Positions 1 through 64,000 of a stretch of DNA of 64,000 nucleotides are shown here, piece by piece. This DNA comes from Myxococcota bacterium. GTDB taxonomy: Bacteria > Myxococcota_A > Polyangia > Nannocystales > Nannocystaceae. Location of the stretch: assembly GCA_039028615.1 (NCBI GenBank), contig JBCCHT010000051.1:28959-92958 (forward strand). The letters run 5' to 3'. The notes below the pieces were generated by a model. It ran no database searches and was not told the DNA's origin. It saw only the letters and a program-made list of their open reading frames with translations. The position numbers were made by a program, and so were the translations under genes. How positions within the stretch are numbered: the stretch's first letter is position 1; the number at the start of each line of letters is the position of its first letter.

Positions 1-754
1 GCTTGCGCTCGCCGATGTGCTCGTACGCCTGCCCCAGATGGAACAGGTACACGACGAGCGCCGGGTTGAACTCGAGCGCCTGAAGGCCTGCTGCCAAGAG
101 GTCGGCGCCTTCTCGCGCATGACCCATGCGAACGAGGCACAGACCCTCCACCGAGCTCCACGCCAGCTCGACATCTCGCCGAAACACGCTCGGGACGTGC
201 TCGAGACATCGGTCGCGATCGGCACGAATCTGCTCGAGCCGCTCCTGGGTGGGCGTCTCGGTGAGCACGGCCAGCTCGTGGTGGCCAAACGACGCCAACG
301 CCTGCAGATGAGGCGCGAGCTTGGCCTCGTCCTCGGTGGTGCCGTACACGACCCGCGCCTCGTCGAGCCGCCACTCGGCCACCAGCAGCCCGCCCAGCTG
401 GGCCCGAGCCAGCCACTCGCGCTCGTGGCTGACCGCCTCGCCCGACTCGGCCAGCAGAAGCTCGCGCCGCAGCCGCTCTTCGAGCCCGCGGTGCTCTCCC
501 GCCGCGATCGCCAGCCGCAGGGTGTTGGCGTCGGCGAGCGCGCGGCGCTGACGGCCCCACCCGATCGCCCATGCGCCCAGCGTCATCCCGAACGCCAGCG
601 CCGCGAACACGGTGAGCTCAGCCGCGCAGCCCGACAGACAGCACAGCGCGACCACGCCCACCGCACGCCCGAAGATCCCGGAGGGGATCGTGGGGGCCGT
701 CGGGGCCGGAGTCGGCTGGAGTGCAGCGGGGTGCAGCATCGCGCGGCAGAGCAT
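1..754 (-). CDS. TPR-containing lipoprotein (3' end runs off the left edge)
   Basis: Manual minus-strand translation: MLCRAMLHPAALQ...VVALCCLSGC (lipobox) and, in the same frame at the edge, LQALEFNPALVVYLFHLGQAYEHIGERK (TPR-like). Absent from the ORF track because its stop lies outside the window. Start is 754 or 739. Confidence 0.7.
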   Translation of the reverse strand, partial: MLCRAMLHPAALQPTPAPTAPTIPSGIFGRAVGVVALCCLSGCAAELTVFAALAFGMTLGAWAIGWGRQRRALADANTLRLAIAAGEHRGLEERLRRELLLAESGEAVSHEREWLARAQLGGLLVAEWRLDEARVVYGTTEDEAKLAPHLQALASFGHHELAVLTETPTQERLEQIRADRDRCLEHVPSVFRRDVELAWSSVEGLCLVRMGHAREGADLLAAGLQALEFNPALVVYLFHLGQAYEHIGERK

Positions 755-863
755 AGCGCGCCCTCGTCCCTTCGCCGACGGAAGCCGTCCCCACCTCCGC
801 GTGGCCCGCAAACCCGGCCTCCGTGTGCGTCAGCGCGCTGACCTGGGCTGCTACAACATCGAG

Positions 864-1889
864 GTGCCGCGACCGGTGGCCAATCCGCCCAACCCCTGGA
901 GCTCGACCCACGTCGAGTACCTGGGGCCACCCCCGCCTGCGACCCTCGACGTCTTCGAGGAGCAGTCGCGCTCGATCATCGCGACCAACGACAGCCCCGA
1001 CATCCCCTTCCGCCACGGCATCAACCCCTACCGCGGCTGCTTTCACGGGTGCGCCTACTGCTACGCCCGGCCCACCCACCAGTACTTGGGCTTTGGCGCC
1101 GGCACCGACTTCGAGCGCAAGATCGTCGTCAAGACCAACGCGGTACAGCTCTTGCGCGACACCTTCATGAAGCCGAGCTGGCAGGGCGACGCCATCGCGT
1201 TTTCCGGCGTCACCGATTGCTACCAGCCGCTCGAAGCCAACTACCAGCTCACCCGCGGCCTGCTCGAGGTCTGCCTCGAGTTCCGCAACCCCGTCGGCAT
1301 CATCACCAAGGGCGCCTTGATCGAGCGAGACCTCGACCTGCTCGTCGAGCTGTCGCGGGTCACCACCGTGCGCGTCTACCTGAGCATCCCCTTCGCCGAC
1401 GACACCATGGGGCGGGCCATCGAGCCCTACGCCGCGTCCATCTCGCGGCGCTTCACCGCCTTGCGAGCGCTCTCCGACGCGGGCATCCAGACCGGCATAT
1501 CCCTCTCCCCCGTCATCCCCGGGCTCTCCGACGACCAGATCCCCGAGATCCTCGAGCGCGGGTTCGAGGCCGGGGCTCGCCGCGCGTTCATGATCTTGCT
1601 GCGCCTACCCGCCCAGGTGCAGCCCGTGTTCGTCGAGCGCCTGCGCCAGGCCGCGCCCCTGCGCGCCGACAAGGTCCTGTCCGCCCTCGAGCAGAGCCGC
1701 GACGGTGCCCTCTACGACCCCCGCTTCGGCCATCGCATGCAGGGCAAAGGCCCGCGCTGGGCGGCCATCGAGGCGCTGTTCACCGCCCACCGCCGCCGCC
1801 TCGGCTTCGAGCTGCACGACGACGAAGATCTCCGCGACTGCGCCAAGACCTTCCGCCGCCCCAAGATCCAGCAAGAGCTCTTCGAATGA
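864..1889 (+). CDS. PA0069/Rv2578c-family radical SAM protein (SplB-like)
   Basis: INPYRGCFHGCAYCYARPTH (CxxxCxxC), SGVTDCYQPLE, IITKG. Start moved to GTG 864 because the ORF's 612 start overlaps the divergent gene. Confidence 0.9.
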   Translation: MPRPVANPPNPWSSTHVEYLGPPPPATLDVFEEQSRSIIATNDSPDIPFRHGINPYRGCFHGCAYCYARPTHQYLGFGAGTDFERKIVVKTNAVQLLRDTFMKPSWQGDAIAFSGVTDCYQPLEANYQLTRGLLEVCLEFRNPVGIITKGALIERDLDLLVELSRVTTVRVYLSIPFADDTMGRAIEPYAASISRRFTALRALSDAGIQTGISLSPVIPGLSDDQIPEILERGFEAGARRAFMILLRLPAQVQPVFVERLRQAAPLRADKVLSALEQSRDGALYDPRFGHRMQGKGPRWAAIEALFTAHRRRLGFELHDDEDLRDCAKTFRRPKIQQELFE

Positions 1890-1903
1890 GGTAAGCCTCG
1901 CGC

Positions 1904-3046
1904 ATGTCCAAGCGCGACCTGAGCCCGGCGACCCTCGCTGCCCAAGCCCTGGCCCAGCACGAGCCTCACCACCGCGGCCTGGTCCCTGCGCTATACCCCT
2001 CCGCCTCGTACATGCGGGCGCCCGACGGCAGCTACCCCGGCGGACACAGCTACTCGCGCGACCAAAACCCCACCATCGACGCCCCCGAGGCCCTGCTCGC
2101 CCGGCTCGAAGGCGGCAAGGAGGCTCTGCTCTTCGCCTCGGGCATGGCCGCCGCCACCACCATCTTCGAGACCCTGCCGCCCGGCGCCCACGTGCTCGCG
2201 CCCCGGCACATGTACTGGACCATTCGCGGGTGGATGGCCGCGCTGCACGAGCGCAAGGGCATCGAGCTCGAGTTCTACGACAACGACGATCTCGAGGCTT
2301 TCGGCGCGCGGCTGCGGCCGCTACAGACCGCCCTCGTCTGGGTCGAGAGCCCGAGCAATCCGCTCGGCGTGGTCACGGACATCGCGGCGGTGGCCGAGCG
2401 GGCGCATGCCGTGGGCGCGGTGGTCGTGGCGGACGGGACCTCGGCCACGCCCGTGCTGTGTCGGCCGCTCGATCTCGGGGTGGACATCGTGATGCACTCG
2501 GCGACCAAGCAGCTCAACGGGCATGCGGATGTCTTGGCCGGCGTGCTAGTGGCGGCCGATCCAACAACGCCCATGTGGCAGGCGGTGCGGCACGAACGAG
2601 GGTACCGGGGCGCCGTGCTCGGGGCGTTCGATGCCTGGTTGCTGCTGCGAGGGCTGCGGACGATCTTCTTGCGGGTGCCGGCGGCGTGTCGGGGGGCGCA
2701 GCGGGTAGCGGAGTTCTTGGCTGGGCATCCTCGAGTGGAAGAGGTGTTCTATCCGGGGCTGCCGGATCACCCGGGGCATGCGGTGGCCGTGAAGCAAATG
2801 CGCGGCGGGTTTGGCTCGATGGTCTCGTTTCGGCCGAAGGGGGGCGAGGAGCGGGCGCGGGCGGTCATGAATGCGCTCGAGGTGTTTTGTGATGCGACTT
2901 CGCTTGGGGGGCTGGAGAGTCTGGTCGAGCATCGGGCGCGGATCGAGGGGGACAAGAGTCCGTTGCCGGCGGACTTGTTGCGGTTGAGCATGGGGATCGA
3001 GGAGCCTGAGGATCTGGTGGAGGATCTGCGGCGGGCGCTTGGGTGA
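1904..3046 (+). CDS. PLP-dependent trans-sulfuration enzyme (cystathionine gamma-synthase/lyase family)
   Basis: YSRDQNPT, FASGMAA, WVESPSNP, HSATKQLNGH (PLP lysine), TSLGGLESLVEH, LLRLSMGIE. Confidence 0.92.
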   Translation: MSKRDLSPATLAAQALAQHEPHHRGLVPALYPSASYMRAPDGSYPGGHSYSRDQNPTIDAPEALLARLEGGKEALLFASGMAAATTIFETLPPGAHVLAPRHMYWTIRGWMAALHERKGIELEFYDNDDLEAFGARLRPLQTALVWVESPSNPLGVVTDIAAVAERAHAVGAVVVADGTSATPVLCRPLDLGVDIVMHSATKQLNGHADVLAGVLVAADPTTPMWQAVRHERGYRGAVLGAFDAWLLLRGLRTIFLRVPAACRGAQRVAEFLAGHPRVEEVFYPGLPDHPGHAVAVKQMRGGFGSMVSFRPKGGEERARAVMNALEVFCDATSLGGLESLVEHRARIEGDKSPLPADLLRLSMGIEEPEDLVEDLRRALG

Positions 3047-3105
3047 AGGGAGTGGGGCTTTGGTTGTTCGGGGGGTGGGTTTGCTTGGAGTTCCGTTGGC
3101 GAATT

Positions 3106-3281
3106 GTTCGAGCGTGGGGCTTGCCTGTTTAACGGCTGGAACCCTCCCCGGACGTGCTCGGCGGCCGTATTGGCCGAGTGGTTCGCGACGGGTGTCGGCG
3201 GCCGCCTCCGCGCGACCGGGCCCCCTCCATCCTACGCGGCTTCGCTTCAGCCCTCCCCGCGACTCGGTCTCCCGTTCGAAC
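3106..3281 (+). repeat. ~175-bp dispersed repeat element, copy 1
   Basis: gttcgagcgtggggcttgcctgtttaacggctggaaccctccccggacgtgctcggcggccgt...cctccatcctacgcggcttcgcttcagccctccccgcgactcggtctcccgttcgaac; recurs at least 7 more times in the window. Confidence 0.92.
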
Positions 3282-3340
3282 GGTTGTGTGGGTTCTGCTT
3301 TGTTGGAGGCAGGTCTTGCTTGGAGTTGCGTTGGCGAATT

Positions 3341-3516
3341 GTTCGAGCGTGGGGCTTGCCTGTTTAACGGCTGGAACCCTCCCCGGACGTGCTCGGCGGC
3401 CGTATTAGCCGAATGTTTCTCGACGGGTGTTGGCGGCCGCCTCCGCGCGACCGGGCCCCCTCCATCCTACGCGGCTTCGCTTCAGCCCTCCCCGCAACTC
3501 GGTCTCCCGGTCGAAA
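3341..3516 (+). repeat. ~175-bp dispersed repeat element, copy 2 (235-bp period from copy 1)
   Basis: Near-identical to 3106-3281, including the upstream lead-in tgcttggagtt-cgttggcgaatt. Confidence 0.92.
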
Positions 3517-3615
3517 GCCGGTGTGGGTTCTGCCCAATCCCTGAATGATCTCATTTCGCGGTAGTGGGGCAGAGTTTTGGCGAAGGGAGGAGTGCTCTGC
3601 GAGGGAGCCGAGAAT

Positions 3616-3777
3616 GTTCGACCGGAGGGCTCGCCTGTTTACCCGGACGTGCTCGGCGGCCGTATTAGCCGAGTGTTTCTCGACGGGTGTTGGCGACCGC
3701 CTCCGCGCGACCGGGGCCCCTCCATCCTACGCGGCTTCGCTTCAATACTCCCCCGCGACTCGGTCTCCCGTTCGGAA
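3616..3777 (+). repeat. Dispersed repeat element, copy 3 (short internal deletion)
   Basis: gttcgaccggagggctcgcctgtttacccggacgtgctcggcggccgt...ctccatcctacgcggcttcgcttc...cggtctcccgttcgg. Confidence 0.88.
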
Positions 3778-4034
3778 GCCGGCGTGGGTCCTGCTCGAGT
3801 GCCTCGGTGTCTTGCTTGCAGCTTCGGTGAGGCTCGCATGTTGCTCGAGGTGCGTAGGAATTGGCTGGGAACGTGCGAACAAGACCGACGAGTGAGAGCA
3901 CCTCATGGCAAGAGGCTGCCCAATGGGTGCGGTCGCGAAAAGGAGCCTGTTTCTCGACGAACAACCTGGGACTCCACCGCAGCGAATCTCTCCCGCGCCA
4001 AGCCCCTCGACAGAGCAGGGACTACGCTTCAGTA

Positions 4035-4330
4035 GCTCGGGAGGCTGAGTGAGGGCGAACGCGAAAAAGAAGCCGGTTGGGATAGACAACACCGGTCGCG
4101 TGGAGACGGCCGCCGACGGACGTGACGAAACATTCGGGTGACACGGCCGCGAGCACGTCAGAGGAAGGTCAAGAGTTCACTGTGGAACAGCGACCCCGGA
4201 TCGGCCGCTCGCTCAGCAACGATTCGACAGGAGATTGGGATCGCCCGAACTCGCCTGGGATTGAGCAAACAGGCGACTCCGACACTCGAGCAACTTGCCA
4301 ATGTAGCTTCAAGCAAACCCACCCCCCCGA
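4035..4330 (-). repeat. Degenerate inverted copy of the repeat element
   Basis: accggtcgcgtggagacggccgccgacggacgtgacgaaacattcgggtgacacggccgcgagcacgtc (4091-4159) aligns with the inverted copy at 4414-4482. The lead-in remnant aaacaggcga...ctcgagcaacttgccaatgtagcttcaagcaaaccc lies at about 4267-4320. Confidence 0.6.
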
Positions 4331-4351
4331 CAAAGCAGAGCCCACACCGAC

Positions 4352-4527
4352 GTTCGAACGGGAGACCGAGTCGCGGGGAGGGCTGAAGCGAAGCCGCGTA
4401 GGATGGAGGGGGCCCGGTCGCGCGGAGGCGGCCGCCGACACCCGTCGCGAACCACTCGGCTAACACGGCCGCTGAGCACGTCCGGGGAGGGTTCCAGCCG
4501 TTAAACAGGCAAGCCCCACGCTCGAAC
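4352..4527 (-). repeat. ~175-bp dispersed repeat element, inverted copy
   Basis: Reverse complement of 3106-3281 (gttcgaacgggagaccgagtcgcggggagggctgaagcgaagccgcgtaggatggaggg...aaacaggcaagccccacgctcgaac). Confidence 0.92.
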
Positions 4528-4686
4528 AATTCGCCAACCCAACTCCAAGCAAACCCACCCCCCGAACAACCAGAACCCACTCCTCCCTCTCATCGAACAC
4601 ACAACCTCCGACCACCAAGACGCCCCCCGAACCCCCGCCCGGAAAGATCGAACGCCGACCTCCAGGGAACATTTGCTCGCAGTGGG

Positions 4687-5418
4687 GTGTCCGATCTCCC
4701 CGTGGATGCCCGCGCAAGCACCGAGTCACGCCCAAAGCCGCAGGGCGGCGTGCAGCGGTGGGTGGTTTGTCTCTGCGTCGGCATCGTCATCCTGAGCCTG
4801 ATCGGCATCGTCGGCGGTGGCTTCCTGTGGGCCGATGCCCGGCTGCAGCAGTGGGCCGAGACCACCGCCGAGCGCCGTATCCAACGGCGCCTCCCGCAGG
4901 CCGACCGCGTCGACGTGAGCCTCGGCTCCGACTCGGTTCTGTTGGGCCTACTGCTGGATCACGAGGTCCCCGGCGTGCACGTGCACATCGATCGCGTCCA
5001 CCACTTCGGGTGGGAGCTGAGCGACCTGCGCTTGGATGCCGAGGGCATCGCCTTCGATCGAGATGCGTTGCTCGACGAGTATCGGCTGGTGATTACGGGC
5101 ATCGACTCGGCCTCCATGGCGTACTCCATTCCCGTCGATGAGCTCGCCGAGGTCGTGGGGCGGCCGATCACGGTCGCCGATGACCGACTGTGGACGACCG
5201 AGGGAGCCACGCGGCTGACACTGCGGCCGGTCATCAAGGCGGGGTGGCTCGTGCTCGAGCGCTCTGGCAAGGAAGACGGGCCGCACCTGTACTACCCGTT
5301 GCCGATGGAGGGTTCGATGCCCTGCGCTCCGCGGATCGACCTCGAGGCCGACCGGCTGACGGTGTCGTGCGGGCTCGACTCCCCGCATCTGGACTTGCCC
5401 GAGCTCGCGCTGGGCTAA
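4687..5418 (+). CDS. Membrane-anchored protein, DUF2993/LmeA-like
   Basis: N-terminal TM helix (WVVCLCVGIVILSLIGIVGGGFLW), then AETTAERRI...VDVSLGSDSVLLGLLLDHEVPGVHVHI, a DUF2993-like pattern. Confidence 0.6.
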   Translation: MSDLPVDARASTESRPKPQGGVQRWVVCLCVGIVILSLIGIVGGGFLWADARLQQWAETTAERRIQRRLPQADRVDVSLGSDSVLLGLLLDHEVPGVHVHIDRVHHFGWELSDLRLDAEGIAFDRDALLDEYRLVITGIDSASMAYSIPVDELAEVVGRPITVADDRLWTTEGATRLTLRPVIKAGWLVLERSGKEDGPHLYYPLPMEGSMPCAPRIDLEADRLTVSCGLDSPHLDLPELALG

Positions 5419-5516
5419 AGAGCCGGCCGAGCATCGGGCGCTAAACGACGTACTTCGTCGAGCGTGATCCAGACGGTCCGCCGCGGGAACCTGCCCTGCG
5501 AACGGAAGTCGCCACC

Positions 5517-6875
5517 ATGCCTTGGTCCTCACGCTCGCGCCCATCCCGTCGCCCCCACCCGCCTCGTTTTCCCTCCCGGCCATGGCTCGGCTTACCCACG
5601 TGGGTGGCCGTCGCGGTGGCCCCGGCGTGCGGCGATGATTCCGGGCCGCCCATCGACACCGGGTCGGGGCTGACCTTCGCCACCGGACAGGGCAACGGCG
5701 ACACCCAGGACGGCGCCGAGTCGGACCCGCCGGGGCCATCTTCGGGGGCGAGCGATCCGACCGGCGGTGAGTCGGTCGACTCGAGCGGCACGGAGGGCAG
5801 CGGTGAAGCGTGCCCGGAAAACCCCTGCGAAAACGAAGGGACGTGCACGCTGGTGAACGAGCAGCCGGAGTGCACGTGTACTCGCGAATACTGGGGCCAG
5901 ACCTGCGAGCACCCGCGCTTCGTGGGGACGATCTTTCAGGGCAACGATCAGGCGCTGGCCATCGACGAGACGGGCACGGCGTGGACGTGGGAGATCGACG
6001 ACATGCCCTCGATGCTGGAGCCGGTCGCGGGCCTGGTGGAGGTGGTGTCCAACCCGGAGCACGTCACGGCCAATCGCACGCGCATGGGCCTCGACAATCA
6101 GGGGGAGGTGTGGACCTGGAGCGGGTTGGAGATCACGCCCGCGCAGCAGGACCAGCTGCCGCCCATCGCGGCGATGAGTACATCGGAGTACTACGCCCTG
6201 TTCGCGGCCCAAGACGGCGGATTGTGGCAGACGCACTATCACGACGGGGTGCAGTCGATGGACGAGCCCGCAGACGTGCGGCGGGTGTTCATCGGCACGA
6301 CCGATCTCGCCCTCACGGCCGATGGCACGGTCTGGCGGCGGCCGAACGCGAGCCTCACCATGGCGATGCCGCCCTGGGAGCAGCTCGACTTCGTGCCGCC
6401 CGACATCATCGAGGTCTCGACCACGATGATCGACGGCCCCAGCCACTTCCTGGCCCTGGACGCGTCGGGCACGGTCTGGGCGTGGGGAGCGAACGAATTC
6501 GGTCAGCTCGGCAGCGGTTCGCCGAGCCTCGACCCGGTGGAGGACCCGGTGATGGTGGAAGGCCTGTCGAACGTGGTGGACGTGGGGGCGGGCGATGGCT
6601 TCAGCATGGCGCTGGTCGACGACGGCACGGTCTGGGCCTGGGGCTACGGGGCGGACGGGCAGCTGGGTGACGGCATCGCGGAGGACGACCACAGCCGCTG
6701 GCTGCCGCACCAGGTCCTCAACATCACCGACGCGGTGGCCATCTCGACGGGGGACGATCGCGGGCTGGCGCTGCTGGGCAACGGGTCGGTGGTGCAGTGG
6801 GGCCACGGACAGTTCTCGGCGGACTTCCCCACGCCGTCGCTGGTGCCCCTGCCTCCGGTGGCGGCCGTGCCCTAG
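5517..6875 (+). CDS. Lipoprotein with EGF-like domain and RCC1 repeats
   Basis: VAPAC lipobox; CPENPCENEGTC...ECTCTREYWGQTC (EGF); GTVWAWGANEFGQLG and GTVWAWGYGADGQLG (RCC1). Confidence 0.85.
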   Translation: MPWSSRSRPSRRPHPPRFPSRPWLGLPTWVAVAVAPACGDDSGPPIDTGSGLTFATGQGNGDTQDGAESDPPGPSSGASDPTGGESVDSSGTEGSGEACPENPCENEGTCTLVNEQPECTCTREYWGQTCEHPRFVGTIFQGNDQALAIDETGTAWTWEIDDMPSMLEPVAGLVEVVSNPEHVTANRTRMGLDNQGEVWTWSGLEITPAQQDQLPPIAAMSTSEYYALFAAQDGGLWQTHYHDGVQSMDEPADVRRVFIGTTDLALTADGTVWRRPNASLTMAMPPWEQLDFVPPDIIEVSTTMIDGPSHFLALDASGTVWAWGANEFGQLGSGSPSLDPVEDPVMVEGLSNVVDVGAGDGFSMALVDDGTVWAWGYGADGQLGDGIAEDDHSRWLPHQVLNITDAVAISTGDDRGLALLGNGSVVQWGHGQFSADFPTPSLVPLPPVAAVP

Positions 6876-8068
6876 CCGCTGCGCGTAAGTCCCAGCACGG
6901 CGAGGCCTTCGTCGAGCACCTTGCCGCGATCGCTGGTGGATACGGCAACATCGGGCTTCAGCCCGACGCCGTCGATCACTTCGTCTTTGGGCGAAAAGTA
7001 GCGAGCGATGGTCAGCTTGAGGACGGAGCCGTCCGGCAGCCCGAGCACTTCCTGCACGGTGCCCTTGCCGTAGCTGCGCTCGCCGACGCTCTTGGCCCGA
7101 CCGTTGCCCCGCAGCGCGGCGGTGAGCAGCTCGGCCGCCGACGCGGTGTAGCGGTCTTGCAAGACCACGATGGGCGTGTCGCGATCGGTGCCCGCTTCGT
7201 GGGCTCGCTCTTCCCGGAGGATCACGCCGCCTCGCCCTCGGGTGCGGGTGAGGATGCCGTCGGCCACGAACAGGTCGGCCACCACCAGCGCTTCGTCGAC
7301 CGCCCCGCCGGGGTTGGCCCGTAGATCGAGCACGATGCCGGCCACGCCATCGCGGCCGGCCACGCGTCGCAGCCGAGCGAGCTTGTTCTTCACCGCCTCG
7401 CCGACGCCGGCCCGAAACGCACGCAGGTGCACGAGCGCGACCTTGTGCTCGCGACCGTCGGGGCTGGTGACGGCGAGCAGGCGACCGGTGACCAGCTCTT
7501 TGGGCGGCGCCTCGAGCTCGAGCTCGAGCTTGCGCGGCGCCGGATCGCGAGCCCGCTGCACCCGCATGGCGATGAGCTCACCGACGGACCCGGCCAGGCA
7601 CGCCTCGGCCTCGAACTGATTGGACAGGCTGGTGGCCTGGTGTCCGTTGACGGACAGGATGCGATCGCCCGGCTCGAGGCCGGCCGCGTCGGCGCTCGAG
7701 CCCGGCATCACGCCGACGATCTCGAGCCCTCGCTCGGCCCCGGGCCCCGCGGATCGCAAGTGCACGGATAACCCCACCGAGCCGCCCTTGGCCCGGTCGC
7801 GCATGGCCTTGCGTTGCTTGGCGGTGAGAAAGTGGCTGTGCTCGTCGAGGCCACCGACGATGTGCTCGAGCGCGGCAGCGAGCAGGGCGGAACCATCGAC
7901 GGGCTCGATGTAGCGATCGAGCACGGCGTCGAGACCTTGATGGAAGGCCTTGCGATCGAAGCGATCGCCAGTCGCGGCCGCTTGTGGGCCGTCGGAACCC
8001 AACCCCACTGCCAAAGCGGCAAAGACTGCCCCGCACGCAAAACCGCTCCACCAGGCGCGCTTCCTCAC
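6872..8068 (-). CDS. S41 C-terminal processing protease (CtpA/Prc-like, PDZ)
   Basis: PDZ (SSADAAGLEPGDRILSVNG), DLRANPGG, TASAAELLTAAL, SYGKGTVQ (Ser/Lys dyad). Probable start GTG 8068. Confidence 0.9.
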   Translation of the reverse strand: MRKRAWWSGFACGAVFAALAVGLGSDGPQAAATGDRFDRKAFHQGLDAVLDRYIEPVDGSALLAAALEHIVGGLDEHSHFLTAKQRKAMRDRAKGGSVGLSVHLRSAGPGAERGLEIVGVMPGSSADAAGLEPGDRILSVNGHQATSLSNQFEAEACLAGSVGELIAMRVQRARDPAPRKLELELEAPPKELVTGRLLAVTSPDGREHKVALVHLRAFRAGVGEAVKNKLARLRRVAGRDGVAGIVLDLRANPGGAVDEALVVADLFVADGILTRTRGRGGVILREERAHEAGTDRDTPIVVLQDRYTASAAELLTAALRGNGRAKSVGERSYGKGTVQEVLGLPDGSVLKLTIARYFSPKDEVIDGVGLKPDVAVSTSDRGKVLDEGLAVLGLTRSG

Positions 8069-8315
8069 AGTTCGCCATCGTGACTGACGAAGCGGGCCAG
8101 GTAAAGCGAAGCGCGGGCGAAACGACGGTCGGGAGCCGTGCTCGTCGGGGAAACCGGCGGAAACAAAGCGCCACGAACCGAGGTTGCCCCGCCCGCGCCG
8201 CATTCGCGTACGCCCGAACGGGAACGTTCCCACCAATCATCGCGTGCAACCGTGGTGGCCGTGGTCCGTCCCGGGAGGGCACAGTTGTCGCCCCACCCCC
8301 AGGAGACCCCCCGGC

Positions 8316-10253
8316 ATGTCACGTACCCACCGCCCCCACGTCCTCACTTCGCTCGGCATCGCTGCCTGCCTCGCCCTCCCCGCAGCGTGCTCCAAGTCCG
8401 GCGATGAAGAGGAAACCAAGGCCGAGGCCAACAAGGACGCGTCGTCCAGCGACGAGAAGGCCGACGGCGCCAAGGCGAAGACCGGCGACGAGTCGGCCAA
8501 GAACAACGCAGGCGGAGGCGCCGAGGCGGCCCGCCAAGTCACCGCGCTGGGCAAGACGGTCGCCGACGGCATCGCCGACGCGGCGGGCGGCATCGAACGC
8601 CTCGACCCCGAGCACGCCCTCGGCCACTTCTTGCTGCCCAACGGCGCCACGCTGATCGAAGACGTCTCGAGCAACATCGCCCCCAGCGGCCAGGCCGCGA
8701 TCGTGTCCGAGCCGATGCTGCGCATGGCCATGAGCGGCGTCCTCGGCTCGCGCTCGGGCGTGTCGCAGCACCTCGCGCTCGACAAGCCCATGGGCTGCAT
8801 GATCTCCGACTCGACCGCGACCGATTTCCCCGTGGCCTGCGTGATGGGCTACACGGGAGGCCTCTCCGCCGCCATCACCGACATGGGGGCCGACGGCAAG
8901 CAAGGCGACGCGGCCGGGCACGGTGCGCTGTATCGGATCGAGGGCCAGGACGTGTACCTCGACGAGGTCGATGGCCACGTCGTGGTCAGCAACCACCCCG
9001 AGGTCTTCGGCACCGCCAAGCACTACATCAAGGCCAACCTCATCGATCGCGCCCCCTCGGTCAAAGAGGACATCGAGGTCGTGCTCTACCCCAAGTCGGC
9101 GATGAGCCGGTACTCCAAGGAGGTCGACACGCTGCTGGCCACGATGCGCGGGGCTCCCACGCCGCCGACCGGCAACCCGATGATCGATGCGTTCACCAAC
9201 TACTCGCGCACGTCGGTGGACACGAGCTTCGACTACTACCGCGAGATCGATCAGCTCGACCTGGGCCTGAGCATCGAGGAGATCGGCGTGGTCTTCCACT
9301 TCGCAACGCACCCCACCGAGGGCTCGAAGATGCAGGCCGATGCCCAGGCCATCTCCGCGGGCGCGGTGGATCAGGACCTCGTCAACCAGCTCCCGATCGA
9401 GTCGTGGCTGGTCACCACCTCCACCATCAACTGGGACGCGGCGTGGAAGCTCGAGAGCTCGGCCACCATGCGCGACGCGATGATCGAGATCTACGGCGAG
9501 GCCGTGGGCCGCGACCCGGCCGAGGTCAAGACCGCGCTGGAGGCCTACTTCGAGGAGACGGCCAAGCTCTTCGCCCACGACACCGCCATGGGCATCGCCC
9601 ACCTGCCGGGCTCGCAGGGCGGCATGATCATCCACCGCAAGCTCAACGCCCCCGCGCGTGAGAGCTTCCGGGCCTGGAGCGAGGGCTTCACCCCCGAGAA
9701 GGTGCTGGGCCCCGAGGGCTCCAAGTACGTCACCTGGTCGTTCGAGATGGACGCGACGAAGGTCGATGGCATCGCCGTCGATCGCTGGACCGTCGAGCCC
9801 GGTGTCGAGGCGAAGAAGGAAATGGCCAAGAAGCCCGATCCCGCCCTGGCCGAGATCGAAAAGCGCTTCGGCGGGGTCAAGCTGGTCGTCAACCGCATCG
9901 AGCTGGACGATCGCGTCATCGTGGTGGTCGCCCCGGGCTCCGACGAGCAGTACATCAAGGCGGCTCTGGCCGCGGCCAAGGGCGGCACCGGGGTCGGCAG
10001 CGACACCGGCTTCGCCACCGCGCTCAAGCGCAACCCCAAGACCTCGATGATCATGGCCGCCGACATCGCGGGCGCAGCCGACTGGGCTCGTGCGGTGCTG
10101 CCCCCCGAGGCCACCCGCAAGCTGCCCCCGGGCATTGGCCGCGATCTGGGCGACTTCTACTTCTCGGTCACCTACGGTGAGTCGGGCTCGCAGCACGGCG
10201 AGATGGTCCTGAGCCAGGGCGTCATCGACCAGCTTCGTGCCCTGGCCGACTGA
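8316..10253 (+). CDS. Hypothetical lipoprotein
   Basis: AGGAG upstream of ATG 8316; LALPAAC lipobox; long ORF with typical GC3 bias; no family recognised. Confidence 0.8.
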   Translation: MSRTHRPHVLTSLGIAACLALPAACSKSGDEEETKAEANKDASSSDEKADGAKAKTGDESAKNNAGGGAEAARQVTALGKTVADGIADAAGGIERLDPEHALGHFLLPNGATLIEDVSSNIAPSGQAAIVSEPMLRMAMSGVLGSRSGVSQHLALDKPMGCMISDSTATDFPVACVMGYTGGLSAAITDMGADGKQGDAAGHGALYRIEGQDVYLDEVDGHVVVSNHPEVFGTAKHYIKANLIDRAPSVKEDIEVVLYPKSAMSRYSKEVDTLLATMRGAPTPPTGNPMIDAFTNYSRTSVDTSFDYYREIDQLDLGLSIEEIGVVFHFATHPTEGSKMQADAQAISAGAVDQDLVNQLPIESWLVTTSTINWDAAWKLESSATMRDAMIEIYGEAVGRDPAEVKTALEAYFEETAKLFAHDTAMGIAHLPGSQGGMIIHRKLNAPARESFRAWSEGFTPEKVLGPEGSKYVTWSFEMDATKVDGIAVDRWTVEPGVEAKKEMAKKPDPALAEIEKRFGGVKLVVNRIELDDRVIVVVAPGSDEQYIKAALAAAKGGTGVGSDTGFATALKRNPKTSMIMAADIAGAADWARAVLPPEATRKLPPGIGRDLGDFYFSVTYGESGSQHGEMVLSQGVIDQLRALAD

Positions 10254-10406
10254 AAGAGCATCGAGGGTCGACGCCCCCTCATTGCGTCCGAGCGCCACCC
10301 GCTCGGACGCATACGCCTAAACACACGTTTCGGGCGTTCGCCGCGAGCCCCCGTGCCCCCACGGGGCGCTTGATCTGGCGTGGCGCCCGGCTCGACACTG
10401 GGGACG

Positions 10407-11714
10407 ATGAAACCGCAAGAGCAATGCCCGACCTGCGGCACCACCTTGGGACCCTTGCACGACAAGGACGCTCTGCGGCGCTGTAACTCGTGCTCGCGAC
10501 CGAACCCGCGCGGTTTCTACTACTGCGGCTACTGTGCCGCCCCCATGGAGACCACCGCTCATCGAGCGGTGCTGTCGGAGATCGCCGCTCCGCCCGGAGG
10601 CTGGCCCAGCCTCGCACGCGAGCTGGTGGAGGTCCGCTTCTTCATGGATCGAGGCGAGCTCGACGAGGCCTTCGAGCTGCTCGCGATCCTCCGCGAGCGT
10701 CACCCCGGGCACCCGGAGCTGACCGAGTTCAAGCGCGGCGCCCCCGATGGCAAGCCGCGCCCGGATACCCAGGTCAATCGGGTGGTCGACTCGGTGCTGT
10801 CGGGCTCGGCCGCGCTCAACGACGCCATCCCCCGCCGCGCCGCGCCCACGTGGAACGACCCGCGTGCCGATGCGGCGGAGCCCGAGGCCGAAGCCGAGGC
10901 CGCGCCCCCAGCCGCCTCCGACGACTCCGTCACGCAGGTCCGCAAGCGGGTCGTTCGCCGCAACGAAGAACACCAGGCGGGTTCGTTCCCCACCGTCGCC
11001 GAAGCCGAAGCCGAAGCCGAGTCGGAGGCCAGCGCCAGCTCGAGCAAGCACACCAAGGTGCAGATGGTGGTGCCGCCCGCGTCACCGCCCGGTCGCAAGC
11101 GACGGGTCCGCTCGATCACCAACCGTCAGCACGCACCCGTGCCCGTCGAGGGCAGCGTGCAGTCGGGCACGATCGTCGACGATGACGACGACGCCGAGGA
11201 GATGACCCGGCAGCACGTGGTGCCCGAGGGACTCCGGGAGGAAATCGATCCCTCCAAGCCCCTGGTCAGTCTCGAGCCCACGGGCACCCCCACCAGCACA
11301 ACGCGGCCCGAGCCCACCGTGCCCCCGACGACGGAGCCCGCGGCCGAAGAGGTCGCGGCGGAGCCGGCCAGCGCCGAGCCGACCCCGGCCGAGCCGGTCC
11401 CCGACGGTCATGTCCGGCCCCTGCCTGCCGTCGAGCCCCAGATGACGGTCGCCGTGCCGACGCTCCAGCCGGCGGCGCCCTACCGAGGGACCGAGGGCGA
11501 AGCCACGGCCGAGGCCGGCGACCCAGCGCCACCCTCCCGACGACGGGGCCGAAACGTCGTACGCAAGCGAGCCATCAAGGCGCGTAAACGGTCGGGCGCC
11601 CACGAGGTCGTCGAACAGTCGGGCGAAGGCACCGAGGACGGTCAACGCCGTCGCCGGGCTCGACCCGTGCGCTTCGGCCAGCACGTGCTGGGGCGCCTGG
11701 GCGGCAAGGACTAA
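10407..11714 (+). CDS. Zinc-ribbon protein with TPR-like helix and long disordered Pro/Glu-rich tail
   Basis: CPTCG, CNSC, CGYC motifs; ELVEVRFFMDRGELDEAFELLAILRERHPGHP helix. Confidence 0.75.
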   Translation: MKPQEQCPTCGTTLGPLHDKDALRRCNSCSRPNPRGFYYCGYCAAPMETTAHRAVLSEIAAPPGGWPSLARELVEVRFFMDRGELDEAFELLAILRERHPGHPELTEFKRGAPDGKPRPDTQVNRVVDSVLSGSAALNDAIPRRAAPTWNDPRADAAEPEAEAEAAPPAASDDSVTQVRKRVVRRNEEHQAGSFPTVAEAEAEAESEASASSSKHTKVQMVVPPASPPGRKRRVRSITNRQHAPVPVEGSVQSGTIVDDDDDAEEMTRQHVVPEGLREEIDPSKPLVSLEPTGTPTSTTRPEPTVPPTTEPAAEEVAAEPASAEPTPAEPVPDGHVRPLPAVEPQMTVAVPTLQPAAPYRGTEGEATAEAGDPAPPSRRRGRNVVRKRAIKARKRSGAHEVVEQSGEGTEDGQRRRRARPVRFGQHVLGRLGGKD

Positions 11715-11801
11715 ACGCGAGGCGCATGTAGGCGGGCGAGCCCGAGGACTCGGCCGTCGCGGCAGTGGTATCGTAGGCATTCGAATGCGCCGCGCGCCTG
11801 C

Positions 11802-12431
11802 ATGAAGATCGTGTGCATCTCCGATACGCACGGCCGACACGAGCGTCTCCGCGTCTCGGCCTGCGATCTCCTCGTCCACGCAGGCGATGCGACTCGCCGT
11901 GGTCGAGTCGCCGAGCTCGAAGCCACGCTGCATTGGATGTCCCAGCAGCCGGCCGAGCATCGGATCTACGTGGCGGGCAACCACGACACCTACTGCGAGC
12001 AGGACCCCGAGGGCACTCGCACGCTGGCCGAGCGCCATGGCGTGCAGTACCTGTGTGACGAAGGCACGACCGTGGGCGGGCTCGAGATCTGGGGCTCACC
12101 CGTCACGCCCTACTTTCGTGGCATGGCCTTCAACCGCCCGCGCGGGGCCGAGATCGCGAAGCACTGGGCCGAGATCCCCTCGGGGCTCGATCTGCTCATC
12201 ACCCACGGGCCCCCGCGAGGCCTGGGCGACCGCACCATCCTCGGCATGCGGGTCGGGTGCGAAGACCTGCTGACGCGCGTGCGCGAGGTCGAGCCCAAGA
12301 TGCACGTGTTCGGGCACATCCACGAGGCCGCAGGCAGCTATCGCCTACCCGGCTGCGCTACCGGCTTCTTCAACGTGGCGTCCAGTCGCTTGCTGCCGAT
12401 GGTGCGCGAGCCGATCGCCTTGTTCATGTAG
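11802..12431 (+). CDS. Metallophosphoesterase (calcineurin-like, MPPED/239FB type)
   Basis: ISDTH, HAGD, VAGNHD, LITHGPP, HVFGHIHE. Confidence 0.92.
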   Translation: MKIVCISDTHGRHERLRVSACDLLVHAGDATRRGRVAELEATLHWMSQQPAEHRIYVAGNHDTYCEQDPEGTRTLAERHGVQYLCDEGTTVGGLEIWGSPVTPYFRGMAFNRPRGAEIAKHWAEIPSGLDLLITHGPPRGLGDRTILGMRVGCEDLLTRVREVEPKMHVFGHIHEAAGSYRLPGCATGFFNVASSRLLPMVREPIALFM

Positions 12432-12469
12432 CGCGAGCACGCGGGCGCGAGCCTCGGTATGGTGTGTCC

Positions 12470-12862
12470 ATGCTCGACGCCAGCTCCCGTGCACGCGCTA
12501 CGACCTCGCCCGACCTCCGTCGCCTCGGATTGATCGCCGCGGTGCTGGGCTGCGTGGCGCTGTCGATCCCCTCGTGCGAGAAGAACCCCGCCCCCGGATC
12601 CGACCCGGCGACGAACCCGGGCGAGGGCGATGACGGCACGAAGGTCGACGAGAGCAAGCTCGTGGTGTCGGAGCATGCCTGCCAGACCGATGCCGATTGC
12701 GCCCCGGCCAGCTGCTGCCATGCCACTGCCTGCGTGGCGGCGGGCGACGCCCCGGCGTGCGACGAGATGGTCTGCACCACGGAATGTGCCGAGGGCACGA
12801 TGGACTGCGGCGGCGGCTGCCTGTGCCACGAAGGCTTCTGCACGGCCCAGCTCGCCAGCTGA
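12470..12862 (+). CDS. Small Cys-rich lipoprotein
   Basis: Hydrophobic signal ending IPSC; CQTDADCAPASCCHATAC...CGGGCLCHEGFC. Confidence 0.75.
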   Translation: MLDASSRARATTSPDLRRLGLIAAVLGCVALSIPSCEKNPAPGSDPATNPGEGDDGTKVDESKLVVSEHACQTDADCAPASCCHATACVAAGDAPACDEMVCTTECAEGTMDCGGGCLCHEGFCTAQLAS

Positions 12863-12890
12863 GCCCGGGAGCACGGAGCAACGAAAAAGC

Positions 12891-13511
12891 TCAGGCGTTG
12901 CGGCGGCGGACGATCGCACCGAAGCCAAACAACGCGACCCACAGCCAGGGTGCCGGAGCGCTCGCGGTCACCGAGCACGACGCGGCGGGCGTGGGCTCGG
13001 GTGCCGTCGCGGTGGGGGCGGGCGGAGCCGGGGTCGGCTCGGGCGCGGCGGCGGAGCACAGGTCGTCGATCTGCACGTAGCAGGCTTGCTCGAGCGCGTC
13101 GTCGTCGAGGTCGGTCAGCGCGGCGAGATCGGTGCGCTCGACCTCGCCTTCCACGTCGCAGAAGCACGACGCCATGCCGCCACCGTTGGGCGTGACCTCG
13201 CACTTGCCTCGCGAGGGCTCTTCACAGGTGACGCGGTCGGACCACGGCGCGCACGAGTCCGTCCATGCCTCCCAGCAGGCGTCCATGAGCTCCTCTTCGT
13301 TGGCCCCGGTCAGCTCGGGGCGGCGCACCTCGACCTCGCCGTCGAGGCACTGGCACTGCACCCGGCCCGTGTCCTTCTTGGCCACGCAGGCGCTGCCCTC
13401 GGGGTGCTCGCAGATCGCCTGGCGAGCCGCGTCGGCCGAAGCCGGCGCAAGCAACGCAGCCCCGAACGCAACGCCAGACAGCCCCACCGTGGTCATCAAT
13501 CTCGTGAACAT
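12891..13511 (-). CDS. Secreted Cys-rich protein with MYXO-CTERM-type C-terminus
   Basis: Signal peptide ending ASADA; two Cys-rich internal repeats; C-terminal SCSVTASAPAPWLWVALFGFGAIVRRRNA. Start is 13511 or 13544. Confidence 0.8.
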   Translation of the reverse strand: MFTRLMTTVGLSGVAFGAALLAPASADAARQAICEHPEGSACVAKKDTGRVQCQCLDGEVEVRRPELTGANEEELMDACWEAWTDSCAPWSDRVTCEEPSRGKCEVTPNGGGMASCFCDVEGEVERTDLAALTDLDDDALEQACYVQIDDLCSAAAPEPTPAPPAPTATAPEPTPAASCSVTASAPAPWLWVALFGFGAIVRRRNA

Positions 13512-13705
13512 GCGCGTCTCCCCGCCTTCCACGAGGTAAGACACCGGAACACATCTGAATACCGGGTCGATCTTGATGGAATCGTAGGGGTGGCCAACAA
13601 GAAGACGAGCGTGTTTCCCGCAAGCACCCGCTCGAAATCGCGCTCGGCGAGTCGGCGACGGCGTCGGAAATTTGGTCGGGTGCAGGTGCGCGTTCGATCC
13701 TAGGG

Positions 13706-14038
13706 GTGGTGCCTCAGCTGCTCCGACCCCTGATCAGCCTCGCGTTCCTCGTGGGTGCGCTTTGGTTCGCGTTTTCCGTGAAGCTCGGCGGGCTCACCTT
13801 TGCCGAGCACATCGACCGCATCGGACAGACCCCGGAGGCGCACGACCTCATCGAAGGCACGCGCGCCACGGTCAACCCGGTGCTGCAAGAGGCCACCGAT
13901 CGCATGCTCGGCGAGCACATCGAAGCGCCGACGCGGGCCGAGGCGAAAGAGGCGACCCACGCCGCGACCGCCCCCCTCGAGCCCTCCGCACCGCGCACCT
14001 CGACCGCCGAGCACACCAAGCTTCCCGGGCGCGACTAG
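13706..14038 (+). CDS. Small membrane-anchored hypothetical protein
   Basis: N-terminal TM helix then VKLGGLTFAEHIDRIGQTPEA; co-oriented with the downstream receptor gene. Confidence 0.7.
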   Translation: MVPQLLRPLISLAFLVGALWFAFSVKLGGLTFAEHIDRIGQTPEAHDLIEGTRATVNPVLQEATDRMLGEHIEAPTRAEAKEATHAATAPLEPSAPRTSTAEHTKLPGRD

Positions 14039-14069
14039 AGCCGACGGCCGCGCCGCTTCCCGCCCCTCG

Positions 14070-16811
14070 ATGGGACGGGGCGCTCACTTCCCCGGCAGCG
14101 AGTTCGGTATGCTCGGCGCGGTGCACTCGGTCGCCGCCCTGCTCGTCCTGTCGAGCGCCCTCGGCCGAGGCGCGGAGCCCACGAGCGGCGGCGAGACGAC
14201 GAGCGAAGTCGCCGCGCCCGAGACTTCGACGAAGACGGACGACGCGTCGTCGAAACCCTTCCTCGAGCCGACGGCCGACGAAGGGTCGACTACGGACGAA
14301 GTGCCCGCCGAGGGATCGGCGAAGCCCGACGAGCCCTTCCTCGAGCCCTCCGAATCCGGCGAGCCCTCCGACTCCGAGCCCGGTGAGTCCGGCGAGCCAT
14401 CCGAACAGGATCCCGACGACAACGCGCTGTCCGACGAGGACGATCCCGATCGCTTTACCCCCGACCCGGCCACCGCGGCCCGTTTTCGCGGGAAGGTGCT
14501 CAGCTTCGGCAAGCGTGAGCCGATCGGCGACGCCCGGCTGATCTTCAAGGATGGTCGCCCCTCCGCGCTGACCGAGACCGACGGCACGTTCTCGGTGATG
14601 CTGCCCCCTGGGCGCCACGAGATCATCGTGCGGGCCCCCGGCTACCGCGACCTCCCGGCCGCGATCGAGCTGCAAGAGCGCCAGGACCTCGAGGTCGAGC
14701 TGCGCCTCGACTCGGAGCTCGACTCCGACACCTACCGCACCGTGGTGCAGGCCGAGCGCCAGGTCGCGGTGTCGAGCACCACCCTGTCCGGAGACGAGAT
14801 CCACCGCGTCGCGGGCAGCCGCGGCGACCCCTTGCGGGTGATCAACAGCCTGCCCGGCGTGGGCCAGCTGGCGGGGTTCCTGCCCTACGTCGTCGTGCGC
14901 GGCGCGGCTCCGGGCAACACCGGGTACTACCTCGACGGCACGCGCGTCCCGATCCTGTTTCACGTGGCCATCGGGCCCTCGGTGCTGCACCCGTACTTCA
15001 TCGACGCGGTGGACTTCTACCCGAGCGGCGCGCCGGTTCGGCTCGGTCGATACACCAGCGGCATCATCGAGGCGCGCACGCGTCGGGCCCGTCGCGACCG
15101 GGTGCACGGCGACGTGGACATCCGCCTGACCGACGCGGGCGGCATGCTGGAGATCCCCTTCAACCGCAAGAAGAAGGACCGCAGCTGTAAAGAGCCCTCC
15201 CGAGCGGAGCGCAAGGCCCAGGGCCTCAAAGGGCGGCAGTGCGAGCGCGAGGAAATGGCCCGCGGCGCCCTGACCCTCGCCGGGCGCTACAGCTACACGG
15301 CGGGGATCCTCTCGGCCGTGCAATCGCAGGCGCGCATCGCCTACTGGGACTACCAGGCGCGGCTCGACCATCGGATCACCCCCTCGGTGGACTTCACCGC
15401 GTTTGCGTACGGCAGCTACGACGACCTCGGCGCCAAGGCCAACATCGACGAGGACACGGGCGAGGTCATCGACCCCGAGCAGACCTTCCTGCGCTTTCAG
15501 TTCCACCGCTTCGACGCTCGCGTGCGGCAGCGCCTGCGCGGCGGCGGGCGCTCGGTCTACGCGGTGGTGCTCGGCCTCGACCAGACCGGCGCGGGCGGGA
15601 CGACCGGGGTCGGCAACGACGAGTGGCGCGTGGCCCCGCGCGCCGACTTCCTCGTGCCCCTGCGCGACAACCTCAGCGTCGGCTTCGGCGTCGACCAAGA
15701 GGTGCAGATCTTCCGCATCCCCAACCTCGATCGCGAGCTGCTCACCGAAGACCTCGGCTTCCTTTTCAGCGAGCGCACGGTGTCGGCCACCGCGGCCTAT
15801 GCCGAGCTGACCTGGAAGAAGGCCGGGGTCGAGGTCCGCCCCGGCATCCGCACCGACTTCTACGTGCAGAGCGGCTCGAGCCCCTACCTGCCCCAGACCA
15901 CGGGCCTGACCTACGCCACGGGCGTCGACCCGCGGCTGCTCATGCGCGAGCGGGTGGGGGCCAACATCACGCTCAAACAGACGGTGGGCGCCTACCACCA
16001 GCCGCCCAGCTTCCCCATCCCCGTGCCGGGCATCGAGAGCTTCGGGTTCGAGCGCGGCCTGCAGCGCAACATCCAGGGCTCCTTCGGCTACGAGCTCGAC
16101 CTGTTCGACCAGCGCATTCGACTGGAGCAAGACGCCTACCTCGGGCGCCTGAGCAACCTGCAAGACTATGAGCTAGCCGCGGCCAACGAAGAAGAGCCGC
16201 TCGACGAGCTCGAGGACGTGATCAACCAGGTCACGGGCTGGGCCTACGGGCTGGAGACGCTGCTCAAGCTCGATCCACGCCTGCGAACCTTCGGCTGGAT
16301 TGCCTACACCTTGTCGCGATCGACCCGTGACTTCCAGGTAGGCGGATCAGCCCCATCCAACTGGGATCAACGACATATCGTGAACCTGGTGCTCGGCTAC
16401 AAGGTGAGCCAGAAGTGGTACTTCAGCGGCCGAATGCACTACCACACGGGGCGCCCGTGGACCGCGGCCGTCGATGATCAGGGCCGCGTCGACGCGCTCC
16501 GGGACAACCGCAACAACGCCCGGCTCCCGCCCTTCTTCCAGCTCGACCTCCGCATCGAGCGTATCTGGCGTTGGCCCGACTGGCAGATGCACGCGGTGCT
16601 CGACATCGCCAACAGCACCTACTCGAACGAGGTGTTCCTGTGTGCGCCCGCGACCGAGGACGGCGGCAACCCGGTCGACAACATTCCCGCGTTCCAGATG
16701 CGCCAGGGCCAGCTCGTCGCCGAAGCGGCGGCCACCCGCGGCATCGCGCAGTGCAACTCGCAGGGGTTCCGATACATCATCCCCTCTTTGGGGCTCCGCG
16801 CTCGTTGGTGA
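14070..16811 (+). CDS. TonB-dependent receptor (carboxypeptidase-regulatory-like N-domain, plug, barrel)
   Basis: Plug motifs GDPLRVINSLPGV, VVRGAAPGNTGYYLDG, IDAVDFYPSG; barrel motifs GWIAYTLSRS, RLPPFFQLDLRIE; C-terminal aromatic residue (LGLRARW). Start is 14070 or 14109. Confidence 0.88.
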   Translation: MGRGAHFPGSEFGMLGAVHSVAALLVLSSALGRGAEPTSGGETTSEVAAPETSTKTDDASSKPFLEPTADEGSTTDEVPAEGSAKPDEPFLEPSESGEPSDSEPGESGEPSEQDPDDNALSDEDDPDRFTPDPATAARFRGKVLSFGKREPIGDARLIFKDGRPSALTETDGTFSVMLPPGRHEIIVRAPGYRDLPAAIELQERQDLEVELRLDSELDSDTYRTVVQAERQVAVSSTTLSGDEIHRVAGSRGDPLRVINSLPGVGQLAGFLPYVVVRGAAPGNTGYYLDGTRVPILFHVAIGPSVLHPYFIDAVDFYPSGAPVRLGRYTSGIIEARTRRARRDRVHGDVDIRLTDAGGMLEIPFNRKKKDRSCKEPSRAERKAQGLKGRQCEREEMARGALTLAGRYSYTAGILSAVQSQARIAYWDYQARLDHRITPSVDFTAFAYGSYDDLGAKANIDEDTGEVIDPEQTFLRFQFHRFDARVRQRLRGGGRSVYAVVLGLDQTGAGGTTGVGNDEWRVAPRADFLVPLRDNLSVGFGVDQEVQIFRIPNLDRELLTEDLGFLFSERTVSATAAYAELTWKKAGVEVRPGIRTDFYVQSGSSPYLPQTTGLTYATGVDPRLLMRERVGANITLKQTVGAYHQPPSFPIPVPGIESFGFERGLQRNIQGSFGYELDLFDQRIRLEQDAYLGRLSNLQDYELAAANEEEPLDELEDVINQVTGWAYGLETLLKLDPRLRTFGWIAYTLSRSTRDFQVGGSAPSNWDQRHIVNLVLGYKVSQKWYFSGRMHYHTGRPWTAAVDDQGRVDALRDNRNNARLPPFFQLDLRIERIWRWPDWQMHAVLDIANSTYSNEVFLCAPATEDGGNPVDNIPAFQMRQGQLVAEAAATRGIAQCNSQGFRYIIPSLGLRARW

Positions 16812-16842
16812 AAATCCGGGAGTCGGGCGATACTCGTAGTCG

Positions 16843-18945
16843 GTGACCGACTGGCGCCACGAGCCGGCCGCGGACCCCGACGCGGTCACGAACGATCTGC
16901 GGAGCCTCGACGACGGAGCGGGCAAGGACGACGTCCGCATCGGTCCGACCGTGGGGCGCTACCTCGTCGTGGAGGGGATCGGTCGCGGCGCGATGGGTCG
17001 GGTGTTCCGGGCCTACGATCCCAAGCTCCAGCGCGAGGTCGCCCTCAAGGTCGTGCCGCACGAAGTCCTCGACGCGGAGATGCGCCCTCGCATGCTCCGC
17101 GAGGCCCGGGCCATGGCGCGGCTGTCCCACCCCAACGTGGTCGCCGTGCACGACGTCGAGGACTCGCTGGTGGGGATCATGCTGGTCATGGAGTTCGTCG
17201 ACGGCGCGACGCTCCACCAGTGGATCAAGCGGGGCCCGCATCCGTGGCAGCAGGTCGTCGAGCGCTTCGTCGATGCCGGGCGCGGGCTCGCGGCCGCCCA
17301 CGCCGAAGGCCTGCTCCACCGCGACTTCAAGCCGGCCAACGTCCTCGTCTCGCGCTCGGGTCAGGTCAAGGTCACCGACTTCGGCCTGGCCAAGCTCGCC
17401 GCCGCCACCGGGGTGCGCACCAGCGAGGAACAGCCCGTCTCGACCGGCAACGCCCTCGACGACGCGCTCACGGGCGCCAACGCGGTGGTCGGGACCCCGC
17501 GCTACATGGCGCCCGAGCAGTACGGCCCCGATGTGCTCAGCTCGGCCGTCGACCAGTACGCCCTGTGCATCGCGCTGTGGGAGGCGCTGTGCGGCGAGGC
17601 CCCCTTCCGCGGGCACTCGGCGGGACTGATGCTGCGGGCCAAGGAGCGCGGCGCCCCAGCCTGGCCCGCGCACGCCGATACCGTGCCGGCCTCCGTCGTC
17701 GATGCGATCTGCCGCGGACTCGAGGCCGAGCCCGAGGATCGCTTCCCCAACGTCGAGGCCTTGCTGGCCGCCCTCACCGACGACTCCGACCGGCAACGGC
17801 GTCGCAAGTGGATCCTCGGGGGCAGCCTGGCAGTGCTGGGCGGTGCCGCGGCGCTGATCATCCCGCAGATCACCACCCCCGCCCAGCGGTGCATGAACGA
17901 CGAGATCCAGCTCGACGGGATCTGGGACGACGCCAACAAGCAACGAGCCCACGACACGATCGAAGGCACCGGGCTCCCCTACGCGGACGCCGTGTGGTCC
18001 CACGCCGAGACCCAGCTCGATGGCTACGTGGCCGACTGGAGCGAGCACAAGACCCTGATCTGCGAGGCCGCCACCGCAGACACCGATCCCTCGGCGCGGG
18101 TCACCGAGCTCCAGATCGACTGCCTGCATCGCGCCCAATTCCAGCTGCGCGCCGCCACCGAGATGCTCGCCAACGCCGACGACGAGGTGGTCGAGCGCGC
18201 GCACGTGCTGGCGGGCACCCTGCCCGACCTGACCCGCTGCGTGGACGTCAAGGCGCTGCAGGCCGAGACCGCCCCGCCCAGCGCCGAAAAGAGCGGGCTG
18301 GTCGACGAGCTGCGGCTTCGGCTCGCCCGTGGCCGGGCCGAGCGGCTGACGGGGCACGACGAGCGCGCCCGTCAGCTCGTCGCCAGCGTCGAGGCCGACC
18401 TCGAGGCCATCGAGTACGAACCGGTGAGCACCGAGGTCGCGCTCGAGAAGGCCCGCGTGCTCGAGCGCCTCGGGTCCCACGCCGAAGCCGAGACCGCCGC
18501 TCGCCGGGCCCTGCAATCCGCGTCCTCGTGGGGACAGTGGGACTCCATGCAGCAGGCCGCTTCGTTGCTCATGGTCGTGGTCGGCGTGCGCCTGCAGCAG
18601 CCCGACCACGCCCTGCGCTACCGAGAGATCGCCGCGGGCCTGGCCAAGGGACACGCCGACCGCGAGGCCCGTTGGCACCACGACTTCGCCTCGTTGCTCC
18701 GCAGCCAGGGGGATCACAGCGGGGCCGAACATCACCAGCGTCGCTACCTCGCGCTCGTGTTCGAACGCTTCGGGCCCAATCACCTCGACGTCGCCTCGGC
18801 CCGGGTCGAGCTGGGGCGCACCCTCGGCCAGCTACAGCGCAACGACGACGCCCAGGAGCACTTTCGTCTCGCCCTGCAGGTCCGCGAGTCGACCCTGGGC
18901 ACCGACCACCCGTTGACCCGAGCCGTCGCCGCGCTCGTGAACTAG
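16843..18945 (+). CDS. Ser/Thr protein kinase with TM segment and C-terminal TPRs
   Basis: IGRGAMGRV, VALK, HRDFKPANV, DFGLA, GTPRYMAPE; LGTDHP-type TPRs. Confidence 0.93.
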   Translation: MTDWRHEPAADPDAVTNDLRSLDDGAGKDDVRIGPTVGRYLVVEGIGRGAMGRVFRAYDPKLQREVALKVVPHEVLDAEMRPRMLREARAMARLSHPNVVAVHDVEDSLVGIMLVMEFVDGATLHQWIKRGPHPWQQVVERFVDAGRGLAAAHAEGLLHRDFKPANVLVSRSGQVKVTDFGLAKLAAATGVRTSEEQPVSTGNALDDALTGANAVVGTPRYMAPEQYGPDVLSSAVDQYALCIALWEALCGEAPFRGHSAGLMLRAKERGAPAWPAHADTVPASVVDAICRGLEAEPEDRFPNVEALLAALTDDSDRQRRRKWILGGSLAVLGGAAALIIPQITTPAQRCMNDEIQLDGIWDDANKQRAHDTIEGTGLPYADAVWSHAETQLDGYVADWSEHKTLICEAATADTDPSARVTELQIDCLHRAQFQLRAATEMLANADDEVVERAHVLAGTLPDLTRCVDVKALQAETAPPSAEKSGLVDELRLRLARGRAERLTGHDERARQLVASVEADLEAIEYEPVSTEVALEKARVLERLGSHAEAETAARRALQSASSWGQWDSMQQAASLLMVVVGVRLQQPDHALRYREIAAGLAKGHADREARWHHDFASLLRSQGDHSGAEHHQRRYLALVFERFGPNHLDVASARVELGRTLGQLQRNDDAQEHFRLALQVRESTLGTDHPLTRAVAALVN

Positions 18946-19067
18946 CGCCGATGGGCATCTCGCCCATCTGACATGCCACGACGTGGACGCACCTGCTCGG
19001 GGGAAGCAGTACGAACGAGGCCCCCATTTGTGGGCGGAAGCAGAACCGCGGAGCCGTTTCGTACGTC

Positions 19068-20891
19068 ATGATGGCCTCGGTGACGGGTGAGCGGAATACC
19101 GGCCAGGGGTGCGCCGTCCACTCGACCGTGGACGGCCTCTCGCCGAAGTCCGAGCTTCCGTCGCGGCGACAAGCAGCGTGGTGGCGCACGAAGGTCACGA
19201 TTCACCAGGCGCGGCGCATCCTGGCCGATCTCGGGCCCCAGGGGCCGTCTCGCCATCGACCGTCGGCGAGCCTGCGAGACACGCCCGTGCTGGCCCGCTC
19301 GCAGACTGCGCTGTGGTCGACGAACCCGGGCCCGGAGTGGGTGCTCGAGGCGGGCAAGGTGGAGAACCTCCGCCGGGCGATCCGCTGCTTCGACGGCATC
19401 GAGGTGTCCGCGGGGCAGGTGCTGAGCTTCTGGGCCCAGGTGGGTCCGCCGTGGGCGATGCGGGGCTTCGTGGAGGGCCGAGAGGTCCGCGAGGGCTGCA
19501 TCATCCCCTCCATCGCGGGCGGCCTGTGCCAGCTGTCCAACGCGCTGTACGACGTGGCTCGGCGTGCGGGGCTGGAGATCGTCGAACGGCATGCGCACTC
19601 GCGGGTCGTGCCGGGCTCGGCGGCGGCGGCCGGCCACGATGCCACGGTGATGTGGAACTACGTCGATCTGCGCGTGCGATCGACCCATGCGTTTCGAGTC
19701 GAGGCCGAGCTGGAGGCCGACGCCCTGGTGGTGCGCCTACGAGGCCTGGCTACGCCCCGCCCTTCGGCCATCCCCACGCCTCGACCCAGCTCGCCGCTAC
19801 GGGTGGTCGGGGCGACCGATGGCGTGCGCAGCTGTCTGTCGTGCGAGCAGGACTGCCATCGGGCCCGGCCCGCTCCCACCACGCGCCAGGGTCACCGGGC
19901 GTGGTTGGTCGACGGCGTGTGGCCGGAGCACGACGCGTGGCTCCAAGCCGAGCGCGGGGCCGATGACGTCCTGCTGCTGCCGATCGACGGACGACGCTTC
20001 CGACGAGCCCGCTACGCCTGGACCACGCAGGGCTTCGCGGCCGTGCATGGGTTCCCGGCCCTGACCCTGCAGCGTGCGCTCGCGTCTCGGCGCCTGGCCG
20101 CGCAGGGGGCCGCCCGGCAGCGGGCCCAGCTACACCACGAGGCCCGGCTGGCTCAGGCGATGGCGGATCGCGTGCCTGCGTCCGCAACCCGCTTGGTCGT
20201 CGCCCAGAACCTGCTGCCGCACTTGTGGCGGGCGGGCGCCCTGGGGGGGCGGCGCTTCGAAGTCCTGATGACCCGGCCACCGATGACCCAGCTGCACGCG
20301 CAGCTCGACCGGGCGCATCGGCTTCACCCGCACAGCCCCACGCTCGCCGATTTCCGGGCCGACCCCGGGCTGATGGAGGCGGAGACCGAGGCCCTCGCCG
20401 CGGCCGACCGCATCGTCACGCCGCACGCCGGACTCGCGCGGAGCTTCGGGGAGCGCGCGGTGAAGCTGGGCTGGGCACGCCCGCCCACGACCCCCCGCTC
20501 GCCGAGTACCGCCGCCCGTCCGCGGCTCTGGCTGCCCGCGAGCACGCTCGGCCGCAAGGGGGTCTACGAGCTACGGGAGGCGCTGGAAGGGCTCGACGTC
20601 GACCTCGTGCTCGGCGGCCCCGTGCTCGAGGACCCAGACTTCTGGGGCCGCCCCACCCGGCGGGGAGGCCTCGAGGATGCGGACTGCGTCGTCCTGCCCG
20701 CCCACGTCGAGACCGCGCCCCGGCGGCTGCTCGCTGCGCTGGCGCGGGGCATTCCGGTCATCGCCAGCGATGCCTGCGGGCTCGAGCCCGAGCCGGGACT
20801 GACGGTCGTGCCCGTCGGAGACGCAGGCGCCCTGCGGGTGGCCCTCGCTCGCCACGTGGACGCCAAGGCGCCCGCCAGCTCGGTGGCCTGA
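19068..20891 (+). CDS. VanW-family domain fused to a glycosyltransferase(GT-B)-like C-terminal domain
   Basis: VanW motifs SFWAQVG, GGLCQLSNALY, ERHAHS, DATVMWNYVDLR; C-terminal RKGVYEL...ADCVVLPAHVE...ALARGIPVIAS. Start uncertain. Confidence 0.8.
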   Translation: MMASVTGERNTGQGCAVHSTVDGLSPKSELPSRRQAAWWRTKVTIHQARRILADLGPQGPSRHRPSASLRDTPVLARSQTALWSTNPGPEWVLEAGKVENLRRAIRCFDGIEVSAGQVLSFWAQVGPPWAMRGFVEGREVREGCIIPSIAGGLCQLSNALYDVARRAGLEIVERHAHSRVVPGSAAAAGHDATVMWNYVDLRVRSTHAFRVEAELEADALVVRLRGLATPRPSAIPTPRPSSPLRVVGATDGVRSCLSCEQDCHRARPAPTTRQGHRAWLVDGVWPEHDAWLQAERGADDVLLLPIDGRRFRRARYAWTTQGFAAVHGFPALTLQRALASRRLAAQGAARQRAQLHHEARLAQAMADRVPASATRLVVAQNLLPHLWRAGALGGRRFEVLMTRPPMTQLHAQLDRAHRLHPHSPTLADFRADPGLMEAETEALAAADRIVTPHAGLARSFGERAVKLGWARPPTTPRSPSTAARPRLWLPASTLGRKGVYELREALEGLDVDLVLGGPVLEDPDFWGRPTRRGGLEDADCVVLPAHVETAPRRLLAALARGIPVIASDACGLEPEPGLTVVPVGDAGALRVALARHVDAKAPASSVA

Positions 20892-20929
20892 CCGGGCATC
20901 CCGCCCACGACGGTCTATCCTTCGATCTC

Positions 20930-22075
20930 GTGTTCGAGGTCGCTTCGTCTGCCCCCCGATGGCGCCGGTCCTGGGATGTAATCCCCGTCGGTGGTCGCCG
21001 TTGGCCCGGTACGAGACGGAGCCGAAGGACGATCGCCACGCTCGCGTTGGGCATGGGGCTGGGGGTGACGCCTGCGGTCTCGGCCTACGTGGCGCCCGAG
21101 GACGGCGTCGATCTACGCTGGCAGGCGCCCGCGCGCTGCCCCTCGTCGGCGCAGGTGCAGGCGCGGCTGAGCGAGTCGCTGCCTCCGAACGCGGGGCCCA
21201 CCGCGGTCGAGGTCCAGGTCCAGGCCGACGGTGGCGACACCCTGCAGGCCACCGCCGTGCTGCGCGGCAGCTGGGGCGAGACCACGCGAACGCTGCACAG
21301 CCCCACCTGCGAGACGCTCGTCGATGCGCTCGCGTTGCTGGTGAGCGTGTCCGTCACCGAAGCGCAGCCGCCCGAGCACCCCGAAGTCCCGCCCCCCGAG
21401 GTGCCTGCGGTGGAGCCCGAGCCCGAGCTCGAGCCCGAACCCGAGCTCGTCGACGATCCGCCCGCCGAGCCTCCGCCCCCGCAACCGAACGAGGCGACCG
21501 CCGACCCACTCTTTGCCGCGGCCGACCGCGAGCCCACCGACCCACCGCCACCCACCGTCGAAGGCCTCGCGCGGCTCGAGCTGCGGCTGGGCGGCGGTGT
21601 GCTCCCCGACGTCGATGCCAGCACCGCGCTGACCGTGGGCATCGGCCGCGCATGGTTCCGAGCGGAGGTGGGCGGCGGCGCCTGGCTGCCACGACAACGG
21701 GAGATCGGGCCGCAGGCCAACGTGGGGATGCGGCTGTTCAGCGGGCACGCGCGGGCCTGCGTGGTCGCGCGTCCGGCCGCGGTGCCCTGGCTGCGCCCGG
21801 CTGCGTGCGCGGGGGCCGAGGCCGGGCTGCTGCAAGGTCGAGGGCAAGGCGAAGGCCTGACCAACCGCAGCGTGGTCAACCGGGCGTGGGCCGCGGCAAT
21901 TGCGGGCTCGTTGCTCGAATTCCGTCCCTGGCGGCGACTGAGCTTCGTGCTCGGAGCCGAGCTGGTGGTCCCCCTGCGCCGTCTCAGCTTCACCCGAGAC
22001 GGCACCGAGGAGATCCATCGCCCCGCCGTGGTGGCCGGCCGCGGGGTGGCCGGGGTGGAGGTTCATTTTCCGTGA
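20930..22075 (+). CDS. Secreted/outer-membrane protein preceding the ECF sigma factor
   Basis: Signal-like stretch ending VSA; LRWQAPARCP, RTLHSPTCETLVDALAL; Pro-rich linker; beta-strand C-terminus ending GVEVHFP. Start uncertain (20930-21053). Confidence 0.7.
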   Translation: MFEVASSAPRWRRSWDVIPVGGRRWPGTRRSRRTIATLALGMGLGVTPAVSAYVAPEDGVDLRWQAPARCPSSAQVQARLSESLPPNAGPTAVEVQVQADGGDTLQATAVLRGSWGETTRTLHSPTCETLVDALALLVSVSVTEAQPPEHPEVPPPEVPAVEPEPELEPEPELVDDPPAEPPPPQPNEATADPLFAAADREPTDPPPPTVEGLARLELRLGGGVLPDVDASTALTVGIGRAWFRAEVGGGAWLPRQREIGPQANVGMRLFSGHARACVVARPAAVPWLRPAACAGAEAGLLQGRGQGEGLTNRSVVNRAWAAAIAGSLLEFRPWRRLSFVLGAELVVPLRRLSFTRDGTEEIHRPAVVAGRGVAGVEVHFP

Positions 22076-22109
22076 CGGATCGGCTCCGCTCACCGGATGG
22101 GGGGTCATG
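22072..22109 (+). promoter_or_regulatory. Putative ECF promoter GTGACGGA-N15-GGATG-N7-ATG upstream of the ECF sigma gene
   Basis: The same motif with identical spacing occurs at 24163-24200. Confidence 0.6.
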
Positions 22110-22676
22110 GCGCCGCTCGCCAAGACGATGACTCCCTCCCACCTGCGCGTAGTACGCCAGGCACGGGAGTCTTCGTTCGAACAGGTCTACGCCGACCACT
22201 TCGATGCGGTGTGGCGATACCTGCGAGCGATGGGCGTGCCCGAGGACCACGTCGACGACGCGGCGCAGGACGTGTTCATGGTCGTGCACCGTCGGCTCCC
22301 CGATTTCGACCACGCTTCCCCGCTGCGGCGCTGGATCTTGGGGATCGCCCGCAAGATCGCGCTGAAGGTTCACGACCGTCGCCGTCGCCCGCCGCCCCGC
22401 CTGGCCGTCGTCGCCGAGCCGGACCCCGAGGCCGAAGATCTGGTGGCGCGGCGTGATGCGGCGGCCCTGGTGGCGCGCTTTTTAGAGACCCTCGAGCCCG
22501 GGCAACGCGAGGTCTTCGTGCTGGCGCAACTCGAAGACATGCCCGTGCCCGAGATCGCCTCGGCGCTCGGCCTCAAGCTCAATACCGCGTACTCGCGGCT
22601 TCGCCTCGCGCGACGTCGCTTCGATCGGGTGGTGGCTCGCCACGCCGCCCAGCAGCGACCCCGGAGGACCCGATGA
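22107..22676 (+). CDS. ECF RNA polymerase sigma-70 factor
   Basis: Region 2: DDAAQDVFMVV, LRRWILGIAR. Region 4: QREVFVLAQLEDMPVPEIASALGLKLNTAYSRLRLAR. Confidence 0.93.
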   Translation: MAPLAKTMTPSHLRVVRQARESSFEQVYADHFDAVWRYLRAMGVPEDHVDDAAQDVFMVVHRRLPDFDHASPLRRWILGIARKIALKVHDRRRRPPPRLAVVAEPDPEAEDLVARRDAAALVARFLETLEPGQREVFVLAQLEDMPVPEIASALGLKLNTAYSRLRLARRRFDRVVARHAAQQRPRRTR

Positions 22677-23446
22677 GCCGCGACGATCTGCGAGCCGAGT
22701 ACTGGGATGCCTACGAGGACGGCCTCGCCCCGCCCCCCGGCTCGGCCGCGCGCAACCTGGCCCGGATCCGCGAGCGCATCGCGGCGGGTGAGGCCGTCGA
22801 GCCCAGCCGCCCACGGCCCGAGCGTCGCCGGGCGGTGGCCGGGGCCGGCGCGGGCGTGCTGTTATGGGGCAAGGCGGCCGCGGTCACGGTGGGGATCAGC
22901 ATCGCGGCCGTGGTCTCGCTCAAGCTCGCGGTGGTGGCGTGGACGGGCACCACGACGAGCGAGCCCAACGAGGGTCCGGCCGAGGGCCAACCAGCCGTCA
23001 CCGCGCCCGCCCAGCCGCGAGCCAAGCCATCGCCGCGGGCTCCCGCCCAGGAGCCCAGCCCCATCGCGCCCGCACCCGCGGAAACCAGCCCCCGTCCGGC
23101 CGAGCCCACCACGACAATTACGCCGCGGCCCGGCCCCGCGCGGACGGCCAAGAACGCGAGCACGCTCGATACCCTGCGTGCCGAGGTCACGCTCATGGAA
23201 CGCGCTCGTGCGGCGCTGACCCGGGGTGACACGACCGCGCTTTCGAAGCTGCTGCGGCAGCACGCCGATCGCTTCCCCACCGGAGCCTTGACCGAAGAGC
23301 GCGAAGCCTGGCGCGCGGTGGTGGCCTGCCGCACGCAGGCGGCCGACGCCTCGAGCCGGGCGAGCCGATTCCTACGCGAGCACCCCGATTCCCCGCAGGC
23401 GGCCCGGGTCCGCAGCGAGTGCGTCCCCGTACGCAAGGTCCGATGA
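22673..23446 (+). CDS. Putative membrane anti-sigma factor with C-terminal TPR-like domain
   Basis: ATGA overlap with the sigma gene; TM helix; Pro-rich linker; LRAEVTLMERARAAL...HADRFPTGALTEERE. Confidence 0.8.
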   Translation: MSRDDLRAEYWDAYEDGLAPPPGSAARNLARIRERIAAGEAVEPSRPRPERRRAVAGAGAGVLLWGKAAAVTVGISIAAVVSLKLAVVAWTGTTTSEPNEGPAEGQPAVTAPAQPRAKPSPRAPAQEPSPIAPAPAETSPRPAEPTTTITPRPGPARTAKNASTLDTLRAEVTLMERARAALTRGDTTALSKLLRQHADRFPTGALTEEREAWRAVVACRTQAADASSRASRFLREHPDSPQAARVRSECVPVRKVR

Positions 23447-23457
23447 TCGGGGCCCGT

Positions 23458-24102
23458 TCACGACGGCGATGCCCCGCCGGGGATCGACCGGCTTCGCTCG
23501 GAGGCCGTCTTCAACAAGTAGGTCGGCCCCGGCTCCCACAACACGAGGCACTCCCCGCGCGGCGACTCGACCACGAACACCCGCTCGGGCTCGGGCTGCG
23601 CCTCGCTTCGCCCCATTACCACCCGCAGCGCCCGTCGCCCCTCGAAATCCGAGAGCCACAACCAGAGCTCCCAGGCGGGCATCGCCGGGCCGTCGCCGGC
23701 CCGATGCATGATCGCCGCGACGCGCTCGGGCACGACCCAGCGCGCGGGCCCTTCGGCGAGCCCCTGCATGCGTCCTTCGTTGCGGCGCCGCATCGTGCGA
23801 AAGAACAGCCACAGGGGCAGCAGCACGAACAGCGAAAGCCCCAGCCCCACGCCCAGCAGCAGGCCCACGACATCGGTCGCCCAGGCCCGTCCGCGGGCGA
23901 GGGCGACGAGCTGGAACACCGCGAGCCCGAGGTAGGGCACGAGCACGATGCCCGCGGTGATGAGCCAGGAGAGCCGCGCCGAGCCGACGTACTCGTCCCA
24001 GTAGCCCTTCACCTCGGGCGCGGCCTCGTCGAACGAACGCGGGGCGGGCTGCTCGAAGAACCGCTGCAGCGCCTCCCATCGCGCCCGACGCTGCGCCAGC
24101 AT
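23458..24102 (-). CDS. Hypothetical protein with two TM helices
   Basis: Hydrophobic WLITAGIVLVPYLGLAVFQLV and VVGLLLGVGLGLSLFVLLPLWLFF; fills the gap between plus-strand genes. Confidence 0.65.
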   Translation of the reverse strand: MLAQRRARWEALQRFFEQPAPRSFDEAAPEVKGYWDEYVGSARLSWLITAGIVLVPYLGLAVFQLVALARGRAWATDVVGLLLGVGLGLSLFVLLPLWLFFRTMRRRNEGRMQGLAEGPARWVVPERVAAIMHRAGDGPAMPAWELWLWLSDFEGRRALRVVMGRSEAQPEPERVFVVESPRGECLVLWEPGPTYLLKTASERSRSIPGGASPS

Positions 24103-24162
24103 TGCAGATCCGTATCACGGACCACGCGACCGCGGCGAATCCATCCCACGGTGCACGATCGC

Positions 24163-24200
24163 GTGACGGACCCGAAGCCCTCGCGGGATGTGGGGACATG
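24163..24200 (+). promoter_or_regulatory. Putative ECF promoter GTGACGGA-N15-GGATG-N7-ATG upstream of the TSP3 lipoprotein
   Basis: Matches 22072-22109 in both boxes and both spacings. Confidence 0.6.
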
Positions 24201-25691
24201 AATCGTCGAAGCATTGGAACTTGGACTCTCGTGTTGGGCCTCAGCGGGGTCGCGTGCGGGGTGGTGCCCGGCAACGTCGGCGACCTACCGGGCGACTCGG
24301 CCGAGGCCAGCTCCACGGGAGAACAGCCGCAAGACGCCACGGAGACGGGCAATGCCGACGAGACCGCCGACGGCAGCAGCGGAGCCACCACCGAGCCCGC
24401 CCCTTCGAATTGCGGACCCACGGGCCCCACGTGCATCGAAGACGAAGACGGTGACTGCGTCGGGATTGCCGAAGACAACGCCCCGGACGTCTACAACCCA
24501 GACCAGGGCGACATGGACGACGACGACATCGCCGACCTCGTCGATCCCTGCCCCACGATCGCGTCCATCGGCGACAGCGACAGCGACGGCCTGGGCAACG
24601 AGTGCGACCCTTGCCGCCGCATCGCCGAGACCTACAACATCCCAGAGGCCGCGCCCTTCGGGTACATGCGCGTGCGCAACATCCCCTCCATCGCCGATGC
24701 GGACGGCGACGGGATCGGCGATGCCTGTGACAACTGCATCCACGTGCCCAACTGCCAGAACTACGACGAGAACAACCCCTGGCTGCCCGGATCCGAGATC
24801 GCCTACGACGACCCCACGCAGTGCCAGACCGACACCGATCAGAACATGGTGGGCGATGCCTGCGAGGGCCTGCCGCCCATGCCCGGCGCCGCGGCGCCCG
24901 TGGGCCTCGGGCCCGACGACGACTTCGACCAAGATGGTCTGACCAACGTCGTCGATGCCTGCCCCCGCTCGATGCTCGCCGACGCGATCGCCTGCAGCAC
25001 CGACGAGGATTGCCCCTTCAACCGAAAGTGCGAGACGGCGGCGGGCCTGTGTGACCACCTCGACACCGACGCCGATGGTGTCGGGGATGCCTGTGACACT
25101 TGCCCGACCGTCGAAAACCCGATGCAGGCTGCCGACGAGTTCGGGGCCGAAGACGACGACCCCGACGGCGACTTCATCGGCAGCGCCTGCGAGGCCAACG
25201 CGCAGTGCGACATTGTGACGGCCCCGGCCCGGGTCGCGTTCTATCCGGTGGCGGTCGAAGGCCAGTGCTGCACGGTGCAATATCGCGGCGACATCGGCTT
25301 CGATCCCGACGGCGTGCCCATCCGCCTCGACTGCGGGGGAGAAGGGCCCGAGTCGTGCCGCGAGGTCCCCCTCAATGCCGCCTTCGCGCCGGGCGTGACC
25401 GCGCTCCCGCCCGGCTGCGACGAGGCGCTCGCGGCCGCGGGCCTCACCGTCGAAACGCACAACGACTTGAACGCCAACGACGTCGGGGGCGTGGCCGAGC
25501 TGTGGCAGTACAGCTGCCGGGTCCCGCCCTCCGATCAGGACTTCGACGGCCTGCCCGATCGGTGCGACCTGTGCCCGCTCGCCTTCGACCCGGAGAACAC
25601 CCCGTACATCGACGACGGCGGCAAGCTGTGGCCCAACGACGGGGCCTACTGCAACGGCGCCTACTCGCTCGACAACATCTGCGGGCAGTAG
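24198..25691 (+). CDS. Thrombospondin type-3 repeat (Ca-binding) Cys-rich lipoprotein
   Basis: GVAC lipobox; repeated DADGDGIGDACDNC, DTDADGVGDACDTCP and DQDFDGLPDRCDLCP motifs. Confidence 0.88.
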   Translation: MNRRSIGTWTLVLGLSGVACGVVPGNVGDLPGDSAEASSTGEQPQDATETGNADETADGSSGATTEPAPSNCGPTGPTCIEDEDGDCVGIAEDNAPDVYNPDQGDMDDDDIADLVDPCPTIASIGDSDSDGLGNECDPCRRIAETYNIPEAAPFGYMRVRNIPSIADADGDGIGDACDNCIHVPNCQNYDENNPWLPGSEIAYDDPTQCQTDTDQNMVGDACEGLPPMPGAAAPVGLGPDDDFDQDGLTNVVDACPRSMLADAIACSTDEDCPFNRKCETAAGLCDHLDTDADGVGDACDTCPTVENPMQAADEFGAEDDDPDGDFIGSACEANAQCDIVTAPARVAFYPVAVEGQCCTVQYRGDIGFDPDGVPIRLDCGGEGPESCREVPLNAAFAPGVTALPPGCDEALAAAGLTVETHNDLNANDVGGVAELWQYSCRVPPSDQDFDGLPDRCDLCPLAFDPENTPYIDDGGKLWPNDGAYCNGAYSLDNICGQ

Positions 25692-25708
25692 TCGGCAGCC
25701 AGACGCAC

Positions 25709-25749
25709 GAACGGCTCGAGGGCGAACCTTCGAGCCGTTCTTCATTTTC
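25709..25749 (+). terminator. Stem-loop terminator between convergent genes
   Basis: gaacggctcgaggg-cgaa-ccttcgagccgttc, a 14-bp stem with one G-U pair, followed by ttcatttt. Confidence 0.65.
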
Positions 25750-25801
25750 GCGTGCCGGGCGAACGCCCCCCGCGAGCCAACCACCCGGCGTGGCGTCGGG
25801 G

Positions 25802-26224
25802 CTAGGCGAGGATGCGTCGCGTGGCGGCGATGGTGCCCCGGACTTCGCGACGACGCGTGCGATGGTCACCACCGAGCGCGGCGATGTAGAGCACCTCGTC
25901 GTGCAGCTCCATGGTGTCGACCGACAGCTCGCACAGCTCACCGCCTCGGCGTACGCGAGGCACCGCGCGCCCTCGACCCACGATGGGCGTCACCGCGGCG
26001 AGCATGCTCAGATCGAGCTCGGTCTTGCTCTGGGCGACCACCATGCCCTCGTCGTCCACCACCAGCACCGCATCCAGCTCGCCTCGGTTGGCCGCGCTCT
26101 GCAGGGCCAGATCGAGCGCATCGGCCGCGTGCTCGGAGCGGTTCTTACGGCGCTCGTACGTGGGACGACCGGGGCGAGGCAGGGGACGAAGGCGAAGGCG
26201 GGGCTGCTCCATCTGCATGTGCAC
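25802..26224 (-). CDS. Roadblock/LC7 (MglB-like) domain protein
   Basis: ALDLALQSAANRGELDAVLVVDDEGMVVAQS pattern. Start may be 26218 or 26212. Confidence 0.65.
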   Translation of the reverse strand: MHMQMEQPRLRLRPLPRPGRPTYERRKNRSEHAADALDLALQSAANRGELDAVLVVDDEGMVVAQSKTELDLSMLAAVTPIVGRGRAVPRVRRGGELCELSVDTMELHDEVLYIAALGGDHRTRRREVRGTIAATRRILA

Positions 26225-26283
26225 ACACTATCCTACCTTTCACGACCCTCCGATTTTTCGGCGAAACGCGTATCCTGCCCATC

Positions 26284-26625
26284 GTGCCGACCCCGGTGGA
26301 CGTCGCTCTATCGCGTAGCAAAGGCGAGCTGCGTATCGAATGGGAGGACGGGAGCTTCTCGACGCTGCCGATCCATTACATCCGAGCGTGGTGCCCCTGT
26401 GCCGGATGCCAAGGCCACGGCACTGTGGTTCGCTACCAAGCCGCCGACCCGGAGATCGGGATCGAGCTCATGGCGGAGGCGGGTGCATACGCCCTGCATC
26501 TCAAATTCTCCGACGGCCACGACAGTGGCATCTACACCTGGGATTGGCTGCAGCGGATCGCCCCGGAAAGCGCTCCGGCGGGCTACAAACATGGGTCCTT
26601 CCAAAAGGGCCAATTCCAGGCCTAG
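26284..26625 (+). CDS. DUF971 / gamma-butyrobetaine hydroxylase-like N-terminal domain protein
   Basis: LRIEWEDG, IRAWCPCAGCQGH, GAYAL, FSDGHDSGIYTWDWL. Confidence 0.9.
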   Translation: MPTPVDVALSRSKGELRIEWEDGSFSTLPIHYIRAWCPCAGCQGHGTVVRYQAADPEIGIELMAEAGAYALHLKFSDGHDSGIYTWDWLQRIAPESAPAGYKHGSFQKGQFQA

Positions 26626-26712
26626 GACCCGGTTTGGCGGCCCGCTTCGGAGTCCTGCGGCGAAGCGCGTGAGTGGTCGCATGTTGGTTGCCATGCGGTT
26701 ACACTCCGCGCC

Positions 26713-27420
26713 ATGGCAGTCGACGCCGCCGAGAGTGAGCTCATCGCCAAATCGCTCAAGCGCTGGGCAGGGTGGGACAGGATCCCTGACGACGTCCTCA
26801 ACGAGCTGTGCTCCAGTGCCGAACTCCAGGAGATCAAGCGCAAGCGCTCCGTGTTTCGCCGCGGCGAGCCCGGCCCCGGTTTGTTCCTGGTCAAGTCGGG
26901 CGAGTTCAAGCTCAGCCTGATCTCCAGCGAAGGCCGCGAGCAGATCCTCTATCTCGCCGAGCCGGGCAAGCTCATCGGTGAGGGCTTCCTCCCCGGCGAC
27001 GTGCAGGCGGCGGCGTCCGCGTTCGCGATGGTGGACTCGGAGATCTGGCGCTTCGAGACCGAGGTCACGGTCAAGCTGATCGCGCGCTCCGAGGAGCTGG
27101 CGTTTGCGCTCATGCGACAAATGGCCTTCCGCGCCAACCGCCTCATCGACCTCGTGCTCGACCTTTCGTTGCGCTCCGTCGAGCGGCGGCTCGCTTCGTT
27201 CCTCTTTACGCTCGCGGTGCGCAACGGCGCCGAGCAGGGCACGCCGTGCGTCATTCCGCGGCAGCTCGACATGAACACGGTCGCCGCGCGGCTGGGCACC
27301 GTTCGCGAGGAAATCTCGCGCGCCCTCAACCGCATGCAGCGCAACGGAATCCTCAGCCTCAGTCGCCAAGAGATCGTGGTCCAGGATCTCGGCGCACTCG
27401 AGCGCGTGACCTACGAGTGA
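26713..27420 (+). CDS. Crp/Fnr-family transcriptional regulator
   Basis: cNMP-like domain (VFRRGEPG, LVKSGEFKL, SEGREQIL, PGKLIGE); HTH (VAARLGTVREEISRALNRM). Confidence 0.92.
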   Translation: MAVDAAESELIAKSLKRWAGWDRIPDDVLNELCSSAELQEIKRKRSVFRRGEPGPGLFLVKSGEFKLSLISSEGREQILYLAEPGKLIGEGFLPGDVQAAASAFAMVDSEIWRFETEVTVKLIARSEELAFALMRQMAFRANRLIDLVLDLSLRSVERRLASFLFTLAVRNGAEQGTPCVIPRQLDMNTVAARLGTVREEISRALNRMQRNGILSLSRQEIVVQDLGALERVTYE

Positions 27421-28895
27421 TCTGGAGTTCGGGCGTGGGTAGGCGAGCGGGTACGCTCGGCCTGGCGCTGTCGCTGGCCGGGGCGTGCTCGAACGACTCG
27501 GCCCCTGCGCAAGAGCCTGCCAAATCGGCACCCGAAGCCGACGTCGAGCCGACCGAGCCCGAGCCCAAGTGCCGGGACTGGTCGACGCTCGATCTGGACG
27601 AGGTGCCGCCGCTGGCCGAGGGCAAACACGCGCCCTTGCTGGATACGGTGTGGCGTCGCGTGCTCGAGAAGCACTTCGACCCCACCCTGGGCTGCCTCGA
27701 CTGGGCCAAGCTGCGGGAGGTCCATGCGGAGAAGATCGCCGAGGCCGCCAACCCGCAGCAGGCCTACGCGATCGTCAACGATCTGCTCGGGGAGCTGAAG
27801 CAGAGCCACCTGCGGCTGTTCCCGCCCACCCCCGACGAAGACACGCCCGGTCCGGTGGCGCCCCCCATCACCGTGCGCTGGGTCGACGACCAGCTCGTGG
27901 TGGTGGACAGCCGCGCCGAAGGCTTGCAGGGGCCCGTGCTCCGCGGCGCCACCGTGCTCGGAATCGACGACGTGCCCATCGGCAAGATCGTCGAGCAGGT
28001 CCGCGCGCGCCATCCCGAGCACGCGTTCCCCCGCATGATCGCCACCACGGCCGCCGCCCGCATGTCGTGCCAGCGCCTCGGGCAGTTCAAGAAGCTCAAG
28101 GTCACCAACCCGGCCAAGGAGCAGCGCAACGCGATCCGCGTGGTGCCCTGCCTCGAGCCCGAAGGCGAGCGCATCACCCTGGGCAACCTCCGCGACGTCC
28201 CCACGCGGGTCGAGCATCGCTTGCTCGAGCAGGGCCGCATCGGCGTGATGCACTTCAACGTCTGGATGCTGCCCATGGTCAAGCGCATGGAGGCGGCCAT
28301 GACCGAGCTGCGCGGCAAGGGCATGCGCGGGCTCATCCTCGACCTGCGGGGCAACCCCGGCGGCGTCGGAGCGATGGCCGTGCCCGTGGCTCGCATGCTC
28401 GTGGACGAGGAAGTCTCGCTGGGCACCATGCGATTCCGCGACTTCGAGCAGGAGCTGAACGTCGAGCCGAGCGGCGATGCCTTCGGTGGGCCGGTCGCGA
28501 TCCTCGTCGACGAGGGCACCGCGAGCACCTCGGAGATCTTCATCGTCGGCCTGCGCGATCACGGACGCGTGAAGGTGTTCGGCTCGCGCGCTTCGGCCGG
28601 AGCCGCCCTGCCCTCGGTCATCGAAGAGCTGCCCGGCGGTGCGCTGCTGCAGTACGTGGTGGCCGACTACCGCTCGCCCAAGGGCACGCTGGTCGAAGGC
28701 ACGGGCATCGAGCCGGATGTGGTCGTAGCGGAGACCCGCGACGACTTCGCCGCCGGTCGCGACCCCGTGCTCATGGCTGCCCACGGCTACCTGAACGAGC
28801 AGCTGGGTCCCGTCGCCGACCCGACCGCCGATCCTTCAGTCGAAACCGGACCCTCGGCGGACGGTGCAGCGGATTCGACCGGCGCAGCGCCCTGA
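27417..28895 (+). CDS. S41-family peptidase lipoprotein
   Basis: LAGAC lipobox; LGELKQSH, ILDLRGNPGG, TASTSEIF, EGTGIEPD. GTG 27417 overlaps the Crp stop; alternative start 27435. Confidence 0.88.
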   Translation: MIWSSGVGRRAGTLGLALSLAGACSNDSAPAQEPAKSAPEADVEPTEPEPKCRDWSTLDLDEVPPLAEGKHAPLLDTVWRRVLEKHFDPTLGCLDWAKLREVHAEKIAEAANPQQAYAIVNDLLGELKQSHLRLFPPTPDEDTPGPVAPPITVRWVDDQLVVVDSRAEGLQGPVLRGATVLGIDDVPIGKIVEQVRARHPEHAFPRMIATTAAARMSCQRLGQFKKLKVTNPAKEQRNAIRVVPCLEPEGERITLGNLRDVPTRVEHRLLEQGRIGVMHFNVWMLPMVKRMEAAMTELRGKGMRGLILDLRGNPGGVGAMAVPVARMLVDEEVSLGTMRFRDFEQELNVEPSGDAFGGPVAILVDEGTASTSEIFIVGLRDHGRVKVFGSRASAGAALPSVIEELPGGALLQYVVADYRSPKGTLVEGTGIEPDVVVAETRDDFAAGRDPVLMAAHGYLNEQLGPVADPTADPSVETGPSADGAADSTGAAP

Positions 28896-28972
28896 TCAAC
28901 GCCGTTTCGGGCCCTCCGCGAATAGGCCATGTTCTGGCCGCGTAACAGTTCCCCCTGGTAGGGTGAGCTTCT

Positions 28973-29857
28973 GTGATCGCCGTGTACTCGAGCCGTTGGT
29001 GGCGACGGGCCCTGAGCCCCCTCCTGCTCACCGTGGCGTTATCGCCCGCGTGTGACGAGGACGACGCTCCTCCCAAAGGCACGGCGAACGAGGCCGCCGC
29101 CGGGGCCGGAGTCGTCGCCGACGAGACCCCCGCCGATGCCCCGCCGCCGGCCCCCGCACTGCCCGAAGCCGAGGTCATTCTCGACAAGGCCACCGCGGCT
29201 TTGGGCGGACGAGAGGCCATCGACCGCATCCAGAGCTTCCACTATCGCGGCACCATCGAGATGGTCGGCCACAACATCCACGGCAAGCTCCAGATCTGGT
29301 GGAAGAAGGGGGACTTCTTCATGGAGCAGATCGTGCCCGGCATCGGCGAGATGCGGGCGGGCAAGCGAGGCGACGAGATCTGGGCCGACGACCCCGTCAA
29401 CGGGCGACGCAAGCTGACTGGAGTCGAGGCCGAGCAACACGCGTGGGCCTCGACCCTGCTGCTGGCCGCCGCCTGGAAGGACTACTTCGACGAGGCCGAG
29501 ACGGTGGCCGAGCGCAAAGTGAAGGGCCGCACCCTCTACGACGTCAAGCTCACCTCCAAGAGCGGCATGGCCGTCACCATGAGCTTCGACGCCGACAGCG
29601 GCCTGCAGGTGGGCCAAGCCTTCGAACAGGTCACGCCCATGGGCAAGCAGCCCTTCGACGTCACCTTCCAGGACTATCGCGAGGTCGAGGGCATCAAGTT
29701 CGCCTTCAAGCAGGTCATCGACGCCAAGTTCCAAGAGATCGTGCAAGAGATCGAGCACGTCGAGCTCAACGCCGAAGTCGACCCCAGCAAGTTCGCGTTT
29801 CCCCGCTCCGGGGCGGACCTCGTGCGCCAGAAAGCCGAAGCCAAGGCAGGCGGTTAG
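28973..29857 (+). CDS. Lipoprotein, LolA-like/outer-membrane lipoprotein-sorting fold
   Basis: LSPAC lipobox; ILDKATAALGGREAI, FQDYREVEGIKF, LNAEVDPSKF motifs. Confidence 0.7.
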   Translation: MIAVYSSRWWRRALSPLLLTVALSPACDEDDAPPKGTANEAAAGAGVVADETPADAPPPAPALPEAEVILDKATAALGGREAIDRIQSFHYRGTIEMVGHNIHGKLQIWWKKGDFFMEQIVPGIGEMRAGKRGDEIWADDPVNGRRKLTGVEAEQHAWASTLLLAAAWKDYFDEAETVAERKVKGRTLYDVKLTSKSGMAVTMSFDADSGLQVGQAFEQVTPMGKQPFDVTFQDYREVEGIKFAFKQVIDAKFQEIVQEIEHVELNAEVDPSKFAFPRSGADLVRQKAEAKAGG

Positions 29858-29860
29858 ACG

Positions 29861-30358
29861 ATGGACCTGTACGTACTGCGTCACAGCATGGCGGTGGAGC
29901 GGGGCAGGCTCCCGCGCGACTCCGACCGACCCCTGACCGAGGCCGGTCAGAAGCGGCTGGAGCGGGCCACCCAGGCCTGGGACGCAATTGGCGTGAGCGT
30001 GGAGCTGGTGGTCACCAGCCCGCTCCTTCGCGCCCAGCAGAGCGCAACCATCGCGGCCGCGGCCCTCGGCATCTCCGACCGGATCCACCCCGAGCGCTCC
30101 CTCGCCCCCGGGGCTTCGCCCGCGGCCATGGTGCGCACCCTCGACGACTACCAGAGCCGCGCCGATCGAATCATGCTCGTCGGACACGAGCCCGATCTCG
30201 GACGCTTGGTGAGTACGCTCGTCTGCGGAAACGACGAGGCGGGCTTCCGCATCAAGAAGGCCGGCCTGCTGCGATTGTCCATCGGCACGCTCCGCGCGGG
30301 TCGATGCGCCACGTTGGAGTGGCAGCTGTGGCCCCGGCACTTGCTCAAGATGAGCTGA
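29861..30358 (+). CDS. sixA: Phosphohistidine phosphatase SixA
   Basis: LYVLRH, DSDRPLTEAG, TSPLLRAQQSA, LVGHEPDL, KKAG. Confidence 0.88.
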   Translation: MDLYVLRHSMAVERGRLPRDSDRPLTEAGQKRLERATQAWDAIGVSVELVVTSPLLRAQQSATIAAAALGISDRIHPERSLAPGASPAAMVRTLDDYQSRADRIMLVGHEPDLGRLVSTLVCGNDEAGFRIKKAGLLRLSIGTLRAGRCATLEWQLWPRHLLKMS

Positions 30359-30615
30359 CGACGTTCCTCGCGTCGGACCACGTTCCGACCCTTCACCCGA
30401 ACGTGATTCCGCAAGGAGCATGACTCGACGAACGCGGTCTCGAGCACCGTGAGCCATCGCCCGTTCGAGAGGGAGCGTTCTCGCTCCTCGCCCTCGTGCT
30501 CTACCGTCGACTGAAGCCCTCGGATATAACTCGGTCGAACCGTGCTGCGATGCTCGGCTGGTCATGCGGGTCGTCCCAAACTCGCTGCCGACTCGCGACA
30601 ACTGAAGGAACGCCC

Positions 30616-33462
30616 GTGAAAGCCGACCTCATCGAAGTTCTGGCCTGTCCGGCCTGCCGTGGTCCGTTGACGACGACCGACGCAGTCGACGGCCGCATCG
30701 TGAACGGCATCTTGCGTTGCGAGGCATGCGGCACGGCCACCCCGGTCGCGCACGGGTTCCCGCTCTTCGAGCACACCCGACTCGACGATGGCCGCACCGA
30801 CGTGACCTGGGTCGAGTCGGCCGCCAGCAAGTGGTTCCAAGATCGCGGCACCTACGAGGAGTTCCTACGCAAGAAGGCCGAGCGCAAGACCTACGACGCC
30901 TACGCGATGTTCCAGCCCTTCAACGAGTCGCTCCGCGCCCTGCTCGCGGTGATCGAGCCGATTCGGGCCCAGCTGTCGCCGGGCGACGTCATCCTCGACA
31001 CGTGGAGCCGCTCGGGCTGGCCCGGGGCCTGGGTCGCCTCGCTCTTCCCCGAGCAGCACGTGATCTCGCTGTGGGAAGGCGACGGCAACGTGCTCGGCTA
31101 CGCGGGCTTCGACTACTGGCTGGGCGAGGGCCAGCGCCGCGACAACTGGGACATCGTCTTCACCCACGCCAGCGATCCGCTGCCCTTTCGCACGGGGGCC
31201 TTCGCGCTGCTGCACGGCTACGAGTCGCTGCACCGCTATCGCCCGGGGATGTTCGTCTCCGAAGCACATCGGGTCACGGCCGACGATGGTGCCATCGTCT
31301 TCACCCACATCCACCTGACCAACAGCGAGCCCGACCCCTGGTTCGAGCGCGGCTGCATCCAGCGGCACGGCACGCTGTACCGCGGGCTCTTCGATCGGCT
31401 GCATGCCGGCCAGGATCGCAAGGCCCTGGTCTTTGGCGAGCGCACCCTGTTCGAGGCGGGCGAGTCGTTCACCTTCACCGACGCCGCCCAGACCGAAGAC
31501 TACAACGGCGCCATCGTGATCGGGCCCGCCGCGTGGGAAGGCCAGACCTTCCGCACCGAGCACGCCCAGCCCATCACTCGGGACTCGTTCCTCATCGTCA
31601 ACCCGCTCTTCGACCTCGACCTCGGCGGCGCGCAGGCGTCGTGGAGCTACGACGGCCGCGAAGGCCAGGTCGGGCACCTGCTCGAGCGACACCCCTGCTA
31701 CGAAGACCGCATCCGCTCCCTGAAGAGCGCCACCATGCACGGCTACCAGCCCGAGCTGGTCTACTTCGCCGCGCAGTCGTGGACCTTCGGGCAGATCGCC
31801 GACCGGCTCGGCGTCGACGAGTCCGAGCTGCTCGCCCAGGCCAAAGAGCTCGCCGAAAAAGAGATCCTCTGGCCGGCCACCGTCTCCCCGGCCATGGCTC
31901 GGCTGCAGCACTACTACGGCACCATCGAGGTCGCCGACCCGCAAGAGGGCTCGTTCGCCGCGCTGTGGGCCAAGCTCCCCGCGCTGTACGAAGAGCGGCC
32001 GATCATCGAGACCGAGGACGGCACCGAGTTCACCTGGGAGGTCGTGGAGCAGCTGGGCACCGCCGTCGCCTGCTGGCTGCTCGAGACCACCACGGTCGGC
32101 GACCGCGTGCTGCTGCACTGCCCCAACTGTCCCGAGGCCTATATCGTCATCTGGGCGTGCTGGCTGACGGGGCGCACCATCGTGCCCGTCGAGCCCGATC
32201 TTCCGCTCGAGGCGGTCAACGAGCTCATCGGTCGCACGAGCCCCGCGCTGGCCTTTTCCATGCAGGCCCTGTCGGTGCCGAGCTACCAGTTCGACAGCCT
32301 GTACGACGAAGAGCAGCCGAGCGAGCTGCCCACCTTCTCCGAAGGCATCGAGCCCTACCTCGAGGCGCCCGAGCCCGCGCTGCCCGAGGTCGACGGCACG
32401 GGCGACGCGGCCATCTTGTTCACGTCGGGGAGCACCGGTCGCCCCAAGGGCGTGCGGCTGAGCCACGCCGCGCTGACCTCCAGCGGCGCGGCCTTGGCCC
32501 GCCACTTCCAGTGGGTACCCGGCGACCGGCTCTACTCGGGCGGGGCCAGCTACTCGATGTCGGGCCTGCGCAACCCCGCGCTGGGTGCCCTGCATGCGGG
32601 CGCCACCATCGTGCTGCCCGAGGCCCAGGGCCCCATGAACCCGCTGCGCGCCTACGAGCTGGTGCGGCTGCAATCGGTCAGCATCGTGACCACCGTGCCC
32701 GCCCAGCTCAACGCCTGGATCGCCATGCGCGAGCGCCTCAAGGACCAGCCCCGGCCCGCCTCGCTGCGATCGATCGCCTACACCGGGCACGGCATCTCCG
32801 ACGCGGTGCGCGAAGAAGTCAGCCAGTGGCTCGAGGTCCCGGTGACCGGCTACTACGGGCTCACCGAGACCTGCGGCCTGTGTCTCGGCGACGAGGTCGG
32901 ACAGCGTGCCCAGGGCAACATCGGGGGGCCCGTCGCCGCCCTGGCCCAAGTGGTCGATCGCGACGGGGTGGTCGTGCCCGATGGCGAGCGCGGCGAGCTT
33001 CGGATCTGTAGCCCGCGCATCATGAGCGGCTATCTCGAGGCCGACACCGTGAGCACCGTGCGGCTCGAGCACGGCTGGCTCTACACCGGAGACGCCGCCA
33101 TTCGCCAAGCCGACGGCAGCGTCGAGCTGGTGGGGCGCTTCGACGACCAGATCAAAGACCGCTTCGGAGACACCGTGTTTCCCTCCGAGGTCGAAGGCGT
33201 GGCAGCCGAGCTGTCGGCCGTCGACGACTGCGCGTGCCTGGCCGTGCACGATGCCTCCGACGTCGCCTCGCTCGTCTTGTTCGTCGTCGCCCACGAAGGG
33301 GCCGACCGCGGCGAGATCGAGTCCGAGGTCCTGCGATCGGTCGATGCTCGGCTCGGCGCACGCAAGCGACCGGGCCGCATCGTGTTCTGCGAGTCGCTGC
33401 CGCGCAAGACCAGCGGCAAAGTCAACCGACAGGCCCTGCTTTCGCAGGCCGGGATGAAGTGA
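30616..33462 (+). CDS. Fusion of Trm112-like Zn domain, methyltransferase-like domain and AMP-binding (ANL) domain
   Basis: LACPACRG...LRCEACG...HGFPL (Trm112-like); VILDTWSRSG and LPFRTGAF (degenerate class I MTase); FTSGSTGRPKG, YGLTE, YTGD, LPRKTSGKV (ANL). GAAGGA RBS precedes GTG 30616. Confidence 0.85.
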   Translation: MKADLIEVLACPACRGPLTTTDAVDGRIVNGILRCEACGTATPVAHGFPLFEHTRLDDGRTDVTWVESAASKWFQDRGTYEEFLRKKAERKTYDAYAMFQPFNESLRALLAVIEPIRAQLSPGDVILDTWSRSGWPGAWVASLFPEQHVISLWEGDGNVLGYAGFDYWLGEGQRRDNWDIVFTHASDPLPFRTGAFALLHGYESLHRYRPGMFVSEAHRVTADDGAIVFTHIHLTNSEPDPWFERGCIQRHGTLYRGLFDRLHAGQDRKALVFGERTLFEAGESFTFTDAAQTEDYNGAIVIGPAAWEGQTFRTEHAQPITRDSFLIVNPLFDLDLGGAQASWSYDGREGQVGHLLERHPCYEDRIRSLKSATMHGYQPELVYFAAQSWTFGQIADRLGVDESELLAQAKELAEKEILWPATVSPAMARLQHYYGTIEVADPQEGSFAALWAKLPALYEERPIIETEDGTEFTWEVVEQLGTAVACWLLETTTVGDRVLLHCPNCPEAYIVIWACWLTGRTIVPVEPDLPLEAVNELIGRTSPALAFSMQALSVPSYQFDSLYDEEQPSELPTFSEGIEPYLEAPEPALPEVDGTGDAAILFTSGSTGRPKGVRLSHAALTSSGAALARHFQWVPGDRLYSGGASYSMSGLRNPALGALHAGATIVLPEAQGPMNPLRAYELVRLQSVSIVTTVPAQLNAWIAMRERLKDQPRPASLRSIAYTGHGISDAVREEVSQWLEVPVTGYYGLTETCGLCLGDEVGQRAQGNIGGPVAALAQVVDRDGVVVPDGERGELRICSPRIMSGYLEADTVSTVRLEHGWLYTGDAAIRQADGSVELVGRFDDQIKDRFGDTVFPSEVEGVAAELSAVDDCACLAVHDASDVASLVLFVVAHEGADRGEIESEVLRSVDARLGARKRPGRIVFCESLPRKTSGKVNRQALLSQAGMK

Positions 33463-35291
33463 ACGACGTGACGACCTTCCATCAATACGCGTCGGCTCGG
33501 CCGCGCAAGCAAGAGTTCCTCGACGGTGACAACGCGATCACCTACGGGGCCCTGACCGAGCAGCTCGGCAAGACCATCGCCTACCTGCAAAAGCAGGGCC
33601 TCCAATCGGGCGATCGCATCGTCATCGCCAGCGACGACAGCTCCGCCTTCGCCTCGCTGTTCTTCGCCATGGTCGACATGGGCGTCGCGGTGGTGCTCGG
33701 CGACCCCGGCATGACGCCGGCCGAGCTCGCCCGCCTGGTCGCCCTGCTCTCGCCGGCCGGCATCATCATGGACGACGCGCTCATCAAGCGCCTCGGGGCC
33801 AGCAACCACGACCTGCGGCTGTGCCTGTCCATCAAGGCCAAGGCCAAGGGCGGCGGCCTGCTCGGCAAGCTGCTGGGGAAGAAGCGAGCCAAGGCCGCGC
33901 CCGCCAGCACCTACCCGGCCGTGCTCGATGGCCTCGACGCCGTCACCCCCGACGGCGGCAGCGATGACGACGTCGCGTTCATCGTGATGACCTCGGGCTC
34001 CACCTCGCAGCCCAAGGCCGTGCCCGGCACGCGCAAGGCTCTATTCGCCCACCTCGACACGCTCACCAAGCAGTTCGGCTACGACGACGGCAGCCGCATC
34101 ATGAACCTGCTGCCGCTGTCGCACGTGGACGGGATCATCCAGGGCCCCGCGCTCGCCTGCCGCACGGGCGGCACCTGGGTACGGCCCTTCCCCTTCACCG
34201 TGCAGAACATCGAGCCGATGCTGCACGGCATCTACAGCAAGCGGGTCACCCACTTCATCGGCGTCCCCACCATCCTCTCGCTCATCCACCGCATGTCCAC
34301 GAACCTCGAGGACAGCTTCGCCACCGACGACTTCAAGTTCGTGGTGTCGGCGGCGGGCAAGCTCGAGGTCGAGCTGTGGCAGGGCTTCGAGACCACCTTC
34401 AAGACCCGCGTCTGCAACCTCTTCGGGCTCTCCGAGACGGTCACCGGGGGTCTGTTCGCCGGGCCCGGCGACGACTCCCGCCGCTACGGCACCATCGGCA
34501 AGCCCACCGACTGCGAGGCGCGGATCATCGACGAGCAAGGCAACGACGTCGCCGACGGGGGGACCGGCGAGCTGTTGCTGCGCGGCGACAACGTCTTCGG
34601 CGGCTACATCTCCGACGATCCCAACGTCAACGACGGCCTGTTCATCGACGGCTGGCTGCGCACGGGCGACTTGGTCCACCGCGACGCCGATGGCTTCTAC
34701 GTCATCGACGGTCGCCTCAAGAACGTGGTCATCACGGGCGGCGAGAACATCTACCCCGAGGAGATCACCGAGGTACTCAACGGCCACCCGGGCGTGGGCG
34801 CGGCCACCTGCTTCGGCCTGCCCCACGGCGAGTGGGGCGAGATCCTCGTCGCCCTGGTCCAGCGCACCGACGCCTCGCTCGCGGAAAACGACCTCATCGG
34901 CTGGGCCCGCGAGCGGCTGAGTGCCTACAAGGTGCCCAAGGAGATCGCCTTCACCGGGGAGCTGCCCCTGGGCCCCTCGGGCAAGGTCCGCATGAAGGAG
35001 GCCAAGAAGATCTTCGAGGAGCTCCGTGGCGGCGACGCGGGAGCCAGCGGCAACGTCGACGAGCGCGTCATCGCCATCGCGGCCTCCACTTTCAAGCAGC
35101 CCAAGGATTCCCTGGGTGCGCGCTCGGGCCCGCACAACACCCCGGGCTGGGACTCGCTGGCGCACATCAGCTTCGTCGTCGCCCTCGAGGCCGCGTTCTC
35201 CATCAAGATCGCCACCGGTGAAATCATGGCGCTCCAGAGCCTGGGCGACGCCGTCAACACCGTGAGCAGTCACGTCGACAAACGGGTATGA
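33459..35291 (+). CDS. AMP-binding (acyl-AMP ligase) enzyme with C-terminal acyl carrier protein
   Basis: MTSGSTSQPK, FGLSE, GWLRTGD, GGENIYPEEI, PSGKV; ACP motif GWDSLAHISFVVALEAAF. GTGA overlap with the previous gene. Confidence 0.9.
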   Translation: MNDVTTFHQYASARPRKQEFLDGDNAITYGALTEQLGKTIAYLQKQGLQSGDRIVIASDDSSAFASLFFAMVDMGVAVVLGDPGMTPAELARLVALLSPAGIIMDDALIKRLGASNHDLRLCLSIKAKAKGGGLLGKLLGKKRAKAAPASTYPAVLDGLDAVTPDGGSDDDVAFIVMTSGSTSQPKAVPGTRKALFAHLDTLTKQFGYDDGSRIMNLLPLSHVDGIIQGPALACRTGGTWVRPFPFTVQNIEPMLHGIYSKRVTHFIGVPTILSLIHRMSTNLEDSFATDDFKFVVSAAGKLEVELWQGFETTFKTRVCNLFGLSETVTGGLFAGPGDDSRRYGTIGKPTDCEARIIDEQGNDVADGGTGELLLRGDNVFGGYISDDPNVNDGLFIDGWLRTGDLVHRDADGFYVIDGRLKNVVITGGENIYPEEITEVLNGHPGVGAATCFGLPHGEWGEILVALVQRTDASLAENDLIGWARERLSAYKVPKEIAFTGELPLGPSGKVRMKEAKKIFEELRGGDAGASGNVDERVIAIAASTFKQPKDSLGARSGPHNTPGWDSLAHISFVVALEAAFSIKIATGEIMALQSLGDAVNTVSSHVDKRV

Positions 35292-36280
35292 ACAGCCGGG
35301 TCCTGGTCTTGTTGGTCGCGCTGACCTCCGCCTACGTGCTGGCGGGGGTCTACACCGCCTATGCGCTGGTGCAGTCGGCCTACCAGGTGCCCAACCACGA
35401 GCGCTCGTACTCCGACTTCATCTTCGCGTGGGACTGGTGGAAGCGCTCCGATCCCGAAGCCCTATACGAAGACACCGACGTCGTCGCCTACGTCTCGTCC
35501 GTGGGCGGCCGCGCCCTATCGCCCCACGAAGTCGAAGAGGTCAGCAAGTGGCTCGTGGTCGAAGAGGACGTCGGCGGCCGCAAAGTCGCCGCCATCGGCC
35601 GCTTCCGACAGCCTCACCTGTTTCACTACTCGCCCTTCTTCGCCGCCAACGAGGACGGGGGCCGCATCGTCTTCATCACCGAGCGCTCGCTCATGGGCAT
35701 CTGGGACTCCGAGTCCCGACGCCGCGACCGACTCAAGGCGGTGTCGTTCCTCTTCCGCGGCTACATCGAGCAGATGTGGCCCTCCGGTCTGCAGTTCGAC
35801 ACCCTCGGCGACCTGCGCCGCGCCAACGAGGCGCTCAAAGACGAGAGCCGCGCCAACCCCTTCCGGCGGGACTTCAAGGTCGTCGACGGCGAGAAGGTCG
35901 ACTTCATGCTGCAGCAGCGCATCGACACCGACGGCCTCGACGGCCTCGAGTTCGATGACTTCCCTGCCGACATCCTCGAGACGGTTCACCGCTTCGTCGA
36001 GCAGGGCAACACCGTCTGGATCGTCTCCATCGCCCGCTCGCAGACCTTCGAGCCGCTCTACGCCGAGCGCATGGCCAAGACGCGCGACGCCATCTCGGAG
36101 CTGGCCGCCGACATCGACGGCATCGAGCACCTGTACTTCCCCGCCCTGCACGAGCGCTACTACCGAGACCACGCCCACATGAATGCGGCCGGCTCGGCGC
36201 TCTTCCACGAGTGGCTCACCGCGCAGCTCGACGCCCATGACGCGGGGCAGCCCCTGCCCGGCACGAGGGTCGCGCCATGA
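35288..36280 (+). CDS. Membrane-anchored DltD/AlgJ-like SGNH-type acyltransferase (putative)
   Basis: N-terminal TM; AYVSSVG (possible block I Ser); C-terminal YRDHAHMNAAGS (DxxH); ATGA-coupled between the ACP gene and the MBOAT. Confidence 0.7.
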   Translation: MNSRVLVLLVALTSAYVLAGVYTAYALVQSAYQVPNHERSYSDFIFAWDWWKRSDPEALYEDTDVVAYVSSVGGRALSPHEVEEVSKWLVVEEDVGGRKVAAIGRFRQPHLFHYSPFFAANEDGGRIVFITERSLMGIWDSESRRRDRLKAVSFLFRGYIEQMWPSGLQFDTLGDLRRANEALKDESRANPFRRDFKVVDGEKVDFMLQQRIDTDGLDGLEFDDFPADILETVHRFVEQGNTVWIVSIARSQTFEPLYAERMAKTRDAISELAADIDGIEHLYFPALHERYYRDHAHMNAAGSALFHEWLTAQLDAHDAGQPLPGTRVAP

Positions 36281-37404
36281 ACCCGTTGCAGTGGATCCAC
36301 CTGGCCATCGCCTTCGGCCTGGTCGCCCTGTTCTGGATCGTCCCCAAGAAGGCGCGCCTGTTCGTGCTCGCGGGCGCGGGCATGGCCGGCATGGCCTACC
36401 TCGACTGGCGCTCGCTCCTCGTGCTCGTCGCCTCGAGCCTCGCCGTCTTCGCCCTCACCCGTCGGGGAGGCAAGGCGGGCTACGCCGCCGCCATCGCCAC
36501 CTGCTGCGTCACCCTGCTCGGCTACCGCGCCTGGCAGGTGGCCGTCGCCGCCGACACCAGTACCTTCGTACTGCTGGGCTGCGCCTTCTACCTGCTGCGC
36601 CTGGCCCACTACGCCATCGATTCCGCCGCGGGCAAGGTCCGCGACCACGGCCTGGCCATCTTCATCGCCTACTGCTTCTTCTGGCCCACCCTCACCGTGG
36701 GTCCCGTCAACCGCTTCGACGCCTTCATGCGCGACGACCAGCGACGGCGCTGGGACCCGCGGCTGTTCATCTCCGGCCTCGAGCGGATCCTCTTCGGCTA
36801 CTTCAAGCTGGTGGTGCTGGCCAACTACCTGCTGGCCACCAAGTTCCTGCCCTTCGCTCAGAACTTGGGCGGGGACGACAATGCGCTGGGGGCATGGCTA
36901 CTCAACATGCACTACGGCCTCGACCTGTACTTCCGCTTCGGGGCCTTCTCCGACATTGCCATCGGGCTGTCGCGGCTGGTGGGGGTGCGGGTCATGGAGA
37001 ACTTCCGCTGGCCGTACTTTCAGGCCAACATCGCGGAGTTTTGGCGGAGCTGGCACATCTCGGTGTCGGGGTGGTGTCGGGACTATGTGTTCTCGCCCAT
37101 CGCGTTCAAGCTGCGGCAGCCGGCGGCGGGTGTGGTCGCCTCGATGCTCATCCTGGGGATCTGGCATGAGCTGTCGTTGCGGTACGTGTTATGGGGGCTG
37201 TTTCATGGGGTGGGGATCGTGGTTCATCGGCTCTGGCTGGCGTATGTGGGGCCTCGGATTGGGGGGGTGCCGGGGTGGATTCGGTATGGGGTCGGGATGG
37301 TGGTTACGTTCAACTTTGTGGTGTTGGGGTACTCGCTGACTCGGACGGATAGTCTGGCGGAGGCGGGGCGGGTCTTTGTGACGATCTTGACGTTGGGAGG
37401 GTAG
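36277..37404 (+). CDS. MBOAT-family O-acyltransferase (DltB/AlgI-like)
   Basis: FWPTLTVGPV, FGAFSDIAIG, ENFRWPY...EFWRSWHISVSGWCRDYVF, GIWHE (catalytic His). Confidence 0.93.
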   Translation: MNPLQWIHLAIAFGLVALFWIVPKKARLFVLAGAGMAGMAYLDWRSLLVLVASSLAVFALTRRGGKAGYAAAIATCCVTLLGYRAWQVAVAADTSTFVLLGCAFYLLRLAHYAIDSAAGKVRDHGLAIFIAYCFFWPTLTVGPVNRFDAFMRDDQRRRWDPRLFISGLERILFGYFKLVVLANYLLATKFLPFAQNLGGDDNALGAWLLNMHYGLDLYFRFGAFSDIAIGLSRLVGVRVMENFRWPYFQANIAEFWRSWHISVSGWCRDYVFSPIAFKLRQPAAGVVASMLILGIWHELSLRYVLWGLFHGVGIVVHRLWLAYVGPRIGGVPGWIRYGVGMVVTFNFVVLGYSLTRTDSLAEAGRVFVTILTLGG

Positions 37405-37408
37405 GGGG

Positions 37409-37546
37409 ATGTTTGCTTGGTTGAATGAGCGTATTGGGCTTACGGGGGCGGTTGTTGTGGCGCCGCTGGTTTATGCGATTGTTGTGTTGGTGATCTTGAT
37501 GTTTGTGGATTTGCCGACGGAGACGTTTCGGTATCTGGATATCTAG
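37409..37546 (+). CDS. 45-aa DltX-like single-TM peptide (not in ORF track)
   Basis: MFAWLNERIGLTGAVVVAPLVYAIVVLVILMFVDLPTETFRYLDI*. Starts 4 nt after the MBOAT stop, with GGAGG upstream. One TM helix plus a C-terminal F-x-Y-x-x-hydrophobic hexapeptide. Confidence 0.8.
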   Translation: MFAWLNERIGLTGAVVVAPLVYAIVVLVILMFVDLPTETFRYLDI

Positions 37547-37605
37547 GTCCGAGGTGATTCTGCTTCCTCGAGGGTGGGGATTGCTTCGAGTTGGTTCGGC
37601 GGAGG

Positions 37606-37780
37606 GTTCGAACGGGGGGCTCGCCTGTTGACGGCTGGATCCCTCCCCGGACGTGCTCGGCGGCCGTGAGGTTCGAGTGTTTCGCGACGGCAGTCGGCGG
37701 CCGCCTCCGCGCGACCGGGCCCCCTCCATCCTACGCGGCTTCGCTTCAGCCCTCCCCGGGACTCGGCCTCCCGGGCGAAC
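37606..37780 (+). repeat. ~175-bp dispersed repeat element, followed by a partial 3' copy at about 37815-37857
   Basis: gttcgaacggggggctcgcctgttgacggctggatccctccccggacgtgctcggcggccgt...cctccatcctacgcggcttcgcttcagccctcccc. Confidence 0.9.
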
Positions 37781-38042
37781 GTGGAGTGGGGCCTGCTCGA
37801 TCGTACCTTGGCTTGCTTCGCCTTGGCCCTCCCCGTGACTCGGTCTTCCGGTCGAACGGGGAGTGCCTCCTGCTCGATCACACGCTTGCTTTGCTTCGCG
37901 ATGGATGAGGGCTAGAGTTTCCACGGGGTCGATGTTGGGGCGAGCGGGCGGCGTGGGTTTTGCTCGGGCGGTGCCTGGTTTGCTTGGAGGGGGAGCGGTG
38001 GGGTCGCCTGTTCGTGGCGTGATCTTCTTCGGTTGCTGGTCC

Positions 38043-39257
38043 ATGATGCCGGAGGTGCCGGAGCGGAAGTCGTGTCCAGAGAAACGAGCCGGGAGGGGCT
38101 CGGTGTCGGTGGCTGCGGCGTTGGTGCTCGTTCTGGTCGGAAGCGGGTGTGGAGACTCGGGTCGGAGTCCGACGACCGAGGCCATCTCCTCGCCCGCACC
38201 CGAACCCAAGGCCGCGACGGCGGATTGCTCGAACGAGCGGTTGATCGAGTCGGGGGAGTACGGGTCCGTCGTGCTGCCCGACCGAGTGTGGTCGCCGTTG
38301 GTCTTCGGAGTCTCGAGCCAGATCGGTGCGTGTGCGGTCCCTCGGTTCGAGCTCTACGACCTGAAGACGCGGGAATTGATCGCGCGGCACGACCTTCCGC
38401 CGCTGCAGACGCCCGATGGTCTGAAGCGATGGGGCATGCAGACGGTCGCGGCGGGGGGACACGTGAAGTTCCTCGCCGGGAACAACGACGCGCTCTTCTT
38501 TCGTCTGACCGACGGCAAGGCCACGGTGGACACCCGGGTGCTGCGCTCGGAGGCCAAGGAGTACGCGTCGCGTTTGTTCACGAGCTCGGGGTCACACCTT
38601 CACGTCACGCCGGACACGGCCTACATCGACCTCAACGATGGCGAGCGTGTTGCGCTCGACCTGGAGTCGCGCGAGGTCACCCTCACCGAGGTCGGACCGC
38701 CCACGGAGCAGGAGCTGGCCGAGCGCCACGGATGCCCCGACTACACCGACACGATCGACAGATTCAAGGGCCGCGGCAGTCGACGTCCCTACGCGGGCGG
38801 CACCCAGGGCATCACGAAGCTACGGCCCGAGCGCATCCACTTCGACGACACCGACCGAGGAACGACGCTGGTCCTGCACGCTGCGACCGAGCGCGGCCGC
38901 CATCCGAAAGACGACCCGCCGGTCCTCATGGCGTCGGCCGACTCGTTTTTCTCGCCGACGATCTTCGTGCCCACCCGATGCGAGCCACCGGGCGTAGACC
39001 GAAAACTCCCCGCCCCCTTGCTCGTGTCGCATGGTTCCAGCCTCGACACGAAGACGGCGACGAGTCGGCTCTCCCGTGTGGCCGACGACGGCGCGACGGT
39101 CTGGACGCTGGACACACCGTTTCCTTTCGTCCATGGCTCCAAGGTTCGGTACTACGGAAGCACCCTATTCGTGTTCGATGTCGTCTCGAAGCACGCGCTG
39201 TGGATCGACATCGATGAGGGCACACTCGTCGCGGAAGCGAAGATGGTGACGCGATGA
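38043..39257 (+). CDS. Hypothetical lipoprotein, paralog 1 of a tandem pair
   Basis: VGSGC lipobox; shares WxPLVF, RFELYDLKTR, PAPLLVSH, WTxDTPF and ALWID with the next gene. Confidence 0.8.
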   Translation: MMPEVPERKSCPEKRAGRGSVSVAAALVLVLVGSGCGDSGRSPTTEAISSPAPEPKAATADCSNERLIESGEYGSVVLPDRVWSPLVFGVSSQIGACAVPRFELYDLKTRELIARHDLPPLQTPDGLKRWGMQTVAAGGHVKFLAGNNDALFFRLTDGKATVDTRVLRSEAKEYASRLFTSSGSHLHVTPDTAYIDLNDGERVALDLESREVTLTEVGPPTEQELAERHGCPDYTDTIDRFKGRGSRRPYAGGTQGITKLRPERIHFDDTDRGTTLVLHAATERGRHPKDDPPVLMASADSFFSPTIFVPTRCEPPGVDRKLPAPLLVSHGSSLDTKTATSRLSRVADDGATVWTLDTPFPFVHGSKVRYYGSTLFVFDVVSKHALWIDIDEGTLVAEAKMVTR

Positions 39258-40444
39258 CCCATACGGACTCGACCGAATCGAAGCCCCAGCTCCTGCCGAT
39301 GACGGGCCGATTGCATCACGCCGCACTCGTGCTCGCGCTGACACTCGGCGGTGGGTGCAATTCTTCGTCCCCGCGCGCGAACGCGGAAACGGCCGAGGCC
39401 TGCTCGGACGCACCATTGCTCGAGACGGGAACGCACGATGGAGCCCAGATACCGAAGCACCCGTGGGACCCGCTGGTCTTCGCGCTCATGGGAACGCCGC
39501 CAGGGTGCTCCGCTCAACGCTTCGAGCTGTACGATCTAAAGACCCGCACGCTCATCGCCCGCCACGAGTTCTCGCCAGTCCCCGATCCTCTGCGCGGGCA
39601 CACGCCGTGGGGTTTCACCGGATTCGAAGGCGGGCACGCGGTCCTCCACATCAAGCCCGCGAAGCGCGAGCGCACCGACGTGGTGTTGCTGCGCCTCGAG
39701 GACGGCGCCCAGGCGCTCGACACTCGGACCTTGCGAACCGAGGCCACCGCGTATCGAGATCGGTTCTTCACCGACATCATCCGGTACGTCCACCCGACCC
39801 CGGAGACCATCTACATCGAGCTCAACGACGCCAGCACCGTCGCCCTCGCTCCCACCACCACCACGCTGACCTCGACCACGGACCAACCGCCGAACACGGT
39901 CGAGATCGCCCGACGAGCCGGCTGTGGTCGAGGCTACGGCGGCCACATCGACCGCTTCTCGGGACCCGACGGCCGCAGTCGCTCCGCCGGAGGAACCACC
40001 GGCATCCAGCTCCGCCCCGAAGAGATCTACTTCGAAGAGAACAAAAAGAAAGTCCGTCTCGCCATCTACGAAACCGGAGAGCGATACGTCCCACCCGAAC
40101 AGCTCCCCGTGGTGATGAAGACCGAAGCCGTCTTCTTCGACCCCAAGATCTTCAAACCCGCCGAATGTGACTCAGGAGGCCCCGTCAACGGCCACCCCGC
40201 CCCCTTGCTCGTATCCCATCAGACCAATCTCGACCCCAAAGCCGCCACCGCCAAACTCTCGAGGATCACCACCGACGGCAAGACCCTGTGGACGATCGAC
40301 ACCCCCTTCCAACTCGAGGACCCGGTCCAGGTCCGATGGTACGACTCCACCCTCTTCGCCTACCGCCAGTACAAAAACCTAGCCCTATGGATCGACCTCG
40401 ACCAAGGCAAACTCATCCAACAACTCGACCTCACGACCCGCTAG
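39254..40444 (+). CDS. Hypothetical lipoprotein, paralog 2 of a tandem pair
   Basis: LGGGC lipobox; ATGA overlap; collinear similarity to 38043-39257. Confidence 0.8.
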   Translation: MTHTDSTESKPQLLPMTGRLHHAALVLALTLGGGCNSSSPRANAETAEACSDAPLLETGTHDGAQIPKHPWDPLVFALMGTPPGCSAQRFELYDLKTRTLIARHEFSPVPDPLRGHTPWGFTGFEGGHAVLHIKPAKRERTDVVLLRLEDGAQALDTRTLRTEATAYRDRFFTDIIRYVHPTPETIYIELNDASTVALAPTTTTLTSTTDQPPNTVEIARRAGCGRGYGGHIDRFSGPDGRSRSAGGTTGIQLRPEEIYFEENKKKVRLAIYETGERYVPPEQLPVVMKTEAVFFDPKIFKPAECDSGGPVNGHPAPLLVSHQTNLDPKAATAKLSRITTDGKTLWTIDTPFQLEDPVQVRWYDSTLFAYRQYKNLALWIDLDQGKLIQQLDLTTR

Positions 40445-40533
40445 ACCCACCCCCCTCCAGGCGGCCCTGCTAGAAAATTCGCCGCCCTGACTCCAACCAA
40501 GTCACCCCAACGCAAAAGCAGAGCCTGGCAACC

Positions 40534-40640
40534 GTTCGAACGCGAGACCGAGTCACGCGGAGGGCAGAAGCGAAGCCGCGTAGGACGGAGGGCCCTCGGT
40601 CGCGCCGAGGCGAGTCAACAGGCGAACCCTCCGTTCGAAA
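40534..40640 (-). repeat. Internally deleted inverted copy of the repeat element
   Basis: gttcgaacgcgagaccgagtcacgcggagggcagaagcgaagccgcgtaggacggaggg...caacaggcgaaccctccgttcgaaa keeps both ends and lacks the centre. Confidence 0.85.
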
Positions 40641-40697
40641 ACTCGCCACTCTGACTCCAAGCAAGTCACCTCAACGCCAAAGCAGAGCATGACAATC

Positions 40698-40871
40698 GTT
40701 CGAACGGGAGACCGAGTCCCGGGGAGGGCTAAAGCGAAGCCGCGTAGGATGGAGGGGGCCCGGTCGCGCGGAGGCGCCCGTGTACAGCCGTCGCTAAACA
40801 CCCGAGTGAAACGGCCGCCGAGCACGTCCGGGGAGGGTTCCATCCGTCAACAGGCGAGCCGCCCGTTCGAA
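40698..40871 (-). repeat. ~175-bp dispersed repeat element, inverted copy
   Basis: gttcgaacgggagaccgagtcccggggagggctaaagcgaagccgcgtaggatggaggg...aaacaggcgagccgcccgttcgaa. Confidence 0.9.
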
Positions 40872-40905
40872 AACTCCCCAAGATCAACTCAAAGCACCCC
40901 CCCTC

Positions 40906-42114
40906 TCAAGCCACCTCCACCCGCACCAACGAAACAAGCCGAGCAATCGCCTCCTCGACCACCGCCGTCTTCGGATGCCTCACAATCGCATACCCCTCCC
41001 CTTCATAACTGCTCACCTTCGCCTGCCCCGGCTGCGGCAGCTTCGCCTCGACGACCAGATGCCCCAACTCCGCCTGCGCCTGCTCGATCCCATGCAGCCG
41101 CACCACCCGACGCCCTTGCCCCTGCCCCCGAAAGTACGCCGCCGCCACCGCATGAGTCCGCCGCGGCACCTCCCAGTGATCGAGGCAGACCAACTCCGCC
41201 CACCGCCGATACATATCCGTATCGTGCGCCCACCCATTGAGCGACACGATCTGCGCCCCCGGAGGCCGAGCCCCCACCTCGGAGATCGCCACACTCCCAT
41301 CCCGCCGCCGAAACCACTCCATGTGGCTCAACCCGGTATGCATCCCCAAGGCCCTCAGCGCAGCATGGGCAAACGGAGCAATCGCCTCGCTGTCCGCCGT
41401 ATGCTCCTCGCGAGGCAGGATCACCGTCCACTGGATCCACGGGTTTTCCAGCACGGTGAGCGGGCTCGGGTCGTAGCGCGTGTGTGAGTCCCAGATCGGC
41501 GTGCCGCGAATGCTGGCCGTTTCGAAGGACCGCTCTTGGCCCACCACGAACTCTTCGACCATCTCGGGCACGAACGAATCGAGCGCCCGGGCGAGGCCCG
41601 CTTCGCTGGTGATGCGATGAGTCCCCGCCGCGGCCGCGCCGTCGCGAGGTTTGACGATCAGCGGAAAGCCGACCTCGCGAGCAAAGGCCCAGACCTCGGG
41701 CGCAGAGCTGGTCCGCCGATGCCGAGCGCACGGCAGACCGGCCTGGCGCAGGGCGTCCTTCATCAGCGCCTTGTCGCGAAAGCACCGCGCGGCCGCTTCG
41801 CCCATCCCCTCGATGCCGAGCTGATCGCGAACCCGACCGAGCGGAACCTGAAGCTGCTCGAGCGAGCCCACGAGGCGATCGAGCCCCCCCATGTGCGTCC
41901 GCAGGGCGCGGGTCGCCTGGGCGAGCGCGGCGGGATCGAGGGCGTCCTTGACCTGGTAGTGACCGGCCAGTCGCGAGCGCAAGCGCGGCGGGAGCCTGTC
42001 GGCCGGGTCGACGCTCACCACCCCGACGTCGACCCCGGGCAAGCCCGCCACTGCGTCCACGAAACGCAAAGTGGCGTCCATGAAATAAGGAGCAACAAAG
42101 ACAACGCGGGGCAT
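40906..42114 (-). CDS. ATP-grasp domain protein
   Basis: FRDKALMKDALRQAGLP, GFPLIVKP, VEEFVVG, SHMEWF, SEVGARPPG. Confidence 0.9.
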   Translation of the reverse strand: MPRVVFVAPYFMDATLRFVDAVAGLPGVDVGVVSVDPADRLPPRLRSRLAGHYQVKDALDPAALAQATRALRTHMGGLDRLVGSLEQLQVPLGRVRDQLGIEGMGEAAARCFRDKALMKDALRQAGLPCARHRRTSSAPEVWAFAREVGFPLIVKPRDGAAAAGTHRITSEAGLARALDSFVPEMVEEFVVGQERSFETASIRGTPIWDSHTRYDPSPLTVLENPWIQWTVILPREEHTADSEAIAPFAHAALRALGMHTGLSHMEWFRRRDGSVAISEVGARPPGAQIVSLNGWAHDTDMYRRWAELVCLDHWEVPRRTHAVAAAYFRGQGQGRRVVRLHGIEQAQAELGHLVVEAKLPQPGQAKVSSYEGEGYAIVRHPKTAVVEEAIARLVSLVRVEVA

Positions 42115-42130
42115 CGGGGCGCGGAGCCTA

Positions 42131-45061
42131 TCAGGGCGCCGGCCGGTCTCCGAGCGCAGTGACCCATTGTCGGAACTCGGTCACCGAAGGGGCCCCCTTT
42201 TCGCCCACGAAGGGCTCGATCTCGGGCACGAGGGCGAGCGCGGCGTCGCGCTTTCCGACCTCGGCGAGGGCGCGGGCGAGCAGGAAGTCGCGATCCGCCC
42301 GCTGGACGGGCACGCCGAGCTTCTCGTCGGCGATCGGCTGGAGCCGGGCGAGCGCGTCTTCGGCCTTGCCCTCCTGGAGCTCGAGCCGCGCCAGCTCGAT
42401 CTCGGCGGCAATGCTCGATCCGGGAGCTTCGAGCTCGGCGCCCTTTTGCACGACCCAGCCGAGGACCTCGCGAGCCTCCGCGTCCCGCCCCACACGGAGC
42501 AGGCTGGTGCCAAAATGCAGGGCCTTGCGCAGGGTATAGGAGTCGCCGATGTCCTCGATCGCGAACTCGTCGAAGGCCCGATCGTAGTAGGCCATCGCAT
42601 CTTCGTAGCGCCGAAGGTGATAGTAGACCTCGGCCAGGTTCATGCTGACCATGCCCAGCGCGGGGTGATCGGCATCGAGCGCTTCGGTGAGGTGGCGATG
42701 GGACAGCTCGAACTGCGCGGCGGCCTCGTCGTAGCGCTTCATGTTCTTGAGCGCGAGGCCGACGTTGTTGCGCGCCTGGGCGGTCTGGGGGTGGGCCTCG
42801 CCCAGGTGCCGGGTGCGGATCTCCAAGGCGCGCTGGTAGGTCTCGAGCGCGGCGTCCCAGTCGAACTTCGCCAGTCGGGCCGACGCCATCGAGTTGAGCA
42901 CTCGCGCCACGCGAAGCCCCTCGGGGCCGGCATGACGCTCGGCGAGGGTCAGCGCCCGCCCATAGAGCGCGAGCGCTCGATCGTAGTTGTGGTGCCGCAG
43001 CTCGATCTGACCCCGGGCGTAGTCGAGCTCGCCATCGAGGGCTTCGGCGCGGGCGGGGTCTTGCCGCCAGATCCGTTCGATCATGGCGCGAGCGTCCTCG
43101 GCCCGCGTCTGCGCCTCGTCGTAGCGCCGCAGGACATAGCCGAGCAGGTCCACCAGCTGCACCACGCTGCTGGCGGCCAGCGCGTCGTCGCCGGCTCCGA
43201 GCGCCCGTCGCCAGGCCTCCTCCAGGTCGACGACCGCGGCTTCGTACTCGCCCATGCGCATGTGCAGGCCGGCTCGATCCTGCAAGGCACGAGCGATGAG
43301 CGGCGCGTAGTCGGTGGCGATCGCGGCGTGGGTGGCTTCTTTGACCAGGGCCAACCCGGCGTCGTAGCGACCGGAGCGGCCGTGGGCCTGCGCCCGCGCG
43401 AGGTCGCTCTCCACCCGCTGCACCCGCGCCCGCACGGCCGGATCGCTGGGCGGCGGCACCTGAGCCCGCAGGGCCTTGAGGTCCTCGCAGGGCGCCAGCG
43501 GCCGTAGCTCATCGATGGCCTGGACCGCGTGCCGCCGCACCTCGGGCTCGGCGAGCACGAGCACGCCGATGAGTGCATCCAGCTCCTGCCGTCGCTCGTC
43601 GAGACACGCCCCGCGCAGGTCGAGCGCATGACCGGATTGATCGCCCCGGTGGTAGGCCACACACGCATCGCGGTGGCTCCGTGACCACTGTTGCGCGTAC
43701 TCGTCGATGCGGCGCACGGCCAGGGTCGCGGTGTCTTCGGCGTACTGGGTCTGCCCTCGCGACAGCGCGTGGTGGACCTCGGCGCGGGCCTCGGTGGACC
43801 ACAGCTCCTCCATGGCGATCTCTCCCCCTTCGCAGGGATCGGACGGGGCGGAGAGCACGGAGCTGGCCACCGACCCCGCGACGATCGAGGCCGCGCCGAC
43901 GACCCCGAGGGCGATGAGCCCCCGCCGCTTGCGACGAGGTCCGTAGGCCAAGCCCTCGACCAAGGCAGCCATGGAGGGCCAGCGATCCTTGGGCTCGAAC
44001 GACAGGCCGCGCATCACGACGTTGCGCAGCCAACGAGGCACGCTCGCGTCGCTGGTGACCTCGGTGAAGTTGCCGTCGAGGATGTTGGTGCTCAGCTCGG
44101 CGAAGGTCGTACCGCCGAAGGGGCGGACCCCCCACAGGGCCTCGAACAGCGCGACGCAGAAGCTGAACTGGTCGGAGGCGGCCGAGGTCTGTTCGCACAG
44201 GATCTGCTCGGGCGCCATATAGGCCGGGGTTCCCCGCAGTCCCTTGGTGCGCGAGACGGTGGCGTCGAGCAGACCGGACTCGATCACGAAGGGGCTGTCG
44301 GCGGGTCGCGAGCTCCGTCCCGTGTCCTGGCCGCTGGGGCGCGCCAGCCCGAAGTCGGTGACCCGCGGCCGCTCGTCGGCGCCGATCAGCACGTTGTCGG
44401 GCTTGATGTCGCTGTGAATGAGCCCGGCTTCATGCGCGGCGCCCAGGCCCCGACCGATGGCCTGGAACATCTCGAGGATCTTGGCCTGGTCGGGCTTGGC
44501 CCGCGCGAGCCACTGGGTGAGCGTGCCGCCCTCGACGAACTCCATCGAGATGAACACGCGGCCCTCGATCTCCCGCACTTGGTGCACGGTGATGACGTTG
44601 GGGTGAGACAGCCGGGCCATGGCCTGAGCCTCGCGCAGCAATCGTCGCTGCGCTCGCTCCTCGTCGTCCTCTTTGCTCGAGTGACGATCGTGCAGAGCCT
44701 TGAGCGCGACCTTGCGATCGAGGTCGGGGTCGTACGCGGCATACACCACGCCCATGCCCCCGCTGCCGATGAGCTCGAGGATGTAGTAGCGATCGACCCG
44801 CTCGCCCGGGTGCAGGCGCACCTTGGCGCGCATGGGCAGGCTCTCGTCGGCCAGGGTGTCGCTCTCGCTGACGCCGAGCTCGTCGAGCGAGACGTCGGTG
44901 GACCCGCCCGGGTGCTGGGTGGCGAAGATCCTCGCGAGCTCGGCCACCACGCGGCTGCACCCGTCGCAGTCGTCGAGGTGGGACTCGATGGCGCGACGCT
45001 CGGCGGGGTTGAGACCACCGCGACTGAACGCATTGAGCGCCTCGGGCTCGGGGCAAGCCAC
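42131..45061 (-). CDS. Ser/Thr protein kinase with N-terminal zf-HC2-like motif, TM and TPRs
   Basis: HLDDCDGC; IGSGGMGVV, HSDIKPDNV, DFGLA, GTPAYMAPE; LGEAHPQT-type TPRs. Confidence 0.93.
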   Translation of the reverse strand: MACPEPEALNAFSRGGLNPAERRAIESHLDDCDGCSRVVAELARIFATQHPGGSTDVSLDELGVSESDTLADESLPMRAKVRLHPGERVDRYYILELIGSGGMGVVYAAYDPDLDRKVALKALHDRHSSKEDDEERAQRRLLREAQAMARLSHPNVITVHQVREIEGRVFISMEFVEGGTLTQWLARAKPDQAKILEMFQAIGRGLGAAHEAGLIHSDIKPDNVLIGADERPRVTDFGLARPSGQDTGRSSRPADSPFVIESGLLDATVSRTKGLRGTPAYMAPEQILCEQTSAASDQFSFCVALFEALWGVRPFGGTTFAELSTNILDGNFTEVTSDASVPRWLRNVVMRGLSFEPKDRWPSMAALVEGLAYGPRRKRRGLIALGVVGAASIVAGSVASSVLSAPSDPCEGGEIAMEELWSTEARAEVHHALSRGQTQYAEDTATLAVRRIDEYAQQWSRSHRDACVAYHRGDQSGHALDLRGACLDERRQELDALIGVLVLAEPEVRRHAVQAIDELRPLAPCEDLKALRAQVPPPSDPAVRARVQRVESDLARAQAHGRSGRYDAGLALVKEATHAAIATDYAPLIARALQDRAGLHMRMGEYEAAVVDLEEAWRRALGAGDDALAASSVVQLVDLLGYVLRRYDEAQTRAEDARAMIERIWRQDPARAEALDGELDYARGQIELRHHNYDRALALYGRALTLAERHAGPEGLRVARVLNSMASARLAKFDWDAALETYQRALEIRTRHLGEAHPQTAQARNNVGLALKNMKRYDEAAAQFELSHRHLTEALDADHPALGMVSMNLAEVYYHLRRYEDAMAYYDRAFDEFAIEDIGDSYTLRKALHFGTSLLRVGRDAEAREVLGWVVQKGAELEAPGSSIAAEIELARLELQEGKAEDALARLQPIADEKLGVPVQRADRDFLLARALAEVGKRDAALALVPEIEPFVGEKGAPSVTEFRQWVTALGDRPAP

Positions 45062-45138
45062 GCGGGCATCCTGCCATGGCCTACGCGAGACGTCGCGTAG
45101 GGGAGGATCCTACCTCGGGATGAGTCATCATCTGGGTC

Positions 45139-46155
45139 ATGCGGAACCGCAAGTGGGGCATCCTGGCACTGGGCGGCGTGCTCTTCGGGTGTTCTCCCGC
45201 ACCAGCGCAACGCGCCCCGTCGTCCGGCGCGGCCCAAGCTCCCGTTGCGGTGGGCGCCCCGCATGCGTGGCCGCTACACCCGAGCCTCGACCATGCGTCG
45301 GACCTCAGCGGAGTGACCCGTGTCGGCGAACGCATGATCCTGGTGCAGAACCGACCCGCGGCTCCGGGCGGCGCTCAGGTGCACGCGTTCACGCCGACCA
45401 CGAACGGCGAGTGGCAGCTCGATGGCCAGTGGTCCTTGGTGGGGGCGAGCGATCCGTGGATCGATGCCGAAGCGATCACGACTTCGGGGCGCGAGGACAC
45501 GCTGCTGATCCTCGTCGAAGGCGGGCAGGCGATCGCGACGGCGCAGGTCTGGGAGGTCTCGCTGCCGCCGAGCGACGGGGCGTCGACGCGGGCCCGGGTG
45601 CTTCGCCGCTGGTCCTTGTCCCCGGACTATCGCGATGCGGTCGGGGGCAGCGAGGCCCTCACGCGGGTCCCCACGCCGAAGGACATCGAGGGCGCGGCGC
45701 GAGGCATCGCGGTGCTCGTCGGTCACCAAGCCAAGCGTCACCTCGGGCTCTTCGTGCTGCACGACGACCTTGCCGATCCCGATGTGCCCATCGCTCCACG
45801 GCGGGAGATCGGCACCGACTTCGGCGACACTTCGGGCCTGTACTGGGAGCCGGGCTCGCTGTTCGTGTGGCACAACGAAAACTGGGCGTCGTCGCCCTGC
45901 ACGAAAAAAGGCGCCGACGTCAACGTGCTCGAGCACTACCCCTGGAGCGCCGACCACACGCCGAGCGCCCTGCGGGGCGGCGCCCGGTGGAAGCACCCCC
46001 AGCCCGACGACGGGGCGTGCTGGAACCTCGAAGGCATCGCGCTGGGTCCCTGCCACGAGGGCGTGCGGGTGCTGTACCTGGCCAACGACGCCGGCATCCC
46101 CATGGCCGCCCATCGCTACGAGCTGACCGATTTTTGCCCCAACAGCGAGCTGTGA
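45139..46155 (+). CDS. Hypothetical lipoprotein (possible beta-propeller, SdiA-regulated/phytase-like)
   Basis: LFGC lipobox; repeated DLSG, DAEAI, SEAL, DTSGL, NLEGIA blade-like motifs; LYLAND. Confidence 0.65.
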
Positions 46156-46221
46156 GCCCCGTCTCCGTGCTCGCGAACGCACTTTCGCCAAGGGGGGTAT
46201 GATTGGCGGGCACGGCGACTG

Positions 46222-48901
<2,680 letters not shown>

Positions 48902-48939
48902 CACGCGGTTGCTGGCCGAGACACCCGGCGTTTGTGCTC

Positions 48940-49809
48940 TCAGACCTTGGGGAGGCCGTCGATCTCGATCGGCTTGCTGCGCTTGCCCATCTTGGCCTGC
49001 CGCTGCATTTGCGACTTCGCGACCTTGGTCTGCAGCTCGGTCAGCTTGCCCAGCAGCGCCTGGTTGGTGTCGTTGAGCGTCTTGAGCAGGGTCTTGCCGA
49101 AGCCCTTGCCCTCGGCCACCGCCGCATACAGATCGTCGAAGACCTTGGCCAGCTGGGTGTCGACGGCGTCGGACTCGAGCTTGTCCGCCTGCGTACGGTT
49201 CTCCGGCTTGACCGCCGCGATCGCGGCCTCGACGTCACCCGAGCCGATCCGCTCGAAGACCCGGGTCATGATCCGCTCGGGCTCCTCGAGCACCTGGTCG
49301 TAGGTCTGGAGCTCGAAGTCGTAGCGACGCAGCGAGATGTCCCGCACCAGGGCGAAGTTCTCCATCCACCACTCGTAGGCGGGCGGGAAGTTGAAGGGCT
49401 CGGGCGGCATCTCGGTCCCCGCGGCGGCTGCCTTCTCGCGGCCTTCCTTCTCCAGCGCGTACAGCCGCTGGATCGAGGCCTCGTACTCACGCCACTCGCG
49501 GACGTTGGCCACCAGCAGGTCGATGTAGGAGCGCTCGGATCGGACGACGCCGGGCACGAACACTTTGACCGCGTAGCCATCGACGTGCTCGGGCAGGAAG
49601 TACTTGCCCGTCTGCGGGTGCGGGTTGGTGCGGTAGTAGATCCCGTTGCGAAGCAGGGTCTCGTAGAAGCCGTCGGGGTTCGCGTCGCGGAGCGGACCGG
49701 TCTCCCAGTTGCGGGGAAATGCCTTGCCCAGGATGGGGATGCCCGCAGCCTGCATCACCTGCATCCACATGGAGGTGCCGCTGCGCTTCGTACCGGAGAC
49801 CAGGATCAT
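48940..49809 (-). CDS. Sulfotransferase-like P-loop protein
   Basis: N-terminal ILVSGTKRSGTSMWMQ (PAPS-binding-loop-like) and NPDGFYE. Confidence 0.65.
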   Translation of the reverse strand: MILVSGTKRSGTSMWMQVMQAAGIPILGKAFPRNWETGPLRDANPDGFYETLLRNGIYYRTNPHPQTGKYFLPEHVDGYAVKVFVPGVVRSERSYIDLLVANVREWREYEASIQRLYALEKEGREKAAAAGTEMPPEPFNFPPAYEWWMENFALVRDISLRRYDFELQTYDQVLEEPERIMTRVFERIGSGDVEAAIAAVKPENRTQADKLESDAVDTQLAKVFDDLYAAVAEGKGFGKTLLKTLNDTNQALLGKLTELQTKVAKSQMQRQAKMGKRSKPIEIDGLPKV

Positions 49810-49839
49810 GTCGTCGCCTATATAGCCCAAAATTGCCGA

Positions 49840-49868
49840 CGGCCGCGTCGAGTGTGTCGACGCGGCCG
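49840..49868 (-). terminator. Intergenic hairpin downstream of the lipoprotein gene
   Basis: cggccgcgtcga-gtgtg-tcgacgcggccg, a perfect 12-bp stem. Confidence 0.5.
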
Positions 49869-49899
49869 CAGCTCGACCACAATGGCCGATTCGGTGGGA

Positions 49900-50451
49900 T
49901 TACTTGGGGCAGGCCTTGTCGAGGGCGGCCTGCTCGTCGGCGCAAGAGTCCTTGCTCATGAACTCCTTGCAGGTCAGCGAGTTGACGCAGGCCAGCACGT
50001 CGGCGAAGGCCGAGAAGCAGTCCTCGCCCGCGGCCGTGTACTCGTCGTACGAAGCGGTGCAGTACATCTCCGCCTCGGCGCCACCCTTGCCGTAGCACTC
50101 CATGTACAGCTCGCCGTAGGCGATGCAGTCCGCGGGGCTCTTGCCACCCTCGGTGGTGTCGTCCTCGCCCTCGGTGGTGTCGTTGACGTCGGTGGTCGCC
50201 GCGTCGTCGGTCGCCGCGTCGTCGGTCGCCGCGTCGTCGGTCGCCGCGTCGGTCGCCGCGTCGTCGGTCGCCGGGGCGTCGTCGGTCGCGGGGGTCTCGG
50301 TGGTCGCGTTGTCGGTCGCCCCGGTGGTCGCGTTGTCGGTCGCCCCGTCGGTATCGTCGTCGCTACCGTCGGTGATGATGCAACCACCCATGGAGATGGG
50401 GGCGGCGGCCAGCAAGAAAAGCAAGTTGTTAATCCGGTTATCGGTATTCAT
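49900..50451 (-). CDS. Cys-rich lipoprotein with Thr/Asp/Ala low-complexity linker
   Basis: MNTDNRINNLLFLLAAAPISMGGC lipobox; (ATDDA)n 15-bp repeats; C-terminal Cys-rich domain. Confidence 0.85.
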   Translation of the reverse strand: MNTDNRINNLLFLLAAAPISMGGCIITDGSDDDTDGATDNATTGATDNATTETPATDDAPATDDAATDAATDDAATDDAATDDAATTDVNDTTEGEDDTTEGGKSPADCIAYGELYMECYGKGGAEAEMYCTASYDEYTAAGEDCFSAFADVLACVNSLTCKEFMSKDSCADEQAALDKACPK

Positions 50452-51326
50452 GTCCGTATGCTCCGTCAGGCTCGTGAAAGTCCCCGTGAGGGGAAAGGAA
50501 ACTCTGTGGCCGGAAGGTAGCGGAGGCTCCTGGGTACGGGCAAGCGAGCCTCGCGCCCGGTTTGGGCCCGAAGGCAAAACCCGAGGGGGATTGCCCCAGC
50601 AATGACTGCTTGATCGAATTCGAACGACACATGTGGGATGGCCCAACGGGCATCGATCCACCCGGTTTCGGACGGACAAAGCTGATCATCAAGCTGAGAA
50701 ATCGCAGATTTGTCGCGCCTTCCTTCCACATCGATGCTCGATTGCGAATGGGTCCAGCTCACGATCTTCGAGGTGAAAAATAGTGCTCGAGATCCGGTCC
50801 GTTCGAGCCGCCATCCACGGTCAGCCGCGGGGCCGAACCTCCGCACAGAGCGCTTTCGACGCGGAATTCTTACGCTTTTGCGCCATGGTCGGCTTCGAAC
50901 ATCGACCGCGCCGACTCCGATTGTTGACCAACACCCAGCGTAGAAACGACGCACCACCCGTGCATCGACAAGACGAGCTGGGCGTCGTCCACCGCCACTT
51001 CACTCGACCACTCGAGCATCGAAGTCGACGACTCGCGCCCACCGAACTCGTGCCGTGCACGGGGGCCCACGAAGTTCCCGCGTTGCCTCCCCCCCGACGT
51101 GCCCGTAAGCTGCCTTCGCCTATGAGGGTCTGATCCCACCGAACCGCCGCTTCGTGCGACGTTCGACCTCGTCTGTGGCCGCTCCTGCGGCCGCCAGTAC
51201 GTGGTGGTGAGTTCGGTCGTGTGCGCTCCCGACGAGCTTCGGCTCGTCGGTTCCCCGTGTCTGGCCATGGTCTCCGATGACCACGGCGGGCGCGTGTGTT
51301 CAACACACTCGGAAACGACAGATCCA

Positions 51327-52382
51327 TTGAACCTCATCCACTTGGGCTACGGCCCTCACTTCCAACGACAGTTCTCCGACCTCGATCGCCCCGAACTACG
51401 GCCCGCCCGTGTGATTCGTGAAGACCGGGGTCGCCTTCAGGTCGACGACGGCGAGGGCCCTCGCGCGGCCGAACCTCTCGGACGTCTCCGGCGCAAGGAT
51501 GGCCTCGACTGGCCCGCCGTCGGTGACTGGGTCGCCGTCGATCCGCTCGACGATGGACCGTGGCTCATCCATCACGTCCTGCCCCGAACCAGTGCCTTCA
51601 TTCGCGGGCGAGCGGGGCGACGCGACACCTCGCAGTGCGTCGCCGCCAACATCGACACCTTGTTCATCGCCATGGCCCTCGACGGCGACTTCAACCTCCG
51701 TCGACTCGAGCGCTACCTCGTGCTCTCGCGACGCAGCGGCGCCGAACCGGTCATCCTGCTGACCAAGGCCGATCGTTGCCTCGACCCGGACAGCGTCCGC
51801 GAGCAGACGAGGGCCGTCGCCACCCACGAGGCAATCCTCGTCCTGTGCACCCCCGAGCAGCGAGGCATCGACGCCCTGCAGCCCTATCTCGCCCAGGGTT
51901 CCACCATCGCCATCGTCGGCTCCTCTGGCGTCGGCAAGTCCACCCTCGTCAATCACCTCCTCGGCCAGACCACCATGGCCACCGCCGAGATCAGGGAACG
52001 CGACGAAAAAGGCCGCCACACCACCCGCCACCGCCAGCTCGTCTCCCTCCCCTCGGGCGCCTCCCTCATCGACACCCCCGGAATGCGCGAGCTGCAGATG
52101 TGGGGCGACGAACACGACGTCACCGCCGGCTTCGACGACATCGAACAGCTCGCCACCCAGTGTCGCTTCGGCGACTGTCAACACGACCGAGAACCCGGCT
52201 GCGCCGTCCAAGCCGCCCTCGAAGAAGGAACCCTCGACCCACCCCGCTTCGACAGCTTCACCAAACTCCGCACCGAAATGCGCCGCCACGCCGAACGCCA
52301 AGGCACCACCCACGAACGAAGACGCTACGAACGAGGCTTCAGCAAAATGATCAAACAAGCCAAACGCCTCAAACGCCGCTGA
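51327..52382 (+). CDS. rsgA: Ribosome small subunit-dependent GTPase A
   Basis: PAVGDWV, VAANID, LTKAD, GSSGVGKS, GRHTT, IDTPGMRE, CRFGDCQHDREPGC. Probable TTG start. Confidence 0.93.
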   Translation: MNLIHLGYGPHFQRQFSDLDRPELRPARVIREDRGRLQVDDGEGPRAAEPLGRLRRKDGLDWPAVGDWVAVDPLDDGPWLIHHVLPRTSAFIRGRAGRRDTSQCVAANIDTLFIAMALDGDFNLRRLERYLVLSRRSGAEPVILLTKADRCLDPDSVREQTRAVATHEAILVLCTPEQRGIDALQPYLAQGSTIAIVGSSGVGKSTLVNHLLGQTTMATAEIRERDEKGRHTTRHRQLVSLPSGASLIDTPGMRELQMWGDEHDVTAGFDDIEQLATQCRFGDCQHDREPGCAVQAALEEGTLDPPRFDSFTKLRTEMRRHAERQGTTHERRRYERGFSKMIKQAKRLKRR

Positions 52383-52390
52383 CCCCCCCG

Positions 52391-52413
52391 CGGGAGCCCC
52401 CTCCGGGCTCCCG
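52391..52413 (+). terminator. Hairpin right after the rsgA stop
   Basis: cgggagccc-cctcc-gggctcccg; no U-tract. Confidence 0.4.
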
Positions 52414-52446
52414 CCCCTCACCTCCCCACACCCCACACCAAAAGAG

Positions 52447-52560
52447 CGAAGCCCCAAAAGACCACCTCACCACCGTCCCCCGCCACCACTCCAACCCCAT
52501 CGAAGCACCAAAAGACCACCTCACCACCGTCCCCCGCCACCACCCCAACCCCATCGAAGC
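52447..52560. repeat. 54-bp tandem repeat, 2 copies
   Basis: cgaagc(c/a)ccaaaagaccacctcaccaccgtcccccgccaccac(t/c)ccaaccccat at 52447 and 52501. Confidence 0.9.
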
Positions 52561-52800
52561 CCACCGCCGCCCGCCGCATCGCCGTAACCACCGGCGAAGC
52601 CACCCGCCCAACCTCGAGGGGCCGCGCCGACGGGAGGGTCCCAAACCCCGACCGAGGACTTGAGGCGGGCAGAAAAACCACGCCCAACTCCATCCCCCAC
52701 GCCCGACCCGCAGGGCGGGGTTTGGGAGGGACCCGTCGACAGCAGGCCCCGGTCCCCGCAGCGGCCCCACTCTCCGAGCCCCTCCAGCAGACCCCTCGCC

Positions 52801-52907
52801 CAGCAGCCCGACAAACATCGAGCCCCTCAGCAGCCCGACAAACATCAAGCCCCTCAGCAGCCCGACAACATCGAGCCCCTCAGCAGCCCGACAAACACCG
52901 AGCCCTT
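52801..52907. repeat. 27-bp tandem repeat, 4 copies
   Basis: cagcagcccgacaaacatcgagcccct at 52801, 52828, 52855 (26 bp) and 52881; no spacers. Confidence 0.92.
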
Positions 52908-52936
52908 AGCACCCCCACGAGCCCAGCCGAGACCCC

Positions 52937-54133
52937 CTAGCGCCCCCGCCCAGCCGCCACCCGCACATGGTCCGGCCACTCGATATTCCGAGACCCCGAC
53001 TCCGTAGCCTCCCAAACCTTATCGATCATCTTGTCCGCCAGATAGTTCACCAACGTAGTGAACGGATGCTTCTGCCCAACCTTCCGAGCCACCTTCTCCG
53101 ACGGCGGCAACAAAGCCGCAATCACCGAATGCACCACCGAGTCGAGCCCACTCGGCCCGACCCCGAGCATCGCCGCATCCTCATCCCCATTGAAGAAGTT
53201 GACCATCTCACCCCCCGCGTCGAACCATCGCAGGAACGGCGGCAACAAGCTGTTGATCCACTCCACCAGCGACTTGGTGAGCATCTGCCCTTCGGTCGAG
53301 ACCCCGCGTAGCCGAGCCATCATCGTGGAGTAGAGGATCTTGGCATCGGCGTACGTGTGCGCCATCAGCCCCTCGTTGATACCCATGATGTAGCCGACGC
53401 AGTTCCACAGGTGGAGAATCGCCTCCTTCTGTCCGTCGTCCAGGATCAGCGCCAAGCGCTCGAACCCCTCGATGGTGATGTACGAGAAGGTCAACAGGAC
53501 GAGCGCCTCGTCCTCCTGGTTGACCGGCTTGCCGTAGCGCTCCACGTCCCAGCGGCGCGACCACAGCACGCCCGCCATGGACCGCGCCTCCTGGTGAGAC
53601 TCCGGGGCCAGCAGCAGGTGACGCATCAGCGCGTGCATCAACCGCACCGTCTGGGCCTTGTGGATGCCAGTGGGGATCTTCTCGGGCTCGTTCGGATCGT
53701 CGAAGAGACTGCCCGGCTCGTACACGGTGAACACCATGTGCGAGGTCTGGATCAGACGTCGGAAGACATGGTCGGTGAGCTGATGAGTCGAGGTGAGCAC
53801 CGGGGTGCCCAGGCGATCGAGGTAGCACTGGGGCAGGCTGGCCGCGGCGAGCAAGATGGTGCCCGGCACCAAGTTGCCGGACAGAAGCTCCTGCGCCTGG
53901 AGGATCTTGGCCTTGTCGGCCCACGGCGGGAGCGACCGGTTTTGCTGACGGAAGGTCCGCAGGAGCTCGGAGTGGTCCGGGGTCGGCTCGCCCGTGCGCA
54001 CGAGGCTGTCGAGCAGCGTGGCAGCCAGGGTCGAGTCGTTCTCGAAGGTGTCGACGACGGCGTCTCCGACCGGATCGGATTCCATCCGCATGCGATCGAG
54101 ATCATCGGGATTCCACAGCTTGCGGCTCATCAT
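52937..54133 (-). CDS. MpaB/DUF2236 (Lcp rubber-oxygenase-like) heme oxygenase, no signal peptide
   Basis: DPVGDAVV, LPPWAD, SLPQCY, RRLIQT, VRLMHALMR (heme His), PVNQED, HLWNCVGYIMGI. Confidence 0.85.
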   Translation of the reverse strand: MMSRKLWNPDDLDRMRMESDPVGDAVVDTFENDSTLAATLLDSLVRTGEPTPDHSELLRTFRQQNRSLPPWADKAKILQAQELLSGNLVPGTILLAAASLPQCYLDRLGTPVLTSTHQLTDHVFRRLIQTSHMVFTVYEPGSLFDDPNEPEKIPTGIHKAQTVRLMHALMRHLLLAPESHQEARSMAGVLWSRRWDVERYGKPVNQEDEALVLLTFSYITIEGFERLALILDDGQKEAILHLWNCVGYIMGINEGLMAHTYADAKILYSTMMARLRGVSTEGQMLTKSLVEWINSLLPPFLRWFDAGGEMVNFFNGDEDAAMLGVGPSGLDSVVHSVIAALLPPSEKVARKVGQKHPFTTLVNYLADKMIDKVWEATESGSRNIEWPDHVRVAAGRGR

Positions 54134-54167
54134 GATGGTGTTCTCCTGGCGGAGCCCGAACGAGGGA

Positions 54168-57100
54168 CTAGGCCGACAGCTCGGCGATGCGCTTGCGGGC
54201 TTCTTCCACGTCGGCGTTGGGACTCTGGCCGGCGAAGTGCTCGTAGACCGGGGTCAGGACCTGCCGCGCTTCGTCGTTGCGGCCGGCCTCGCACAGCTCT
54301 CGGGCCAATGCCAGCGCGGCCCGAAGCTCGAAGGACCGCGCGCCCTGGGCCTTGGCGGTCTCCATCGCGTCGCGGAAGCGAGCCTCCGCCTGGGCCTTGG
54401 CATCCTTGCCGCCTCGCGCCAGGCACAGCTCGCCCTGGAGACGCTGCAGCTCCGAGGCAAAGAAGCGCTCGCGGCTGCGCTCGGCGAGGTCTTCGGCTTC
54501 GTCGAGCAGGGGCCCCGCGACCTCGAGCTCACCCCCACGCGCATCGGAGAGCAGACCGAGGAAGTACGGCACGGTGAAGCCGGAGCCGGTCTGACGCCAC
54601 AGGCTGATGCCGGTCTCGATCTGCTCGGCCGAGCCTTCGGCACGCAGGCCCGCGCCTGCGCTGCCGCCGAGGATCATCCCCCACACCAGCCACCAGCCGA
54701 AGCTCTGCTCTTGCGACAGCCCCACCGCTTGCTGGGCGAAGTCGCGAGCGATCTCGTGGTCCCGCATGTACAGCCAAAACCATGCGGCGCAGCCCAAGGC
54801 GTAGGCTCGACTGAAGTCGTGACCCAGGCGCTCGGACAGCGCCAAGGCCTGCTGGTGACGCTCGACCGCGATGTCGAGCTGACCGAGCTGGAAGTGCACC
54901 AGCGCCGACACGGACAGCGCGGTGACCCCCACCGATTGCCCGGTGAGAAACGCCTGCTGGTGGTGACGCTCGGAGTCGTAGCGGCTGACCACCCACTCGA
55001 GGTGCTCGCGCGCGCCTTCGAGGTCGTCGCCCATGAAGAAGAAGCTCAGGCCGAGCGAGAAGTGGCCCTCGAGCTCCAGCTCTTCGGACTTCTGCTCGCT
55101 CGCCTGCTCGAGCATGGTCTCGGCGAACTGCACGCCCTTTTTGTGCGTGCCCTGGACCAGATAGAACGCCCACAGACCCCACAGCACCCAGAAGCGCTCG
55201 GGGGTGGAGCCCAGCTGATCGCACAGGGTCTTGGCGCGAGCGTAGGCCTGCTCGACCTCTTCGGCGGCGTAGCCCTTGAGGGCGCTGAGCACCGTGCCCA
55301 GCTTCGACTGCAGGCCGATCTCCAGCGCCAGGCGCTCGGGGCCTTCGGATAGCGAGGGAATGAGGGCCAGGCCGCGCTGGAAGTGACCCTCGGCCTCTTG
55401 GTTCGACGACGAAGCCTGGGCCTTCTCGCCCGCGGCCAGCCACTGCTTGGCCGCCTCTTCGATGTGCCCGGAGCCCGCCGCTTCGAGGTGCTGAGCCAAA
55501 AGCTCGGGCGCGACCCCGGTGTCGTCTCGCAGCGCCCCCGCGATGCGCCCGTGGTACTCCTGGCGCGTTCGCTTGAGCAAGGACTCGTAGGCCGCGTCCT
55601 GGATGAGCGCGTGCTTGAAGATGAAGGTCTCGCCCGCCCCGCTCTTGCGGTAGACCAGCTGCGCCCCGAGCAGAGCCTCGACGCCCTCCTCCATCTCTTC
55701 GTTGTCGCCCGAGTAGATCTTGCGCAGCAGATCGAGTTCGAAGGCGCGGCCGATGGTGGCGCCCAGCTGGGCCACTTTGCGCGCGACGGGCTCGATGCGA
55801 TCGAGCCGGGCCATCAGCGAGTCGTGCAGGGTGGTCGGGATGGCGCTGGTCTTGGTGTCCTCGAGCTGGCCCGCGTCCATGAGCATGCGGGTGAGCTCTT
55901 CGACGAACAGCGGGATGCCGTCGGTGCGCTCGACGAGCTGGTCGAGCATGCGATCGGGCAGGTTGCGGCCCTCGGTCATCGCCAGCACCAGGGCTCGCGT
56001 GTCGTCGTTGGTGAACGGGGTGAGCCGCTGCACCTTGACGTGCTCGCTGTCGGACCACGGCGACTCGAAGGCGGGACGCGCCGACATCAGCAGCATGGCC
56101 CGCTGCTCGGGCAGCCGCGCGATGAGCTGGCCCAGCAGATCGAGGGTGGAGGGGTCGACCCAGTGCACGTCCTCGAACAGGAACAACACGGGCGGGCCGT
56201 CCTCGGCCGGCAGCAGCAGCGTGAGCAGCAGCTCGGCCACCCGCATCTTGCGGGCCTGGGGCGACAGCGCGGGCGGCTCGTAGCCCGCGTCTTCGGGGAT
56301 CTCGAGCAGCCCCGCCAGCAAGGGCAGCGCATCCGCAGCGGCGGAGGGCAGCCGATGCTCGAGCCACGACCGCAGCTTGTCGAGCGCGGTGGCGGGCGAG
56401 TCGTCCCGATCGATGCGCGCCTCGGCCCGCACCATGCCCACCATGGGATGCAGGACACTATTGGAGTAGAACGACGAGCAGTAGGCCTCGTACAGCCGCA
56501 GCTCGCGATCTTCGACCGCGGCCCGGAAGGCGTGAATCATGCGGGACTTGCCCACGCCCGCTTCGGCCACCAGCAGCGCGGCCGCGCCCTGGCCCTGCTC
56601 GGTCTGACGCCACTGCTCGCGCAGGGCGGACAGCTCGGTCTCGCGCCCGACGAAGGGGCTGAGCACGTGGCTGCCCTCGAGGCGATGCCGGGCCGAGCTG
56701 AGCCGCAGCAGCCGATGCAGCTCCATCGGGTTGGCGATGCCCTTGAGCTCGTGCGTGCCGAGGGACTCGGTCTCGACCAGGCCCTCGATGAGCGCCCGCG
56801 TGGCGTTGCTGATCACGCCCGAGTTGGGCGAGGCCATGCCTTCGAGTCGGGCGGCGATGTTCGCCGTGTCGCCCACCGCCAGCTGCTCGCGCTTGGCTCC
56901 GCCCCCGACCTCGCCGATGACGACCAGACCGGTGTGAATGCCCAGGCGGATCTTCAGCGAGACGCCGAACTCCTTTTGCAGGCTGTCGTTGAGCGTATCG
57001 AGGCTCGACAGCATCTCGAGGCCGGCCCGCGCCGCGCGTTCGGGCGCGTTTTCGTACGCGGTAGGATAGCCGAAGTAGACCAGCAGGCCATCACCCAGGT

Positions 57101-57386
57101 ACTGCGCGATGCTGCCTCCAAACTTCTCGATGACCTCGGCACACACCGACTGATAGCGCCGCACCACCTCCATGAGGTCCTCGGGGTCGAGGCGCTCGCT
57201 GAGCTTGGTGGACTCGGCGATGTCGCAGAACATCACCGTCAGCTGGCGCCGCTCCGCTCGCATGCCATCGGAGGTGGGATGGCGAGTCGGGGCCGCGGGG
57301 GCGCTCGGCTCCAGCTTGTGGCCACAGTTCGAGCAGAACTTCGCGTCCGGGCTGACCTTGGTGCCGCAGTTCGGGCAGAAATTCAT
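54168..57386 (-). CDS. Zinc-ribbon + class III adenylate/guanylate cyclase + STAND AAA ATPase + TPR protein
   Basis: CPNCG...FCSNCG; ERRQLTVMFCDI, YLGDG, GIHTG, GDTANIAARL; EAGVGKS, FEDVHW, GIPLFVEE, FKHALIQDAAY. Confidence 0.93.
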   Translation of the reverse strand: MNFCPNCGTKVSPDAKFCSNCGHKLEPSAPAAPTRHPTSDGMRAERRQLTVMFCDIAESTKLSERLDPEDLMEVVRRYQSVCAEVIEKFGGSIAQYLGDGLLVYFGYPTAYENAPERAARAGLEMLSSLDTLNDSLQKEFGVSLKIRLGIHTGLVVIGEVGGGAKREQLAVGDTANIAARLEGMASPNSGVISNATRALIEGLVETESLGTHELKGIANPMELHRLLRLSSARHRLEGSHVLSPFVGRETELSALREQWRQTEQGQGAAALLVAEAGVGKSRMIHAFRAAVEDRELRLYEAYCSSFYSNSVLHPMVGMVRAEARIDRDDSPATALDKLRSWLEHRLPSAAADALPLLAGLLEIPEDAGYEPPALSPQARKMRVAELLLTLLLPAEDGPPVLFLFEDVHWVDPSTLDLLGQLIARLPEQRAMLLMSARPAFESPWSDSEHVKVQRLTPFTNDDTRALVLAMTEGRNLPDRMLDQLVERTDGIPLFVEELTRMLMDAGQLEDTKTSAIPTTLHDSLMARLDRIEPVARKVAQLGATIGRAFELDLLRKIYSGDNEEMEEGVEALLGAQLVYRKSGAGETFIFKHALIQDAAYESLLKRTRQEYHGRIAGALRDDTGVAPELLAQHLEAAGSGHIEEAAKQWLAAGEKAQASSSNQEAEGHFQRGLALIPSLSEGPERLALEIGLQSKLGTVLSALKGYAAEEVEQAYARAKTLCDQLGSTPERFWVLWGLWAFYLVQGTHKKGVQFAETMLEQASEQKSEELELEGHFSLGLSFFFMGDDLEGAREHLEWVVSRYDSERHHQQAFLTGQSVGVTALSVSALVHFQLGQLDIAVERHQQALALSERLGHDFSRAYALGCAAWFWLYMRDHEIARDFAQQAVGLSQEQSFGWWLVWGMILGGSAGAGLRAEGSAEQIETGISLWRQTGSGFTVPYFLGLLSDARGGELEVAGPLLDEAEDLAERSRERFFASELQRLQGELCLARGGKDAKAQAEARFRDAMETAKAQGARSFELRAALALARELCEAGRNDEARQVLTPVYEHFAGQSPNADVEEARKRIAELSA

Positions 57387-58189
57387 GGGTGTCCTCCCGT
57401 TGTCGCCGGGAACGCGCGCAACAGGCCGGGGAGGCGCTCGGCCTTCACCCCTTGCCAGGCATGGTGGGCGTCGTGCTCACACAGCACGGCCGTCATCGCG
57501 GGACCCAACACCACGACCATGAGCGCGCGAACCGGTCGCCATAGCTCGAGTCGGAAGGTCCCATAAGTGCCGCCGCGATAGTGAAGAATGTGGTGGAAGC
57601 CATAGTTGGACAGTCCCACCGTCAGTCGCACGACGATCCAGTAGCTGAGGAAGACCGAGGAGTTCACCGCGATCAGCGTCAGCATGATGAAACACTTGAT
57701 GCTCGCCTCGCGACGCAAGGTCGCGCTGATGCCCCGCGTCGTGACCCACTTGATCGCGGCCAGCTCGGGGCTGAGCATCGCCGCCGCCAGAGCGCGAAGT
57801 CGACCGCCGCGGATCTGGAAGAACTCGGGATCGGCCTTGGTCGCGGTGCGCTGGTGATGGCGAAGGTGGATGTTCTGGTGCTCGCGATACCCGAGGCCCA
57901 ATGGGGTCTCGAAGATCATCATCATGCGCAGCAACCAGGTCACGTGCTCGGGCCGCCGCACGTGCATGAGCTCGTGGGTCAACAATGCGCCGCGCACATA
58001 GGCGATGACCACGATCGGGGCCATCACCGCCACGGAGATCCAGCCCAACATGGCGGCAACCAATGCCGCATAGATCGAAACCATGTAGACGACACCGACG
58101 CGTTGATAGCGTCGAGCATCGGCCTGGCTTCGATGGTAGGAACGCGGAGGCCGAGTGGCTCCACGCGCATCCAGTGTCGGTGCTGCCAC
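57383..58189 (-). CDS. Membrane fatty-acid desaturase family protein
   Basis: His boxes HELMH, HQNIHLRHH, HHILH, HDAHH; stop overlaps the cyclase ATG. Start uncertain (58084-58279). Confidence 0.85.
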   Translation of the reverse strand: MAAPTLDARGATRPPRSYHRSQADARRYQRVGVVYMVSIYAALVAAMLGWISVAVMAPIVVIAYVRGALLTHELMHVRRPEHVTWLLRMMMIFETPLGLGYREHQNIHLRHHQRTATKADPEFFQIRGGRLRALAAAMLSPELAAIKWVTTRGISATLRREASIKCFIMLTLIAVNSSVFLSYWIVVRLTVGLSNYGFHHILHYRGGTYGTFRLELWRPVRALMVVVLGPAMTAVLCEHDAHHAWQGVKAERLPGLLRAFPATTGGHP

Positions 58190-58337
58190 GGCTTGCCGAA
58201 GAAGCTCATGGTGACGCCCGCACCCAGGGAAGTCAACGCGCGCTCGCCCTTGCTGTCCGAACGCCGAACATGCCACCATTGCGCTCCCTTTTCGTCGTGA
58301 CGGTCACGATGATCGAGCCGCGAGCGAGCGCCAGAAC

Positions 58338-59468
58338 GTGAGAATCGCGGTGGTTGGATCTGGGCCGGCAGGAGCTGCCGCTGGCCATCACCTCGCCCGT
58401 ACTGGCCATGAGGTGGTGCTCCTGGACCGTTCCAGGTTCCCCCGACCGAAAACCTGCGGGGACTGGATCACTCGCGGCGCGCTGTCCGAGCTGGAGCATA
58501 TGGGCCTGCCCCGGCCGCGATTGCGCGAACTCGCCGATCGCTTCGCCGAGATTCGCGGCAGCACCGTCGGGGCGCCCAATGGGCAGACGAGCCATGTGTC
58601 ACTGCGGGGCCAGGCACCGGGTGCATGTATTCCCCGGCACATCTTCGATGCATTGCTGGTGCAGCGCGCCCAGGAAGTCGGGTGCAAGTTCGAGCATCAA
58701 CCGGTGCGAGATCCCGCGACCCTGCTGCCCGAGTTCGATCTGGTGATCGATGCTCGCGGGGTCTATGCGGGCGAGGCCAATACCGTGGCCCTTCGTGCCT
58801 ACTGGACCGTCCCCACCACGCGCGCCGACGAGTTCACCCGAAGCACGGTTCAGCTTTTCACTGTCAATCGCTTCCGCATGGGCTACGGCTGGGTCTTCCC
58901 GGTCAACGTCACGCGCGAGCACGTGGAGATCAACCTCGGCGTGGGGATCTGGCGCGAGGAGTACGACGCCCAGAACGTCAATATCCGCGAGGAATTCGAG
59001 CACTTCGTCGAGCACAACCCGGTCACCCGGCGGCTGGCCAAGGTCGCCAACGAGCAGGGCCGCACCCGCGGCCATCACCTCGCGCTCGCCAATGGTCGGG
59101 TGCGGGTCGCCTCGGGGGGTGTGCTGCGGGTGGGCGATGCCGCCAACCTCACCGATCCCATCACGGGCGAGGGCATCGCCAACGCGATCTTGGCGGGCCG
59201 ACTCGCCGCCCAGGCGATCGACGGCGCGCGAGACCCCGAGCAGGCCCAGCGCCGATGGCAGCGGGCCTACGAAGAGCGCCTGCTCCCCGAGCTGAACGCG
59301 GCCATTCGCCTGCGCCGCATGCTGATCGGCACCCGCCGCAAGAACCTCGCCCTGTGGGCGCTCAAGCGCAGCAAGGGCCTGGCCGAGCGCTTTCACGGCA
59401 GCCTCGAGGGCGTCGTGTCCTACCGCGAAGTCTTGCCGCTGCCCCGCCTGTTCGACCGCGTTCCTTGA
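58338..59468 (+). CDS. Geranylgeranyl reductase-family FAD-dependent oxidoreductase
   Basis: VVGSGPAG, FPRPKTCGD, GYGWVFP, VGDAANLTDPITGEGIANA. Confidence 0.9.
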   Translation: MRIAVVGSGPAGAAAGHHLARTGHEVVLLDRSRFPRPKTCGDWITRGALSELEHMGLPRPRLRELADRFAEIRGSTVGAPNGQTSHVSLRGQAPGACIPRHIFDALLVQRAQEVGCKFEHQPVRDPATLLPEFDLVIDARGVYAGEANTVALRAYWTVPTTRADEFTRSTVQLFTVNRFRMGYGWVFPVNVTREHVEINLGVGIWREEYDAQNVNIREEFEHFVEHNPVTRRLAKVANEQGRTRGHHLALANGRVRVASGGVLRVGDAANLTDPITGEGIANAILAGRLAAQAIDGARDPEQAQRRWQRAYEERLLPELNAAIRLRRMLIGTRRKNLALWALKRSKGLAERFHGSLEGVVSYREVLPLPRLFDRVP

Positions 59469-59521
59469 GCCAATGGCGGCGCCTCCAAGAATGCTCAACA
59501 TGCGCTCCATAGGCTGCGAGC

Positions 59522-60865
59522 ATGACTCGGAGCGCTGCAACGAACTCGAGGCGACTACTCCTGGCATGCGCCGCCACCCTGGCCGTGGGATGTACGAGCG
59601 ACGGCGATGGCAATGGCGGCGGCGACGGCGAGACCGGCGCTGACACGAGCAGCACGGGGGCGACCACGGGCGATCCGGGCATGAGCATCGAGCTTCGGCC
59701 CGACCTGTGCGACGACCCGGCCAACGCCGCACTGGTCGAGGGACTGCTGGCGGCCGGCAACGAGGAGGACCCCTCGTACGGACAGCGCAATCCCGAGCAG
59801 CTCGAGCGCATGCTCGAAGACCCCCTGCGCGGACCCTTCTACATGGTCAACCTGATCCGCTACCGCGAGCACGCGGTGTACCCGGACGGGCGCGACAGCG
59901 ATCTGTCGGGCGAGGAGGCCAATGCTCTTTATGCGCCGCTCGAGTTTCTCGAGGCCATCGGGGCCAACGTCGTCTTCACGGGCCCGGTGACGGACACGAC
60001 CTTCGGAGCAGCCGGAGAGTGGGACGACGTCTCGATCGTGGAGTACCCGTGCCCGCTGGCGCTGTTCGCCATGGGGGCCGACCCCGAGTTCCAAGAGCGC
60101 GCCATTCACAAAGATGCGGGGCTGGAAGCTTCGTTCGTGATGGTCACGCATCGCCGAGAACTCGGTGAGGTCGGCCAGGTCGATGATCCCTGGCCGACCA
60201 CGGCCGAGGACCCATCCTTCGAGCACGTGCAGGTGGTGCGACGCAGCGAGCTCGCCGACTACGGCGCCGATGCAGGGGAACCCGAACGCAGCGGTGAGGA
60301 AGCTCTCGGCCTCTACGCCCAGGCCTTCGATGCCGCGGGCCCGTCCCATGGCGTGCTGCCCCGGGCGCGTCTCGACGTGCAGGGGGTCTTCGTCGGCGAC
60401 GGCCGCGACTGGCACGAGGTCTGGATCGACTACGCCCCCAGCAGCGCGGCATGGGGCGCACTCAACGAAGACCCTGGAGTCGTCGAGGCGCGGCACCATT
60501 TCGACGCCGCTGTGCAAGAGGGCTACGGGCTGGCGGTTCAACCCGTCCTCTCGATGATCCCCGGAGCGGCCGAGGGAGGCGGCGGCGGCGGCACTCCGGT
60601 CACGCCCGATGGAACGGGCACCCCCTGCGAAGTGGATGCGGACTGCCCCGGCGACGGGGTCGACACCTGCCTCAACCCCGACGGCCAAGGAGGCTTTTGC
60701 ACCCGCGAAGGCTGCGGCTCTGGAGAGTGCGAGGACCCCTACGTCTGCTGCCGCGACTGCAGCGAGGCCATCGCGCCCATGCTCCCCTTCGACGGCGCCG
60801 CGTGCTTGCCCAGCGCCGCCGCCGAGCAGCTGAGCCAAGCGCCCGCCTCGTGCACCTGCGACTGA
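59522..60865 (+). CDS. Lipoprotein with two DUF1330-like domains and a Cys-rich C-terminus
   Basis: AVGC lipobox; MVNLIRYREHAVYPDG...SGEEANALY...WDDVSIVEYP; a degenerate second copy SGEEALGLY...WHEVWIDYAPS; CEVDADC...FCTREGC tail. Confidence 0.75.
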   Translation: MTRSAATNSRRLLLACAATLAVGCTSDGDGNGGGDGETGADTSSTGATTGDPGMSIELRPDLCDDPANAALVEGLLAAGNEEDPSYGQRNPEQLERMLEDPLRGPFYMVNLIRYREHAVYPDGRDSDLSGEEANALYAPLEFLEAIGANVVFTGPVTDTTFGAAGEWDDVSIVEYPCPLALFAMGADPEFQERAIHKDAGLEASFVMVTHRRELGEVGQVDDPWPTTAEDPSFEHVQVVRRSELADYGADAGEPERSGEEALGLYAQAFDAAGPSHGVLPRARLDVQGVFVGDGRDWHEVWIDYAPSSAAWGALNEDPGVVEARHHFDAAVQEGYGLAVQPVLSMIPGAAEGGGGGGTPVTPDGTGTPCEVDADCPGDGVDTCLNPDGQGGFCTREGCGSGECEDPYVCCRDCSEAIAPMLPFDGAACLPSAAAEQLSQAPASCTCD

Positions 60866-60880
60866 GGGAGGGCCCCTGGC

Positions 60881-61708
60881 TCAGGACGCCCCCGGGCTCG
60901 GCGAGCGACCGGTGACCGGCGTGGGTGCATCCAGCAGAGGGCGGGCGGTGATCTGCTCGTAGTACCCCTCGTAGTCGGCGTAGATCGTGCCCATCCACCG
61001 ATCCCACCAGGTGAAGTAAGGCGCGTAGTTACAGCGCGAGCGCTGGTGGTGCAGGTTGTGGAAGGTCGAGGTCGCCAACCACCGCGTGACGGGATTGCGC
61101 GCGAACCACCGCGGCATCACCTCGTAGCCGAGGTGCAGGTAGACGTTGGCGAGGGTCATGAAGGCCAAGAAGATCGCCACCGCCCACAAGTGCAGCGGGA
61201 GGAAGACCGCCATCAGCGGGAGATAGACGCCATGGATCACGCCTTCGACCGCGTCGACCGAGTAGGCGGTGAAGGGGCTGGGGTTCACCGATCGGTGGTG
61301 CACCGCGTGCATGCGCCGAAACAGCGACTTGCGGTGAATGAGCCGATGGGTCCAGTAGGTGTAGGCATCGTGGCCGACGATGAGCAGCGCCACGGTGAAC
61401 GCGAAGTAGCCCCAGCCGTGGGCGCCCGGGTCGTCGTAGATCTGCATGAACCCCAGCGGGCGCAGCACCGACATCACCGTGGTTGCGGACACGATCGCCA
61501 GAAGGCCGATCACCGAGTGACCGACGTCGTAGGCGATCTTCTTGCGCGCCGGGAACTTGGCCTGGATTCGGCGGTGGCCGAGGCGCTCGCGAAGCACGAC
61601 CCAGAACACGACGAACGCGACGCTGGTCGCGGCGAAGTAGCGGAGGGACGAGGTCAACAGGACGTCGAGGCCGTAGGCGCCTCGGTCGAGGAGGAGTGCG
61701 TAGTCCAT
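60881..61708 (-). CDS. Sterol desaturase / fatty-acid hydroxylase family (ERG3-like)
   Basis: HDAYTYWTHRLIH, MHAVHHRS, YLHLGYE, FHNLHH, NYAPYFTWWDRWMGT. Confidence 0.9.
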   Translation of the reverse strand: MDYALLLDRGAYGLDVLLTSSLRYFAATSVAFVVFWVVLRERLGHRRIQAKFPARKKIAYDVGHSVIGLLAIVSATTVMSVLRPLGFMQIYDDPGAHGWGYFAFTVALLIVGHDAYTYWTHRLIHRKSLFRRMHAVHHRSVNPSPFTAYSVDAVEGVIHGVYLPLMAVFLPLHLWAVAIFLAFMTLANVYLHLGYEVMPRWFARNPVTRWLATSTFHNLHHQRSRCNYAPYFTWWDRWMGTIYADYEGYYEQITARPLLDAPTPVTGRSPSPGAS

Positions 61709-61824
61709 GAAACCGCCGCGAAAAGGGCTGCATCATGGGGGTGTCCACCGGACCCGAGGTTTTTCGCCTCGACCTCGGAAAAACTGAATTTCTTCGAATT
61801 TCGCCCGCTCGTGGCGCGCTGGGC

Positions 61825-62793
61825 CTAGCAGGGCAGCACGTCGAGTAGGGCGCGGCGCATGTCGGCCGCGCTGGCGAAACGATCGGCGGGGTCCTTGGCG
61901 CAGGCCTTGGTGAAGACCACGTCGAGGCCGCAGCGGATCGCGACGGGCAGCTCGCTCGGCAGGAAGTGGCCGGGCTGGGGGGGCATCTGGTGACAGTGCG
62001 CCTGGATCAGCGCATCGGTCGGCCCGTCGAGGAGCTCTTGGAAGGGATGGCGCCCGGTGACGACCTCGAACAGGCTCATGCCCGCCGCGTAGACATCGGT
62101 ACGAGCATCGGGGACGACTCCGCCCACCGCTTGCTCGGGCGCCACGTAGCGCGGGTCACCACAGCGCTCGGTCATCGTCTCGTCGTTTCGACGCAGGTCA
62201 CACGCGACGCCGAAGTCGAGCAGCTTGGCCGAGACCCGAGTGCCGTGGGTCTCGCGGCTGACGAAGATGTTGGCCGGCTTGACGTCGCGATGAATGACCC
62301 CGTGACGGTGGGCATGGGAGAGGGCATCGAGCACGCCGTCGAAGACCTGACCGACGAGCGTCAACGAGAAGCGCAGGCCACGACGACGAGCCCCGCCGAG
62401 CAGACGCTCGAGGTCCTTGCCCGGCAGGTACTCCATGGCGAACCACTCGAGGCCTTCGTCGGGCAAGACGCCGAGGTCGAAGATCCGCACGAGGTTGGGG
62501 TGGCACAGGCGAGCGCCGAACAGCGCCTCTTGCCGGAAGCAGCGGCGGGCCAGCGCGGGCAGACCCGGCTTCATCACCTTGAGGGCGACATCCCGCTCCA
62601 GCACCGGATCGTAGGCCCGATACACGGTACCCATCCCGCCCTCGCCGAGGGTCTCGGTCATCCGATACTGCTTGGAGTGGATGACGAGCTTGCGCGGGTC
62701 CGTACGAGGGCTCTCGTCGGTTCCGACGGCAAAGGGCTGGGTGACCCGAGCGTCGGCGTCGTGCTTTTGGGCGACGGCATCCATCGCGGGCAC
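61825..62793 (-). CDS. Cytoplasmic Ser/Thr protein kinase (kinase domain only)
   Basis: LGEGGMGTVY, VALK, HRDVKPANI, DFGVA, GDPRYVAPE, DVYAAG. Confidence 0.9.
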   Translation of the reverse strand: MPAMDAVAQKHDADARVTQPFAVGTDESPRTDPRKLVIHSKQYRMTETLGEGGMGTVYRAYDPVLERDVALKVMKPGLPALARRCFRQEALFGARLCHPNLVRIFDLGVLPDEGLEWFAMEYLPGKDLERLLGGARRRGLRFSLTLVGQVFDGVLDALSHAHRHGVIHRDVKPANIFVSRETHGTRVSAKLLDFGVACDLRRNDETMTERCGDPRYVAPEQAVGGVVPDARTDVYAAGMSLFEVVTGRHPFQELLDGPTDALIQAHCHQMPPQPGHFLPSELPVAIRCGLDVVFTKACAKDPADRFASAADMRRALLDVLPC

Positions 62794-63760
62794 CGTCGCT
62801 CAAACGGAGGCATGCGGCTAAAAATCGACGGAAAACGGAGAGTTAGATGTAGGCAGAGGTGGGTTGGAGCCGGGGGAGGGGGCCGCGCTGGTCAGGGCGG
62901 TTACCACGGGTGCGACGCCATGCCCGATCGGCGCAGCGCTCGAGGTCGAGGGTTCCATTTTGATGCCCGTCGGCTCGGGCGGCGCCCGGACCAGAGGTTT
63001 CGTGATCGGGGCCGCCACACTTGGGCGAGCGGAACCATGACGATCTCGCCCGGCCGCATGCCCCAACGCTCGAGCTCGATTCTTCGCCCGCGGACAGTCC
63101 GATTGACCGAGCAGTCAGTCGATGCCTTCGACGATCGGCACGTGGCCGCTCGAGGAAACCAACGGCTCGGCCGACAGTGGTCCGAACCGATGTCGATCGC
63201 TCGCGACCACACGGAGTCGGGAACCTCGTGGGTGCCCATCGGTGTAATGAGCCGAGCGGTGAATTTTTTCTGGATTTCATTCACCCGAATTTGGGCCCGC
63301 GGTGCTCTCGTACGACGCACGCGGGATTGCATCCTGCGCTTGATTTTCCCATGAAACGACTCGAACGAGACGACGGGCGACTAGAGCAAGCGACACTTCG
63401 CGGCTTATTGAACGGCCACCGACCCGCATGATCCAGCCCACGGTCAATTGACCCCACAATTGACAATCGCCACAAGCGCCCACGGCATTCGTCGTCTACG
63501 ATAGCGACACTTCGACGGTCGAGGCTCCGTCCCCGAATCCAACGTGCTCCCACTTTGGATTTGCCTCGCCGAGTCGGCCCACAATCATCATAAAAAATTC
63601 GCGTCCCATCGAATATTCGAGGGGACGCGAAGGTCGAGGCAGCGGCTCCGTCCCTCGCTCCATTTCTTCGACCTCCGCTCGACGGATCTACGCAGTTTCG
63701 TACAGATCCCTCCCGTGAGCCCGTATTCGGCTCGTGCGGGGGTATTCCGCGCGAGTCGCT

Positions 63761-63837
63761 CATGAACCGCCCCTATGCCCATGAACCCCTCACCCCATGC
63801 CCCCACTATGAACCCGTCCCCCTATGAACCCCTCACC
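63761..63837. repeat. Imperfect short repeats (atgaacc core, 4 copies)
   Basis: atgaaccgcccct, atgaacccctcacc, atgaacccgtcccct, atgaacccctcacc. Confidence 0.6.
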
Positions 63838-64000
63838 TCGGTCGCATTCCCTCGTCTCGTGTAGATCCCACTTCAACCGATCACTACACGATTCAATGCA
63901 ACATTTTGCTTAGCTTGTCTCTCTAAGGTCGTTGCGAGCCCTCCGGGGCTCTAACAGGCAACCGCTCATAGTCATCACTCGCTGCCCCACTATGGGCGAG

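Follow-up and report, generated by a model that had tools for sequence, protein, structure and literature searches.

A conserved five-gene cassette with two ligases, predicted to be a cousin of the Gram-positive D-alanylation machinery

Results

A self-contained cassette of five genes

We found that five co-oriented genes in the window (the whole stretch of DNA analysed, 64,000 nucleotides from a Myxococcota genome) form a conserved, self-contained cassette, which is predicted to be a cousin of the machinery that D-alanylates Gram-positive envelopes. On balance, the cassette probably assembles an acyl group of two parts on its carrier protein, from which an MBOAT, Tyr42 of a small membrane peptide and Ser71 of an SGNH protein would relay it to the envelope, most likely to peptidoglycan. 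Its composition is more than chance: in 98 of the 108 related loci for which there is sufficient flanking DNA, this set is found again. The features are as follows.

Gene 1, 30616–33462, + strand: 948-aa ORF; Trm112-like Zn ribbon, class I methyltransferase-fold domain, small helical linker and ANL ligase 1
Zn ribbon, 30616–30780, + strand: C11/C14/C35/C38; Pfam PF03966, E 1.4e-6
Methyltransferase-fold domain, 30886–31533, + strand: residues 91–306; divergent motif I D-T-W-x-R-x-G
Ligase 1, 31951–33459, + strand: ANL ligase with MSGLRN pocket, YYGLTE and catalytic K935; Pfam AMP-binding and AMP-binding_C
Gene 2, 33459–35291, + strand: 610-aa ORF; ANL ligase 2 (H222-x-D224-G225) fused to a carrier protein (GWDSL)
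Carrier serine Ser566, 35154–35156, + strand: within GWDSL of gene 2
Gene 3, 35288–36280, + strand: 330-aa ORF; N-terminal membrane helix and SGNH/DltD-type domain, triad S71-D294-H297
Gene 4, 36277–37404, + strand: 375-aa ORF; DltB-type MBOAT, catalytic H297; Pfam MBOAT, 7e-24
Gene 5, 37409–37546, + strand: 45-aa ORF; DltX-like membrane peptide ending FRYLDI, with Tyr42 as predicted acyl shuttle

Genes 1 and 2 share GTGA at 33459–33462, the next two junctions each share ATGA (35288–35291 for genes 2 and 3, 36277–36280 for genes 3 and 4), and genes 4 and 5 are spaced by 4 nt (37405–37408). Purine-rich stretches resembling ribosome-binding sites lie 5' of 30616 and 37409, and a promoter and terminator scan of the cassette gave no signal above chance. 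The arrangement given in the initial annotation, five co-oriented genes with GTGA/ATGA overlaps and a 4-nt gap, is present in full in the ORFs and the sequence, and the domain make-up that it assigned to the five genes is borne out by Pfam and by predicted structures. The host assembly is 96.7% complete, and a genome of 12.3 Mb with 68% GC and 65 MYXO-CTERM matches fits a myxobacterium.

Gene order and spread among bacteria

All six functions occur together in the 98 complete loci, in one of two gene orders: the order with the fusion first is complete in 72/80 loci, and the order with a free ligase 1 and the methyltransferase last in 26/28. The ligase–carrier fusion is found in all 108 loci with enough DNA, and in 80 of them the methyltransferase fold and ligase 1 are one fused protein. 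The free methyltransferase form retains a remnant of the N-terminal part of ligase 1, which is detected by profile (19 of 29 tails at E <1e-3; best shuffled, 1.9) and is not visible on the short form by pairwise BLAST. The SGNH gene is missing between carrier and MBOAT in L026 and L075, and the membrane genes are absent from the DNA covered in L053, L059, L149, L160 and L161.

Intact copies of the cassette are dispersed over bacteria from about eight phyla, and the hosts are mostly diderms. Locus searches required an alignment as query, since a single N-terminal-domain sequence found nothing. The methyltransferase domain has a match in 0/72 other genomes of the host's own family, in which the cassette was not found, and the methyltransferase–ligase fusion occurs in just 4/401 genomes of the phylum sample; this count covers only the genomes matched at E <1e-200, with at most two candidates scored per genome and a profile that included the ligase, so that 381/401 genomes matched generic ligases. 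The initial annotation had named co-occurrence of the genes in other genomes as a test of its reading, and the complete loci display it; the myxobacterial or purely Gram-negative context in which it placed the system is not upheld by these counts, nor by an Acidimicrobiales (Actinomycetota) MAG that carries the cassette (L049). The MBOAT tree was built by a quick method without a clade test, and we therefore claim no donor lineage. Beyond close kin there are no conserved flanking genes: the 263 flanking genes scanned are mostly unrelated housekeeping genes, and a few loci (L047, L051, L032 and L059) adjoin glycosyltransferase or rhamnose-pathway genes.

A methyltransferase fold with a divergent motif I

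By sequence, Pfam recognizes Trm112p (residues 3–41), AMP-binding and AMP-binding_C in gene 1, and no methyltransferase family in the domain between them. Each cysteine of the Zn ribbon is kept in 107–118 of 148 distinct relatives, and the ribbon appears to be dispensable in some of them. An AlphaFold2 model of residues 1–445 (pLDDT 91.9; at least 160 relatives of the N-terminal 440 residues) displays the Rossmann-like seven-stranded fold of class I SAM methyltransferases, and the top structural matches of the domain all belong to that class, the best being RlmA(I) 1p91 (Z 15.2, rmsd 3.5, 204 aligned; Foldseek E 5.6e-8). The methyltransferase-like call of the initial annotation, which lies outside the reach of Pfam, is thus supported by the predicted structure. 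As in RlmA(I), a Zn ribbon precedes a class I SAM-binding fold; unlike RlmA(I), gene 1 is only 14% identical, has a divergent motif I and an invariant site rich in histidine, is fused to an ANL ligase and has no rRNA link.

H206, H231, H233, N236 and R245 are conserved in 148/148 distinct relatives, W130 in 146/148, R132 in 147/148, and the acidic residue after strand 2, E154, in 138/148. Across relatives, motif I reads D-x-W-x-R-T-G, as opposed to the D-x-G-x-G-x-G of class I methyltransferases, and SAM use is not assured because a tryptophan and an arginine stand for two of the motif I glycines.

Two ligases with different pockets

Alignment to an NRPS adenylation domain places M648, S649 and R652 of ligase 1 at NRPS positions 235, 236 and 239. 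S649, G650, R652 and Y746 are invariant in 92/92 fused and 20/20 free copies, so that the pocket has Met at 235, an invariant Ser at 236 and Arg at or adjoining 239; from this pocket, ligase 1 is predicted to activate an anionic acid. It is the A4 His and the A8 Gly that give the pantetheine entry its shape. In ligase 1 the A4 His is swapped for T/S, and the A8 glycine, present in 109/110 ligase 2 sequences, is kept in 74/92 fused and 0/20 free copies of ligase 1. By these residues, ligase 1 looks like an amide-forming enzyme. Amide-bond synthetases of the ANL class are known, namely McbA, CfaL and Cp1D, which according to the account in PMC12568646 adenylate an acid and then condense it with an amine, the role proposed here for ligase 1. 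The product here would leave via the MBOAT relay instead of as a released small molecule.

In gene 2, Pfam finds AMP-binding, AMP-binding_C and, at 17.4 bits (below the cut-off of 20.8), PP-binding. D224, G225, K509, W564, D565 and S566 are kept in 110/110 distinct relatives, and the host has three PPTase-family matches. With position numbers taken from the motif register and not from a structure, ligase 2 has no Asp at 235 (A 62, V 19, T 17 of 110), Asp236 in 110/110, and G 61, C 21 and S 15 of 110 at 331. Asp236 agrees with the opening V-D of VDATVSIADK, the predicted beta-Ala code in Table 1 of PMC3777966, whereas the second Asp of that code (position 331) is absent; ligase 2 is also nearer to acyl-CoA ligases, among which the code is unreliable, than to NRPS domains. 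A D-Ala cargo is unlikely because both ligases lack the Asp235 of alpha-amino-acid ligases, and it was set aside on this ground, in agreement with the initial annotation, which had judged the cargo to be probably not D-Ala.

The membrane relay

Gene 3 matches no Pfam family and, by sequence, no DltD family. Its model (pLDDT 77.9) has DltD 6o93 as best Foldseek match at E 1.1e-3, with nothing at E 0.001 or better; in VIA-align the top 50 are nearly all SGNH proteins, with DltD 6pfx at Z 10.2 (rmsd 6.5, 248 aligned). The triad is conserved (S71 90/90, D294 89/90, H297 90/90), and block I, VSS in the host copy, is GxS in 90/90 relatives. The SGNH/DltD fold that the initial annotation had ascribed to this protein is thus found together with its triad. 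No other gene of the cassette comes near the SGNH gene in variability (median pairwise identity 18%, against 31–36% for the others), and L010 and L085 have two or three copies of it. Searched alone, gene 3 gave one relative by word search, ten matches by exhaustive search and 0/60 related genomes; its divergence makes it unfit as a marker of the cassette.

With the gene 4 profile, DltB proteins are the only matches in the PDB (E 1e-60), and gene 4 scores 152 bits against the DltB equivalog model TIGR04091, under its cut-off of 375. H297 is present in 107/107 relatives. Gene 4 ends ILTLGG, and the MBOAT C-termini of its relatives are likewise without a tyrosine motif; four other MBOATs of the host carry their own C-terminal FIYFQF or FIYFNF.

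The peptide has only a sub-threshold Pfam match (DUF6542), and 0/61 peptides match the DltX family. Tyr42 is the sole invariant column in an alignment of these 61, and among 120 first-picked peptides a Tyr lies four from the end in 117 and a Phe six from the end in 108, the terminal residue rarely being Phe. Structure prediction has the peptide binding both the MBOAT and the SGNH protein: the modelled complex scores 0.81, compared with 0.00 for the best of three controls, with at least 88% contact agreement between runs, partner pLDDT of at least 75 and an interface that includes MBOAT 297–298 and peptide 40–43. The mark used was reached by 116/157 solved pairs and 2/215 mismatched pairs, a calibration that is only rough because own alignments were used, and part of the score may be due to likeness to DltB structures.

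Candidate acceptors

Searches of the host genome did not find lpxC, lpxB, lpxK or kdtA, which makes LPS an unlikely acceptor in this host, and on these absences it was rejected there; lpxC is present in 44/50 carrier genomes, so that LPS is a possible acceptor in those carriers. There is no TagF-family match in the host, MdoG is missing from the host and present in 0/5 carriers, and three Bacteroidota carriers have no more than weak pgsA matches. Genes resembling murG occur in the host (168 bits, under the cut-off) and in 5/5 carriers examined. A role in a myxobacterial spore coat or EPS was discarded, as the cassette is absent in kin and no glycan genes are linked to it. From the acceptors listed in the initial annotation, peptidoglycan is retained as the best remaining guess; the lack of lipid A genes speaks against LPS in this host, and the flanks do not favour EPS or spore coat. 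By exclusion, peptidoglycan is a tentative choice with somewhat less than an even chance; acceptors may differ by host and the exclusion may fail, since the SGNH gene is so variable and is multiplied in some loci.

Discussion

By analogy with Dlt, the relay itself is very likely to be of the following kind: the acyl thioester on the carrier would be handed to MBOAT His297, pass as an ester to Tyr42 of the peptide, then as an ester to Ser71 of the SGNH protein, and finally move onto a hydroxyl of an acceptor outside the inner membrane. The catalytic residues are invariant in every part of the cassette, and the tyrosine motif is carried by a peptide of its own, the C-termini of the MBOAT family being without it; both observations speak for this mechanism. 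What is loaded can be proposed more tentatively, from the ligase pockets: ligase 2 may load a beta-alanine-like omega-amino acid onto its own carrier domain, ligase 1 may adenylate an acid with a distal anionic group and join it to the tethered amine as an amide-bond synthetase, and the methyltransferase-fold domain may tailor the cargo or a precursor with SAM. Streptothricin ORF5/ORF19 provide a precedent for a two-ligase carrier pathway.

The cargo could be made in other ways. An unlikely alternative to the amide route is a sequential thioester route, in which the acyl-CoA or adenylate formed by ligase 1 is modified by the methyltransferase fold and ligase 2 loads the finished single acid. 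The frequent fusion of that fold to ligase 1, the ligase remnant kept on the free form and the invariant Asp236 of ligase 2, which suits a cationic group, agree with it, whereas the Arg/Ser pocket of ligase 1 suggests an anionic substrate, the A8 glycine is gone from every free ligase 1 copy, and no thioesterase or transferase gene links the ligases. An example cargo of this route is an N- or S-methylated cationic beta-alanine analogue, by which the envelope would gain positive charge as it does with D-alanine. It is more doubtful still that the methyltransferase-fold domain is a metal-dependent or SAM-fragment-transferring enzyme making one building block: its unusual motif I (W130, R132), its five invariant or near-invariant His/Asp residues (D203, H206, H231, H233, H251), the missing Pfam methyltransferase match and Atlas neighbours scoring just 0.84–0.86 favour such an enzyme, but every top structural match is a class I SAM methyltransferase, E154 is retained, and motif I variants of this kind occur among working rRNA methyltransferases. 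Very improbable is a true dlt operon transferring D-alanine. DltB proteins are the sole PDB relatives of the MBOAT, DltD is the top Foldseek match of gene 3 and a DltX-like peptide is present; against this, Asp235 is in neither ligase, no DltA model is among the best 25 NCBIfam matches of either, the DltB model gives just 152 bits where 375 are required, the set invariably includes two ligases and a methyltransferase fold, and the host is without the TagF family.

As for the acceptor, there is a rather lower chance than for peptidoglycan that the same relay ends on lipoproteins, on a lipid or glycolipid of the membrane, or on a host-specific polysaccharide that is not the same in every carrier. 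The divergent, sometimes multiplied SGNH gene and the few loci adjoining glycosyltransferase or rhamnose genes would fit, as would DltD, which is described in PMC12148441 as working on a membrane-anchored glycerol-phosphate polymer. However, glycan genes are nowhere conserved neighbours, the host lacks LPS, periplasmic glucan of the E. coli type and polymers of the TagF type, and pgsA is weak in the three Bacteroidota carriers.

The Dlt-like logic put forward in the initial annotation is recovered, in that ligase, carrier, MBOAT, tyrosine peptide and anchored SGNH protein are all found. As the Dlt pathway is outlined in PMC12148441, both systems have an adenylating ligase, a carrier, a short MBOAT without its own tyrosine tail, a membrane-anchored SGNH protein and a separate membrane peptide with F-x-Y near its C-terminus. 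Unlike Dlt, the cassette has two ligases, both without Asp235, a carrier fused to ligase 2 instead of a free DltC, an extra Zn-ribbon methyltransferase-fold domain, a peptide that ends in a variable residue (FRYLDI, FRYGQL, FYYLHR) instead of FXYXXF, and an SGNH protein of ~300 aa without a DltD Pfam match; its hosts are mostly diderms, and this one has neither lipid A nor TagF genes. Occurrence of dlt genes in the Gram-negative Dickeya and Pectobacterium is already reported in PMC5541007. PatA/PatB, AlgI/J/X and WssH/I likewise combine an MBOAT with a periplasmic SGNH transferase and a tyrosine shuttle, and PatAB targets the peptidoglycan of Gram-negative bacteria, as set out in PMC12148441; these systems use an acyl-CoA donor without a carrier and have the tyrosine motif on the MBOAT C-terminus, whereas the cassette encodes a carrier and two ligases and has the motif on a separate peptide.

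Our literature search found no account of the five-gene set, and the sequence survey of Schultz et al. 2023 (Nat Microbiol) may list such clusters. In its description of MBOAT–SGNH pathways other than Dlt, the 2025 mechanistic paper (PMC12148441) gives them neither a carrier protein nor a DltX-like microprotein; the present cassette has both, is unlikely to transfer D-alanine and is preserved whole in about eight phyla. This suggests a so far undescribed modification of bacterial envelopes, whose cargo would be more complex than acetate or D-alanine. At its most specific, and as an unlikely guess, this would be a mobile cassette spread across phyla, in which a methylated N-acyl-beta-amino acid is put together on the carrier and then esterified to peptidoglycan via the free DltX-like peptide; if true, the cell wall would carry a new modification, made by a small assembly line that feeds an MBOAT relay. 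Cargo and acceptor are directly testable, because every catalytic residue is identified and there are cultured, harmless carriers such as Caulobacter ginsengisoli, Variovorax ginsengisoli and Mangrovimicrobium sediminis, with culturable strains in Janthinobacterium, Caulobacter, Variovorax, Pedobacter, Hymenobacter and Tenacibaculum.

Distribution and gene layout of the cassette

The five genes at 30616..37546 represent a real and widespread variant of the Dlt principle that is apparently undescribed. No account of the gene set was found in the literature searched; dlt genes as such are already known from the Gram-negative Dickeya and Pectobacterium (PMC5541007, PMC10931765). The reading frames were confirmed at the positions of the initial annotation, with overlaps of GTGA, ATGA and ATGA and a 4-nt gap preceding the 45-aa peptide:

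30616-33462 (+), gene 1: Trm112-like zinc ribbon, methyltransferase-fold domain and ANL ligase 1
33459-35291 (+), gene 2: ANL ligase 2 and carrier
35288-36280 (+), gene 3: membrane-anchored SGNH protein
36277-37404 (+), gene 4: MBOAT
37409-37546 (+), gene 5: DltX-like peptide ending FRYLDI

Pfam assigned Trm112p and ANL domains to gene 1, ANL domains with a sub-threshold PP-binding match to gene 2, MBOAT to gene 4 and no family to gene 3. None of the NCBIfam matches listed for the cassette proteins reached its cut-off, and the DltB model scored 152 bits against a cut-off of 375. With its 65 MYXO-CTERM matches, the 12.3-Mb genome of the host (96.7% complete) fits a myxobacterium. A SixA-like histidine phosphatase gene (29861-30358) lies 257 nt upstream on the same strand; this neighbour is not conserved, with a His_Phos_1 gene at one other locus, L153.

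Searches with a profile of the gene 1 N-terminal domain gave 143 loci from GTDB species genomes plus 120 from metagenomes; the 80 best from either source were retained. Enough DNA for the whole set was present at 108 of these 160 loci, and the other 52 were set aside. As anticipated, the genes co-occur in other genomes: methyltransferase fold, ligase 1, ligase 2-carrier, SGNH, MBOAT and peptide were all present at 98 of the 108 loci, which are not independent, several being Janthinobacterium near-copies. Layout A, the order of the window, was complete in 72/80; layout B, in which a free ligase 1 comes first and the methyltransferase-fold gene last, was complete in 26/28. By profile, the layout B methyltransferase-fold protein retains a remnant of the ligase 1 N-terminal part (seen at E < 1e-3 in 19 of 29 tails; shuffles at least 1.9). 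In the ten incomplete loci, SGNH is absent from L026 and L075, the peptide was sought and not found at L030 and L079, and membrane genes are partly or wholly missing within the DNA covered at L061, L053, L059, L149, L160 and L161.

By record title, the loci belong to Pseudomonadota, Bacteroidota, Myxococcota, Acidobacteriota, Actinomycetota, Chlamydiota and Nitrospinota, plus a Bacteriovoracaceae MAG. The distribution is rare and patchy; a single-sequence query with the methyltransferase domain matched none of the 72 further host-family genomes, and the phylum sample gave 4 of 401 genomes. A tree of the MBOATs, built by a quick method, joins the window (SH-aLRT 99) to one Myxococcota MAG, two Halieaceae and two loci from metagenomes, a grouping that would fit transfer.

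Several loci depart in detail. The SGNH gene sits downstream of the MBOAT at L079 and L080. The shortest methyltransferase-fold proteins (439-458 aa; L039:9986-11347, L109, L156) have no ligase remnant, and a divergent ligase 1 that retains the MSG-R motif adjoins their genes. The ligase 2-carrier gene is split or interrupted at L030:12905-13720, L037:12823-14636 and L066, which may reflect insertion, frameshift or assembly error.

Predicted folds

The AlphaFold2 model of gene 1 residues 1-445 (pLDDT 91.9) resembles class I methyltransferases, with RlmA(I) as the best match (Foldseek E 5.6e-8; Z 15.2, rmsd 3.5, 204 aligned); both carry an N-terminal Zn finger. This domain is conserved to the same degree as the ligases, with H206, H231, H233, N236 and R245 in 148/148, but its motif I reads D-x-W-x-R-T-G, so that methyl transfer is a candidate activity. 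An SGNH/DltD-type fold had been expected for the protein starting at 35288, and its structure model (pLDDT 77.9) bears this out: DltD was the top yet weak Foldseek match (E 1.1e-3), and an exhaustive structural aligner returned SGNH proteins nearly exclusively, the longest alignment being to DltD (Z 10.2, rmsd 6.5, 248 residues). The MBOAT profile had DltB as its sole match in the PDB.

The proposed acyl relay

The relay part of the cassette is well supported. The relay residues are conserved, namely MBOAT H297 (107/107 relatives), the SGNH triad S71 (90/90), D294 (89/90) and H297 (90/90), and the carrier WDS (110/110). With the window counted, a peptide ORF lies 3' of the MBOAT in 121 of the 123 loci with room, found with a loose pattern that gave surplus candidates in five loci. 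A Tyr stands four from the C-terminal end in 117/120 first picks, and Tyr42 is the sole invariant column among 61 aligned peptides. The cassette MBOATs have no C-terminal tyrosine motif of their own; four further host MBOATs, of AlgI/PatA type (G000 C18, C13, C1 and C3; L182, L183, L185 and L186), terminate in FIYFQF or FIYFNF. According to PMC12148441, a carrier and a DltX-like microprotein are absent from MBOAT/SGNH systems other than Dlt. The cassette matches the Dlt arrangement described there, with a carrier, an MBOAT lacking the tyrosine motif and the motif on a separate peptide, which supports the Dlt-like logic first proposed.

In a three-chain prediction of MBOAT, SGNH and peptide, the peptide scored 0.81 and the best control 0.00; the mark for this score was passed by 116 of 157 solved pairs and 2 of 215 mismatched pairs. 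Contact agreement was at least 88% and partner pLDDT at least 75, and the confident predicted interface takes in MBOAT 297-298 and peptide 40-43. The predicted complex supports, rather than proves, binding of the peptide to MBOAT/SGNH, with a score that DltB structures in the PDB may have helped.

Cargo

Asp235, which contacts the alpha-amino group (PMC11355689), is missing in ligase 1 and in ligase 2; D-Ala is therefore unlikely as cargo, in agreement with the earlier suspicion. Aligned with an NRPS domain, ligase 1 has Met at 235, Ser at 236 and Arg at 239, and all 92 fused and all 20 free copies share its S649, G650, R652 and Y746. Ligase 2 has an H-x-D-G motif with Asp at 236 in 110/110. 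Its pocket starts like the predicted beta-Ala code VDATVSIADK, which opens with Val235-Asp236 (PMC3777966, Table 1), but has no Asp331.

The A4 position is His in 107/110 and the A8 position Gly in 109/110 copies of ligase 2; in ligase 1, A4 is T/S, and A8 is Gly in 74/92 fused and 0/20 free copies. In ANL enzymology, the A4 and A8 residues control the pantetheine channel. Passages of one review (PMC10510592) gave no confirmation of this gating role; PMC13126170, PMC10212144 and PMC10531068 between them contributed the A4 motif position. From the pocket residues and the A4/A8 pattern, we infer that ligase 2 would put an omega-amino acid onto the carrier, and that ligase 1 would acylate it there with an anionic acid, like the ANL amide-bond synthetases, which acylate an amine with an acid (PMC12568646). 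As read from ligase residues, this cargo is unproven.

Acceptor

The acceptor is likewise unproven. Flanking genes vary between loci, and among 263 genes scanned, glycan genes adjoin four loci only (L047, L051, L032, L059). Of the envelope polymers originally proposed, LPS is unlikely for the host, which has no match to LpxC, LpxB, LpxK or KdtA. LpxC is also unmatched in three host relatives (G002, G005, G014; 94-95% complete), and the lack of lipid A genes is therefore a lineage trait and not an assembly gap; judged by gene content, this myxobacterial family appears to be without LPS. Among carrier genomes, 44 of 50 have lpxC, and the six without it include one MAG each of Acidimicrobiales, Sphingomonadales and Polyangia, of unstated completeness. 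The TagF family has no match in the host, MdoG is absent in 5/5 carriers, and pgsA gave weak matches only, in three Bacteroidota carriers; murG-like genes are present in the host and 5/5 carriers. Given a single common acceptor, peptidoglycan, also among the original proposals, would be the remaining candidate by exclusion. Acceptors may instead differ between hosts, since no cassette gene is less conserved than the SGNH gene (median pairwise identity 18%), which is multiplied in tandem at L010:5422-7219 (two genes) and L085:14649-17354 (three).

A dispersed repeat next to the cassette

In the region 37020-37900, a dispersed repeat (57 genome sites), commonly in inverted pairs spaced 1-3.4 kb, starts immediately after the peptide gene and includes a 77-nt tandem unit at 37738-37891. 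An inverted pair (~37547 and ~40931) flanks two overlapping ORFs with no Pfam match and lower GC3:

37863-39257: 464-aa ORF
39254-40444: 396-aa ORF

Strand skew in the 250 nt preceding the repeat averages +0.23 for GC and -0.21 for AT (49 sites; random -0.01, sd 0.09) and declines across 500-750 nt. Third-position C falls from 0.62 to 0.20 near the repeat in the last third of the MBOAT gene, and third codon positions of the peptide gene have C 0.04 and T 0.37, both genes being intact. This looks like a strand-specific mutation halo surrounding a mobile repeat.

Follow-up and report, generated by a model that had tools for sequence, protein, structure and literature searches.

Four families of hairpin repeats in the genome analysed here are surrounded by halos in which one strand has lost C and, to a lesser extent, A. 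Silent sites on the strand that the repeat defines have 3-4-fold less C, replaced by T and by G, and 2-fold less A. This loss extends from some 0.6 kb on the outer side of the repeat to 1-2 kb on its inner side, whichever way the genes point, and core genes are included. The halo is genuine and found across the genome: its polarity is set by the repeat, it reaches to both sides, it decays smoothly with distance, it is independent of gene direction and it affects all four families. Bacterial strand skew is usually ascribed to replication or transcription at genome scale, and a literature search, chiefly of open-access main texts, found no description of such a halo.

Halos in the 64-kb window

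Keto skew, defined as (G+T-A-C)/N, was calculated every 200 nt along the whole 64-kb stretch of DNA under study, here called the window; across the genome, its SD is 0.07 in stretches of 500 nt. The skew was +0.42 to +0.48 at 37101-37600, just before a forward family-A rod-hairpin (37618-37773, plus; strands of repeats are those rich in G/T) that is followed by a partial tail copy (37815-37891). It was -0.25 to -0.36 at 40001-40500 and -0.25 to -0.35 at 40801-41400, on the two sides of a partial (40541-40621, minus) and a further (40704-40860, minus) inverted family-A copy. These profile matches lie where an earlier note, made from the letters alone, had placed repeats, and the skew confirms the strand-specific halo that it had described by eye around the copies at 37606 and 40534-40871.

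The outer G/T halo of the forward copy (36900-37617, plus) spans the last 130 codons of an MBOAT-family gene (36277-37404, plus), a 45-codon ORF and a spacer. The 3' third of the MBOAT gene is rewritten, its four-fold sites passing from C59/G23 in the first 130 codons to C8/G62 in the last 130. Beyond the inverted copies, the outer halo occupies the last 130-200 codons (40906 to about 41400) of an ATP-grasp gene (40906-42114, minus), where four-fold sites change from C39/G33 to C7/G62 toward the 3' end. Silent sites thus carry the shift, which had been proposed to be mainly synonymous. Between the repeats, two lipoprotein-like paralogs with 42% identity are shifted in opposite ways at opposite ends. 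The first, in the spacer (38043-39257, plus), is G-shifted at its 5' end (four-fold C20/G47) and neutral at its 3' end (C32/G37); the second (39254-40444, plus) is neutral at its 5' end (C32/G35) and C/A-shifted at its 3' end (C53/G7, NNR A13/G9), within the inner halo of the inverted copies.

The mirror pattern noted at the first repeat cluster was also found, with keto skew of +0.42 at 2901-3100 and -0.44 at 4501-4700. The outer halo here lies in a Cys/Met PLP-enzyme gene (1904-3046, plus; four-fold C49/G22 to C9/G59), which precedes three tandem forward family-A copies (3117-3771, plus: 3117-3275, 3352-3509 and 3626-3771). An inverted remnant (4092-4169) and a full inverted copy (4358-4516; together 4092-4516, minus) follow, and beyond them a brief C/A flank reaches to near position 4700. 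A third halo, two-sided and polar, surrounds a single family-D copy (52607-52751, minus), whose sequence looks unrelated. Its inner side is the C/A-shifted 3' end of the rsgA GTPase gene (51396-52382, plus), with four-fold C58/G2 and NNR A21/G5 in the last 130 codons, and its outer side is the G/T-shifted 3' end of an MpaB/Lcp-domain gene (52937-54133, minus).

Contigs from a sequencing run over 33000-37635, 37735-40747 and 40831-44000 have identical letters at ~21-fold depth, which rules out an assembly artefact, although the run may be the window's own source and hence not independent.

Polarity, position and history of the halos

The 12.3-Mb genome of this marine bacterium holds 136 copies of the four rod-hairpin families (A-D; 130-165 nt each; 15 copies in family D) at 68 loci, and a copy lies less than 900 nt from 29/188 of its contig ends. 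Repeat orientation is followed by 66/66 element-linked skew peaks, and isolated loci are polar on the outer side in 15/15 cases and on the inner side in 14/15. The sign is not set by the replication fork, since it flips between inverted copies 0.16-6.5 kb apart, nor by the coding strand, since co- and counter-oriented genes shift oppositely. These results uphold the earlier proposal that the skew follows the element, not the gene or the replichore, and is not ordinary replication or transcription skew. The shift at silent sites is paralleled in non-coding flanks and in amino-acid composition. Halo strength showed no relation to profile score or tandem copy number at 47 family-A loci. The family-D halo, the C>G changes described below, and a weak C-rich reversal 0.9-2.5 kb outside the repeats go beyond the earlier note; a G-rich tail extends to 2 kb inside. 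The A-D repeats account for part, not all, of the genome's skew: 72/138 raw skew peaks (many in low-complexity proteins or foreign DNA) and 32/60 of the strongest silent-site segments lie more than about 1 kb from any A-D copy.

Exposed strands are known to gain T and G through C>T and A>G changes in bacterial replication and transcription skew, in mitochondrial gradients, and at eukaryotic breaks and R-loops. The halos share these changes and the resulting G+T keto skew. Unlike the known skews, they are confined to about 2 kb, flip within 1-3 kb between inverted copies and ignore gene direction; unlike break resection, they keep the same sign to the left and to the right of a single copy.

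The copies are intergenic, and a co-oriented gene precedes 75/89 outermost ones, at a median distance of 124 nt from its stop codon (73 genes). This placement favours an explanation by R-loops, in which transcripts through the hairpin would push aside the RNA-like (G/T) strand and leave it open to damage, making a nuclease unnecessary. Read-through would explain the inner halo, and strong halos surround the repeats of one relative (G004; mean +0.23, 11 copies), with no Y1 gene found in its 88% complete genome. However, the outer halo is equally strong when the outer gene points out (12/14, mean 0.23; at the codon level, 7/8) as when it points in (69/75, mean 0.18). The halo is also rare at gene ends without elements, a comparison that the earlier note had named beforehand, and convergent ones lack it: 1.2% of 3211 tails exceed +0.3, against 40% of 58 beside elements, in a gene set of 9353 from our own codon-model caller, which misses short or AT-rich genes. 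We consider an R-loop origin quite unlikely.

As had been anticipated, the halo is absent or weaker in most element-free orthologs, and none of the three outcomes that the earlier note had listed as refuting its proposal was observed; of 16 ortholog tails, two (L013 and L245) show a partial G shift although no element was detected. Five element-free orthologs of the ATP-grasp gene are less shifted than the copy in the window. In trpS, which lies beside one of the genome's Y1-HUH genes, four-fold sites are C7/G58, compared to C41-48/G23-27 in 4/4 orthologs, and the halos in trpS and rsgA run against host codon habits. Against the orthologs, the halo is the derived state.

Compensatory pairs were found in every family (C, 13; B, 16; A, 4; D, 1). 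We accept the hairpin structure because of this covariation and not on the folding z-score of a single copy (0.12, not significant). The question of which repeat strand folds better gave no consistent answer. Like REP/REPIN sequences, the repeats occur close to the 3' ends of genes, in inverted doublets or in arrays, and 32/33 neighbouring opposite copies face inwards in the same manner. For 52/62 copies the nearest relative is the inverted partner and not a copy elsewhere, which is what local cut-and-copy would give. In families A and B, though not in C and D, the stem has GTAG at its foot on the C/A strand. Rfam at gathering thresholds gave no match within the window. Family D had no match in 58 other genomes searched, and family B was found in 4/72, all of one genus. 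The short motif alone (CCTGTT, 19-25 nt, CGTGCTC/CATGCTC; 104 sites in all) has no halo at the 10 sites outside elements, and rare variants within the repeats show no C>T excess.

Substitution spectrum

We pooled codon ratios near 128 copies and compared them to background. In co-oriented genes, NNY T/C is 0.71 vs 0.17, TTG/CTG 0.72 vs 0.18, four-fold G/C 2.23 vs 0.75 and NNR A/G 0.09 vs 0.17, while four-fold T/G stays at 0.153 vs 0.146. Genes of opposite direction are mirrored (NNR A/G 0.71, four-fold G/C 0.23). The C>T and A>G changes first suggested for the element both fit, but this spectrum is incomplete: the two transitions alone predict a four-fold G/C of 1.15-1.9, below the 2.23 observed. 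Because they under-predict the gain of G, C>G is needed too, and C>G differences are about as frequent as C>T.

The C>G changes bear on the possibility that the G/T strand is nicked and re-synthesised without good proofreading or mismatch repair. G-T wobble errors place T opposite G and G opposite T, and would be fixed as C>T and A>G. Such resynthesis yields the same two transitions on the same strand and would also account for the local copying of partners. It does not yield C>G, which equals or exceeds C>T both in trpS (89 vs 62, pooled over four orthologs) and in the ATP-grasp gene (18-39 vs 11-16 per ortholog), and we regard it as improbable.

Weak selection or strand-biased repair that favours G/T near the hairpin, for example as a protein loading or tracking signal, fits the codon ratios about equally well as mutation. 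Almost all ratios, the unchanged four-fold T/G included, are recovered by a per-base model with weights of 0.3 for C, 0.5 for A and 1 for both G and T, and G-quadruplex-like motifs are denser on the G/T flank (0.23 per kb vs 0.08 genome-wide; small numbers). AGG/CGG is hardly changed near copies (17/389 vs 0.038 in the background). Plain avoidance of C was rejected, as it predicts 49 AGG against the 17 found (P = 1e-7); joint avoidance of C and A was not rejected, although the 24 that it predicts is still above the number found (P = 0.08). Selection would have to act on hundreds of silent and non-coding positions spread over 68 loci, whichever way the genes run and with smooth decay, and it would oppose host codon habits in trpS and rsgA. 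In addition, no CT, AG or other specific word is specially depleted or enriched. These points make selection or biased repair unlikely in our view. Loss of C is greatest in the GC context and least in TC, which excludes avoidance of a CT cleavage site and an APOBEC-like TC context.

Y1-HUH genes, related systems and a possible mechanism

Only two Y1-HUH (RAYT-like) genes were found in the genome, at C13 and C8. Both sit in a two-sided inward G/T halo like that of the A-D repeats, and the four gene tails that flank them rank 1, 2, 6 and 21 of 38 element-free halo tails among the 9353 genes. Their HUH, WE and Tyr motifs are invariant, with H66, H68 and Y126 kept in 5/5 aligned proteins. The C13 protein scores 23.8 bits against PF01797 (cut-off 23), and both proteins fall below the cut-off of 80 for the curated RAYT model NF047646 (34.1 and 32.4 bits). 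Searches of solved structures gave no sequence match for the Y1 protein, and no Y2/IS91 transposase was matched in the genome. Inverted 15-18-nt repeats flank both Y1 genes, as in TIRtrons; these repeats do not match families A-D and are not dispersed.

The tie between a Y1-HUH enzyme and the hairpin halos is indirect. The A-D profiles were matched at none of 31 RAYT-like loci, among them the two of this genome, and no Y1 gene lies between A-D hairpins. At 28 RAYT-like loci of other genomes no two-sided halo was seen (four were one-sided). Among five congeners, the two with partial RAYT matches carry 0 and 1 partial hairpin matches. The REPs of E. coli K-12 lack a polar halo when convergent genes are controlled for (131 gene tails next to REPs against 563 others, from 61 stretches); the effect seen at the first split (P = 0.008) disappeared with that control. 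As a single post-hoc case, lfhA, beside E. coli rayT, has 45 G/9 C vs 115/88.

REP/REPIN/BIME sequences with RAYT, as described in the accessible text of PMC3333891, share intergenic hairpins after stop codons, inverted pairs, tandem arrays and local copying with the repeats; the GTAG of families A and B is a further likeness. According to the same text, TnpA-REP of E. coli cleaves single-stranded DNA to either side of the REP, over >400 nt, on the REP strand, which is the same geometry as that of the halo; a mutational halo is not described there. REP units, whose tag is GTAG or CGTC, differ in being 20-40 nt long, and families A-D differ in having no cognate flanked Y1 gene and no CT-site signal, as well as in having a polar halo that E. 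coli REPs lack. TIRtrons, in section 16 of PMC3733652, share a RAYT-like gene between short inverted repeats and GGGGWSAS, found here at the C13 locus. The dispersed TIR families described there share moderate abundance, partial self-complementarity, dimers and clusters; flank composition is not discussed in that text. In contrast to TIRtrons, families A-D are unlike the repeats beside the two Y1 genes. TnpA-Y1 subclass 2.3, listed without REPs in Table 1 of PMC6006769, shares a size of about 310-325 aa, NHYH and WE motifs and more than one copy per genome, a likeness of size and motifs; its Tyr motif is YVDLNP, compared to YTLCNA here.

Two other kinds of element resemble the repeats. The genome has one myxobacterial-type retron whose msd, a rod about as long as the repeats, also starts with CTGTT, and PMC6868368 reports RT-less msr-msd repeats (Retron-Nex1), likewise long rod hairpins with a CTGTT opening, in the similar host Nannocystis exedens. 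If the repeats were retrocopies of retron msDNA, the halo could stem from msDNA or reverse-transcriptase activity. However, a profile of 12 msr-msd regions matches only the retron locus, A-D profiles miss 30 retron upstream regions, Retron-Nex1 gives no profile match either way, and no msr precedes the repeats. The retron's own locus has neither halo nor dispersed copies, and msDNA invasion would be expected to expose the opposite strand. This explanation is largely refuted and, to us, scarcely credible.

The inward-facing pairs could also be what remains of an IS1182-type element that carried long subterminal hairpins, the halo being a transposase by-product. In the metagenome locus L111, family-B hairpins in opposite orientations (B+ and B-) flank an IS1182 transposase inside short terminal repeats and CTAG, and L113 has the same left end. 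Yet no halo lies beside L111 or L113, five transposases of 59-60% identity have the same terminal repeats without hairpins, and 30 IS1182 loci have no A-D match or halo pattern. The genome itself holds only a sub-threshold fragment and no intact copy, the L111/L113 ends have no convincing match in it, and CTAG stops beside copies are not enriched (7/73). An IS1182 element may explain the spread of family B, not the halo, for which we think it very improbable.

Our preferred reading, which we hold tentatively and place a little short of probable, is that the hairpin causes one strand to be repeatedly single-stranded, so that base damage and gap-filling errors accumulate and deplete C and some A over about -0.6 to +1.5 kb. 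The repeats would act as REPIN/TIR-like substrates by extruding hairpins. A single-strand nuclease bound to such a hairpin, probably a Y1-HUH enzyme of RAYT/TIRYT type acting in trans, would cut the C/A strand on both sides and leave the G/T strand as an unpaired template. C>T and A>G would then result from deamination. The further C>G changes would come from bypass synthesis at damaged C, for which DnaE2 is a plausible enzyme; its gene, dnaE2, is present. In Caulobacter, G:C>C:G changes depend on imuB and imuC, according to PMC3901139. Over a long residence silent sites would reach a new equilibrium, with the repeat's own paired stem spared. The earlier proposal of element-driven, strand-asymmetric mutagenesis through nicking or ssDNA exposure is partly supported. 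We advance more doubtfully the idea that the hairpins are site- and strand-specific hypermutators and tiny abortive replication origins, with a ~1.2-kb bubble that leaves one fixed strand exposed and sometimes short forks both ways; both the symmetric core, which is strong, and the weak tail, which resembles that of an origin, would then be accounted for.

These small repeats set a 3-4-fold polar bias on the scale of a kilobase, strong enough that trpS and rsgA have their codon usage overturned. If they arise by mutation, the halos would be a new source of local variation in mutation rate and a confounder for codon-usage and horizontal-transfer scans. They would also provide a readable in vivo footprint of REP/TIR-associated HUH nucleases and make the activity of these enzymes in the cell testable, since the halo predicts the exposed strand, its place and its extent. 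Should the hypermutator and origin reading be true, the halos would be a sequence-only map of where domesticated HUH nucleases act in vivo, and for how long.

Composition around the window repeats

The genome around the window comprises 12.27 Mb in 94 contigs and is high in GC. The compositional shifts described in the earlier note are present: keto skew, (G+T-A-C)/N, is about +0.48 ahead of the forward repeat at 37618 and drops to about -0.35 to the left and right of the inverted copies (40541-40860), compared with a genome-wide SD of 0.07. The first repeat cluster of the window mirrors this pattern. The shift had been placed mainly in synonymous codons, and silent sites indeed bear it. Counts at four-fold sites change from C59/G23 to C8/G62 along the MBOAT gene (36277-37404, plus strand), from C39/G33 to C7/G62 in the ATP-grasp gene (40906-42114, minus strand) and from C32/G35 to C53/G7 in the second lipoprotein-like gene (39254-40444), which is on the same strand as MBOAT. 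This gene and its neighbor in the spacer (38043-39257) are paralogs, 42% identical, and their opposite ends are shifted in opposite directions. Contigs of a possible source run have identical letters across the halos (local one-strand losses of C and, more weakly, A around a copy), with even depth.

A family-D copy (52607-52751) is also surrounded by a halo, one additional to those in the earlier note. C/A-rich short tandem repeats (54-nt and 27-nt units; 52447-52930) border this copy, and similar flanks were seen at other copies and beside the Y1-HUH gene on contig C13. Immediately 3' of the MBOAT gene lies a 45-codon hydrophobic ORF (37409-37546), which we take to resemble the small membrane partner proteins found in MBOAT operons.

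The halo across the genome and in relatives

Starting from skew peaks, we recovered repeat families A-D, with 86, 15, 20 and 15 copies, at 68 loci in the genome. All 66 skew peaks near a copy (138 raw peaks in all) match the sign of its orientation, and the outer flank is skewed with the outer gene pointing in (69/75) or away (12/14), so the skew follows repeat orientation rather than gene orientation. With 128 copies pooled, C makes up 0.23-0.28 and G 0.60-0.62 of the four-fold sites up to 400 nt outside, compared with 0.51 and 0.39, while counter-oriented genes inside have C at 0.74 and G at 0.14. On the G/T strand, NNY T/C and TTG/CTG rise 4-fold, four-fold G/C rises 3-fold and NNR A/G is halved; AGG/CGG and four-fold T/G are unmoved. 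Opposite-strand genes are the mirror image. Isolated loci are G/T-rich outside in 15/15 cases and inside in 14/15, so the sign does not change from one side of a single copy to the other.

The signal reaches zero at ~650 nt outside and has faded by 2 kb inside. A weak negative skew lies 0.9-2.5 kb outside (64/72 co-oriented and 27/41 counter-oriented flanks), and a matching G>A rise is absent from this reversal. Comparable skew is rare at element-free gene ends: 45% of co-oriented flanks reach at least +0.2 compared with 0.35% of 9038 control gene ends, and 40% of 58 tails beside elements exceed +0.3 compared with 1.2% of 3211 element-free convergent ones. This is a genuine, large effect whose polarity is set by the element; it is neither replichore nor transcription skew.

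Strong silent-site switches also occur without A-D copies at G000:C11:152655-157013, C20:158085-162206 and C18:192572-193699; among such switches, one is at a tRNA-like gene and one surrounds an AT-richer insert. At the parS cluster by rsmG (G000:C18:17300-20400) the same inward G/T halo is seen without an A-D match, and a family-B pair sits at the orthologous locus in L115 (2300-4700). Either the parS halo is the fossil of an element since lost, or it is linked to parS.

Element-free orthologs are less shifted for ATP-grasp, rsgA and trpS. Five ATP-grasp orthologs with no detected element have four-fold G of 0.42-0.64 compared with 0.75 in the window gene, and NNY T of 0.07-0.26 compared with 0.57; rsgA orthologs have NNR A of 0-3 compared with 21 in the window gene (51396-52382), and trpS orthologs are C-rich. 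Nonetheless, 2 of 16 ortholog tails (L013, L245) show a partial G shift. Set against orthologs, the halo is the derived state. Of 72 other genomes, 4, all of them congeners, carry family-B-like copies, with mean outer skews of +0.23 (G004, 11 copies), +0.11 (G002, 16) and +0.11 (G001, 5). They also occur in 5 of 12 metagenome loci, where the halo is clear at two (L115, L120), weaker at L117 and absent at two.

The repeats and candidate enzymes

In all four families the G/T strand starts with CCTG(T/C)T, and the repeats fold into rods of 130-165 nt. Compensatory pairs number 13 in C, 16 in B (with the copies of relatives counted), 4 in A and 1 in D. G/T strands point inwards in 32 of 33 neighboring opposite copies, across spacers of 0.16-6.5 kb that hold no called gene in 25/32 pairs, and 52/62 copies resemble their own inverted partner more closely than any copy at another site. 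A rare outward-arranged pair in G004 (L087:6669-7066) is flanked by a strong halo on just one of its sides. Rfam gave no family match within the window. Long perfect or near-perfect palindromic repeats adjoin skew peaks near G000:C3 130600 (16 blast matches) and C28 83200 (about 12), and are possibly further families. The repeats work as REPINs or dispersed TIRs do, but differ from REPIN-RAYT systems in that no cognate RAYT gene was found between them.

Two Y1-HUH genes (RAYT-like, ~300 aa, 66% identical) are present in the genome. Both lie between short inverted repeats within the same inward G/T halo, and their flanking tails rank 1, 2, 6 and 21 among 38 element-free halo tails. TIRtrons are described as RAYT-like genes between long inverted repeats with dispersed families (PMC3733652), and E. 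coli TnpA-REP is reported to cleave single-stranded DNA up- and downstream of a REP, across a span of >400 nt (PMC3333891). A simple link between Y1 and the halo is doubtful, because we found no A-D repeats at 31 RAYT-like loci and no two-sided halo at 28 RAYT-like loci of other genomes, G004 has halos yet no Y1 gene was found there, and, with convergence taken into account, E. coli REPs lack a polar halo. In a single E. coli case, set against that negative general test, the last 120 codons of lfhA (L108:8359-10071) by the rayT REP array show G45/C9 at four-fold sites compared with G115/C88.

One IS1182 lineage has family-B hairpins within its ends, as seen in L111 and, for the left end, in L113; in L111:105-1950, 130-nt hairpins lie ~55 nt inward of both short terminal repeats. 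This lineage has no halo, relatives 59-60% identical are without hairpins, and the genome around the window holds only an IS1182 fragment.

The resident retron and the repeats have a five-letter opening in common. A retron link was rejected: profiles gave no match, and the retron has neither dispersed copies nor a halo. This single myxobacterial-type retron (L001, G000:C16:159644-161311) has an intact msr-msd, an msd stem with compensatory changes among congeners and, judged by eye, a WGR-like gene after it; orthologs of its RT are present in 43 of the 72 related genomes. Near G000:C8 232490, at a stop codon beside the second Y1 gene's inverted repeat, 13 letters equal the motif conserved where retron RNA and DNA overlap; this is suggested to be chance by a comparable match at C4:30170.

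A possible origin of the halo

The cause that we infer starts from strand exposure. When a strand is left unpaired and damaged, it loses C and, to a lesser extent, A. A model with C>T and A>G alone under-predicts G, and C>G is at least as frequent as C>T in comparison with orthologs; on this reading, therefore, bypass of damaged C must yield G as well. The genome encodes dnaE2, and one account of Caulobacter ties a dnaE2 system to G:C>C:G changes (PMC3901139). Equilibrium ratios do not discriminate between raised damage and either weak per-base selection or biased repair; we consider the latter pair unlikely.

The one-sign, two-sided shape of the halo fits a gap or bubble and excludes both break resection and fork direction. 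Our preferred opener is a Y1-HUH enzyme cutting the C/A strand (GTAG-bearing in families A and B), which could plausibly open the region, although we hold this tentatively, at somewhat under even chances. R-loops and, about equally, errors during resynthesis would be improbable sources of the halo. We found no description of such a halo in the literature searched.
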